Below are positions 1 to 64,000 of a stretch of DNA of 64,000 nt, one piece after another. A model generated the notes under the pieces. The model worked only from the letters and a program-made list of their open reading frames with translations. It was not told the DNA's origin and did not search any database. Both the position numbers and the translations under genes were made by a program. Each line of letters opens with the position of its first letter. Position 1 is the stretch's first letter. The DNA comes from Mizuhopecten yessoensis (Eukaryota). The stretch lies in the NCBI RefSeq assembly GCF_002113885.1, contig NW_018408894.1, positions 439,869 to 503,868 of the forward strand, in the 5' to 3' direction.

Positions 1-194
1 GGGTAGTATTGGGTCATAGTCACGGCAATTCGGTGATGTTTTCGGCACCAAATCGCATATTTCCCGATAAAATATGGCAGATGGAAGTAAATAACGTCTA
101 CAAAGGTGATATTTCACAGTAATAAAGAAGTATTTGGTTCATAACTGGGTCGTATGGGGTAGTATTGGGTAGTATTGGGTAATTAGACGCGCCG
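1..194. mobile_element. Terminus of a DNA transposon or MITE cut by the window edge
   Basis: Subterminal GGGTAGTATT repeats ending ...AATTAGACGCGCCG followed by TA (possible Tc1/mariner-type target site); the partner end is not visible. Confidence 0.4.
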
Positions 195-966
195 TATGGG
201 GACGGCTATTCTGACGCTCGTTTATTATATGTTCCAACTATAAAAGCTGATAAATTGGTGAGCACTACTCACCTGACTTTAAATGAACAGAATGTTCCGT
301 TGATGATACCCCAGATTACCTGAAAAATGTAAAATAAAGTAGATAAATGAAGCAAAAACTGTAAAAATATAAAACAACTGTGGCAGAATCAGATGGAAAG
401 CAGAATGTGTTATTATTGTACATGTGTACAGCAATTTCAATAAAAACTTTTGAAATATCGTTTTATCAGTGTTTCCGAATAATCGTTGGGGTAAATAAAC
501 AACCTTAGGTATCAATAAATACAATTAAATGTTAATCAATATACAAACTTCGTCGTTCTGCATGTTTTTCTCAAGAGCTTGTCAAAGGGGACCACGCTTG
601 TTCATGGACGCAGACATATTGAGTTTTTCTAAAATTTCAAACGGATCCGGATTTATCTGTTCCGGAAATTTATGGCCACGTTATAAATCTCGTTTAGTAA
701 ATATAATTCAATAAGATTTATTTGAAAGTTCAGAAATACTATATATTAAGAGAAAAAATAATTTTAAAGAAATTGTTACATTATTTCTCCATACACGGAT
801 ATATATATGGAAATCCGCTGGATACGGATATGGAAATCCGTCTCCAGCTTTGCTTTCGTTTCCACCTAGATGTCACATGATTGGCAAAATGGAGACTGGA
901 TGACTTCATAATGCTGTCAGATACATCATAGAGGAAAAATGCTTTTAGACGTTTCTGAAAACGGGA

Positions 967-991
967 ATGATGCAGAATAATTTTTATTTAG
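967..991 (+). CDS. Cys-rich TM gene, putative coding exon 1 (MMQNNFYL-G)
   Basis: ATG at 967 with in-frame stops upstream; phase-1 donor G|GTTGGT at 992 completes a signal peptide with exon 2; ATTGG (CCAAT box) at ~880. Confidence 0.55.
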
Positions 992-3900
992 GTTGGTATC
1001 GTGATGACATTTTCATTCTGTTTGAACGTTTTTGAGTAAACTTGATTTAGTAAATAGTCTAATAGATATTTTTTGGTGATATTTATGTGTAACGTTTTAT
1101 TACAGCAGCCGGTATTGATTTTAATTTTGGTCAAAGGAATGTGTATACAATTGCAGAAAGACTAAAACTAAAAAGAACGTATATTTATTTGGTCTCTACA
1201 GAAGGACTTCATATTTTAACTTAATCTAGTTATTACACTACACTCAGGGATGTCCACTACACATCCCTGCTGTAGTACAAGCACTAATATACAAAATGTA
1301 AGATTATTGCCTAGAGGGACAAATGCTTGCCATACCAGATACATGAAGGGCATATGAATTCCTGCCCCACTGGGGTGTATATGTTACATTTATGCTGGCC
1401 CTTCTGTACTTAAATTGCATGATATGACATGGTGAAAGTGCATTATAAGCTAGGATGTAAATTTACTGATCAAGAATTCGAAATATAGGCAGGTTTCGGA
1501 GGTAACTTGTGGCTAAATTTATATACAAGTATATATTTACAAAAGGGATTCCTCATACATCATATAATATATATCAAGCAAAAATCATGGAATGGGCAAT
1601 TTTCAGCATTTAAATTTTTTATTAATAAATAAAGAGTTTTTTTTATTCAATGTACCTCAGTAAAACAAAAAGAAATATAAATTAGGAGTGCTAGGAGTGC
1701 TGTTTTCAGTTACGAGGGCCCTATATATGGCTCCCTCCTGGATTATCCGTGTATAATATGAGCCAATAACTACATGTATAACAAGGTAATAATCCTGGTT
1801 TGACTGCCTTCAGGAAAACTGCTCAATTAAGTAAATGTGATTGTTTCATTGTTAATAACACAAACCTGTTATTTTTAGAACATCCCTAGAGTTTTATTAT
1901 TTAACAATTAGCATTTTACACTGGTAAGGGACTAAGAAGTTTGGGGGTTACATGTAATTATCTGAAAAGGGCTTGGGAGTAAATTGGGGGTTACAGGAAT
2001 ATCTGTATTGGACATGGGAGTTTGCTGGGGTTTGGGGGTTACAGGTATATATACCTGTAAGATGTTTGGGAGTTTGGGGGTTACAGGTATATACAGTATG
2101 TGCATGTAAGATATGTTTGGGAGTTCGGGGGTTGGGGGTTACAGGTATATACAGTATGTACGTGTACCTGTAAGATGTTTTGGAGTTAGTGGGTTACAGG
2201 GGTATACCTGTAAGATGTTTTAGAGTTTGGGGGTTAAAGGTATATACTTGTAAGATGTTTGGGAGTCGCAGGTATATACCTGTAAGATGTTTGGGAGGTA
2301 TATATATATATACAGGTATATATATATATACCTGTAAGATGTTTGGGAGTTTGAGAGTTATATAGGCCGGTACATCAGTTCCCAGTTTTACAAATAAGCG
2401 TTACAAAAAATAAGGAAAATTTGTTAAGATTTTTTTCAAAATTCAAACAGTTCTGTATCTACAGAAACACTTACAAAAGTTACATGTACTTAAATTAAGG
2501 AACATTCATGAAACTGGTTTACATATAAGGGGTTTACATTGCATTGGTACATCTTTACCTGGGAGTACAGCTACACATGTACATGTGTAGATTTTGAGAT
2601 TACATGTAAGGGGTTTAAAGTATATCTATAATTCAGATAAAACCCATTGTTTTAATTTGCATACACCTGTAATCTGCATTAATAAATTTTCAATTTAGAA
2701 TTATCAACCACGTTTATGATAAAGGTGTACTATATCATGCATGATTATTTAAACTCATGCATGAACTTTTGATCTCTGATGTTATCAGTCAGACATCTGG
2801 ACACTTGACAGTTGTATAACTTTGAACGTATGATTGAGAGTATACATGTAGATATGATAAATAGTACCGTGATTCAAACAGCGATACTAGAGTGCTCACG
2901 TGTTGTAACATTCAAGGAGACTCTTGTATCAGCACTTATGTAAAAAGGATATGACCACTCTTCCTGAAACTTCTCACATGTTAAACTCTTCCTCATTATA
3001 TTTACATTTATGGTTAAAACATTTATGGAAAATAAAGGGTTATCGCTTTGAATCCTTTGCTACAGTTCCTTTTGTTAAAAACATGTTATCTGTTTAAAAA
3101 AATGTACATCTAGGCTGTTACTTAGAAACTGTTATTTTTTTTTGTTGTTTTATGTTTTATATCCTTACCTACTAACAGGTGTGGTGATGGTTGTTACCTG
3201 TCCTTTCACCCTATCTTTTGACAAGTGTGGTGAAATTTTACCTGTCTTATATCTAAACCTTACTTGTTGACATTTGTGGACTGGTGTGGTTATGTTTGTA
3301 ACTTGATTAGTAAAATTTAACTTTACCTGTTACATGTAACAGGTGTAGTAATGGTAACCTGTTGACAGGTGTAGTAATGGTTACCTGTTGACAGGCATAG
3401 TAATGGTTACGACCTGTTGACAGGTGAAGTAATAGTTACCTGTTGACAGGGATAGTAATGGTTACGACCTGTTGACAGGTGAAGTATTGGTTACCTGTTG
3501 ATAGGTGTATTAATGGTAACTTGTTGACAGGTGTAGTAAGGGTTACCTGATGACAGGTGTATTAATATTTACCTGTTGACAGGTTTGGTAATGGTTACCT
3601 ATTGACAGGTATATTATGGTTAGCTATTAAGGTAATGGCTACCTGTTGACAGGTGGGATAATGGTTACCTGTTTACAGGTATATGTATGGTTACCTGTTG
3701 AAAGGTGTATTAATGGTTAACTGTTGACAGGTATAGGAATGGGAACCTGTTGACAGGTTTGGTAATGGTTACCTATTGACAGGTATATTATGGTTAGCTA
3801 TTAACCTTGTTTTTTGTTGACAGGTGTATCATTGGAAACCAGTTGACAGGTGTGGTGATGGTTACCTGTTGAAAGGTGTATTAATGGTTAACTGTTGACA

Positions 3901-6900
3901 GGTGTACTAATGGTAACCTGTTGAGAGGTGTAGTAATGGTAACCTTTTGACAGGTGTAGTAATTGTTACCTGTTGATAGGTGTGGTAATTGTTACCTGTT
4001 GACAGGCATATTAATGGGTACCTGTTGACAGGTGTATCAATGGTAACCTGTTGAGAGGTGTAGTAATGGTAACCTTTTGACAGGTGTATTAAGGTATATA
4101 TATATATACCTTAATACACCTGTCAGCAGGTAACCATTACTACCCCTGTCAACAGGTAATCATTACCACACCTTTCAACAGGTAACCATACATATACCTG
4201 TAAACAGGTAACCATTACCTCACCCGTCAACACGTAACTTACCCTAACCATTACTATACCTGACAACAGGTAACCATTCCCCCACCTCTCAACAGGTACC
4301 CATTAATACACCTGTTGACAGGTGAAGTATTGGTTACCTGTTGATAGGCGTGGTAATGGTTACCTCTTGACATGTATCTAAATGGTTACCTGTTGGCAGG
4401 TGTATTAATATTTACCTGTTGACAGGGGTGGTAATGGTTACCTATTGACAGGTATGGTAATGGTTACCTATTGACAGGTATGGTATTGGTTACCTGTTGA
4501 CAGGTGGATTAATGCTAACCTGTTGACAGGTTTAGTAATGGTTACGGGAACTTACCTGTTGACAGTTGTATTAATGGTTACCGGTTGACAGGGGTATTAA
4601 TGGTTACCTGTTGACAGGTATAGTAATGGTTACGGTAACTTACCTGTTGACGGGTGTGGTAATGGTTACCTGTTGACAGGTGTGGTAATGGTTACCTGTT
4701 GACAGGTGTAGTAATGGTTACCTGTTGACAGGTATAGTAATTGTTACGGTAACTTACCTGTTGACGGGTGTGGGAATGGTTACCTGTTGACAGGTGTGGT
4801 ATTGGTTACCTGTTGACAGGTGTATTAATGGTTACCTGTTGACAGGTCTAGTAATGGTTACCTGTTGACAGGTGTATTAATGGTTACGGTAACTTACCTG
4901 TTGACAGGTCTAGTAATGGTTACCAGCTGTTTGACTTGTGTTTAGCTCACCTGCCCGAAGGGCAAGTGAGCTTATGCCATGGTGCGGCGTCCGTTGTCCG
5001 TCCGTCGTCCGCCCGTCGGTCCGCCCGTCGGTCCGTCGTCTGTCCGTCCGGCGTCAACTTTTTACTTTAAACAACTTCTTCTCAATAACCAAAAGGCCCT
5101 GGGTACTGATATTAGGCCTGAAGCATGCTGGGATGAAGGGCTACAAAGTTTGTTAAAATGACTGACCTTGACCCATTTTCAAGGTCACAGGGGTCAAATA
5201 TGTTAAAATCTTCAAACAACTTCTTCTCAATAACCAAAAGGTCCAGGTTACTTATATTGGGCTTGTAGCATGCTGGGATGAAGGGCTACCAAGTTTGTTC
5301 AAATGAATGACCTTGACCAATTTACAAGGTCAAAGGGGTCGAATGCATAAAACCTTCAAACGACTTCTCAATAACCAAAAGGCCCAGGGTACTAAAATTA
5401 GGCCTGTAGCATGCTGGGATGAAGGACTACCAAGTTTGTTCAAATGAATGACCTTGATCCACTTTCAACCTGATGTCCTTGTACAACATTCAAGGTCACA
5501 GGCATCATATTTTAAAATCTTTTAATAGGTTCTTATGAATCAAACACTGATATTCTTCCTGTAGCTGTTTTTAAGTCCACTTTTAAAATTACAAGTGTGA
5601 GATTAATACCAGGTGAGCGATGCAGGCCCATCGGGCCTCTTGTTTGTCGACAGGTGAAGTAATTAGTCCCCCACTGATTCCTGGGGAAGGGGACTATAGG
5701 TTTGCACACAGTCCGTCCATCCTTCCGTCCATCCTTTAGTCCAGGAAGTTATTTTGTCCGGGACATATCTTCTAGACCATTCCACCTTGAGTAATCAGCC
5801 TTGTTGTTTCCTGTTGACCTTGTTTCCTGTTGACAAGTGTAGTATGGTTAGCTATTAACCTTGTTTTCTGTTGACAGGTGTAGTATGGTTAGCTATTAAT
5901 CTTGTTTTCTGTTGACAGGTGTAGTATGGTTAGCTATTAACCTTGTTTTTTGTTGACAGGTGTAGTATGGTTAGCTATTAACCTTGTTTTCTGTTGACAA
6001 GTGTAGTATGGTTAGCTATTAACCTTGTTTTCTGTTGACAGGTATATTATGGTTAGCTATTAACCTTGTTTTTTGTTGACAGGTGTAGTATGGTTAGCTA
6101 TTAACCTTGTTTTCTGTTGACAGGCATTGTACTACTACTAGGGTGCCTGTACCACAATGTTTACCTCCTGGTAGCAAGTGATGTCAGTCCCTCTCAAGGG
6201 AATGATCTCCGTAGCTTCCCTGTCAGTCACAGAAGTGATTTCCCCTTCCTGTTCGCCGACGTTACCAACTGTACTGGTTCCAACATATCATTGTGCCAGC
6301 CTTGTGATGGAGGAAGCTTTGCCAATCACAGTGAGTTAATCTTCCTTTTTCTTCTACTGTCATATATTTAATTGATTATATATTAGTTTCACGAATAGAC
6401 AACTACAGTAGACAGTTTGTTATAGAACATATCCTAATTTCCCCTTTTATCAATCATATATCAATAATTCACCAGGGATTGTAACATAGCCATTCTAATA
6501 GGTTAAACATTATACATCAAATGTATTAGATTATACCTGGTGTTGTAGTCATTTTGACAATGATGTAGACTACTATAACCTGATTACCTGTTTAATTATG
6601 TCCCCCAAACGGAGTAAACTTCACATGATTAAAAATGGGCGTATGTAGACGTGCATTCAAGTCTTTATTTTCAGATCCTTCCTATAGCAACCACACGGCA
6701 TGGAGGCTTCTGATTGGTTGAAATTAAATATTGGTCAATTTTGCTCAAATTTCATATGTCGGTCTATTATGGCACTACGAACATAGCTCGAGGGTTTGGG
6801 GGGCTTCTGTAATTGTCCCCCATTACAATTAGTACTTGTTTTCTAGGTGTGACTGAATGTGGTTGCTGCCCCAACGAGGCTACAGGTGAATGTTACAACC

Positions 6901-9900
6901 AGAGTTTTTGTGAGGCATGCGCGGAGGGCCATGCCCAAAACCTCACGGGGAAGGAGAGTTGCTTCCCCTGTGATAAGGGACAGTACCAGGACAAGCCAGG
7001 CATGACCACATGTAAACCTTGTGCTAAAGGATATGCCACTAAGTAAGCTTGTATGAATTAAGTCAAAATTCAGTATTCAGTTAAATCAAGTAGAGAAAAA
7101 ATAATTCTTAGAAGCAGATTGATTAATTTGATACTGATTTGGTGAGGATTTTGTTACATTCTTACCGGTATGTATAATAAACATTTGCAGAAACTAAAGA
7201 ATCAGGCCATCAAATATATTTACAGCTTATTGACAATGGTAGACCATAAATTGGGATATTTTTACTGTGGTTATATCTCACTTTCTATGTGAGTTTCGAA
7301 TTTCAATAAACACATGAAGCTTTTACAGCTGTTGAACTCATCTTAAATATTTTCAGCATTGTGTCATAGTTGATCACTACATCTTGTTGCCTGATTTTAT
7401 GCACTAAATACTAGTAGAATATAAAACTCCACCAAATCTAAACCTTCCAGAGTAATCCAGAAAGTTTAGCCAGGATTTAACTGTCAAAGTTGGTGTTGTC
7501 CTGATTATTTAAGATCTAGTGAGTGATTAAGAAGTTGGTTATCATAAGAAATTAATTGCTATTTCCCCACTGATGAATGTACATTCTCAGTAGAAAGCTC
7601 TTTTGCCTTGTTGCAAATATTGTACACACTGGTTTGGTCCTCACCTTACATGTACGTCGGTTAGTGGCAAGTCACATCCTCACCTTACATGTACGTCGGT
7701 TAGTGGCAAGTCATGTCCTCACTTTACATGTACGTCGGTTAGTGGCAAGTCATGTACTCACCTTACTATTGTACGTCGGTTAGTGGCAAGTCGCGTCCTC
7801 ACCTTACATGTACTTCGGTTAGTGGCAAGTCACGTCCTCACCTTTCATGTACTTCGGTTAGTGGCAAGTCACATCCTCACCTTACATGTACGTCGGTTAG
7901 TTGCAAGTCATGTCCTCACCTTACATGTACGCCGGTTAGTGGCAAGTCATGTCCTCACCTTACATGCACGTCGGTTAGTGGCAAGTCATGTCCTCACCTT
8001 ACATGCACGTCGGTTAGTGGCAAGTCATGTCCTCACTTTACATGTACGTCGGTTAGTGGCAAGTCATGTCCTCACCTTACATGTTCTTCGGTTAGTGGCA
8101 AGTCATGTCCTCACCTTACTATTGTACGTCGGTTAGTGGCAAGTCACGTCCTCACCTTACATGTACTTCGGTTAGTGGCAAGTCACATCCTCCCCTTACA
8201 TGTACGTCGGTTAGTGGCAAGTCACGTCCTCGCCTTACATGTACTTCGGTTAGTGGCAAGTCATGTCCCCACCTTACATGTTCTTCGGTTATTGGCAAGT
8301 CATGTCCTCACCTTACTATTGTACGTCGGTTGGTGGCAAGTCACGTCCTCACCTTACATGTACGTCAGTTAGTGGCAAGTCACGTCCTGACCTTTCATGT
8401 ACGTCGGTTAGTGGCAAGTCATGTCCTCACCTTACCTGTACGTCGGTTAGTGGCAAGTCATGTCCTCACCTTACTATTGTACGTCGGTTAGGGGCAAGTC
8501 ACGTCCTCACCTTACATGTACGTCAGTTAGTGGCAAGTCACGTCCTGACCTTACATGTACGTCGGTTAGTGGCAAGTCCCGTCCTGACCTTACATGTACG
8601 TCGGTTAGTGGCAAGTCACGTCCTCCCCTTACATGTACTTCGGTTAGTGGCAAGTCACGTCCTCACCTTACATGTACGTCGGTTTATGGCAAGTCATGTC
8701 CTCACCTTACATGTACGTCGGTTAGTGGCAAGTCACGTCCTCACCTTACATGTACGTCGGTTAGTGGCAAGTCACATCCTCAACTTACAAGTGTGTCGGT
8801 TAGTGGCAAGTGACATCCTCACCTTACATGTATGTCGGTTAGTGGCAAGTCACGTCCTCACCTTACATGTACGTCGGTTAGTGGCAAGTCACGTCCTCAC
8901 CTTACATGTACGTCGGTTAGTGGCAAGTCACGTCCTCACCTTACATGTACGTCGGTTAGTGGCAAGTCACGTCCTCACCTTACATGTACGTCGGTTAGTG
9001 GCAAGTCACGTCCTCACCTTACATGTACGTCGGTTAGTGGCAAGTCACGTCCTCACCTTACATGTACGTCGGTTAGTGGCAAGTCACGTCCTCACCTTAC
9101 ATGTACGTCGGTTAGTGGCAAGTCACGTCCTCACCTTACATGTACGTCGGTTAGTGGCAAGTCACGTCCTCACCTTACATGTACGTCGGTTAGTGGCAAG
9201 TCACGTCCTCACCTTACATGTACGTCGGTTAGTGGCAAGTCACGTCCTCAACTTACATGTACGTCGGCTAGTGGCAAGTCTCGTCCTCACCTTACATGTA
9301 CAATGGTTAGTGGCAAGTCACGTCCTCAACTTTGTTTGCAGCTACTGTACATATGATGGATTTCAATCCACAGACAAAAACCTAATTCATTCCACGACAC
9401 CAATGAACTAGTACCTATGGGTTCCAGTTATCTCTTTTTAGACTTTGCTGTGTTTTCTGAAGTACAGCATGCTATAATTGTGACTGTGTACTTTGGCTTA
9501 TAGGAAGTAAAGTGATAACAACTGCATGTGCACACAAAGTTGTCCCCCCTGTTCTACCTTCATTCTCAATTTCAATTGAATGAAGCTTTTCGCAAGTGTA
9601 TAGTACTGCAAATACTGTGCATAAATTTGCAAGTCAGGGTCCTAAGCTAAAGGTCAAGGTCATTGTTACTATAAATAGAAAATGTTTGTTATCACTCTAC
9701 CTGTCTTCATTTTCCATTAGATATGAATGAAAGCACTCAGTACACAAAAATACCTTGATTGAGTTTCTGAGCCCAAAGTCAGACTGTTACTATAGTGATT
9801 TGAAATATTTGTCATCTCCTCATTATCCTATACAATGTACTAATTTCTTCTGAGATTTTCATGGAAAATTCAAAATATTACGTTTCATGTGTTCAGTACT

Positions 9901-12900
9901 TAAGTAATTCAGATGAGTTAATGTATTCGCAGTGTCATGCGACATATAAAGTCAAGGTCACTGTTACTATAAATAGAAAATGTATCCATGATTGAAATAT
10001 GAAACACTGTGTGACATTCATGTCTTACAGACCATTTATCTGGTTTATTTTTCTGTTTTAGTGTGACGGGCACTGTCAAGTGTTCAGAATGTGGAGCTGG
10101 TGAATTCACCAATGTAACAGGTTCTGCAAAATGTCTGTTGTGTCCATCAGGGAAGGTACAGCAACAAGCTGGTCAAAGCAGTTGCGAGAACTGTACTAAA
10201 GGACAATTTCAGGATGAAAAGGGGAAAATAGACTGTAAACCGTGCACAAATGGAACATTTCAGAACGAAACAGGACAATCAAGTTGTCGTAACTGTTCTC
10301 AAGGTCATTTCCAGGACTTGGAAGGTCAATTGAAGTGTAAGTTGTGTAATAGTGGAGAGTTTCAGGATGAGGAGGGACAATCTGAGTGTAAATTGTGTCC
10401 CAAGGGGAATTACCAGGCAGAGAAGGGACAGAGATTGTGTAACAAATGTGAACCAGGATTCTACCAGAATGAGACTGGTCAAATCAAGTGTCATAAATGT
10501 CCAGGAGGAACATTTCAAGATCAGCCTGGTGTGTCCACCTGTAAGCTGTGTGGAGTTGGAACATACTGTGGGTATGTATACCAGTATACCAATGTCTGGC
10601 ACCTCGGTGTCCATGTGGTAATATAAGGCCTCTGACATTCTGCTACCACTAGCCCTCCACCACTGGTACTTGCTGTAGCTATAGGTCGGTGGTTTTTCTC
10701 CGGGAACTCCAGCATTCCTCCACCACCAAAACCTAGCAGGTCCTTAAATGACCATAGCTTACAATAGGACATAAAACATAAACAAACCAAGTATACCACT
10801 GTAGGCATTTTTTGTCCAAAAAGTCCAGTGTTAACAGTTGTAAGGACCCTTAATTGTCCCACTCCAGGCAAATTTAATACTAGATAACTCCAATGTAGTT
10901 TAAGCTCCCCTTATTTATCATATGAGCTACATATTGCCATCGGTGTTTGTCTGCTTTGTGAGTTAACAATTTTCTTTTTTCAACTTCTTCTTCAGAACAA
11001 CTAGACTAATGGAGTTAAACCTCAGTACAAATATTCCTCATGAGGTCATGCACTGCTAAATGCTCTTACTTTTCGTGCCAATCTGAAAATCAAGATGGAC
11101 ACTCTCGTGTCCGATTGGCTGTGCATTTTCGACTTCTTCTCAAGAAAAGATGAATTTATGATGATTTCTTTTTTGTTTGTTTCATCCTAATTATTTTTTT
11201 GCATTAAAGTTCCACAGAGTTGCGGTTCTTTTTCAGAAATGACAAATCAATTTTGTTGTGAAAAAGGTTTTCAATACCTTGTTACAGTTTTTGGCAGTCA
11301 TCGGATCCTTAATGCTGATTTTTTTCAGTGTGAAACCTAATTAGCGATACTATGGTATAAGTTATGACTAAGTGCCATCGATTCACTATGTGTAGTAAAA
11401 CAACTTTTAACATGAACAAAAACACTTTGTTTTATGGGGTGATTTGTCAAAAAGATGTGAAGTGATCTACATTTGTATGTGTAATCTTATGGAAGAATTA
11501 CATTGTCCTTTTAAAAAATGCAAATCACTGTTAGAAGTGATTGACAAAAAGCCCTTGCTTCTTCACCAAATCACTGTTAGAAGTGATTGACAAAAAGCCC
11601 TTGCTTCTTCACCAAATCACTGTTAGAAGTGATTGACAAAAAGCCCTTGCTTCTTCACCAAATCACTGTTAGAAGTGATTGACAAAAAGCCCTTGCTTCT
11701 TCACCAAATCACTGTTAGAAGTGATTGACAAAAAGCCCTTGCTTCTTCACCAAATCACTGTTAGAAGTGATTGACAAAAAGCCCTTGCTTCTTCACCAAA
11801 TCACTGTTAGAAGTGATTGACAAAAAGCCCTTGCTTCTTCACCAAATCACTGTTAGAAGTGATTGACAAAAAGCCCTTGCTTCTTCACCAAATCACTGTT
11901 AGAAGTGATTGACAAAAAGCCCTTGCTTCTTCACCAAATCACTGTTAGAAGTGATTGACAAAAAGCCCTTGCTTCTTCACCAAATCACTGTTAGAAGTGA
12001 TTGACAAAAAGCCCTTGCTTCTTCACCAAATCACTGTTAGAAGTGATTGACAAAAAGCCCTTGCTTCTTCGCCAAATCACTGTTAGAAGTGATTGACAAA
12101 AAGCCCTTGCTTCTTCGTCAAATCACTGTTACTTTTATTATGTAATAAGCCTTTGGTCATGGAGGAAGTACTTATTCAGTTATAGGATCCCTTGATGTAC
12201 ATCCTATCTAATGGCCAATTTTACAAAGCACCTTTATACAGGTGTACAGTGTTCACTTCGCTTCTGTTTTCAATTTGTCCTTTATTTGCCACTATACATT
12301 AACTGCATGATCCTAATATGTTTATAACAATGGTATTGAAGTTACTTGAACCAGTTCCTGTGTATGTTTGTAACTGGTATGGTATTAAAGTTACTTGAAC
12401 CAGTTCCTGTGTATGTTTGTAACAATGGTATTGAATTAAGTTACTTGAACCAGTTCCTGTGTATATTTGTAACTGGTATGGTATTGAAGTTACTTGAACC
12501 AGTTCCTGTGTATGTTTGTAACAATGGTATTGAAGTTACTTGAACCAGTTCCTGTCTATGTTTGTAACTGGTATGGTATTGAAGTTACTTGAACCAGTTC
12601 CTGTGTATGTTTGTAATTGGCCATGGTATGGTATTGAAGTTACTTGAACCAGTTCCTGTGTATGTTTTTAACTGGTATGGTATTAAAGTTACTTGAACCA
12701 GTTCCTGTGTATGTTTGTAACTGGCCATGGGATGGTATTGAAGTTACTTGAACCAGTTCCTGTGTATGTTTGTAACTGGCCATGGTATGGTATTGAAGTT
12801 ACTTGAACCAGTTCCTGTGTATGTTTGTAACAATGGTATTGAAGTTACTTTAACCAGTTCTTGTGTATGTTTGTAACTGGTATGGTATCGAAGTTACTTG

Positions 12901-15900
12901 AACCAGTTCCCGTGTATGTTTGTAACTGGTATGATATTTAAGTTACTTGCATTAGATCCTATGTATGTTTGTAATTTGTGTGGTATTGAAATTTCTTGCA
13001 TTAGATTGTATGTTTGTTACAATTTTGATAACTTACGTTTGCCTATGTGTTTCAGTTTGGGTTGTTCCCAGTGTGCTGCCTGTCCCCCTGGAACTTTCAG
13101 TGGTAATTCTACCGGGCTACTTACCTGTCCTGTATGTCAAGCAGGTATAACATGTCTGTGTACCATATAAACTTTATTCATTATATATATAGTTGCTTGC
13201 TATATCAAGCAGCTTGAACATTTATATATTGTACTTACAAAGGCTAATAATGGGACCGATCCCTCTGTATTACCCTTTTAATGGAACATTTTCATCATTA
13301 TTACAGCTTGTCTCTTGTATTGACTTTTTGCTCATAGTGCACAGGTTTTGCTGTATGCAGGTTTCACTAAAACACTGTATTATCTATACTTGACAGGACA
13401 TTTTTCTAAAGAAGAGAGCTCCTTCAACTGTTCCAAGTGTGAACCAGGAATGTTTCAGAGTCAGCCAAATAAATCGTCATGTGTATACTGTCCTGTCGGC
13501 AGCATTTGCAAGTATGTTAATTTCGTAATTATTACTATGTTATATATGTGTAAAATATACAATAAAAGCATGACATATACATATACACATTATATCATAT
13601 GAAGTATTATGAATTAAGTTCAATAACTTTAATCTAATCCATGTTTGCAATTTTCAAAAAAAAACATAACAGGGGTTTCATTTGTAGCCAGTAGACCGTA
13701 ACAGTACCCTTATACTGACGATATTTCACTGGTTACTTGTATTGAATATAATTAACTGCCTAATTTGTGTAGGATACAGGTGGCATGAAGTCCTATTGAA
13801 ACTCCTGAACATATATCTTTGAATGGATTAAACACTTCGTTTCCTTCTTGTCAGTTGAAAGTGTAACTTGATTATATGTTGAGGTTATACACTACGAAAC
13901 CAATATGGGTAAATGTATAATTATCTGCTCATTTTGGCATGTACCTTTCAACATAATATATACCTGTACAAAAAAATGAAAGCTAATTAAAATCTTTTGT
14001 GTATTGTTTTAGATTGGTCAGTGTAGATGTTCTGTATTAGGGTTGGTCAGTGTATATGTGCTGTATTAGGGTTGGTCAGTGTAGATGTTCTGTATTAGGG
14101 TTGGTCAGTGTAGGTGTTCTGTATTAGGGTTGGTCAGTGTAGGTGTTCTGTATTAGGGTTGGTCAGTGTAGATGTTCTGTATTAGGGTTGCTTAGTGTAG
14201 ATGTTCTGTATTAGGGTTGGTCAGTGTAGATGTTCTGTATTAGGGTGAATGAGACAAATATTCGTTTCTGTGTTGCAGTGCTCATGGGTGTATAAACTGT
14301 GCATATTGTCCTGAAGGTCAGGAGACTGTTGATGAGGGGAGTACCAACTGTACGCTGTGTGAACCAGGTACTGGCAATATCACTTCAATCTATTTAACTT
14401 CGATGCGAACATGCTACCAACAGCTGTCATGACTTCTTTTAAAAAATATGCAACCAATCAAAATCATGCGATCGAATACAAGCAAGGAACCAAGTACAAA
14501 TATTCAAACTTATCAAACAAAAGCTTGCAATCAGCCAAACCTAGGCTAGGATTGCAACCAATTACAAATATGAAAACAAACACACTCAAACAAACACAGG
14601 CAGGCAACCACATAGTCCCAATCAAGTACAAGTATGCAGCATAACAAGTACCGAGTATACAACCAAAAGCAGGATTGCAACCATGCAAAAAACACTTACA
14701 TGCAGGCAAACACAATTAAGAAACAAGCAAGCACATGCAAGGAAACACAAGCAAGGGACCATTTATTAACAAGCAACCAAACCTACTTGTTACCAAACAC
14801 AAGCATACAACTTAGTACAGACATGCAACAAAGTACCAAACACAAACATACAACTTAGTACAGGCATGAAGCAAAGTACCAAACACAAACATACATTTTA
14901 GTACAGACATGCCACAAAGTACCAAACACAAACTTACAACTTAATACAGCCATGCAACAAAGTACCACACACAAGCATACAACTTAGTACAGACATGCAA
15001 CAAAGTACCAAACACAAACATACAACTTAATACAGACATGCAACAAAGTACCAAACACAAGCATACAACTTAGTACAGACATGCAACAAAGTACCAAACA
15101 CAAGCATCCAACTTAGTACAGACATGCAACAAAATACCAAACACAAACATACAACTTAATACAGACATGCAACAAAGTACCAAACACAAGCATACAACTT
15201 AGTACAGACATGCAACAAAGTACCAAACACAAGCATACAACTTAGTACAGACATTCAACAAAGTACCAAACACAAGCATACAACCTAGTATAGACATGCG
15301 ACAAAGTACCAAGCACAAGCATACAACTTAGTACAGACATGCAACAAAGTACCAAACACAAGCATACAACATAGCACAGACATGCAACAAAGTACAAGAA
15401 ACCAATCATGCATACAGCTCAACACAAGCAAGCAATGTAATCCACCACAAGCATGCTACCAATGACAATCATATAGCCAGTACCAGATATGTACCTCAAG
15501 CAAACACAAGCATACAACTTAGCACAGACATTCAACAAAGTACCAAACACAAACATACAACCTAGTATAGACATGCGACAAAGTACCAAGCAGAAGCATA
15601 CAACTTAGTACAGACATGCAACAAAGTACCAAGCACAAACATATATTTTAGTACAGACATGCAACAAAGTACCAAACACAAGCATACAACTTAGTACAGA
15701 CATGCAACGAAGTACCAAACACAAGCATCCAACTTAGTACAGACATGCCACAAAGTACCAAACACAAGCATAAAACCTAGTACAGACATGCAACAAAGTA
15801 CCATGCACAAGCATACAACTTAGTACAGACATGCAACAAAGTACAAGAAACCAATCATGCATACAGCTCAACACAAGCAAGCAATGTAATCCACCACAAG

Positions 15901-18900
15901 CATGCTACCAATGACAATCATATAACCAGTAACAAATATGTAACTTACCTCAAGCATGCTACCAATGACAATCATATAGCCAGAAACAGATATGTAACTT
16001 ACCTCAAGCATGCTACCAATGACAATTATATAGCCAGTAACAAATATGTAACTTACTTCAAGCATGCTACCAATGACAATCATATAGCCAGTAACAGATA
16101 TGTAACTTACTTCAAGCATGCTACCAATGACAATCATATAGCCAGTAACAGATATGTAACTTACTTCAAGCATGCTACCAATGACAATCATATAGCCAGT
16201 AACAGATATGTAACTTACTTCAAGCATGCTACCAATGACAATCATATAGCCAGTAACAGATATGTAACTTACTTCAAGCATGCTACCAATGACAATCATA
16301 TAGCCAGTAACAGATATGTAACTTACTTCAAGCATGCTACCAATGACAATCATATAGCCAGTAACAGATATGTAACTTACTTCAAGCATGCTACCAATGA
16401 CAATCATATAGCCAGTAACAGATATGTAACTTACTTCAAGCATGCTACCAATGACAATCATATAGCCAGTAACAGATATGTAACTTACTTCAAGCATGCT
16501 ACCAATGACAATCATATAGCCAGTAACAGATATGTACCTCAAGCATGCTACCAATGACAATCATATAGCCAGTAACAGATATGTACCTCAAGCATGCTAC
16601 CAATGACAATCATATAGCCAGTAACAGATATGTACCTCAAGCATGCTACCAATGACAATCATATAGCCAGTAACAGATATGTACCTCAAGCATGCTACCA
16701 ATGACAATCATATAGCCAGTAACAGATATGTACCTCAAGCATGCTTCCAATGACAATCATATAGCCAGTAACAGATTTGTAACTTACTTGTGATTATAAT
16801 TAAAACTCTTGAAAGCAGTACAAGTTTACATTCCAATTGATGTTTTAGAATTAATTCTTCGTTTTCATACAGTGATGATTATTAATCTGATTTTATTTAC
16901 TGACAGAGAAAGAGTTTATAAGTTACCGCCATTCCATTGTTGATAGATATCAGATTCCGACCTGTATTGTTATATTATAACTATTTTCTCTGTTGTTTCA
17001 TTGTTTCAGTATTGGTACAGTAATCACTATATATAGTACATATGTCTTTACTGTAGGTTTCTATAAGGCTGCTCTCAGTGGTGCCAAGTGTATACCCTGT
17101 CGAGATGGATACTACCAGACCACACCAGGTTCCGGTTCCTGCTTTGAGTGTCCATCGGGTTTCTTCTGTCCAGTAAGTGTAGTCCACAGCTGTTTGATGC
17201 TGAAAGTCCAAACACTTCCTATTTCATTCTGATTTCATATATACTCTCTGTTAGCATGGACTCTTCACTTGATTAATTATCTACCTCTATCACTTTTCAA
17301 CAGAGGCATGTGCCTTGTTACTTTGGGAATATAACACACACAAACAGCATGGTTTTGGGAAAAAAGTGATTTTTGCAATGATTTTGGGAAAGCACAGCAG
17401 AAATATCTAGCCTTTATAAGGCCCCAAATTCACCTAAAACAATCACTGTCAATGGATGTTCATTTCCTAGTTTTACCCATGACACGTTTTACCTCGGCCC
17501 TGACACTAGAACAGAAATGTTGTGTGATGTCAGATTTACATACATGTACAGGATTATACAGCTTTTAAAATATACACAGCACTTCAATTTTACAGTACTG
17601 CATTAGTTACACACATCTGTCTGTCCTTTCCCACCTGTCATTGTTACAATGTGACCCTGGATCTTAGTGCAGCCAATTATAGTAGTATAGTGACACTAAA
17701 TGTCTGTACCTTACTGATTGTAGACAAGTTCATGTAGCACAACCAATAAAGTGTTTGTATGTGACATTTTGATGACTAACTAGTATGGTATGTACTCTGT
17801 CTCCTTCATCAGACAAATGACCATTTTAGGGTATATCTCAAAAGTGTAAAATATGTAAAAGTTTGCAATACTTAACATTGATTTCACTACATTATAAACT
17901 TACATACACTTAATATTTAATTGTTATACATGTACTAAATGACAAATCAAACTGACCAATTGGTTTGGCTACATTTTCTTTATAAATATCTGGTCAAAGA
18001 TACATAAGCCCCCTCATCTTGATTCAGAACTGGCCAATTTTGTACACTTCAGAACTGGCCAATTTTGTACACATGCTTCACTGGTGATTTGTCTGATGAA
18101 GGTGACAGAGTACATCATATATCAAAATGTCACACATAAATGCTTCACTGGTTGTGCTAAAGAACTTTTCTACAATCCATACTTGCCAACTGTTTAAGAA
18201 AATAAAATGTACCATACACTATGTTACAATGTTACTTTATTTGAAATAACTGATACAGACATCTCTACATTCCTCATTGTCCATTCCAGATAGCATCAGA
18301 GCCCCCTCTGCGGTGCCCTATCAGTGCTATCTGTCCCAAAGGTAGCGGTCAAGCCGTACCATGTGCAGGACCCTTCTATAAGGCCAATGAGGACAGGACA
18401 GAATGTCGGGCCACTCAGGAGTTCATCGCTGTGGTGGTCGGTTGTAGTGTTGGTTAGTATAACTACACTTACAATTAATTAGTTCTACAGTATTCCAAAA
18501 CCTTAGGCTATGATGTCGGTTAGTATAACTACAAGGCAAGTACACTTACAATTTATTAGTTCTACAGTATTCCAAACCTTAGGCTATGATGTTGGTTAGT
18601 ATAACTACACTTACAATTAATTAGTTCTACAGTATTCCAAACCTTAGGCTATGATGTTGGTTAGTATAACTACACTTACAATTAATTAGTTCTACAGTAT
18701 TCCAAACCTTAGGCTATGATGTCGGTTAGTATAACTACACTTACAATTAATTAGTTCTACAATATTCCAAAACCTTAGGCTATGATGCATTTAATTAAGC
18801 CAATCAATTCGTAGCTGGAATAGTAATATGAAAACATTGATAAAATTTAGATGGGCATATAATACCCTTGACTTCCAGACAATATAATAATCTTCCTTGG

Positions 18901-19119
18901 TTTCTTGTTTATGTTAGTTTACAATTAAAGCAGAGATTATGAAGAAAGGTTACATTTGATATGGATACATAATAAATAATTTTCTTGTTTTTTTCAGTTT
19001 TGCTAGCATTTTCAGGAATAGCCTTATACAAGTTTCGCCAGTATAGAAAGCGACGCAAAACATCTGAGGATAACCAGCTACTGACAACCTCGGGGAGCCA
19101 GATATATTCTGGATGGTGA
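967..19119 (+). CDS. Cysteine-rich (Ephrin_rec_like/GCC2-GCC3-type repeat) type I transmembrane glycoprotein, 543 aa; join(967..991,6124..6330,6847..7042,10062..10571,13056..13144,13397..13511,14279..14367,17057..17172,18290..18452,18998..19119)
   Basis: Manual splicing: all introns GT..AG, phases 1,1,2,2,1,2,1,0,1 join without frameshift, 1632 nt total. Signal peptide MMQNNFYLGIVLLLGCLYHNVYLLVAS; tandem 17-aa CxxCxxGxFQxxxG repeats; TM FIAVVVGCSVVLLAFSGIALY; basic stop-transfer RQYRKRRK; TGA at 19117-19119. Exon 1 is the least certain. Confidence 0.88.
1935..2365 (+). repeat. Degenerate ~36-42-bp minisatellite (gatgtttgggagtttgggggttacaggtatatacctgtaa)
   Basis: Roughly 8-10 degenerate copies; G-runs plus a palindromic core. 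Confidence 0.85.
3170..4930 (+). repeat. ~26-bp minisatellite (ttacctgttgacaggtgtagtaatgg) with an internal inversion at ~4102-4312
   Basis: About 60 diverged copies, directly visible. Confidence 0.95.
4941..5644 (+). mobile_element. Complete non-autonomous Helentron-associated element (HINE/DINE-1-like)
   Basis: TT flanks; 5' subTIR AGCTCACCTG with local inverted repeat GTGAGCT; (GTCC)n-like microsatellite; about 3 core repeats of ~145 bp (5068, 5214, 5358); 3' subTIR CAGGTGAGCG; 3' hairpin AGGCCC-atc-GGGCCT plus CTTGTT. Confidence 0.8.
5661..5790 (+). mobile_element. 5' fragment of a second HINE-like element
   Basis: TAGTCCCC...GGGGACTA inverted repeat followed by a CCGTCCAT microsatellite. 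Confidence 0.55.
5800..6123 (+). repeat. 41-bp minisatellite containing the exon-2 splice acceptor
   Basis: About 8 copies of gtgtagtatggttagctattaaccttgttttctgttgacag. Confidence 0.95.
6124..6330 (+). CDS. Cys-rich TM gene exon 2 (signal-peptide core, first Cys repeat)
   Basis: Acceptor ttttctgttgacag; donor A|gtgagt; GIVLLLGCLYH...CQPCDGGSFANH. Confidence 0.85.
6847..7042 (+). CDS. Cys-rich TM gene exon 3
   Basis: Acceptor ttttctag; donor AA|gtaagc; CEACAEGHAQNLTGKESCFPCDKGQYQDKPG. Confidence 0.92.
7637..9331 (+). repeat. 39-bp minisatellite (gtcctcaccttacatgtacgtcggttagtggcaagtcac), intron 3
   Basis: About 43 copies with occasional 41-bp variants; source of the LHVRRLVASHVLT / TCTSVSGKSRPHL ORFs. 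Confidence 0.97.
10062..10571 (+). CDS. Cys-rich TM gene exon 4 (10 x 17-aa repeats)
   Basis: Acceptor ttctgttttag; donor GG|gtatgt; 510 nt, phase 2-2; diverged CxxCxxGxFQ repeats with conserved Cys/Gly spacing. Confidence 0.95.
10680..10790 (+). mobile_element. SINE 3' body fragment
   Basis: GGTCGGTGGTTTTTCTCCGGGAACTCCAGCATTCCTCCACC core and AAACA-rich tail resemble bivalve tRNA-SINEs; a related core lies at ~54020-54190. Confidence 0.55.
11521..12130 (+). repeat. 46-bp near-perfect minisatellite, intron 4
   Basis: About 13 copies of caaatcactgttagaagtgattgacaaaaagcccttgcttcttcac. Confidence 0.97.
12318..12975 (+). repeat. 44-52-bp minisatellite, intron 4
   Basis: ggtattgaagttacttgaaccagttcctgtgtatgtttgtaac plus a variable spacer, about 13 copies decaying toward exon 5. 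Confidence 0.95.
13056..13144 (+). CDS. Cys-rich TM gene exon 5
   Basis: Acceptor gtgtttcag; donor G|gtataa; LGCSQCAACPPGTFSGNSTGLLTCPVCQA. Confidence 0.9.
13397..13511 (+). CDS. Cys-rich TM gene exon 6
   Basis: Acceptor acttgacag; donor AA|gtatgt; HFSKEESSFNCSKCEPGMFQSQPNKSSCVYCPVGSIC. Confidence 0.9.
14013..14246 (+). repeat. 29-bp minisatellite, intron 6
   Basis: About 8 copies of ttggtcagtgtagatgttctgtattaggg. Confidence 0.95.
14279..14367 (+). CDS. Cys-rich TM gene exon 7 (not in ORF track)
   Basis: Acceptor tttctgtgttgcag; donor G|gtactg; AHGCINCAYCPEGQETVDEGSTNCTLCEP. Confidence 0.9.
14790..15845 (+). repeat. 43-bp AC-rich minisatellite, intron 7
   Basis: aaacacaagcatacaacttagtacagacatgcaacaaagtacc in two blocks separated by a linker that recurs at 15845. 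Confidence 0.95.
15897..16790 (+). repeat. 54/48-bp minisatellite, intron 7
   Basis: caagcatgctaccaatgacaatcatatagccagtaacagatatgt(aactt)acttc; source of the 230-aa minus-strand ORF. Confidence 0.97.
17057..17172 (+). CDS. Cys-rich TM gene exon 8
   Basis: Acceptor ctttactgtag; donor CCA|gtaagt; FYKAALSGAKCIPCRDGYYQTTPGSGSCFECPSGFFCP. Confidence 0.92.
17716..18178. mobile_element. Old MITE or foldback with ~100-bp degenerate inverted arms (intron 8)
   Basis: 17716-17823 is the reverse complement of 18082-18178 (e.g. ccttcatcagacaaat / atttgtctgatgaagg; gtgacattttgat / atcaaaatgtcac). Confidence 0.65.
18290..18452 (+). CDS. Cys-rich TM gene exon 9 (juxtamembrane region and first half of TM; not in ORF track)
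   Basis: Acceptor ccattccag; donor G|gttagt; IASEPPLRCPISAICPKGSGQAVPCAGPFYKANEDRTECRATQEFIAVVVGCSV. Confidence 0.88.
18447..18787 (+). repeat. ~65-bp minisatellite containing the exon-9 splice donor
   Basis: 5 copies; GTTAGT at 18453, 18519, 18595, 18660, 18725. Confidence 0.95.
18998..19119 (+). CDS. Cys-rich TM gene exon 10 (second half of TM and cytoplasmic tail)
   Basis: Acceptor tttcttgtttttttcag; VLLAFSGIALYKFRQYRKRRKTSEDNQLLTTSGSQIYSGW-stop. Confidence 0.88.
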
Positions 19120-19451
19120 CATCTGGTATTGACACCTTATATATATGTGTTCATTGAGGGAATGCACATGTTAATATTTACCACAGTTTGTGATCAAATA
19201 ATTGGTGTGATTAGTATCACTATTGTGTATACACACTGTCATCCATATTTAAGATTTAAAGATCCCCGTACCACTGGCAAAAAATATCACTATTCATTGG
19301 AAACTTTTCCTGGCATGATTATAGCTTTGATAAATTATTTCTGAAAAAAGAAAACCATTATGGAACTTTCACGAAAATATTTGATAAAGACGAAATAAAC
19401 AGAATATACCAAACAACAGTGTTCTGTGTGCAAAATTCCGCGGAGCTAGAC

Positions 19452-19512
19452 TGAGATTCAAACCCCGGACTTCAGGTTATTATACAATTGCTCTAACTGA
19501 TTAAGCTACCTT
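19452..19512 (-). mobile_element. tRNA-derived SINE head
   Basis: Minus strand A-box TAGCTTAATCAGTTAGAGCA and B-box GGTTTGAATC; no intact cloverleaf. Confidence 0.5.
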
Positions 19513-19921
19513 GTCAACAGAAGTGTCCTCGCCCAATAATGCTGTAGTTATATCCAATAGGAAACAAAGGAAAGGTATGGTATATGGGAAAAAACCCCAC
19601 AGTGCAGTGGTACAGGGATCTTTAATTTGATTTAAGTTTTTATAAAGTATGTATTATGTATTATGTGCCCAGACTTCCATACAGTCACAGTTTCATGACA
19701 TGGCACTGTTTAGTGTGAAACCAGAGAAAATAGATTTCTTTGGAGGTATGTGCAGGAGAAATGATAGGCTAACATCACACTTTGAAATGTGTCTGAATAT
19801 ATATTTAATAGTTGTTAGACATCATTAGTTGAATTTGTGCAAAATATATATCTCATAAAATGTGAATTACCTTTACCTGTAAATAACCGTTAATATATGT
19901 CTGTATAATAAATACACTCAC

Positions 19922-20098
19922 TAAGGCCAAATGAAAAAATCTTGTGTTTCCGCTAGCTCTACCTACCCTAGCTTTTTGTGACTACCCTTAAGCTTTTATA
20001 GGTATATAAGCATAGTACAAATATTTTCCAAAATAGAAAAATGCCTTCCTACCTGCCCTATTTTGCAGAAACACAATAATTAATTTGTTTCGGCCTAA
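19922..20098. mobile_element. Small MITE in the presumed 3'UTR region
   Basis: Ends TAAGGCCAAA / TTTCGGCCTAA; inner tgtgtttc / gaaacaca; two CCTACCT motifs. Confidence 0.55.
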
Positions 20099-22827
20099 TG
20101 TCAGTTCGTTTCTCACCAGTCCAAAAGATTACAAAGCAGACAGATATGTAGTTTTTGATGCCAAAGTTTTTCAAAGACTTTTATATTCGTTTTGTGAATT
20201 TCTTCTTCCATTAATTCTTAAATTGACATGATTTGTATTTTATATATTATCTATCTTTATTACATTTGTACCTCAAAAAACAGTAAGGGATATGCTTTAT
20301 GTCCACATAGATGTTATATTTTATGTTATCAGTTTCAGGAACATATGTTATGGTATACTGAGCCTTCTTAAAGAAAATCGAAAAATGAAAAGAAAAGGAA
20401 GTAACATCTCCTGAATCCTATAAAGTATTTCCCTCTTTCCTCTTGTTGCTGACTTGTCTCGGCCTGTTAGACAGGCGGTTGTCAAGGCACAATATTCAGT
20501 GGCTCCTGCTTATTGTATTTTATTGTAGTGACAAAGAGTTTACTTACGATTACTTACAATAGATTTTAGGGTCAGCACTAAAAGTGACCAAGGAAATATA
20601 GTTAAGGAGCAAAGATGTAGCTCTATTACGATTGGTCCAAGATACATATTTAATTGTGTATTGTATATGGAAGCCTTTTTACCATCAAATAATTATTTTA
20701 AATCTGTGGAGTTACGGTTTAAATGGGTGCAGTTCAGTTATTTGAAATTGAAAAAACACCAGCAGGATTTGCCAACAATTAAGTAATTAATTGCATTTGT
20801 CAATAAGCCCAGCAAAATTAGTGTGGAAAGGCTAGTTTTCAGACATGAAGGGTTACAGAAAGTTGTATCATGCTATTTTTCGAAATAGTTTTAAGATCTT
20901 AAAACAAACAACAACAAAATATTCAGAATTTTAGTGTTAAAATTATGCAAAAAATATTTTTTGATAAATGTTTTACTTTTTAAATCCTGATCAGGGATAT
21001 TTTGGGGTAGACATATTCTGCAAAATGTTATTTATATCTGCCATGACTTGTTTTAGTGTAAGAGTGTATGATAGTGTAGTCACATGGGGTTATTGAGATA
21101 GATTTCACCTATCCTCCATACTCATATAAGTAACAACGTTTATTACCTTAATTATGTACTCTCTGTATGCTTAGCTACCTTCTTGATGAAATTGCAAGTT
21201 AAGAACCACTGACGTTTCTCACAATTCATACTTTGTTGAGATATTTTCCACTTGTAAAAAGGGCTGACTTTATTTAACATTTGTGAAGATTTGTCTCATG
21301 CGAGAAGGACAGTGACTAGCTTTATGGATTTATTTTAAAAAGAAAATATATTTGGTGTCAAAATTCCAATTGTGTAGATCTCAATATACTGAGCTGGTGT
21401 CATCAAATTTTGAATGATCTTTTAATAGGCTGTAGAGCATTTGTTTGGGGATGCCGTGGTTTTTAACTTTCATGCACTGCAGTACCAACTTTATAGCAAC
21501 TTTCTGTGATAAAACACTTATGCAATATGTTAAACTACACATTCCCTATGATATCTTTCTAAATATTATTATTTATTTGTAGTCTATTATTGGTATTTGT
21601 AAGTATCTATTGTTCAAACTATGGTATGAAAGTATATAAGTGGATGAGAGCTTGATTCTGTGTATATTGTATTGTACCTGTTAATGTGGTATGAAATTGC
21701 ATTGTTTTTGTGTAGGTTGCATTTTATTGCATTTTGCCATTGACATGTAAGGTTTCTTTGTAAAAACGAAGTTGGTATTTTTCTACTGTGACATATAACA
21801 ATCTGTTATTCTCGCACTTTTTAAACCCACGAACCACAGAAAAAAGCCATATTAAATAAGAAAAAAACAAACAATGGGCATTGTCGCGTCATAATAGCCC
21901 TGACAACAGAATACATCATGCTTTGTCTTCAGTATGTTTTGTCAGGAGATAGCCTATCTGTCCATTGAAGCTCTTGTTTTTATATAAAAAAATGTAAGAA
22001 ACAGAATTCTATAGGTTTCTTGTTGAGAAACAGTAATAATTCACTGTGAAGTGAATATTGTCACTCATGCTGAGCAGTTGTGAAACATATCAAACTATTC
22101 GATCATCCCATTTGTGAACTATAATTAGTAAACCAAGAATGTATTTTCATATATTACACCTATTTCTGTGTCATGATAAACTGTAAATCTGTTGATTTTA
22201 TGTAAAAAAATCATTGTAATCTAATTCTGTATGTTACATTCTGTTAAAGAATTTACCCTGGTATGTCCTTGTACATTGGAGGATAATATACACACAATAA
22301 TGCCAGTACATGGAAGTGTTGTGAGGAACAGGATCATTTTGTAGACATGATGTACATGTACCTTTGTAAGGTGGATTGTGGGACCAGTAATATAGTAAAT
22401 TGTAGTTATTGAACCTGTATAGAACAGTGGTGGATATAATATAACCTTCTTGTGTCCGCTTACGATTACTACACTGCTTGGCTATCTACACAGACTCTGT
22501 TATACAATTGTCACATATTCATATACAGTTGCTGATATACACTGTACCATCATAACACATGATTATAAAATACACCAAAGCCCTATGATGTACATTTGTA
22601 TTATTAAACATAGTGTATCATCATACCACATTATAAAATACACAATAGGTAAGTCGGTGACAAAGATGATGAGCTTATAATTAAGGCCCTAGCAGGACTA
22701 AGCGCTGGAAAAGTCTTATTTTGTTTCTATGTTGCGTATCAAATTAATAGAAACAATGCACTGACACATGTTGATCCTAAGATTTAAAATATGAAATGAT
22801 ATGTGTGTCTCTTCAATAATTATAACA

Positions 22828-22912
22828 GTATGGCCGAATGTGGCCAAATATGGCCTCTGGCCGAATATGGCCGAATATGGCCTCTGGCCGAATATGGCCG
22901 AATATGGCCTCT
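22828..22912 (+). repeat. Short tggccgaata-based tandem repeat (27-bp higher-order unit)
   Basis: 3 copies, directly visible. Confidence 0.85.
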
Positions 22913-23395
22913 GGATCCAAGGAAACAGAGCGTTGTTGGGTGCATTTTAATTTATAACAGTAACAGTAATGAAGTAATAGCGACAGTGATGTAAATGAAA
23001 TTTGTGAAATAATTGAGTCAATTCAAGATTTCATCCTGACACCAAAATGAAAGAAACATTTGACACAAAATATAATTAATTATAAAACAGTGCTGAGTCT
23101 ACACTTTAATTATCTATTTATAAGTTCATTTCAGTACACAATCTAAAAATGGAATTTTCCTTATAAATAGCCTTTGACTCATATAGCAGAAGAAAGAATA
23201 TGCTTCAAATTTAATAAGCATAATTTCTGTAAATGTAGAACCGGTTAACCGGTTTTCTCCGTTTTATAGTTTTCATTAAGAAATTGTGACTGTTTTGAGT
23301 CTAAAGGGTAAAGGGGCGGATTTTCTTAAGAATTTGAAAAAAATCATTATCACGACTGTTGCTTCTTTGCTTATGTATATCTGTATATTTATACG

Positions 23396-25266
23396 ATAAA
23401 CAATGATATCTGTATATATACTATAAACAATGATATCTGTATATATATATACTATAAACAATGATATCTGTATATTTATATACTATAAACAATGATATCT
23501 GTATATATATATACTGTAAACAATGATATCTGTATATATATATACTATAAACAATGACATCTGTATATTTATATACTATAAACAATGATATCTGTTACAC
23601 TTGATTACAACATGACAAATACTGTTATCATTGAAGGGCTATTGCATGACAGAACACTATTAAAGGACGATTGCACTAATCATATCATTGTTTGTTTGAA
23701 AACCATTATGTTAGCTTCATGGCAGCACCATTGTGCTATTTAACTTGTGTGCCATATATAGTCGCTATCAGACTGGTTTACCATTGATGGTAATTACATT
23801 ACTCTTTAAGGACCAATATAGTTTTCCCCTTGGTTATCTTATGGCAATGGCATTGCTTTTTAAAACATCATTAAAATATCACTTTAACTTAATATACTAT
23901 CAAAAGAACATGACAGAACCCCTTCTTTCACTTTAGCATTCTTGTTACAGCTATCATAGCTCGGGGGAAGGTTTTACATACAATGTGCCATGTAGTTGGA
24001 ACCATGTCATGTTGTGTGTGGCATATAGTTGGAACCATGTCATGTTGTGTGTGGCATGTGGTTGGAACCATGTCATGTTGTGTGTGGCATCTAGTTGGAG
24101 CCATGTCATGTTGTGTGTGGCATGTAGTTGGAGCCATGTCATGTTGTGTGTGGCCGGTGGTTGGAACCATGTCATGTTGTGTGTGGCATTATATACTATA
24201 AACAATGATATCTGTATATATATATACTATAAACAATGACATCTGTATATATATATACTATAAACAGTTACATCTGTATATTTATATACTATAAACAATG
24301 ATATCTGTATATATATATACTATAAACAATGACATCTGTATCTTTATATACTATAAACAATGACATCTGTATATTTATATACTATAAACAATGACATCTG
24401 TATATATATATACTATAAACAGTTACATCTGTATATTTATATACTATAAACAATGACATCTGTATATATATATACTATAAACAATGACATCTGTATATAT
24501 ATATACTATAAACAATGACATCTGTATATTTATATACTATAAACAATGACATCTGTATATATATATACTATAAACAATGACATCTGTATATATATATACT
24601 ATAAACAGTTACATCTGTATATTTATATACTATAAACAATGATATCTGTTACACTTGATTACAACATGACAAATACTGTTATCATTGAAGGGCTATTGCA
24701 TGACAGAACACTATTAAAGGACGATTGCACTAATCATATCATTGTTTGTTTGAAAACCATTATGTTAGCTTCATGGCAGCACCATTGTGCTATTTAACTT
24801 GTGTGCCATATAGAGTCGCTGTCAGACTGGTTTACCATTGATGGTAATTACATTACTCTTTAAGGACCAATATAGTTTTCCCCTTGGTTATCTTATGGCA
24901 ATGGCATTGCTTTTTAAAACATCATTAAAATATCGCTTTAACTTAATATACTATCAAAAGAACATGACAGAACCCCTTCTTTCACTTTAGCATTCTTGTT
25001 ACAGCTATCATAGCTCGTGGGAAGGTTTTACATACAATGTGCCATGTTGTTGGAACCATGTCATGTTGTGTGTGGCATATAGTTGGAACCATGCCATGTT
25101 GTGTGTGGCCCGTAGTTGGAACCATGTCATGTTGTGTGAGGCATGTAGTTGGAACCATGTCCTGTTGTGTGTGGCATGTAGTTGGAACCATGCAATGTTG
25201 TGTGTGGCATGTAGTTGGAACCATATCATGTTGTGTGTGGCATGTAGTTGGAACCATGTCATGTTG
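23396..25266 (+). repeat. ~1.05-kb tandem segmental duplication containing 32-bp and 33-bp minisatellites
   Basis: Unique ~390-bp spacer at 23587 recurs at 24641 (offset 1054) with few substitutions; flanked by tatactataaacaatgacatctgtatatata and catgtagttggaaccatgtcatgttgtgtgtgg arrays. Confidence 0.93.
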
Positions 25267-25907
25267 CGCAAAATTAAGTTAGATACCAGTCTTGGCCTTG
25301 TACTTATATCATGAGCACGTGCCCAAGACCCTTGAATGTGTTTGGGTTGTTTAGAGTGTTTGGATAACCTCGGATAATCTTTTATGAATATAAAGAAAAA
25401 ATGGGAAATGTTTAAGATGTACATGTAGTAAAAAAACAACATCAAAAACTTGTTAGAACACTTGAAATTTTATTAGAACATGTTTGATTTCTTGTCCAGT
25501 TAAGTCAGTGCCTGTTCGAACAAAATACCCTTCAAAATAATACATATATAGGTACAGAACAAATCTACCTTATGTTCTATATTATCAGGCTACAGATTAA
25601 TTTCAGTTCTTTTAACCTAATGAATTTCCTTATCCATATTTTGGAAATATTAATCGACTAAGAAGTCCTTAGCTCTGGCAAGGCTTTTCATTTGTGCACA
25701 TAGTCTACTCTGCGGTACATCACCTTCATTTTAATAGTACGCTTTCTTATATCTAAAGTATACCCCGGAAAACCCGTTTCTTTTTTAACGAAATAAAATC
25801 TCATTGGTTTACACAAATCATGCTTAAAATCTATTGCTAAAATACAAACGTTTACGGTATTCTCATCTAAAAAAAATAGTTTAACCTTGTGAAGATTTAG
25901 ATGCCCC

Positions 25908-26070
25908 TTTTTGTCTCCTCAGTTCCTGTCGGTTGCTTTCCTTTTGTTTTGGTGTCTCCTCAGTTCCTGCTGTTGTCTTTTCCTTTTGTTTTGGTGTCTC
26001 CTCAATTCCTGTCGGTTGCTTTCCTTTTGTTTTGGTGTCTCCTCAGTTCCTGCCGTTGTCTTTTCCTTTT
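25908..26070 (+). repeat. ~41-bp pyrimidine-rich minisatellite
   Basis: 4 copies of ttttgttttggtgtctcctcagttcctgtcggttgctttcc. Confidence 0.85.
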
Positions 26071-27416
26071 GACTTCGATTCCAGATTTTGTACTGGTGCG
26101 TTGGAGTTATAGAACTAGTATTTATCTTGGCGCTTTACTTGTTTTACCTATCGATATATGGTTCACTATCCATGTAAATACTTTTAACAAATCTGTTGTA
26201 ATTTGATACAAATTTCATTAGTCATATATCCAGATATATATTTATCCACTTCATAAATTATGCAATGATATAGTAGTGACCGTATTTCAGTGGAGCAAAA
26301 GCAGGATATTTTCAGTATTGTGCTTATTTTTTGTAGAAATTGCCTCTTCTTAAAGTTTTTTAAAATTCAAATCGTGGTGTGTTACTTCGAAAACCGAAAA
26401 TAAGACTGTTATTTTGTAGGAGTAACCCCCCTTAGACTGGTTAGTTATTGTTAACAGAAAGTGTATTTTGTAGTTTCACAAATAATAGGTTAGGTTTGCC
26501 ATTGAATTTCTACTGTAATAGTTTCTGTGGTAAGGAAATCGTGATTTTTTTTTTATAATCTAAGAACAAACAATCCGTGTGTTGGGTTATCATCATCACT
26601 TTAAATTGTAAGAATTAATTAAAGTGAATAAACTAATATGCTTTTACAAACCTTTTGTTGCAAACTCGTACATGTGTAATGTTTTATTAGGAAAATGACG
26701 AAATACGCTTGTCCATACAACGACTAATTGAAATCAGTTAAAACATTTGCTATAGCACTAAACAACAGCACACTTTTACATCATTTCACTATATCGAACA
26801 CAAAAAGAAGAGCATTGACCGAGTTAATTTTGAAAGACACGACGGGCTGTGTGGCAGTTGCCTCTTGCAATGAAAGAAACTGACACTTTTTGTGAAGGTT
26901 TTGTAGGGCAGCCTACATCTTATGGGTTTTCTGTTGTGCCTGTTGTAAATAGGCTTATTTATTAACTTGGAAACTTATTGGAATGAATATGATAAATCGA
27001 CTTATGCTGTAAATGATTTGATATAGAAAAATAGGCGGGCTGTTCGGATCATTCATGCCGTTTCATTGACTTTTACCTACAACGTAGTTCACTCGGAAGG
27101 CATTCCTTGTTTCATAACGAAAAGTTTCACTGTCTCCAGTTTCGATCCAGAAAGGATGATAAACTAACAATATAACAATAACGGTATACATACAGTGGTA
27201 GGGCGAACAAGACAAACAGTAAACAAAATAGAGGCATTGATGTAGAACACCAACTACATGATTTGAGTGTTGATAGGATACGTAGATGACAAAACAAACA
27301 AACAAATAAACAGAACGCAGACTGAAACATGTTTCTTCCATCCAAAACTGTTATACATATATCACATTGCGAGATTTGGGGCAGACATCAGAGGTTCTCA
27401 CTCTGATCTTGGCGAG

Positions 27417-27707
27417 TCGCATGGACGAGGCACCCACATCATCGGCAATACTCGCATGAACGAGGCACCGACATCATCGGCAATACTCGCATGGACGAGG
27501 CACCCACATCATCGGCAATACTCGCATGGACGAGGCACCCACATCATCGGCAATACGTATCTTCGCATGGACGAGACACCGACATCATCGGCAATACGTA
27601 TACTCGCATGGACGAAGCACCGACATCATCGGCAATACGTATCTTCGCATGGACGAGGCACCGACATCATCGGAAATACTCGCATGGACGAGGCACCGAC
27701 ATCATCG
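27417..27707 (+). repeat. GC-richer ~35/41-bp minisatellite
   Basis: About 8 copies of cgcatggacgaggcaccgacatcatcggcaatac(gtatc)t. Confidence 0.92.
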
Positions 27708-28810
27708 TGACGCCCGATAGCGAGGATTTCGTCCTTGAATAAAATTACTTTAAGGAATTACTTTTCTCAGTAGTAACATTCCTACACGGAAAGGGCGTGA
27801 ATAATGTGGAATTCACTTCTACCCAGTTCATTTGCTGTATTTTTGACAACAAGATATGTTAAAATCAATTCCAATCTCCCCTGCTTATTAAGTTTGCATG
27901 CTTTTTTGTTTATGTTAAATGTTGCATATTGATAGACTAAAACGACATAACGATTGTATGGTGCTTCGTCTGTTAAGGAGAGATGCCAATTTGGATTTAT
28001 CTGATAGCTATCAACGATATGTGAAACTTATTGCATACCTTGGGGTTATGCGGACTTGTTATGTGCTAAAGGTCAGCTTGGAGACCTTTCCGAGATATGA
28101 GGGGGTAAAGTAGGGGACCAAAATCCCAAATTACCTCTTTTTGAAATACTAGTAATCATAGTTTTTTTTAAACTCTCTTCGTAATGTTGATGTATTGTGT
28201 AACAGGATAGCTACAAATAGAAGTAATACCGTTTTATTATGTCAACGATTTCTGTTTTGTTCCTAAGTACCCACTATAACCTTGTAATACTTTTAACACA
28301 TTGTTTGTATTACCATCTCAACCAAATCTCATTTAACCTATAGGTTTAAGGACCTCCTCCTAAATAAATAGGCTAGGTGTGTGTCAAGGGGTAGGAATAC
28401 ACCCCATTATGTTAGCCAAAATATCACTCAAAACTATAAAACAATACAACACTTTTATGTGCATCCATTTATTTCAATCATTTATCATTGCGCTGTAGAT
28501 AGTTCTGAAAGTTTATTGTAATGTACTCACATTGTACCGATTGACCCTGTTTCTAGAGTTTAAACATTTCACAGTAAATTATAGGTCACATATATATTTA
28601 ACAGTAACATAGCTTAGCATGGAGTCTGCATGTCTATAAATGGAACTAAATAATTAAGTGACAAACTGATGATTCACTGCCACACTTACTAGTTAACTGT
28701 GTGTAAAACACCATGATTCATAGAGGATGAATTCAATGGTATCCCAATGAATATTATATATATTTCACACGGGGCGACACAATATTGACATTCTATTGCG
28801 CCAGTGGTAT

Positions 28811-31800
28811 TTTACTAGATAAAATCACCTTGATCAACCGTCTCTATTCACTAGGTAAAATCACCTTGAACAACCGTCTCTATTCACTAGGTAAAATCAC
28901 CTTAATCAACCGTCTCTATTCACTAGGCAAAATCACCTTGATGAACCGTCTCTATTTACTAGGTAAAATCACCTTGATCAACCGTCTCTATTTACTAGGT
29001 AAAATCACCTTGATAAATCGTCTCTATTCACTAGGTAAAATCACCTTAATCAACCGTCTCTATTTACTAGGTAAAATCACTTTAATCAACCGTCTCTATT
29101 TACTAGGTATAATCACCTTAATCAACCGTCTCTATTTACTAGGTAAAATCACCTTAATCAACCGTCTCTATTTACTAGGTAAAATCACCTTAAGCAACCG
29201 TCTCCATTTACTAGGTTAAATCACCTTAATCAACCGTCTCTATTTACTAGGTAAAATCACCTTGATCAACCGTCTCTATTCTATATCAAATCACCTTAAG
29301 GAACCGTCTCCATTTACTAGGTAAAATCACCTTGATCAACCGTCTCTATTTACTAGGTAAAATCGCCTTGATCAGTGTCTATTCACTAGGTAAAATAACC
29401 TTAATCAACATCTCCATTAATTAGATACAATCACTTTTATCAACCGTCTCCATTCACTTGGTAAAATCACCTTAATCAACCGTCTCTATTCACTAGGTAA
29501 AATCACCTTGATCAGTGTATATTCACTAGGTAAAATAACCTTAACCAACCGTCTCCATCCATTAGATATAATCTCTTTGATCAACCGTCTCCATTCCCAA
29601 GGTAAAATCACCTTAATCGACCGTCTCTATTTACTAGGTAAGGGGGCTTTTATCAACCGTTTCTATTCACTAGATAAGATTGCTTTTATCGACCGTCTTC
29701 ATTCATTGGGTAAACCAATTTTATCAGACGTCTCCATTCACTAGGTAACTCTATTTACTAGGTAAAATCTCCTTGATAAATCGTCTCTATTCACTAGGTA
29801 GAATCACCTTGATCAGTGTCTAATCACTAGGTAAAATAACCTTGATCAGTGTCTATTTACTAGGTAAAATCTCCTTGATAAATCGTCTCTATTCACTAGG
29901 TAGAATCACCTTGATCAGTGTCCATTCACTAGGTAAAATCACCATGATCAGTGTCTATTCACTAAGTAAAATAACCTTAATCAACAGTCTCCATCCATTA
30001 GGTAAAATCGCGGTAAAATAACCTTAATCACCCGTCTCCATCCATTAGATAAAATCTCTTTGATCAAACGTCTCCATCCATTAGGAAAAATCGCTTTGAT
30101 CAACCGTCTCCATTCACTGGGTAAAATCACCTTGATCAGCGTCTATTCACTAGGTAAAATCACCTTTATCAGTGGCTATTCACGAGGTAAAATATCCTTA
30201 ATCAACCGTCTCCATCCTTTAGGTAAAATCGCTTTGATCAACCGTCTCCATTCACTTGGTAAAATCACCTTAATCAGCCGTCTCTATTCACTAGGTAGAA
30301 TCACCTTGATCAGTGTCCATTCACTAGGTAAAATCTCCTTGATAAATCGTCTCTATTCACTAGGTAGAATCACCTTGATCAGTGTCTAATCACTAGGTAA
30401 AATAACCTTGATCAAGATCTCCATTAATTAGATACAGTCACTTTTATCAACCGTCTCAATTCACTAGGTAAAATCACTTTTATCAACCGTCTCAATTCAC
30501 TAGGTAAAATCACTTGTATCAACCGTCTCCATTCTCTCCATTCACTAGGTAAATCGCTTTTATCAACCGTCTCCATTCACTGGGTAAAATCACCTTAATC
30601 ACCCGTCTCTATTTACTAGGTAAACTCTCTTTTATCAACCGTTTCTATTCACTAGATAAAATTGCTTTTATCGACCGTCTTCATTCATTGGGTAAACCAA
30701 TTTTATCAGACGTCTCCATTCACTAGGTAAATCGCTTTTATCAACCGTCTCCATTCACTGGGTAAAATCACCTTGATCAACCGTCTCTATTCTAGATCAA
30801 ATCACCTTAAGGAACCGTCTCCATTTACTAGGTAAAATCACCTTAAGCAACCGTCTCCATTTACTAGGTAAAATCCCCTTGATCAGTGTCTATTCACGAG
30901 GTAAAATAACCTTAATCACCCGTCTCCATCCATTAGATAAAGTCTCTTTGATCAACCGTCTCCATTCACTAGGTAAATCACCTTGATCAGTGTATATTCA
31001 CTAGGTAAAATAATCTTAATCAACATCTCCATTAATTAGATACAGTCACTTTTATCAACCGTCTCCATTCACTGGGTAAAATCACCTTAATCACCCGTCT
31101 CTATTTACTAGGTAAGATCACCTTAATCAACCGTCGCTATTTACTAGGTAAAATCCCCTTGATCAGGGTCTATTCTCTAGGTAAAATAACCTTAACCAAC
31201 CGTCTCCATCCATTAGATATAATCTCTTTGATCAACCGTCTCCATTCACTGGGTAAAATCACCTTGATCAGTGTCTATTTACTAGGTAAAATAACCTTAA
31301 CCAACCGTCTCCATCCATTAGGTAAAATCGCGGTAAAATAACCTTAATCACCCGTCTCCATCCATTAGATAAAATCTCTTTGATCAAACGTCTCCATCCA
31401 TTAGATAAAATCTCTTTGATCAAACGTCTCCATCCATTAGATAAAATCTCTTTGATCAAACGTCTCCATCCATTAGATAAATCTCTTTGATCAACCGTCT
31501 CCATTCACTGGGTAAAATCACCTTAATCACCCGTCTCTATTTACTAGGTAAGGGGGCTTTTATCAACCGTTTCTATTCACTAGATAAGATTGCTTTTATC
31601 GACCGTCTTCATTCATTGGGAAAACCAATTTTATCAGCCGTCTCCATTCACTAGGAAAAATAACCTTAATCAAACGTCTCCATCCATTAGATAAAATCTC
31701 TTTGATCAAACGTCTCCATCCATTAGGAAAAATCGCTTTGATCAACCGTCTCCATTCCCAAGGTAAAATCACTTGTATCAACCGTCTCAATTCCCAAGCT

Positions 31801-33765
31801 GAAATAACCTTCATCAACCGTCTCAATTCACTAGGTAAAATCGCTTGTATCGACCGTCTCCATTCACTAGGTAAATCGCTTTTATCAACCGTTTCCATTC
31901 ACTGGGTTAAAATCGCTTTTATCAACCGTTTCCATTCATTGGGTAAAACCGCTTTGATCAACAATCTCCATTCACTAGGTAAAATCACCTTGATCAGTGT
32001 CTATTCACTAGGTAAAATAACCTTAATCAACCATCTCCATTCATTAGATACAATCACTTTTATCAACCGTCTTCATTCATTGGGTAAAATCACTTTTATC
32101 AACCGTTTCCATTCATTGGGTAAACCACTTTTATTAACCGTCTCCATCCATTAGGTAAAATCGCTTTGATTAACCGTCTCCATCACTAGGTAAAATCACT
32201 TGTATCGACCGTCTCAATTCCCAAGATAAAATAACCTTCATAAACCGTCTCAATTCACTGGGTAAAATCGCTTTTATCGACCGTTTCCATTCATTGGGTA
32301 AAATCACTTTTATCAACCGTCTCCATTCACTTGGTAAAATAACCTTCATCAACCGTCTCAATTCACTAGGTAAAATCGCCTTTATCGACCGTCTTCATTC
32401 ACTAGGTAAAATCGCTTTTATCAACCGTTTTCATTCATTGGGTAAAATCACTTATCAACCGTTTCCATTCATTGGGTAACCACTTTTATTAACCGTCTCC
32501 ATCCATTAGGTAAAATCGCTTTGATCAACCGTCTCCATCACTAGGTAAAATCACTTGTATCGACCGTCTCAATTCCCAAGATAAAATAACCTTCATAAAC
32601 CGTCTCAATTCACTGGGTAAAATCGCTTTTATCGACCGTCATCATGCACTAGGTAAATTCGCTTTTATCAACCGTTTCCATTCATTGGGTAAAATCACTT
32701 TTATCAACCGTCTCCATTCACTTGGTAAAATAACCTTAATCAACCGTCTCCATCCATTAGGTAAAATCGCTTTGATCAACCGTCTCCATTCACTAGGTAA
32801 AATCACTTGTATCAACCGTCTCCATTCCCAGGATAAAATAACCTTCATCAACCGTCTCAATTCACTAGGTAAAATCGCCTTTATCGACCGTCTTCATTCA
32901 CTAGGTAAAATCGCCTTTATCAACCGTTTTCATTCATTGGGTAAAATCATTTTGATCAACCGTCTCTATTTACTAGGTAAAATCGCTTTTATCAACCGTC
33001 TATATTCACTGGGTAAAATCACTTGTATCAACCGTCTCCATTCCCAAAATAAAATAACCTTCATCAACCGTCTCAATTCACTGGGTACAATAACCTTTAT
33101 CAACCGTCTCCGTCCATTAGGTAAAATCGCTTTGATCAACCGTCTCCATTCACTAAGTAAAATCACTTTTATCAACCGTCTCCATTCCCAAGGTAAAATA
33201 ACCTTCATCAACCGTCTCAATTCACTAGGTAAAATCGCTTTTATCGACCGTCATCATTCACTAGGTAAAATCGCTTTTATCAACCGTTTCCATTCATTAG
33301 GTAAACCACTTTTATCAACCGTTTCCATTCACTAGGTAAAATAACCTTAAACAGCCGTCTCCATCCATTAGGTAAAATCGCTTTGATCAACCGTCTCCAT
33401 TCACTAGGTAAAATCACTATTATCAACCGTCTCCATTCCCAAGGTAAAATACCCTTCATCAACCGTCTCAATGCACTAGGTAAAATCACTTTTATCAACC
33501 GTCTCCATTCCCAAGGTAAGATAACCTTCATCAACCGTCTCAATTCACTCGGTACAATCGCTTTTATTGACCGTCTTCATTCACTAGGTAAAATCGCTTT
33601 TATCAACCGTTTTCATTCATTGGGTAAACCACTTTTATCAACCGTTTCCATTCACTAGGTAAAATAACCTTTATCAACCGTCTCCGTCCATTAGGTAAAA
33701 TCGCTTTGATCAACCGTCTCCATTCACTTGGTAAAATCGCTTTTATCGACCGTCTTCATTCACTA
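28811..33765 (+). repeat. ~5-kb 36-bp satellite (ctaggtaaaatcaccttgatcaaccgtctctattca)
   Basis: About 140 diverged copies with 33/35-bp variants; source of all LGKITLINRL ORFs. Confidence 0.97.
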
Positions 33766-36093
33766 CTACAATTGTAATACAATCAGTAGTGTTTATCACA
33801 TAGATAACGCATTGAATGATTTAAATGATTAAAAAGTTTTTGTTCGAATAAGACAAAGACATTTGTTGATTATATACATATATTTATATTTGAAAATCTG
33901 AGCTGGGTCGGAGCTATGTTTATGTAAATTTTGAAAAATGGCTTTTTGAGAAAGAACAAAAATGACTAATTGAAATATAGGGCATCAGTCTAACATGTGA
34001 CGGTATAATGTGCGTAAACTATACTGTTAAAGACATCTACATCGGACAAAAGCAATATCTCATTGAACACGTATTGATAAAGTGTCTGTTTTACCCTTCC
34101 GTTTTAATCAAGCTATCGTAATATTGATGGATTAATGTCTTATGAAAAACCAAGCTCTCCGTCTTTTCCAGTGTCTAATAAATGTAGGTTTGCCCATGGC
34201 GATGCAGGCCACGGAAGGAAAGTCAAATAATGTTAACAATCGGTATAGCACTTGTTTCCGCCGACACTTAGATCTATGTGTTTACCCTAATACAAAATCT
34301 AGAGAGCAAAGGGACGTGAAGTTCGCGGGTCAGCTACACTTTACCATGTTGTTGATTGACTTGTGCCTTCTAAGGTATAAGTATCTCCTTATCAATTGAA
34401 TATCTATGAGATTTGTATTGAACAACCGTACAGACAACGTGAAGTAATCTGTTACTTATAACTATGCGCTCGCAAACAAGGTTTACATTTTCTCTCTCAG
34501 TGTCTGGAAGTAGTTTTCTTTCACCCGCTGACATATATATGCTGTTTCGTCCTTGCTCCCATCTTTGTTACCCTTCCTACTTACGTCTATGCTTCCGATT
34601 GTGTGTCTTAGTGTTCTTACTTGCTACTCGAGTAACCTTCTGCCTTTTTGGCTGTACTTTCCCCTTTCATCCTGTATCCTCCTATCCTTTTGTCTATACT
34701 TCCTTCATACACATTTGTATTATTTTGTATTTTCGTCTGTACTTGCTCCTTTCTACTCTGTTTTCTTTTGTTTTTGTGTCATTGCCTAACTCATTGTTAC
34801 CTCAACTCCATGTATCCTTTCTCTGGTCGTATTAGTCTAACTCGTCATATTTGTTTGAATCATTGTTTCTGGTCCTTTCATATCCAGTATCAGGGTTTAG
34901 CTCATTCTTCCTTTGTTTACATTATTGTGTCTTTGTCTCAACTAACTTAACTCCTTGTGACATGTTTGACCTTGCGGTGCTCCTTGGTTACTTGTTGCCT
35001 GCATACCTTTACATTAATAAAATGATATTTGCTTAACTTTGATCTTTTAGAAATCATTGATTAGTAACATTACCAAACTGGTCACTGCATACGCTATCAC
35101 AGGTTAACCAACATCTTTAGACATCACTGACATGACATTGGATTCATCTATATTAAAATAGGACACGGACAATCTATGACATGACCAGACCGGAACGAGA
35201 TTCCACAAGCTTTGTAAACACGTCTGACACTAGATTAAGTTATTTCCTGTTATAAACAACCCTGACATTGACAGCCGATGGCCACTTGGCCTTATGAGGA
35301 ATACAATGCAAACGAGCGTGTAGACTCCAGCATTATTGATTGTAACTTCCCGAGGATCTGGCATATCGTTAGTGAGAATCACTGAGGTTCCAGACAAAAA
35401 AAATCTACACGAGTATACATACCGGGGGTACAGCTCCGTGATGTGCAAGTAGATTTACATCTCCTCAATAATAGAAGACTCATCAGAGATACTGAAAGGT
35501 TAGCCAGAATAATTCCAGCAGCATTAATTTTGTCATAATTCCTTTTCTTGTTTTTATCTGTTTGTGAACACCATGCTAGTAACTGTTAGCTTGCCAAAAA
35601 GAAACAAAAAAACCTAGCGAATACTAGTGCCAACAAACCATAATCGAAATCAAATTCGATAAAACTATGGCAAAATATGAACAAAAGAAAGTTTACATGG
35701 AGACTTCTGTAAATGTTAAGGAGATAAGACCATGTGTTTCAGAAGAGTAAGCGTCTGCTGCTTCATTGAAGACTACCGCCATGTAAATCTAGGTAAACCA
35801 GAATTCGGGTAATGACAACAAAACCTTCAGACACATTAAGTATAAAAGCGTCAGCCTTAGCCTTCAAATCACAAACAAACATAGCCTAGATCATGTAGGC
35901 GACCATACAACTTGTTCATTACTTAGTAGTAAGTAGTTGATCCTCTAGAATTTCATGTATTAATATCTTAGTATATCTGTGTAACATGGGTTTCGTCAGA
36001 GTATTCAACGTGTAAGCAGTTGTATACGATACCTCGCTTATATACACATTTGCCTGGATTAATAATGAGTACACACCATCTCAACCACCGCAT

Positions 36094-37087
36094 TTAGTCA
36101 GAATTATCAATTACATGTACATTGTGTAAGGCCATATTCGTCAGAATTATCAATTACGTGTACATTGTGTAAGGCCATATTCGTCAGAATTATCAATTAC
36201 GTGTACATTGTGTAAGACAATATTCGTCAGAATTATCAATTACGTGTACATTGTGTAAGACAATATTCGTCAGAATTATCAATTACGTGTACATTGTGTA
36301 AGACCATATTCGTCAGAATTATCAATTATATGTACATTGTGTAAGGCCATATTCGTCAGAATTATCAATTACGTGTACATTGTGTAAGACAATATTCGTC
36401 AGAATTATCAATTACGTGTACATTGTGTAAAACCATATTCGTCAGAATTATCAATTACGTGTACATTGTGTAAAACCATATTCGTCAGAATTATCAATTA
36501 CGTGTACATTGTGTAAGACAATATTCGTCAGAATTATCAATTACGTGTACATTGTGTAAGACAATATTCGTCAGAATTATCAATTACGTGTACATTGTGT
36601 AAGACAATATTCGTCAGAATTATCAATTACGTGTACATTGTGTAAGACCATATTCGTCAGAATGATCAATTACATGTAATTGTGTAAGACCATATTCGCC
36701 AGAATTATCAATTACATGTACATTGTGTAAGGCCATATTCGTCACAATTATCAATTATATGTACATTGTGTAAGACCATATTAGTCAGAATTATCAATTA
36801 CATGTACATTGTGTAAGACCATATTCGTCAGATTTATCAATTACGTGTACATTGTGTAAGACCATATTCGTCAGATTTATCAATTACGTGTACATTGTGT
36901 AAGACCATATTCGTCAGAATGATAAATTACATGTAATTGTGTAAGACCATATTCGTCAGAATTATCAATTACATGTACATTTTGTAAGACCATATTCGTC
37001 AGAATTATCAATTACATGTAATTGTGTAAGACCATATTCGCCAGAATTATCAATTACATGTACATTGTGTAAGACCATATTCGTCAG
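36094..37087 (+). repeat. 43-bp minisatellite
   Basis: About 23 copies of tattcgtcagaattatcaattacgtgtacattgtgtaagacca. Confidence 0.97.
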
Positions 37088-38437
37088 ATGAGTATCTCCC
37101 TGTATAGTAATAAAACAAAAGAAGGATGCTTTATTAACAGAAATATCTACATCGCTGAACACTTAGTATCGTTTATATCCTAAAAGAAGACATTCACCCC
37201 GGCATGAGTCGGTGTTCCTCATCAGTTACGATGTAAAAAGACGCACATGACCATCAATCGCGGATGTGACACACGCTGATTACGTACAGAGAGATAAGTA
37301 GATATCCAGATTGCAGTAGGAGACAATATCTGGTGGTGTCCGGTTTGATTGGCGTGACTGTGATTGATTTTATACCTATCGTTGTCTGGGGACTCGGTCA
37401 TCTCGTACCCTGACACGTTCCAGAGAGACGTTTGACAGTTGCCGTCGGATTCCACGGAATAATTGACACACTTTCTCCGTCTGGTTTTATTATATATGTG
37501 CAATTTAGGTACTTTTAGTATAAGCGTGTCCGATTGGAAGATACTGGTCATATGACGGGGCAATAACACTTCATCTCGCCCTCACATGTTCAAGTTTCCC
37601 CAATCATATTTACCTTATTCGGACCCTCTCTAGAAAAAACGGCAAAATTACTTATCTTTCATTGAAACCCCGCAGTCCTTTAAAATAGACTCACAGCGGA
37701 ATCTGTTGTGTATCAAAAAAGGATAGCAAGCAATGTTATCACCACCTATGGCTTGAAGATGGACACAAATAGAACATTATTCTCGCCACATCTCTCTTGA
37801 CATCTGACCAATAAGAACAATGTCCTTGCTACATCTATCAGTCAGAAGACAGGTCATTGGAAAACAGGCCTCCTTGCCACATCTTGCTCAGTGACTGTTT
37901 ATAGTTAATAAGAAAACAACGGCATTGTCGCATCTAGCTTGAGGACGGACCGAAGTAAAGCTACCTTTTTGTGACATACAGGTTACGGACGGATCAGTGG
38001 AACAATGTTAACCTACATTTATCGCCTTGAAAGTGGACCAATGGGGAATAACGTTGGAGTCCGATCCGGCGTGAAGAGATAGACCAATGGAAGTGTAATG
38101 TATCGAAACACCCAACGGCAAGGCGTACTAACGGGGAACACTACTCTTAATCAGAAATAGTCACCATTAAACAGCAATTGGAAACATTTCAGACGATAAC
38201 AAATTCCTTTGATGATAAAATGGTAACATTTTACTTTAATTTGTTTGCAATTATGTATATGTTATGTCCCTTGGAAATCGTCCTAAGGCTATTATTGGTT
38301 GATGCCAAACAACCTATCTGTACTTGTCGTTATGGCCGTAGATGTGCTTTGACGATATCACAACGTACTCTATCTTTTATAAGTACATGTATAAGGACTT
38401 GATAAAATGTCTGTATTTAGGGATATCGAAACTTTTG

Positions 38438-40212
38438 TAATAATAATAATAATAATAATAATAATATACAGCATTTATATAGCGCCCTATATAATTTGTA
38501 AAATTACTCTAAGGCGCTTTACAACATATGGATAATAGTAATGGTAATAATTGTGAAAACAAACAACAAAGGCTTGCAATCACTTTCATACATTTAACAA
38601 GCAATGTGCACATAATTGAACAAATAAAAGGGTGGTATTTACATGACGTCTTTGCAAAGTTTCTAAAATGCAGACGTGAAGAGGTGAGTTTTTATGTCCC
38701 TCTTGAACTTGGCCAGGGTATTCGACTTCCTAATAGCAGATGGTAAGCTATTCCACAACGTAGCCGAAACCCTCCCAAAGCATCTGTTTCCGTAGGTCAC
38801 AGTACGAGATTTTGGGACACACAACAAAGATTCTGACTCCGACCGCAGTGATCTTGACGGCTGATACAGGGTAACAAGTTCCTGTAGGTACTGAGGAGCT
38901 GTTCCATTCAGTGCCTTGTATGTGTATACCAGAATTTTGTACTGCGACCTGTATCGTACAGGTAACCAGTGCAACGAATAAAGCGCAGGTGTGATGTGCT
39001 CTCTCTTTCGAGTACGAGTAACTAGCCGTGCTGCAGTGTTCTGAACCCTCTGCAGACGACTAGTTAGTTTGTCAGATATACCACAGAGCAGGGCGTTACC
39101 ATAATCCAACCGAGAGGTAACAAGTGAATGCACCAAAATCTTGCATGCATCTGCAGTTATAAACTGCCGAATACAGCCGATGTTTCTGATCTGGTAGTAA
39201 CAGGATTTGGCAATAGCATTCACTTGTTTCTCCATGTTCAGAGAACTGTCAAAGTTAACCCCTAGGTTTTGAACAGCTGGAACAGTCTCAATAGTTCTGG
39301 CACCAACCTTGAGCTGTAGAGCCATTATTTGCTGACACTTTGGGGAAAAGACGATTAGTTCCGTCTTTTCCTGATTAAGTTTAAGCATGTTGGCGTTCAT
39401 CCAGATACTGATATCTGTCAGACAAGCTTCCAGACTTTCTGAGACTGTATTCCAAATGTCCTGTGGTTTTATGACCATGTAAATTAATGTGTCATCAGCA
39501 TAGCAATGATAGCGAAGGCTATGGCGACGACAGATCTCTCCAATCGGTTTGGAGTACATACACTATTTTCGTGGTCCTACCACCGACCCTTGAGGAACCC
39601 CGAAATCTAGTACTTTGTCATGTGAGGTGGGAGATCCGATGGCAACACACTGTCGTCGTTCACTCAGGTATGACTGTATCCAGCATAGTGCGGTATAAGT
39701 CACTCAATAAGAGTATTTCAGACGTTTATAAAGTATGCCATGATCGATGACGTCAAATGCAGCTGACAAGTCCAGCATGACAAGCACCGCTCTGCACTTG
39801 TTATCAATTGCAGAAGCTATATCACTATGTACACGTAAGAGGACCGTCTCAGTAGAGTGTCCCATGCGGTAGGCCGATTGCATGTTATCATGGAGACTGT
39901 TTGCATGGAGATGAACCTCTAAACGCCGGGACACAACCTTCTCCAAGATCTTAGACAGAAAAGGCAGATTTGAAACTGGGCGGTAGTTTTTCAACTCCTC
40001 CTTGTCCATTCCAGGCTTTTTTAACAATGGTCTGACATGTGCCTTCTTGAAACATAATGGAACCTTTGACTCAACCAATGATTTATTCATGATTGCGGTA
40101 ATCAAAGGAAGCAGTGCTTCAAGACATTGCTTTAATAGGTGTGTAGGCAGTGGATCAAGCTCACAGGACTTCGATTGCGAGGTCATGATAATGTTGCGCA
40201 ACTCGTCCTGGG
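38438..40212 (-). mobile_element. 5'-truncated L2-type non-LTR retrotransposon (RT pseudogene)
   Basis: ORFs 40201..39704 and 39559..38663 are in one frame, broken by TGA (39704-6) and TAG (39563-5). RT motifs [45 protein letters not shown]. 3' tail TGTAAAGCGCC..GGCGCTATATAAAT stem-loop plus (TTA)n. Confidence 0.92.
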
Positions 40213-40631
40213 TACAAAATTATTACCTATTGACCTCAAACCTTAGTTCATGTTGATGCCGATTTACATGCCTTGGGTATTTCATGTTATAGAATGTGTC
40301 AACACAATTCAGAGGTAACCTCTAACGTACGTTTATTTTCACACGAAAAAGTGTCAAACTTATCAAAGCTTGAAGGACAACACATCCTTACTTAGAAAGA
40401 GAGTCTGGATTCAAAATAATTGCAATTCGGATCTCTGAAATACTGAAGAAAAAAAGCAATGACCTAAATTGGCAATTTTTTAGTGTCGTGAAAATAGCCT
40501 AAATATATCATTCTTGAATAGAAGCACATACAGTGTGCCTTGCGGAACTTTTACCAAAATAATAAAGACGAAGTAAAATAGTAATAATAGTCAACACCAG
40601 TGTTTTGACAGAATATATGGAACATGACCTG

Positions 40632-40696
40632 ACAAGGAATCGAATCCCGGACCTCCGGTCACAGCACGGTCCATCCGCTCTCCCTGACAGAGCTAC
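40632..40696 (-). mobile_element. tRNA-derived SINE head
   Basis: Minus strand GTAGCTCTGTCAGGGAGAGCG...CCGGGATTCGATTCC. Confidence 0.5.
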
Positions 40697-43600
40697 TGTA
40701 TTAGTGGTTGTTCGTTTGAGAAACTACGGAGGAATTCTCTAGTGTTTTGTCTTCAGTTAGACAGGGAGTCTTAGACAAGTTGTTAAGGTACATAGAAATT
40801 AAGATAGATACGACAGCAAAGGTTGAACGTTTAGGTCGAATCGTTGTATCATTTGTCTATACCGTTTATGTGTTGTCTTTGAACAGGCTAGCGTGTTAGG
40901 GAATGTGCCATTATTGTTCATTAAATGGCGACGTTAAACCCATACATAAAAGGCACCTCCCCTGAGATCACATTTGGCTCCCGCAGCGTAAACCGTACCG
41001 GAGCCCTAACAAATACATATCTTTTTTTAATTGCAACTGATTATTTAAGTTCTCAGATATCTGCAGTTAACGACATTTCTTGTTTGGATGATGTGTTTTA
41101 TGTGCCATTAGGACACCATTGTCGCCTTGAAATAGTTTTCATTTAAGCCTATGGGTTAAAATACGATGCCATTTTTTTGTTCAGCGTTACTGAGGATAAG
41201 ACGTCACATTATTGTCAGTAGTAAGGAGAATATTTGTGATCCATGGCGTCAAGGTATTTAACCTAGATCACACAAACAGTCCGAATAATTATCGCCTGCA
41301 CAACTTCAGACATGGTCAACATTTAACAATGTTATTTCAGCGTATGCCAGACTCTAGGTCTGAGATCATCAAACATGTTTAAATAACTATATACAAAAGT
41401 ATTGATCTCATGTTTATGTCGTGTTTTTCTTTCTTTGTCTTTTTAAGAATGATATCCTTGTGTATTGCTGATGTGCGAATCCTTGGGGTACATCAGTGAC
41501 TAAGCTTGTTACCACCCGATGAAGAATATTATATTTAAATATGTTGCAATATGTTGGTGTATTCAATTGTTACCTCTCGTTTATATTATGTTTATGCCTT
41601 GCTTTGTGGTGTATCTGAAGCACTTCCTTGCCATCTGCAGAGGGTCTAGAATATGAACGTGAATGTAAATATAAACGAAATAGTCAATATTGTTTAAAAC
41701 TATTTATTTCTTTATTTTTGTCTACTAATCAGAAAAGAAACAAAATTTAGACGACAATCACCAGTCCAAACGCCTTTTTTTTCATTTTATTTTTTATAAA
41801 TTCCACACAATCATAGACATCAAGAACCGTCTGAGGATGGAATACTTCAGTTACGGTCCTTAACATCAATACTCTCTTTATTAAGTATACGTTCAAGACG
41901 TAATATTTACATTTGCATGGCATTGTCACTATATAGCCTCTTTGAAAGCTGTGTCGTTGATGGGACTTTAATTACCATGCAACACGAGACACAATTCTTA
42001 GCGTATTAATACAACACTGACCGGAACTACAATATCCAATGTAAATAAACATGACGGCTGCTGAAATATTCCTAGGCAGTGTGAGATTTGATAATGTCAT
42101 TGTAAATTTATGTGCAAAATAAAAAGGAAAAACTTTTATTACAACAAAAACAAAGACAAAGGTCTGCAATATCGTACAAAATGCACATCGGTCGAAATAA
42201 CCAATGCCGGCAATGAAAACAATTTTAACACTCATGCAATTTTAATATCAGAGAGATCGTCTGTTACACTGCACTTATCAACAGGGATTCGCTACAAATG
42301 TCTGAAATACACATATTCTATAGACCTACTGACACATATGTTACAGACCAACTGATATGAGTCACAGCACACATCAACATTTCAGACATTTTTTAACGAA
42401 CCCCAGTGCTCCGTCGCAAGATCACTCACTTCAAACGCTATCATTTTCACGCGTCTCGCAGCCACGGTTTCCTCAGTTTCTGACGACATTTCAAATAATG
42501 AGGAAGTTATAGAATCGAGTGTAGTCAGATTCCCATACAATCAACACATAAATTCACGTCTGGATTCCTCACAAAATGAGCAAAGAAAAAGTTCGAATTA
42601 ACTTCCAAAAATAACTCCCTCGTGGAGGGCAAGGTCGGATTTACAGTGTTCACTGTATTTATCCATGCGCGAAATTTGTTCCGGGGGAAAATCGAAACAA
42701 TTTCAAATTTAACTTTCAGCTCAGAGTTCTATTGATAAACTTAAATCTCCCTATATACATATCATACGCAATTGTATTGATACCGAATTGTGGAATAAAA
42801 TTGAAGTGTTTGTTAAAATTTCAAAGTACTGCTTTGTTTGCCAATCAGCACGCGACAACACGCTGTTCCAACTATTGAACGAATTTGTGTGGACTGTCGA
42901 TAAGGCGGGAATTTTAAATTTTAAATATAAATTGTAAGTTAAAAAAGAACATAAGAGGCAGAGAAAACGTAAATATAAGTATGGAACAGCGCGCATTATG
43001 TTGTTTGCTTGCAAAGCTGTGTCATTCAAATAGATCATAAATACCATACAAAAACAGTTCAATGCTTAATTCAAACTTCATCCAATATTCTATGCACCTC
43101 TGTTCTGCAAGAAGGCTTTGAAATAAACTACATGTACCAGATTTTTTGAAATTTTCTGTTTGTTTAAATAACCATTTTATCATTAATGCAAAATTTGGTT
43201 CTCAAATATAACTTGTCTTTATTTTATACTTTATCATTATAATTAGCATACCTGTATACAACATTCCTTTATCACATACCTTTAAACTTGCAAATACTTT
43301 ATCATATTTACTTATCATATCATTTTATCACATGCATTATATTTCAAACATTTATCTTATACCTCACATACATTGTATCATATACATTAATCACATAGAT
43401 ATGCATCACTTATTTAGCCAATACAAACCATCGTTACATCCTCTACAAATGTTTCACTCACATAACCAATGAAAACTGTCGTTACATAAGGGGTGTGGCA
43501 AAAGGTACAATAGTTTTAAATTTAACCAATCATATTTTTGATACGGGGCGCACTAAATTTTGCTGAACCTTAGAGGATTTAACGAAAAGTTTAGAAGAAG

Positions 43601-45984
43601 AAAAAGATTTGATCAATTGTTTGCTATAATATAATAGAAGGGAAGCTTGCAATTAAAAGTAAATAATTTAGTCAGAAGATTGAATCAGTAAAATACTTTA
43701 CTCTTTTATTTTTCTCTTCAGAATCAACACCGACTATCCCTGAAAGCCATATATAGAATGTATGGAGTGGAGTTTAATTAATTAGCCTACCTTTCAGAAT
43801 TTAGACAGACGTAACTTTTATCATGTTCACTGGCAGCAGCAAACAAACCGATCAATTTCCGCTTTGAAAATTGGATTAAGAGACAATTGTTTACTGTTAT
43901 CCAATTTCCAGTTTCACAAGAACTAATAGCTTTTACGTTCATTCAGTAGTATCACTGTCGGTGTGATTATACACAATCAAGCTATACACATATAAATCAT
44001 ACGGTCTATCCCTTTTTGTCCATCATACACATATTATTTACAGAGAATAACACTTGTTGTAACAGGATCCCGGGGAGATTTGAGAACGGCATGAGTGCCA
44101 AGGCGGCCATTATTAAAACTAATATATTTATACATTGGCCCTTTGTTAGCAACAAGATGTATGTATATATGTTACGGGACGTCTTAGGTTGTTGTTCTCG
44201 GAGCGTGTTTGGCTTTATCCATGTCATCTTATCATGTCAGTACTTCTGAAGGACACCGACTCGCCCTGGGTCTAGGAAACTACGATTGAGCGCTTAGTTC
44301 ACATCGATCTCAAGGGAGACGTCAACCATATAGGCTTCAGAAACGACGCTTGTTATGAAGTATGAACTATTATCACATAAATCGGTTGTACTTCACTGGC
44401 TCATGATATACATCATAACACGATTCCCCGGATAAATCCTCGATCAATTGGTTAGCCTTAGCGAATGTAATTCTGCATCACTACTGTAAGAAACGTCATT
44501 CATAAAACTGTTTTTTATTGCACGGGACATATCAAATTCCTTTAAAAATTGTTTGTGGTTCCTTGTACATTTCCTTCATAAATTTACTTCCTTCTGTATT
44601 TCGTGCCACGAACTGTTTGCCAGCTTTCTACCATTAATTTTGCATTACATTACATAAAAGGGATCCTACAATATATCTTAAACAGCAAACAAGCCAGCAA
44701 ATCTATTTCATTTATTTTCAATTTCTGTTAAATAAGATGAAAATATTTGAATTTTATGAATTTTATCTCCTTCAATTTGGTTGTAATTGACTGTGGTTTA
44801 GAGACTAAGGTTTCGAAACTGCTGATAAACTCCGCTTAGGGCCTTTGTCTTTGTCAGTAGATCCTGGCACTGCGTCATCCTGACCCAGACATGACCCTCT
44901 CGACGGTGACCTGTGTTCTTTATCTTTGAGAAGCACCACGATATCCATGTCTATGTGTTCAGAGACAAAGAATTGTACTTCAAAAATACCGCAAAATTAA
45001 TCATTCTCTTTTTATAGTGATAAAGACCCCGAACGAAATTAGCTTCAAACGTATTCTGAATAGGGACTCATCAAGCCTATGATTTATTTAAAGGAACAGT
45101 GATCTGTATAAAGGGTTTTGAGTACGAGGTATGTGTGTGACGGGGTCTAAGGTATTTATTGAGCCAGTATTAATATCACCGTCTATGTACATTAGTACGT
45201 GTATATAGATATCAAACCTACAGACGCCTTAATTACTTCAAATTGTTTTATCACTGATATCTTCCAATACATTGAAAGAAACAAGGTAAATGAATATTTA
45301 TTGATATAAGCGCAATTCCAGTGTTTGATTTCATTTCATCTCTTTAAGAAATTCAATATAAACGATTTGAATATTTCAAATCAAAGATGCAGATTGATAA
45401 ATCATGCTCTATTTGAGCTGTAAACGTCCCCGTGCATCTACTCAACAGCACAATTAAACTCTCAACAACGAAAGGACATAAACTTAAATCTACTGTTATC
45501 ACGTGTACCTCAAGAGCAGTGCTTAATAGTGATAAATATTGACAAATGTACGCCAAGAGAAAAGTTTCCTTTTTTATGTTTATGTGATATATTGCGAGAC
45601 AGGTTTTGAAACACAGATATTTAATGGAAAAAGAGTTTTATATTGATGTGATGGCTTGGATATTTACGTTCATTTAATTTTTATCTTAAAGGATTGCATT
45701 TATTGTGACACATAACTACCACGAGTAATACATTTTCTATTTTATTTGTTTTTCAAAGAATGTACTTTTTATATCAAACAACCTTTTTAATTTTATCGTT
45801 TTAGTAACTGGCGGTGACCGTATGTCAGTTCTAGTTGACCTATTTTGCATTCTGATGAAACCGAATTCACCAAACAGTTTGTTAAGAAAGGCGATTAGAC
45901 ATTAACACGGTCAATTAATTAAATATGTTATGTCCTTGCATAACAATGAATAAGAGAACAACAAAGATTTCATTAATCCATCAG

Positions 45985-48408
45985 ATTCCACAGGCACCTC
46001 CTCGACAGTTTCATATTGTGACATTTCCCACAGTTACCTACAGAACGTTCCTAATGGTCACCTTACCACGGGCACCTCCTCGACTGCTTCATATTGTGAC
46101 ATTTCCCATAGGCACATCCTCGACAGCTTCATATTGTGACATTTCCCACAGTTACCTACAGAACGTAAATAATGGTCACCTTACCACAGGCACCTCCTCG
46201 ATAGCTTCATATTGTGACATTTCCCACAGTTACCTACAGAACGTTACTAATGGTCACCTTACCACAGGCACTTCCTCGACAGCTTCATATTGTGACATTT
46301 CCCACAGTGACCTACAGGACGTTACTAATGGTCACCTTACAACAGGCACCTCCTCGACAGCTTCATATTGTGACATTTCCCACAGTAACCTACAGAACGT
46401 AAATAATGGTCACCTTACCACAGGCACTTCCTCGACAGCTTTATATTGTGACATTTCCCACAGTTACCTACAGAACGTTACTAATGGTCACCTTACCACA
46501 GGCACCTCCTCGACATCTTCATATTGTGACATTTCCCACAGTTACCTACAGAACATTACTAATGGTCACCTTACCACAGGCACTTCCTCGACAGCTTTAT
46601 ATTGTGACATTTCCCACAGTTACCTACAGAACCTAAATAATGGTCACCTTATCACAGGCACCTCCTTGACAGCTTCATATTGTGACATTCCCCACAGTTA
46701 CCTACAGAACGTTACTAATGGTCACCTTATCACAGGCACCTCCTCGACAGCTTTATATTGTGACATTTCCCACAGTTATCTACAGAACGTTACTAATGGT
46801 CACCTTACCACAGGCACTTCCTCGACAGCTTCATATTGTGACATTTCCCACAGGCACCTCCTCGACAGCTTCATATTGTGACATTTCCCACAGTAACCTA
46901 CAGAACGTAAATAATGGTCACCTTACCACAGGCACTTCCTCGACAGCTTTATATTGTGACATTTCCCAAGGTTACCTACAGAACGTTACTAATGGTCACC
47001 TTACCACAGGCACTTCCTCGACAGCTTTATATTGTGACATTTCCCACAGTTATCTACAGAACGTTACTAATGGTCACCTTACCACAGGAACCTCCTCGAC
47101 AGCTTCATATTGTGACATTTCCCACAGTTACCTAGAGAACGTTATTAATGGTCACCTTACCACAGGCACCTCCTCGACAGCTTCATATTGTGACATTTCC
47201 CACAGTTCCCTACAGAACGTTACTAATGGTCACCTTACCACAGGAACCTCCTCGACAGCTTCATATTGTGACATTTCCAACAGTTACCTAGAGAACGTTA
47301 TTAATGGTCACCTTACCACAGGCACTTCCTCGACAGCGTCATATTGTGACATTTCCCACAGGCACCTCCTCGACCGCTTCATATTGTGACATTTCCCACA
47401 GGAACCTCCTCGACAGCTTCATATTGTGACATTTCCCACTGGCACCTCCTCGACAGCTTCATATTGTGACATTTCCAACAGTTACCTAGAGAACGTTATT
47501 AATGGTCACCTTACCACAGGCACCTTCTCGACAGCTTCATATTGTGACATTTCCCACAGTTACCTAGAGAACGTTATTAATGGTCACCTTACCACAGGCA
47601 CCTTCTCGACAGCTTCATATTGTGACATTTCCCACAGTTACCTAGAGAACGTTATTAATGGTCACCTTACCACAAGCACCTCCTCGACAGCTTCATATTG
47701 TGACATTTCCAACAGTTACCTAGAGAACGTTATTAATGGTCACCTTACCACAGGCACTTCCTCGACAGCTTTATATTGTGACATTTCCCACAGTTATCTA
47801 CAGAACGTTACTAATGGTCACCTTACCACAGGCACTTCCTCGACAGCTTTATATTGTGACATTTCCCACAGTTATCTACAGAACGTTACTAATGGTCACC
47901 TTACCACAGGCCCCTCCCCGACAGCTTCATATTGTGACATTTCCCACAGTTACCTAGAGAACGTTATTAATGGTCACCTTACCACAGGCACTTCCTCGAC
48001 AGCTTCATATTGTGAAATTTCCCACAGGCACCTCCTCGACAGCTTCATATCGTGACATTTCCCACAGGCACCTCCTCGACAGCTTTATATTGTGACATTT
48101 CCCACAGTTATCTACAGAACGTTACTAATGGTCACCTTACCACAGGCCCCTCCCCGACAGCTTCATATTGTGACATTTCCCACAGTTCCCACAGTTACCT
48201 ACAGAACGTTACTAATGGGCACCTTACCACAGGCACCTCCTCGACAGCTTCATATTGTGCCCTTTCCCACAGGCACCTCCTCGCCAGCTTCATATTGTGA
48301 CATTTCCCACAGGCACCCCCTTGACAGCTTCATATTGTGACATTTCCCACAGGCACCCCCTTGACAGCTTCATATTGTGACATTTCCCACAGGCACCTCC
48401 TCGACAGC
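45985..48408 (+). repeat. Composite 78-bp/40-bp minisatellite
   Basis: 78-bp unit acaggcacctcctcgacagcttcatattgtgacatttccc-acagttacctacagaacgttactaatggtcaccttacc, interspersed with 40-bp half units. Confidence 0.97.
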
Positions 48409-50165
48409 ACTCAATACCTGCTCTCAAGAGAAGATAACGCTGCAATACGCAAGGCGGAATAACGATATTGTCAACCTCCTATAGTTCAAACTTGACGACT
48501 TTTCTCAGTAGATATCAGCCTTATCAGTTGATTTACTGCTCTGGAGCCTGTTGTTAGTATTATCATATTCTTGATAGATGCATTCGGTTGATCATTAATT
48601 AATTTATCTAGTTTTTTCAAAGTTACAATCAACGAAGAAGAAAAACAATACTGTTGTCATTATATTCCGATTTTTAACTTCTGGATTTCATCATGCACCA
48701 TTGAGCTTTGTTAACCTTGTCGATGTTGACCTACACATTAACCTTGATCTGACGTAAGCAGGGGACATCATGATAGATACAAAACGTGGTGCAACAGACG
48801 ATCGATTTCTCTGACGGTTCCTGATGTCTTTTGTTTTGCTTTGATTGCTTTAATTACTGTTGTTGTCTCTTCGTATTGAATTTGAGGGTCGCTTTTATAC
48901 TAATACGATAAAACTGTGATATTTACCCTATCTTTCTTGGTGCATGAGCTGCTTCTGTATGGCCAGAATAATAAGTTTAAGTGATGTTTTATATCCCGTG
49001 ATGTTATACATTCCTTATTCAGTATAATTTTTGACAGTATTGATGGAGGCGGTGCGTCATTGTTTTGATTGGTTTTTACAGCTAAAGGCATCAACGACAT
49101 GTGTCAATGTATGTACTGTATACATATGTGTATAGTAAGCGGTAGGTTGGTGAATTTGCCTTCTTGTTATAGCGCAAAATGTACGCCGACGTTAGAGCTT
49201 AACTCATTGAAATGCAATGCCAAAGGCACCCAGAACAACAGTCCACTTAGTCACATGATTGCCATTATTGTAGATACTGGACGTTTAGTAGGGAACTCTA
49301 AGTACTTTATTTTAAAGGAAAGCGTTAGATAACAGAAAGTTTGTTAGGATAAAACAACATAATTTAGATCCCAAATGTTGCAATTGGTGGATCCTATTTA
49401 CTTTGGTCCCTTTGTTGTTCACAAAAGCATACCCACATTTCTACAGGGGGCTACCTCATATAGGTTACCTCATATAGCATAAAACATGGGTAACAGCAGA
49501 TGTATTATACCTCATATAGCATAAAACATGCAATGGGTAACAGCAGATGTATTAACATTTATGTTTGAACATTGTGATTATTAATTAGTCTTTCAATTTT
49601 ACATCTTCATAACAGGTCAAGTTAACATTTTACATCATTTCAATTGCAGTTTTGCCGACAAAAATCATGTTTGTTTATGCTGTTTATTTACTAGAGAGGT
49701 TCCGAGGAAAAGGAACTTGGGATCTATGACCGGTGAAGTTCAGGCGCCTGAGGCCAAACAAGGTGTAATATTTACTCATCTTGTGATTATTGTAGTTTTC
49801 TTATCGAAGTTGTGTTATGTTTTAGCTCATAGTTTGGACAAAACGTGCAGTATACTATACAATGAAATAGAGGTGCTATACTCATAATGTTGATTTGACG
49901 TATTAAGATGGCATATTCAAATGAGTTATTACAACATCTGGACAAGTCGATGGCCCATCCATTCCACGAACCAATGACATAAATAGTATGCAATAATAAA
50001 ACAACCCATTAAGAATGAGACAATGGCACATATCTCTAAGATACATACATTACAGTGAACTTTTGATCTTTTGTAGATACATATCCAAACCAATGTACAC
50101 TCATCCTGCAGTTTAATAAAATATCATCACACATTTGTAAGGCTGTTTTATTATCTCAATAAGTA

Positions 50166-51578
50166 TCAGTTCAGTTTAAAGCCAGAGAACATGCTCCAAC
50201 TGGCATATACGTTAGCACTGCTGTCATGATTTCCAACCCTAACCCAGACCAGATCTCCCTCATCCAGCTGTATCACAACCAAACCACTAGTCGAACCGGA
50301 ATGAGTGCCTCGCGGGTTAACAATGGACCCCATTCTGACGCCATTCTTCACAAGATGGGAATCTAAAAAGTTATTGGCATTTGTAAGTGTGCTCCACGAG
50401 AAGACGTAAGTACCCGGCTGTTGACAGGTGAATGTCCCCGTGAGTGAAGAGTACATATTGCCGTTGTTGGTGATAACATGATCGTAAACGATCTCATGGT
50501 TGACGGCGGGTGCGGTGACAGTGGTTCCCAGAATTGCATGAAAGGCAATTACATTCGTCGATCCTGCAAAGTACGGAAGAGAAAATTCTGTAAAAAAAGC
50601 AAACTTTCCAACAACAAGGTATCAGCCTTAAAGAAGATATCTCCGTTAATAAAATTCAATGACACCCTATTATACCAACACATGACTTTATTGACCCACA
50701 ATCTTCAGAACATTCAAGAATATCTGACATAATTTTATGTACCTAAATATTTGGTTTCTTTGAATTCAACCCTTATACAAAATGGTTCAGTTCCTATTGA
50801 TATAAGTAAATGCAGAAATAATTGCAAATCAAAGATTTATTTTAATAATCATTATAATTTTCAATTGTATATTTTCAAAAAAAAGGTAGCATGATGTCTG
50901 GTCGTCTTTAAACTGATTGGATAGCATAGAAGCATCGGGTATTATTTTGATTAAGAAAAGTCTTGTATTACTGTGTTTACCATCTTTTTTATATCAAAAC
51001 CTCAAACTCCCTATGGACAAATCACGAACTCCAATGTTCGATTGTTGCTTACCGACACGAGTAGAACCCGTGCGTTTAGGAATCGATGGCGCATTCCCGC
51101 GGCGACGCCTAAACAGGCTTTGTATGGTTTTCGTTCGTTTTGACAGTACATCCGGTTTGGTGCTTCTTGGTCCGTCTTCATTCTTCATTAACATGATACT
51201 TGCAGTATTGTTTTGTACAAACTTGTATACTGGTTTTTGTCTACTTTCCGAAACAAACTCATCACTAAAGTGATTATCTGACGGTGTTTTGTGTATGTTA
51301 GTGGTGACATCGGTAGTACGATAAGAAGACTGTTGCTGTAGACGATAGTTGTCAGATTTTAGTTCGTCAATCTCAGATTGCATATCACGCATGCGTCTGA
51401 CATCTTTTGAACGAGAGTCTTCAAGAAGTCGCACACGATTTTCAAGGTCATATATTAAATCTAAAACATGAATACCAACATCCTCTGGGGAACTGGGGAA
51501 GGAGGGCAACAACCTGTCTACATCCCCCAAAGTTATACCGAGTCCGGCCCATAGCATGGCTATCAGGAACACGTCCAT
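50166..51578 (-). CDS. Secreted C1q-domain-containing protein (signal peptide, coiled coil, C-terminal gC1q), 307 aa; complement(join(50166..50563,51053..51578))
   Basis: MDVFLIAMLWAGLGITLG signal peptide; heptad-like LIYDLENRVRLLE..MQSEIDELKSDN; phase-1 intron (G|gtaagc ... tttgcag); gC1q motifs IAFHA, IVYDHVITNNGNMY, TGTFTCQQPGTYVFSW, LVKNG, IQLDEGDLVWVR, FSGFKL. Confidence 0.93.
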
Positions 51579-51597
51579 TTTGTCAGAGAAGTTGGCC

Positions 51598-51640
51598 CCT
51601 GAATGTTTGCCCAGCACAGTGTTATCTACGATATATACCT
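51598..51640 (-). promoter_or_regulatory. Putative TATA box and initiator of the C1qDC gene
   Basis: Minus-strand GTATATAT (51631-51638) lies ~30 nt upstream of ATTCAG (~51599-51604), which is ~25 nt before the ATG. An alternative CTATATAAAG lies at 51733-51742. Confidence 0.4.
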
Positions 51641-52174
51641 TAAACATCTGTCGAGAACCCAATAGCTTTCCCATTGTGTACATTCATATAGATGAAACAC
51701 TGTTATAATGGATCGACCAACAACATATTAGGCTTTATATAGAAAAATAAATTTCCAATATAAAACACTTAGTTTAAACACACGAGGTATGTTAATATGT
51801 TTCGTTTGTCTATATTTAATTAATGAGGCTTCTGACGATCCCTTCACCCCATCAAAGCAGGCGATAGGGGTTTTGTGTTGAATTTGACATACATGAAGAA
51901 GGGTAAACAATTATTGTTTGTATTAATTTCTTAGCACTGTGTACAATTGAATTCATTCTCATTTTACTATAATAAATGTATTTATTGTAAAAAAAATACT
52001 GCAATTACTTGCAGTGTTTTTGTTATAATTTTAGTTTCGAAATAATGTAAGATATTGCATTTGTTTTAAAAATTTATAATTTTTCCAGCTATATATATAT
52101 GTTATGCTTTCATATATATATATATATATAGCATTTATACACGAGCTTTTTAAGACAAGAAATAAAACTCTTAA

Positions 52175-52437
52175 GAGTCTTCAAGAAGTCGCACACGATT
52201 CTCAAGACCATATCATAAATTGAAAACATGCTTAAAAAGGGGCATCAACCTGTCTACATCCCCCAAAGTTATACCCGGCCCATAGCATGGCTATCAGGAA
52301 CACGTCCATGTTTTACGAGAGAATTGCCTTTTTTAGTTTGATCAGCACAGTGTCAAAGATTCTCTACAATAAATAAGCTTAACATCTGCTTAATACCTAG
52401 AACATTCGCATTGTTTGTGTCCATATAGATTAAACAG
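52175..52437 (-). pseudogene. Degenerate partial duplicate of the C1qDC promoter and exon-1 5' part
   Basis: Colinear with 51415..51700. ATG at 52309 reads MDVFLIAMLWAG, then a 5-nt deletion shifts the frame to TAA at codon 26; a second deletion and truncation follow. Confidence 0.85.
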
Positions 52438-54014
52438 TTACTACAGAGCAACAAGCAAACTGTCAGGCTTTCTATATCAAAACACTTCTGATTAGAAATA
52501 CGTTGTTTTATTACACGAAGGAAAGTTTCTGTGTTCCACATATATAATATATATTATACGAGCGAGTAGTGTTTCACTGTTTTGGTACTATCGTATATAA
52601 AAAAAAATCAAAGTTTTCCGAAACATGAAGAATAAAGCAAAAAGGGAAAGGTGCCTATGACACCAGTGTACAGTATACATTTCTAATGATTCCGATATAA
52701 TTAAAGAAACTAGCTAATAAACGCTTCTTTTATGGCTATGCTTGCTGTTTGTTCTGTTGGTTGTGCTCCTCGGAGAAACAACTGCTGTCAAGGATAGGAA
52801 TAGTTCTTGCGTAACTTCTAAAATATCCAAATTGAGATACCATGCATTGTTGTCGATGTTACGTCTAATGGCTGGAGAGAACTTGATTTCCTACATCCAT
52901 CCTGTGCTGTTTATATGTCTGTAAAACAGTTAGTTCCTGTGGGCGAATTAATTACTTTGACGGGGAGTTAAACTAGGACGTTATGAACACGTGATTTCCA
53001 ATTATGACATTTCATGCCGTGTGTGACATGATTAAGGTAACGGGTACACTGCATCAGCTATAATATCATAGAAGAGTTCCATTTATGAGCGTTAATTTGG
53101 AATATAAATAAATGTAAAAGCTTTTATTTTTATTTTTTAGAGTTACAATTTTGTACTTACCTTGTCAAAGTAATGATCTATAATTTTGATGGCTTGCATA
53201 TATAGTTCCTGGACAGCACCATATGCGACAAGCAGGGTACAGGGCCCAAGTCTGACCACTGCAGTCCTGGAGTTTTATTTATTTACTTCCATTTTCAATA
53301 AATCATCGCGAGATGCGATTTAAACTACATTTCTTTGTAAAAAAAATAAAATATTTTTGTTTTATTTTTGTTATATTAATACGGCATCTGAAGTGTCGTA
53401 AACGTCTACACTTCCGGAACAATTGATCTGCCTCCGATTTTAATATGAAAAGGCAAAGCCTTAAAAGAGCGTAGCTTTTGTTGATCTCTGATATTTACGG
53501 ATTAAGAATACAATTTTTTCAGAATGATATAAGATAAACTTTATTAAAAGTCGGCTAGTCAAGGAATAACAATAAAACGCAAGCTCTAATGAGATTAAGA
53601 CCGACATAACAATAGGGAGACAGGGGCAAGTTCGGCCCTTTTTAAAATTTAAATCCGTTCTAGTAAGTATGGCAGCACGTCTGTTTTTGAACATTATTTA
53701 ACTCTCCTGTCGGAAGATCGGATGACCGTACGATTAGGACGTCATAAAGCATGCAACGTCAGATTTTACCGCCAATTCTACAAATTTTATGTGTTACATG
53801 GGCCGAACTTGCCACAGTTTCATTGGCCGAAACTGTCCGGGCCCAAATTGATATTTCAATAAATTCTTATCGTACAGCAATATGGTAGTGAGTGATTGGC
53901 TTGGCTTTTATGTATTATCATTTGAAGCTGCCAGTGTCTTACACGTATTCCTGTAAAAAAAGTAGCAATTCCATTTCAAAAAGTTCGCATAACTAGAAGC
54001 GCGCTCGCCAGTAC

Positions 54015-54195
54015 CAAGATGGCCGGATTCAAACCCGGTCACCTGCCCGACAACGCGGATTTTCTCTGGATACTCCAGCTTCCTCCCTTATTAAGAATTT
54101 AACCCTCTGCGTGCTTCCGTCAGGGCACAAATAGAATGATTGAGATAAGCTGGGGGAAAACTGTTTGGTAATTACTATAGAAAAAAGTGCATATT
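54015..54195 (+). mobile_element. Degenerate SINE
   Basis: B-box-like GATTCAAACCC followed by TTTTCTCTGGATACTCCAGCTTCCTCCC core. Confidence 0.45.
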
Positions 54196-55237
54196 ACATA
54201 TTTGACGATTAGTCTAAGTAAATGTATAGAGATGTTAGTTAAAAAATGAAATTAAAAAAAGAAAACATTGTAAGACTTTGATTTTACTGAAAGTGTCTTG
54301 ATATGGATATGTAGTCTCAATTACTGTCCCATCCTGAAACACCGGATTGAATTTCAAATTTTGTAACTGTCACCGAGGTTTGACAGGTAATGATGCCAAA
54401 TAAAATTACAGTTTCTATCTGTAGCTAGTTATAATTCGGCACTCGTTGGGAAAAAGTAATACGTTGCTGAAAAAGGGCGTTGCACTTGGGTTGGTTGTCT
54501 GGAAAATTATTGTTAATTTTGTCATAAATGCATTTTCCATTGCTTCTTTTATGAGTGGTGATGCATAAATAATGTAAAGACTATATCCAGACTTTCAAAA
54601 ATGTCAATTATTTCGTTCATATTCTCAACAAAAGGAAATCAAAAGCTGATGAAATTTTAAATTATCACTTTTTTGAAGATATCTTCCGGTAGAAAAAAAC
54701 AACAGAACCGGGTTGATGACAAAAGAGACTTTCAGAAAATATCCGCATTTTTATTTTTTGTGCCTGTGGAGAAAAACTGAAATAAAAAAAAAGTCTTGAA
54801 GCACCGACAAAGAGATAAATGCAACGGCTATCAGTTCCAGAATTTTCCGGTTATTTTTCATCCTTCCGGAAATAACCGATGAAGGCCGATGGATTGTGAC
54901 GTGCTTGTGACATCATAGTATGATCATCTCTGAACGAAGTTTCATGCCTGTTAGTATCATATTTTATGTGATAGACTTTTTTCACTAAGAATGTTTATTA
55001 TTTTTTTATCTAAATAAACAAGTAATAAAACATGGGTATTGCTTTTACTATATGAAGATGTTAATGTATGGGTTGAAACACAATTGTCTTTGCTTCAAGG
55101 ATACACTTTCGGTTTCCCCACTGGACATCTACTTCCGGTCGATTTTGTTTAAAGGCAAGGTGTAGAAAGGGGAAGCAACTCTGTATACGCACGCATGTGT
55201 TACCATTAAAGAGCTTCGCTCGGGCGCCAAACTCTTA

Positions 55238-55651
55238 TTATAGTGCTATAGTGCTTCTGCATTCCCTGTTGTCGATTTTGAACTCACATTCTGGACATTT
55301 TGTGCTTACATTATTTTTATATAATTTAATCTTGCTGGCAACAATCATTTTGATTGGCTTAAAAAATTATAGTACACGTAAAAAATGACGTCGCCGTCTA
55401 TAACGTCGCTTTTGATTGGCTGATACAGCGGCGTAACAATTTCTGAGAGAGTCCATCAATAAAAGTGGATTTCGACAGTAGATTGTGTAAAGGAGATTAA
55501 ATTATAAGGATTAACTTGAATATATTTTTTTATGTTATGGAGCTGTAACACAAAAAAACGGAGTGTACTCTCAGGTTTATATATAAAGTACACTCCGTCT
55601 TTTTGTGTTATATCTCCATAACATAAAAAATTATATTCAAGTTAATCCTTA
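55238..55651. mobile_element. Non-autonomous element ending in a ~64-bp-arm hairpin (55505-55651)
   Basis: taaggattaacttgaat...cggagtgtact [loop] agtacactccg...attcaagttaatcctta, preceded by paired TGATTGGCT and a TGACGTC motif. Family and left boundary uncertain. Confidence 0.55.
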
Positions 55652-56334
55652 AATGTTTCAGTTAATTCAATATATTGTACCTGCATGCTCGTAAACGTTT
55701 ATTCATTTTCATTTTATCTTATCAAACGGAAACAAACAACAACAACAAAATGTTAATATCATGAAACATAACCGACAATTGTAACAGATACGGCTCCACG
55801 GTGTCAGAGTGTGTAATCACGACAACACGATGTCTACGTATAGTGCATCCTCGTAAAGATTTAAAGTGGATGTGAGAACAAGATAATGTTTAGAATTATC
55901 AACATCCGATCTGGCATGGTCATTTATCGTTATATTTATGGTATATTTGTAGGATGTATTAAAATTTTGATGTGTTTAGTTTAATAGATCATGGCAGATA
56001 TAGTCTGGAAACTTATCAAACTTATCAGTTAAACCGTAGTGGGTCACACACGGAGATACTACGCTATGTAAAATCAATATCAGGCAGACGCCTAATTGTA
56101 ATGGTGCATTTACTCTGTTGGGAAAGTTAGAAACAAACTGCACTTTTTATCATGTTTTTTACTCGTCATTTCCAAATACAAGACGTAATATCTTTAAAGC
56201 AGTACATGGTGAGCGAATAGTAAAAAGGACGTTTTATGTATTTACTAATTTAAAAAGAAGTTATTACTTATTTTTAACGATGACCTTATGGCCGCATGAA
56301 ATAAGATCCGCACGATTTCCCCCCCCTCCCCCCC

Positions 56335-56495
56335 NNNNNNNNNNNNNNNNNNNNNNNNNNNNNNNNNNNNNNNNNNNNNNNNNNNNNNNNNNNNNNNNNN
56401 NNNNNNNNNNNNNNNNNNNNNNNNNNNNNNNNNNNNNNNNNNNNNNNNNNNNNNNNNNNNNNNNNNNNNNNNNNNNNNNNNNNNNNNNNNNNNNN
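56335..56495. other. Assembly gap flanked by poly-C runs
   Basis: Run of N. Confidence 0.99.
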
Positions 56496-59400
56496 CCCAC
56501 CCCCCAAAGGTAATTCGCTGTTCTACTCAGCATAGAATACGAAGAATGCAAGTAAGACTTTACATCATCAAAATTAGGTTCTATTTTCTAGCAAACTTGA
56601 AGCAAGATGTGAACAAATTCGTCTTCCTTTTATCACAGGTGCTTGGAAGATGTGCACAATGTTGTCTTAAATAAGTTTTATTGAACGCAACTTATTCAAA
56701 GATACATTCAAATAGGCATTCAATCTGGATTTTTTTCCCAGTGTTCATGCGAGTATGAACGGGGGAAATTTACTTACACACCACATGAGCGGCCGTATCA
56801 TCCAGATTCAAACCCTATAATTCCAAATCACTATCAATGGGAAGGAAAAACCAAAAACATCATTTAAATTACGAACTTTTTTCATTCATTCATAAATTAG
56901 TGTAGTAATATGACGTAACATCGCAACGTCTAATTCACGTGAACATTTCCCACGGCCGCTTCATCCGGCTTGAGCAACCTTGTTGATGAAAACATTGAAG
57001 ACACAGTGGTTTAATTTGCGAATGAGCTATAATTAAACTTTGGCGATTTTACATAGAGAATGTTAACAACAGTGCACGTTGAAGTCGAGGGATATTGATT
57101 CTAGAGAACGGCCCGGAAAGGCCGGGGTTGACACCCGGTTTGAGGAATGCGGTGTTTATTAATATTATGACGGAAAGTGTAGTAGCTGGACTCGTCAAGT
57201 TTTCTGAGTCATGGTCATTAATGGATAAATAACATGAAAGAACTTTATTTCGTATGTCATGGAAGGAACATTATGTGTCGTAATTCCAACCCTGGGGTTC
57301 GGTTGTTTGTAGTCTCGGCCTCGCTATGTGCGGCGTTAGTAGTCCTAACGTTAGGCCTTGTGTTTACATGCCGCGTTCACTGTCGATCTAAACCCCCTAA
57401 AACATGTAAAATTACATCCTCGATATCCAAGGGTTACGCTCACTTTCGCTTTCTACACCCCTGAAATATGTCATATGTCAATCATAACTCCTGGATATCG
57501 AGGATGGTAAAATTACTCTAAACACCTTAATTTAGGTCCAAATAAAGCTGTAACAAATTATCAGGTCCCTGTGGCCGCGTTCGTCTTGTTCGTGCACATT
57601 TATGGATAATACAGTATAACTTTGTAAGTGAATTCATCTAAGTTGATACTTTCTAATGTTGGAAACATCTAGATTAATTTATATATCGCCACTAATTTGA
57701 TCACTGTGCGGACCTGTGACATCGAAATATTGTCAGTTTGAGCTTTGTCAGATTGATATCGTCTAAGAAGAATTCGGATCACCAAACCATCATTTTATTC
57801 ATTCATTGGAAATTCTTAGGATGGATTATATTCATTTATAGTTGTATCAAAGGAAGAATATCAATGAGTGTTCTTACAAAAGGAATTAGCACCCGGGGCT
57901 CACGCGAAATATTTATAGAACGCTCTGACGTCACCAATCAGCGTTTCCAGTTTTTGCGAATGTCGGGACCAAAATCGGGTCAAGCCTTTTGCAGTATTTT
58001 ACACTTCAAATTAATATTTTTTTGTCAGCATATTAATATTATATGATGACCTTCGCAATTTATATGAAAACAAATATTTCTATGGTGTGAAATTATGCCT
58101 ATAGTCCAAAACAGAATGCATAGTCGTCACACGCGCCATCTTTTAAAAACGAAAACAAAACACTGAGGTTTGAGTTAGAATTATGTTCTCTAGTGCTATT
58201 TGAATTTATGTAGACAAGCAAAATGGTGCATGGTCATCTAATTTACGGCTACATCATCTGTTGACACATTTATTGATATTTTTGCAAAAAAGTTATCCGA
58301 TTTGGGTACTGATCCGATTTGGGTAAGACGACAGAACTTGCCATAGTCAACTGTAGATTAAAGTTATTTCTTATAAAACCTCTAATACTTAACATAATGA
58401 AAAAGAAGATAAAGACAAAATAACAAAAAAATAATGATAAATAGTAGATCTCGCAATGTTTTCACAGCGAGTTCAGGTTCTGCAATGGGAGTCCACTCGA
58501 ACGACAATACTGAAAAAAGTGGATTTGGAAAATTTTAAAAGTAGCCCCATGGAAAAGCAGCCGTTCATACTAATATTAACAGCTGTTTTTTGTTGGGTCA
58601 TATGTGCTACTTTTGGCCAATCACAGAACCTGTAACAAAGTGCAAAATGACATTTGGAATTATTATCTTATGGATGAACTTCATTTTTGCAATATCCGAG
58701 GTTACGATTCACCTTGAAAATAAATCCCACGAACACGAATACAATATGAATTCAGCGTTATGGCTTTCTGCATTTACATACAAAATCTTTGAAAATTATT
58801 GAACTGTCCGGGTATTACTGCCCGTGTACTTCAGAGTTTAGTATAACCCTTTCGGGACTCCCCGTTATTGTTATGTGTATGATAATCAACGAGAGATTCG
58901 AATGTAATAAGAAACCATATGCTTGGAACGCCATCGTTAAGAGTTGTAACCGGCATCAGAATAAGAAAGTTATCAAGGATATTACTATCTTCAAATAGTT
59001 ACTTCTTGTATTCTTTTTCGCGATTATAAAATATATTTCCGATATAAAGGTCACCACACAGCTTTACTGACAAGTTCTTCGTTTGATATCTATTGTGATT
59101 TTCCAGACATTATTCAATATCCCTGTTGCCTTCAAACGCAAAAACGTCAGACACGCGAAAATATATATCTTTACGGTATATAATGACGCAACGAGGCAAT
59201 TAACGCCCTTTGATATGAAAATAGCTACTACTTATAAGATTGGTTATCCTCTGTGATTTTCCAGACTTTATACAAAATCACTGTTGTCTCCATATTGATG
59301 GTGTGGCTCATGCGGCCGTCTAGACGCCGCTTCATTTGTATCTTTAAAAATAGTCGGTTAATCTAAAAGACACTTCACAACTCTGACTGTAATTTGCTTC

Positions 59401-61254
59401 GATTTGTAAGTTCCACCTTTCGAATTTCTTATGACAGTTGATTACGACTTTACCTAGAGACGTAATACGTGTGTATTGATCTATTACGGCCGTCTCCCAT
59501 TAAACAATGTCCCTGATAATAACCGTTTAGACGTTTGACGAAAAAGCATACATTGAAGTCGTGAGTGAGTTTTCTGCTACGTTCTTATCACTTACACACT
59601 ACTGATGTTGTCTACCATACATGTAACGGATAATAGTGGACAGACGTGGAGCCGCTTCTTACTAACATAAACATACTCATAGTGAAGGTGGAAACGCTAT
59701 ATATATAAACGGTCATTCATATTTATATAATTGTTCTCAAAAGTGTTCATATCAATCGCTGCCTGTTCCAAAAATATGTGCAAAAAATGAAAATTCGAAA
59801 ATCGGATTCAGTGACAAATATTAATTTCGGATATAAGCAATACAATATTGTACAGAATTTTAAAATCACTACGTTTTGCAATATTCAGTTGGCAAAGTAA
59901 GCCTCGGTTTGAAACAAAACTACAGGGATATACCCAATTTACGAGGCCAATCAGAAATATGTCCCGTACCGTGGCAGACGAGAAATGATCATGTTTACGA
60001 TATTGGCAATGGGGATAATAAGAAAGAGATATAAGATAATCGATATACAACAAATAAATAAATAAAATATACATTCTAAGTTACGTAATAACACTGAAGA
60101 AAATAACGCGACCTGCACTCAAACTGCACAAACACACTACTTGTCAGCTAATTACAGCGTGACGTGTTGGCTGTCGATATCTCGGCTGACCGGCCACTAC
60201 AGTCATTATAAGGATATGCTGACTACGCCGATACATACAGATATACCTGATACAGTGCCAATAAACACGTCTGTATAAATAGGCACCGTAGATAACAGTG
60301 GTCCTCGTAAATAGTCTGGACCGGCAAATAGGTTCACACTTTATTAAGTAATACACAGCTACATTTTGTATATAGCTCTGATCTAAAGCATAAAGCCGAG
60401 TTTAAGTTTAGATTCACCAGTAAACTATTGATACACATCCACTGGAACTGTGAAACAGTTTTATTTCCGTAGACGAGAGAATGCAAACCCAGATTACAAT
60501 ATATGGCAGTGTTATATCATTTTAATTTATACTTTATCTCCTGTCCATAAACCTCTTGTTTTATGTATGTATGACGGGGAAACACTACTCACACATGCAT
60601 CAGGTAATTTGGTTGTCATACAGTTTAATAATATATTATCAATTCAGGGTACCACTAAAGCAACGTCCGCGTCATAAAAAGCGAGTAAGTTAAAAAGGAT
60701 GACAAATGTAATGTTGTTTGATGCACAGGGACAAATTTTATAAAGCCCGATAGACAAGGATAACAAAAAGTCAGCTTCGACGCACACGGACAATATTATA
60801 TTACATATTCGACACACAGGGGAAATATTAGATTCCCGGAAGTGGTTTCCGAGTACAGGATTAATGCAGTAAAATGTGTAATTGAAAATGATAATGACTA
60901 TCAATTATTCGTGTATGCATCAAATAAATACTTGTTTAAATGACCTTCATTGTACATGTCTGTTATAAGCATTTCGTATTCACTTAGAAAGTTTAGATTT
61001 CATCCCGAATTACTGATAATAATTCAACGTCTATCATAATAAAACATTTCTTACCATTGATTGGTTAAATATCATGTGTCCATTTCACTGTACAGTAGTT
61101 CACATGGAGTCAAATTGGTTATTTCACTATTAATTATTATCGCAGTACAACGAACTTTAAATGATTTGCTTAATTGGGCTTAATTTTAGTTTCGTAAAGA
61201 GGTTCAAGTTTTCTACCATATTTTGTCGCCCTGTTACATGTATACAAATATTTA

Positions 61255-62592
61255 TGGAACAATTTAGAGAAGTTATTTTTAATCTATATTAGACCACTTC
61301 TTGAATATGCATGTGAGGTTTGGGGCAACTGCGGTGTAACTAATTCCCTAATACTGGAGAAAATTCCACTAGAAGCTGCTAGAATTGTCACTGGATTGCC
61401 CATTTACGCGAAAAAAGATTTTTTATATCAGGAAACTGGCTGGTTACACCTCGCCATAAGAAGAGATGCTCGGAATCTTTCTCTATTTTATTCTATTGTT
61501 AACAATATGGCACCAAATTTTCTTATTGACTTGTTGCCATATTATGCTGGAAATATAGTCCAATATAATTTACAAGGATCTCACCTGCTGAGAGAACAAC
61601 AGTTTCGTTTACACTCGTCAAAAAAATCTTTCTTTCCCTCTGCAACGAATCTTTGGAACAACCTGAATAACGCTATAAGAAATTCACCCTCATTAAATTC
61701 GTTCAAGTCAAATGTTAAAAAGTCCTTGCTGGTGAACATTAATTCAAGTAAGCAATTTGTTAATTATGGATCTAGGAAATTAAATATTCTTCACTGTCGC
61801 CTGAGAAACCGAGCAAGCCCACTTAACTATGATATTTTTATAGCCAAATTAACGGATTCAGCAGAGTGTAGATGTGGGCATCCCTGTGAAGATTCTTATA
61901 CTTTTTTTTTCTTTTTTTGTCCCCTATATCAGAATTCGCGTAGACTATTATATACAGATCTAGCATAGTATGTAAACTTACTCTGTAATGGTGACGATGG
62001 TGTTATTGATGTAAACTTACTCTGTAATGGTGACGATGGTGTTATTGATATAAACTTACTCTGTTATGGTACGATGGTGTTATTGATGTAAATTTACTCT
62101 GTAATGGTGACGATGGTGTTATTGATGTAAACCTACTCTGTAATGGTACGATGGTGTTATTGATGTAAACTTACTCTGTAATGGTACGATGGTGTTATTG
62201 ATGTAAACTTACTCTGTAATGGTGACGCTAGTATTTCTTCAGATGATAACAACAAAATTGCCAAATCAGTACAAAACGTTCTATGTAGGTCGCGAAGATT
62301 TGATTAATTTTCTGTTTCTCTATTTATACCCTCCCCCCTCCTTTCTCTCTCCCACTATCTTTCACTGTCTCTCTCTCCCCCCCCACCCCTCCGAATCCTC
62401 GATTTCACTGTGATATGTTTCATTCATTTGTTTGTTTCTTAATGTATATTATGTTTCATGCCATCACGTGACCACAATTGTAAATATGTTATGTATGTTA
62501 TTTGGAGCAGTCATCTATAAGTTGGAAAAACTTACCGACTAATCCTATTGTCATATTATATGTCAATAAAATATGTTTAAACTAAAAAAAAA
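61255..62592 (+). mobile_element. 5'-truncated CR1-like LINE 3' end (post-RT region, Cys/His motif, 3'UTR, poly-A)
   Basis: IRPLLEYACEVW..EAARIVTG..ETGW..SFFPSATNLWN..HCRLRN..CRCGHPCED..CPLY; premature TAG at 61966; presumed native end ..SRRFD-TAA at 62305; AATAAA 62565; A-tail 62584-62592. Confidence 0.85.
61970..62227 (+). repeat. 39/37-bp minisatellite inside the CR1 remnant
   Basis: About 6.5 copies of gtaaacttactctgtaatggtgacgatggtgttattgat. Confidence 0.92.
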
Positions 62593-64000
62593 TGTGTATG
62601 CATCATTGCGGAATACACATGTATAACGAGGATGAGAAATTTAATAATTTTTTTTTAACAAAGGCCGTTTTGGCATGAATTGAATATTTCGTCAACATTT
62701 TCAAATTCTGAGTTATATTTCCCACCATAATATACCAACATATGTTGGATATATCTATTCTACCTAGTAAAATAAAATGTGTTTCGCGTCTGTCTCGGTG
62801 TCCATACGGCTGTAATAAGCAAGGTGACCTAGATAAACCTATTACTTACATAAGGCTGTTCGTGTGCGCGTGCACACATTCGTCACATGATGTCTATATG
62901 TCTCCATTTCACAAGAAGCTGCGCGTTTTACCGCTTTTGACCCTGTGGACAGTGTTCCTATTTCGTCTGTTTATTCATTTTCAGCTAACAAATGGTCGAC
63001 TTACGATAAACAATAAACATTGATGTCATGTTTAACAACAGACGAATATTTCAATTAATCATAAACACAAATCGGTCGACATCGCTCGTAAACACTTAAA
63101 ATCGTTTTAAGTCCCCCTGGCGGTAAGTTCAGAGGAGCATTCTGACCGTGAGTTTCACAGATATAAAGTAGTTTAATAGAAACTTTTGTTTGCCAGCTAG
63201 GAAATCTCAAAATACATACAAAATTAAAGCGTTTATCCTCATTCCACAAAGGGAAACAGCCCCGCTGCTCGCTCGCTTACTTTTGCGGGGGAGATTTTTG
63301 GAAGACCGTTAGTGCGTTTGAAAATAAAACATGCACGCGAATTGTCTATCGTCCAAGAATACATGGATTCTCCTCCATATTTTGTCGCCTGTTGTCTGTT
63401 AAAGGAAACGAACGATTATATTTTTCCTAAAGTTTGTCTGTTGAAATTGTTTCTAGTAAAATTATTTTGAACAATCTTAGACTTATCATTTACTCAGACT
63501 AAGTAATGTATTGTGTTTTCGATGAGTCAGCCGATAATACCCTATTCCATCATGTTTCTTTACATACATGTAGCACTTTCACTTTGTTGGATATTTTCGT
63601 TCTTTGCTTTATACTATCACAGTTCAGTGAGAGTTGATTAAATGGTGTAATAAATCATTTCTACAGACTAACACGATCTATCAGATCCTGGTGAATCAGA
63701 CATATGTAATCTTAGCCTATTTGATTAAAACATATCAATGTCTGCATTATGCTCTAGTGGATACACGCGGAGATACAGCTGATGGAGTCCATCTTGACCT
63801 AATGCGATTCATTGATTTTCTTTTTCTGATGCCTAGCTTGCTCTTTGTCCCTCATTTCGGAATGTTAACAGTGCTAATACGTATACAGGGCTCCTGGTGA
63901 ATTATACCTTTAGTGTCCTTCACTACTCGCCCGAGCACGCGACACACTGGATGCTATAAACCAATATTGTTTGAAAAAATTTTGGAGGGTTGGCTTTCGG

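Follow-up and report, generated by a model that had tools for sequence, protein, structure and literature searches.

Intron 1 of a gene of Mizuhopecten yessoensis ends in tandem 41-bp copies of its own acceptor, and the main spliced product joins exon 1, at position 991, to the last of these copies, at 6124. We regard it as highly probable that this array, which lies within the window (the whole stretch of 64,000 nucleotides that we analysed, positions 439,869 to 503,868 of contig NW_018408894.1), is a locally amplified 3' end of intron 1 in which the last unit serves as the acceptor, while the upstream copies, here called decoys, are likely tolerated passengers that the spliceosome mostly skips. 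The array is real and ordinary, a further case of a repeated splice site past which the cell seems to splice.

The host gene lies on the forward strand, and a ten-exon model with AG/GT ends gives an unbroken frame of 543 amino acids:

872..991, + strand: exon 1, with the ATG at 967 and the donor after 991
992..6123, + strand: intron 1, 5132 nt, GT..AG
6124..6330, + strand: exon 2, 207 nt
between 6330 and 6847: intron 2, 516 nt, GT..AG, joined 6330-6847 in four of four runs
6847..19119, + strand: exons 3 to 10, with junctions 1 to 3 of the gene seen in contigs and the others placed from AG/GT ends and frame

Exon 4 is present in 20 sequencing runs, all available as assembled contigs, and we examined eight of these, four over positions 400-1900 and four over 6021-7100. 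We took the runs to be spliced cDNA on two grounds: GT..AG introns are missing from their contigs, and the genome has a single copy of exon 2. Setting the bar for a bridged junction at 31 or more letters on both sides, we found the join of 991 to 6124 in four of the eight runs (X1, X5, X6 and X20), which come from four studies (P1, P5, P6 and P12). The contigs of X1 (872-992) and X5 (886-992) run on from exon 1 into exon 2, and those of X6 and X20, recovered from the exon-2 side, have 105 letters of exon 1 ahead of exon 2. The X7 contig has 14 letters only, and no contig of X2, X14 or X17 spans the junction. The donor at 991 and the acceptor at 6123, which the initial annotation had proposed from the letters, are thus confirmed by spliced contigs from four studies. 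No join of exon 1 to a decoy occurs among the contigs, and in the four runs examined from 6021 onward no contig extends over 6021-6121; it is important to note that contigs omit rare forms and that nonsense-mediated decay (NMD) would hide decoy products, so that we do not count this result as evidence and the contigs leave room for rare decoy use.

Exons 3 and 4 of the host gene match the cysteine repeats of Ephrin_rec_like (PF07699). Hydropathy peaks near residue 8, at a hydrophobic start, and near residue 495, which is followed by a short tail; from these peaks we therefore infer a type-I membrane protein, predicted to be cell-surface or receptor-like. A homologue search with exon 4 returned 112 generic cysteine-repeat proteins at 25-43% identity, with no orthologue among them. 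Two smaller observations concern exon 3. One short X20 contig skips this exon (6330 to 10062), which would bring a frame shift and a stop at codon 79, though its 29 loose letters fall below the 31-letter bar and make it too weak as a control of sensitivity. In addition, at the exon-3 acceptor most of the pyrimidine side comes from a dispersed repeat (6794-6841), a stretch that many unrelated contigs match.

The array at the exon-2 acceptor is made up as follows:

5817-6124, + strand: 41-bp minisatellite, 7.5 copies, 94% matches (TRF, period 41)
6083-6123, + strand: last 41-bp unit, with its AG at 6122-6123 the working 3' splice site on the basis of the RNA contigs

Five intact AG|GT decoys, two copies mutated to AA and a last unit that is itself the exon-2 acceptor had been described before, and this description is exact in the sequence. 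Units end in GACAG at 5877, 5918, 5959, 6041, 6082 and 6123; the two that end at 5836 and 6000 close with GACAA. GT stands directly after the five upstream intact units, and GC, the start of exon 2, after the unit that ends at 6123. The pyrimidine tract of every decoy equals that of the real site (12/17, longest run 6). The real acceptor has TTAAC about 20 nt upstream, as do all full 41-bp units but one: the unit that ends at 5918 has TTAAT there. Decoys and real acceptor match from about -41 to +1, and the choice of the last site is therefore not explained by weakness of the upstream ones. A 32-nt pattern of the unit has eight matches in the 988-Mb genome, all eight of them in intron 1, against none for its reversed control: the array is not chance. 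Joining donor 991 to any of the five decoys leads to a stop at codon 21 of 543. The earlier claim that decoy splicing gives a premature stop holds for all five, with the peptide as first written or a one-residue variant of it, and the TGA does lie within the unit, 10 nt before its closing AG.

Intron 1 contains 34 occurrences of TGTTGACAG and 59 of YAG|GT, mostly in a second array with a shorter unit, to which the initial annotation gave little weight and which is accompanied by several other elements:

3339..4924, + strand: 26-bp minisatellite, about 50 units, with degenerate units from about 3170
3783..3823, + strand: stray 41-bp unit within the 26-bp array, 41/41 identical to 6042-6082; a sixth full decoy acceptor, with a stop at codon 16 if used
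4935..5645: dispersed repeat between the two arrays, with an internal 145-bp tandem
5653: AG|GT of a 26-bp unit remnant just after the dispersed repeat
about 5664-5790: second insertion-like stretch

The 26-bp and 41-bp units have their head and the TGTTGACAG core in common, the pyrimidine tract of the 26-bp unit being the shorter (9/17, run 3), and two of the 26-bp units start with GCAT, as exon 2 does. A 22-nt motif of the 26-bp array has six matches here, three on a 202-bp contig (C7070) and none elsewhere in the genome. By comparison, the first 130 nt of the dispersed repeat returned 2360 candidates, and all of the 40 that were scored match at 82-100%. That a dispersed repeat family had captured the acceptor is rejected on the matches of the 32-nt and 22-nt motifs, which lie in intron 1 and, for the 22-nt motif, also on C7070. 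We also considered selection on the AG of the 26-bp array. Among 39 units its two letters deviate 0 times and once, but the same is true of 10 of the 26 positions, and the units were picked by an AG-like anchor, making this comparison uninformative. Within the same array, at about 4088-4315, some eight units are inverted, starting from a (TA)n palindrome, and the unit contains the inverted repeat ACCTGT..ACAGGT.

The exon-2 acceptor is one of several repeated splice sites in this part of the genome. The host gene has a second one on the donor side of exon 9, and the gene that lies head-to-head with it has one at an acceptor:

18452..18787, + strand: exon-9 donor array of the host gene, 65-bp unit; the donor, placed by frame and not from RNA, then four copies of G|GTTAGTATAAC (18518, 18594, 18659 and 18724)
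about 547-620 and 274-319, - strand: first two exons of the head-to-head neighbour, with X14 and X17 contigs joining 547 to about 318
beyond the window, L036:5717-5818 (G000:C5567, about 435,700-435,850), - strand: acceptor repeat of the neighbour, with AG|GT decoys at 5818, 5786 and 5749 and the in-frame site at 5717

The neighbour matches Ribosomal_L28e (PF01778, the Ribosomal L28e/MAK16 family), which we read as MAK16. About 250 nt separate the 5' ends seen of the host gene (872, + strand) and of the neighbour (620, - strand); the X17 contig ends at 620 in template-switch adapter letters, which presumably mark the neighbour's start. The neighbour's three acceptor decoys, copies of 32-37 bp, would in two cases bring in a stop within about 10 codons. 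With the acceptor placed by frame, the head of the unit is the first 9 nt of the exon, and the unit contains ACTTACCTG, the complement of the donor consensus. Judged from the sequence, the GT behind these decoys is simply the start of the exon.

To put a figure on prevalence, we picked 120 exons among 340 listed Pfam matches (Ras, kinase and DEAD; the matches are short and partial, with few taken from any one paralogue cluster). Six of the 120, scored by eye, have a repeat that spans the exon boundary, on the acceptor side in L230 and on the donor side in L187, L206, L241, L242 and L265; arrays that start just inside the intron (L178, L207, L256 and L260) were excluded from this count. Automated splice-site calls picked sites within the arrays at L187, L256 and L260 and missed those of L206, L230, L241 and L265; the prevalence given here is the count by eye. 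In L241 (G000:C3644:133363-135148, - strand) the array behind a kinase exon is a 44-bp donor repeat with 8.5 copies, the first of which has C where the others have the donor G; either the assembly is wrong here or splicing must rely on a later copy.

Sampling 633,785 bases of the host contig, we found 167 arrays (period 15-200, at least three copies) covering 158,790 of them. YAG|GT occurs on one strand or the other in the units of 37 arrays (22%), against 25-26 (+/- 5) expected, a mild enrichment, while a long pyrimidine tract followed by YAG|G occurs in four of the 167, against 3.3 expected. By the same rough automated calls, 5 of 207 boundary 24-mers have a nearby copy, as do 48 of 717 control 24-mers from introns (odds ratio 0.34, p 0.017). 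It would seem, then, that splice sites are amplified no more readily than the rest of intron DNA. The same anatomy is met again in the host gene, in its neighbour and in some 5% of the exons sampled. Such recurrence speaks for a mutational by-product and not for a device belonging to the host gene.

How might such an array have arisen? We suppose that the stretch around the acceptor was duplicated and then expanded by slippage or unequal exchange, and that the shorter 26-bp form expanded as well; the simplest history would have one local array that was later split by dispersed elements. Selection would then keep only those arrangements with an intact copy next to the exon. The head of the 41-bp unit is weakly like the start of exon 2, with agreement at 7 of 14 positions (p 0.12), or with p 0.02 under a transition-weighted score that was picked after looking. 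It can also be aligned with the start of intron 1, at 9 of 14 positions with one gap, and each unit reads GT..AG, which would suit a quite different origin, namely birth of the intron itself by Rogers-type intron gain, in which an AG|GT proto-splice site is copied in tandem, with the arrays as its remnant. This model is discussed for the amphioxus minisatellites considered below, in the part of PMC3087553 available to us. However, the match to the intron start is not significant (p 0.08) and the first 2.2 kb of the intron are without such units, leaving us to regard birth of the intron in this way as scarcely credible.

Returning to local amplification of the acceptor, the question is how the last site would be chosen. 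Exon 2 is likely defined across the exon, because the introns on either side of it are long (5132 and 516 nt), with real exon sequence present behind the last AG. From this AG the exon measures 207 nt, as against 248-453 nt of repeat-led exon from the decoys. Rare decoy products would carry a premature stop and would likely be degraded. In its accessible part, one study states that exon definition favours the sites closest across the exon, but also that of competing human 3' sites the upstream one is preferred, a preference that long flanking introns merely lessen (PMC9225289). Given this human preference, exon definition alone is not proven sufficient, and our account of the choice is likely but incomplete. 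Where a duplicated beta-globin 3' site stood beside 14, 55 or 205 nt of exon, only the distal site was used and splicing was inefficient, according to the portion of PMC5389562 that we could consult. Masking of the decoys by RNA structure was considered and rejected as a general explanation: the pyrimidine tract of the real site is the most open in two of three folding settings, with small margins, and the last site of the neighbour's array is the least open in three of three, so that host and neighbour foldings disagree.

In another reading the decoys are put to use. A share of transcripts would splice to a decoy, meet the stop at codon 21 and be degraded, and longer alleles would then give less productive mRNA. 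Five decoys are intact and the stop would lie far upstream of eight later junctions; the general preference for upstream 3' sites in the human data just cited is in keeping with such use, as is the human ABCA7 intron-18 VNTR, whose length, in the accessible text of PMC6660495, correlates with lower expression and with skipping of exon 19. Yet the main product uses 6123 in four studies, the AG has been lost in two of the seven upstream copies, and the same anatomy is met in many unrelated genes. Poisoning of the transcript by decoy acceptors is, in our estimation, unlikely.

The initial annotation had further raised the possibility that intron 1 is removed stepwise through its AG|GT sites. The most plausible such site is 6041, with a regenerated donor GTATAT and an 82-nt second intron. 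Recursive splicing would yield an identical final mRNA, and the contigs are therefore compatible with it. AG|GT is present at all five decoys, and a crude count of U1 pairing gives 6.5 for the donor regenerated at 6041, which places it among the real donors (5.5-9). On the same crude count, however, the donors regenerated at the other four decoys score 5.0, under all nine real donors; the intron is 5.1 kb long, a decoy step would leave 41-246 nt, and YAG|GT, as seen above, is found in 22% of the minisatellite units sampled. Known recursive splice sites, or ratchet points, resemble the decoys in their AG|GT and pyrimidine tract, but differ in lying in far longer introns with kilobase segments: the available part of PMC8758631 gives introns of more than 10 kb, the longest 3% in flies, and segments of about 2 to more than 60 kb, compared with the at most 246 nt left and the weak donors here. 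The suggestion thus fits poorly and we hold it to be very improbable, in line with the doubts that had been attached to it from the start, that the regenerated donors are weak (four of the five are) and the units too short. The GT behind the 41-bp decoys is likely incidental.

Tandem copies of a splice boundary have been described in amphioxus under the name of 'mirage' minisatellites, which leave splicing intact, and by analogy the 41-bp array would work in the same way (PMC3087553, in the part accessible to us). Its unit contains the splice signal of the gene itself, lined up with the working site; the array is locus-specific, and the regular mRNA comes from the copy adjacent to the exon. 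The consulted portions of the two amphioxus reports (PMC3087553, PMC3902484) name Adh3, the globins BflGb6 and BflGb9, troponin C and PGBD5, and describe locus-specific tandem copies of splice boundaries, of which many, not all, keep the signal, with normal mRNA. The 41-bp unit falls within the size range given there (10-72 bp for Adh3), and acceptor and donor sides both occur, as they do here. Our case differs in being from another animal, in the exon part of the unit, which is barely recognisable, and in having a second, shorter derivative array of about 50 units.

Human genes offer further parallels, again as far as the accessible parts of the reports go. In the 37-bp VNTR of F7 intron 7 the end unit spans the real junction and identical, functional pseudo-sites stay silent (PMC1557585); there the array is on the donor side and the first copy is used, whereas here it is on the acceptor side and the last copy is used. 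The exon-9 donor array of the host gene is the direct analogue of the F7 repeat. CBS 844ins68 likewise duplicates an intron/exon junction, with use of the distal site and a normal mRNA, but as one 68-bp duplication and not an array (PMC2630376). The ABCA7 repeat, also an intronic VNTR beside exons, is a model for effects of length on splicing and expression; these are attributed to the binding of factors and to the skipping of an exon rather than to decoy acceptors (PMC6660495), and no such effect is shown here. We found no report of repeated splice sites of this kind from a mollusc in the literature searched, most subscription papers being outside its scope, and make no claim of absence.

We conclude that the array is probably a side effect, tolerated by the cell, of a genome rich in repeats, and that it is not likely to be a control device. 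Repeated splice sites are frequent in this genome, with 6 of 120 sampled exons and with three cases in a stretch of about 23 kb around the start of the window, and this matters for gene annotation. Furthermore, with six acceptors that agree from -41 to +1, the array offers a clean natural test of how sequence on the exon side picks the last site, which the human data on competing 3' sites leave unsettled. Were a few percent of transcripts to use a decoy, and be removed by NMD, or to step via 6041 with its 82-nt second intron, then the number of units would set the output of the gene; with about one in twenty sampled exons carrying such an array, repeat length would become a genome-wide source of variation in splicing and expression. 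We consider such a working dial decidedly unlikely, though if it is true that unit number tunes mRNA, such arrays would form a large class of expression variants that has stayed hidden.

Several other features of the window deserve mention. Two intronic arrays, at 7637-9332 and 15897-16789, have strong donor-like motifs on the minus strand, and the 39-bp unit has 8- and 9-nt words in common with the end of exon 3 in reverse, a match that may be due to chance. A 29-bp array at 14014-14246 stops 32 nt short of the exon-7 acceptor and loosely resembles it. Farther along, and labelled by reading only, are an apparent C1q-like coiled-coil gene at about 50150-51680 (- strand), with a decayed copy near 52170-52400, and two apparent reverse-transcriptase (LINE-like) fragments at 38600-40200 (- strand) and 61200-62300 (+ strand).
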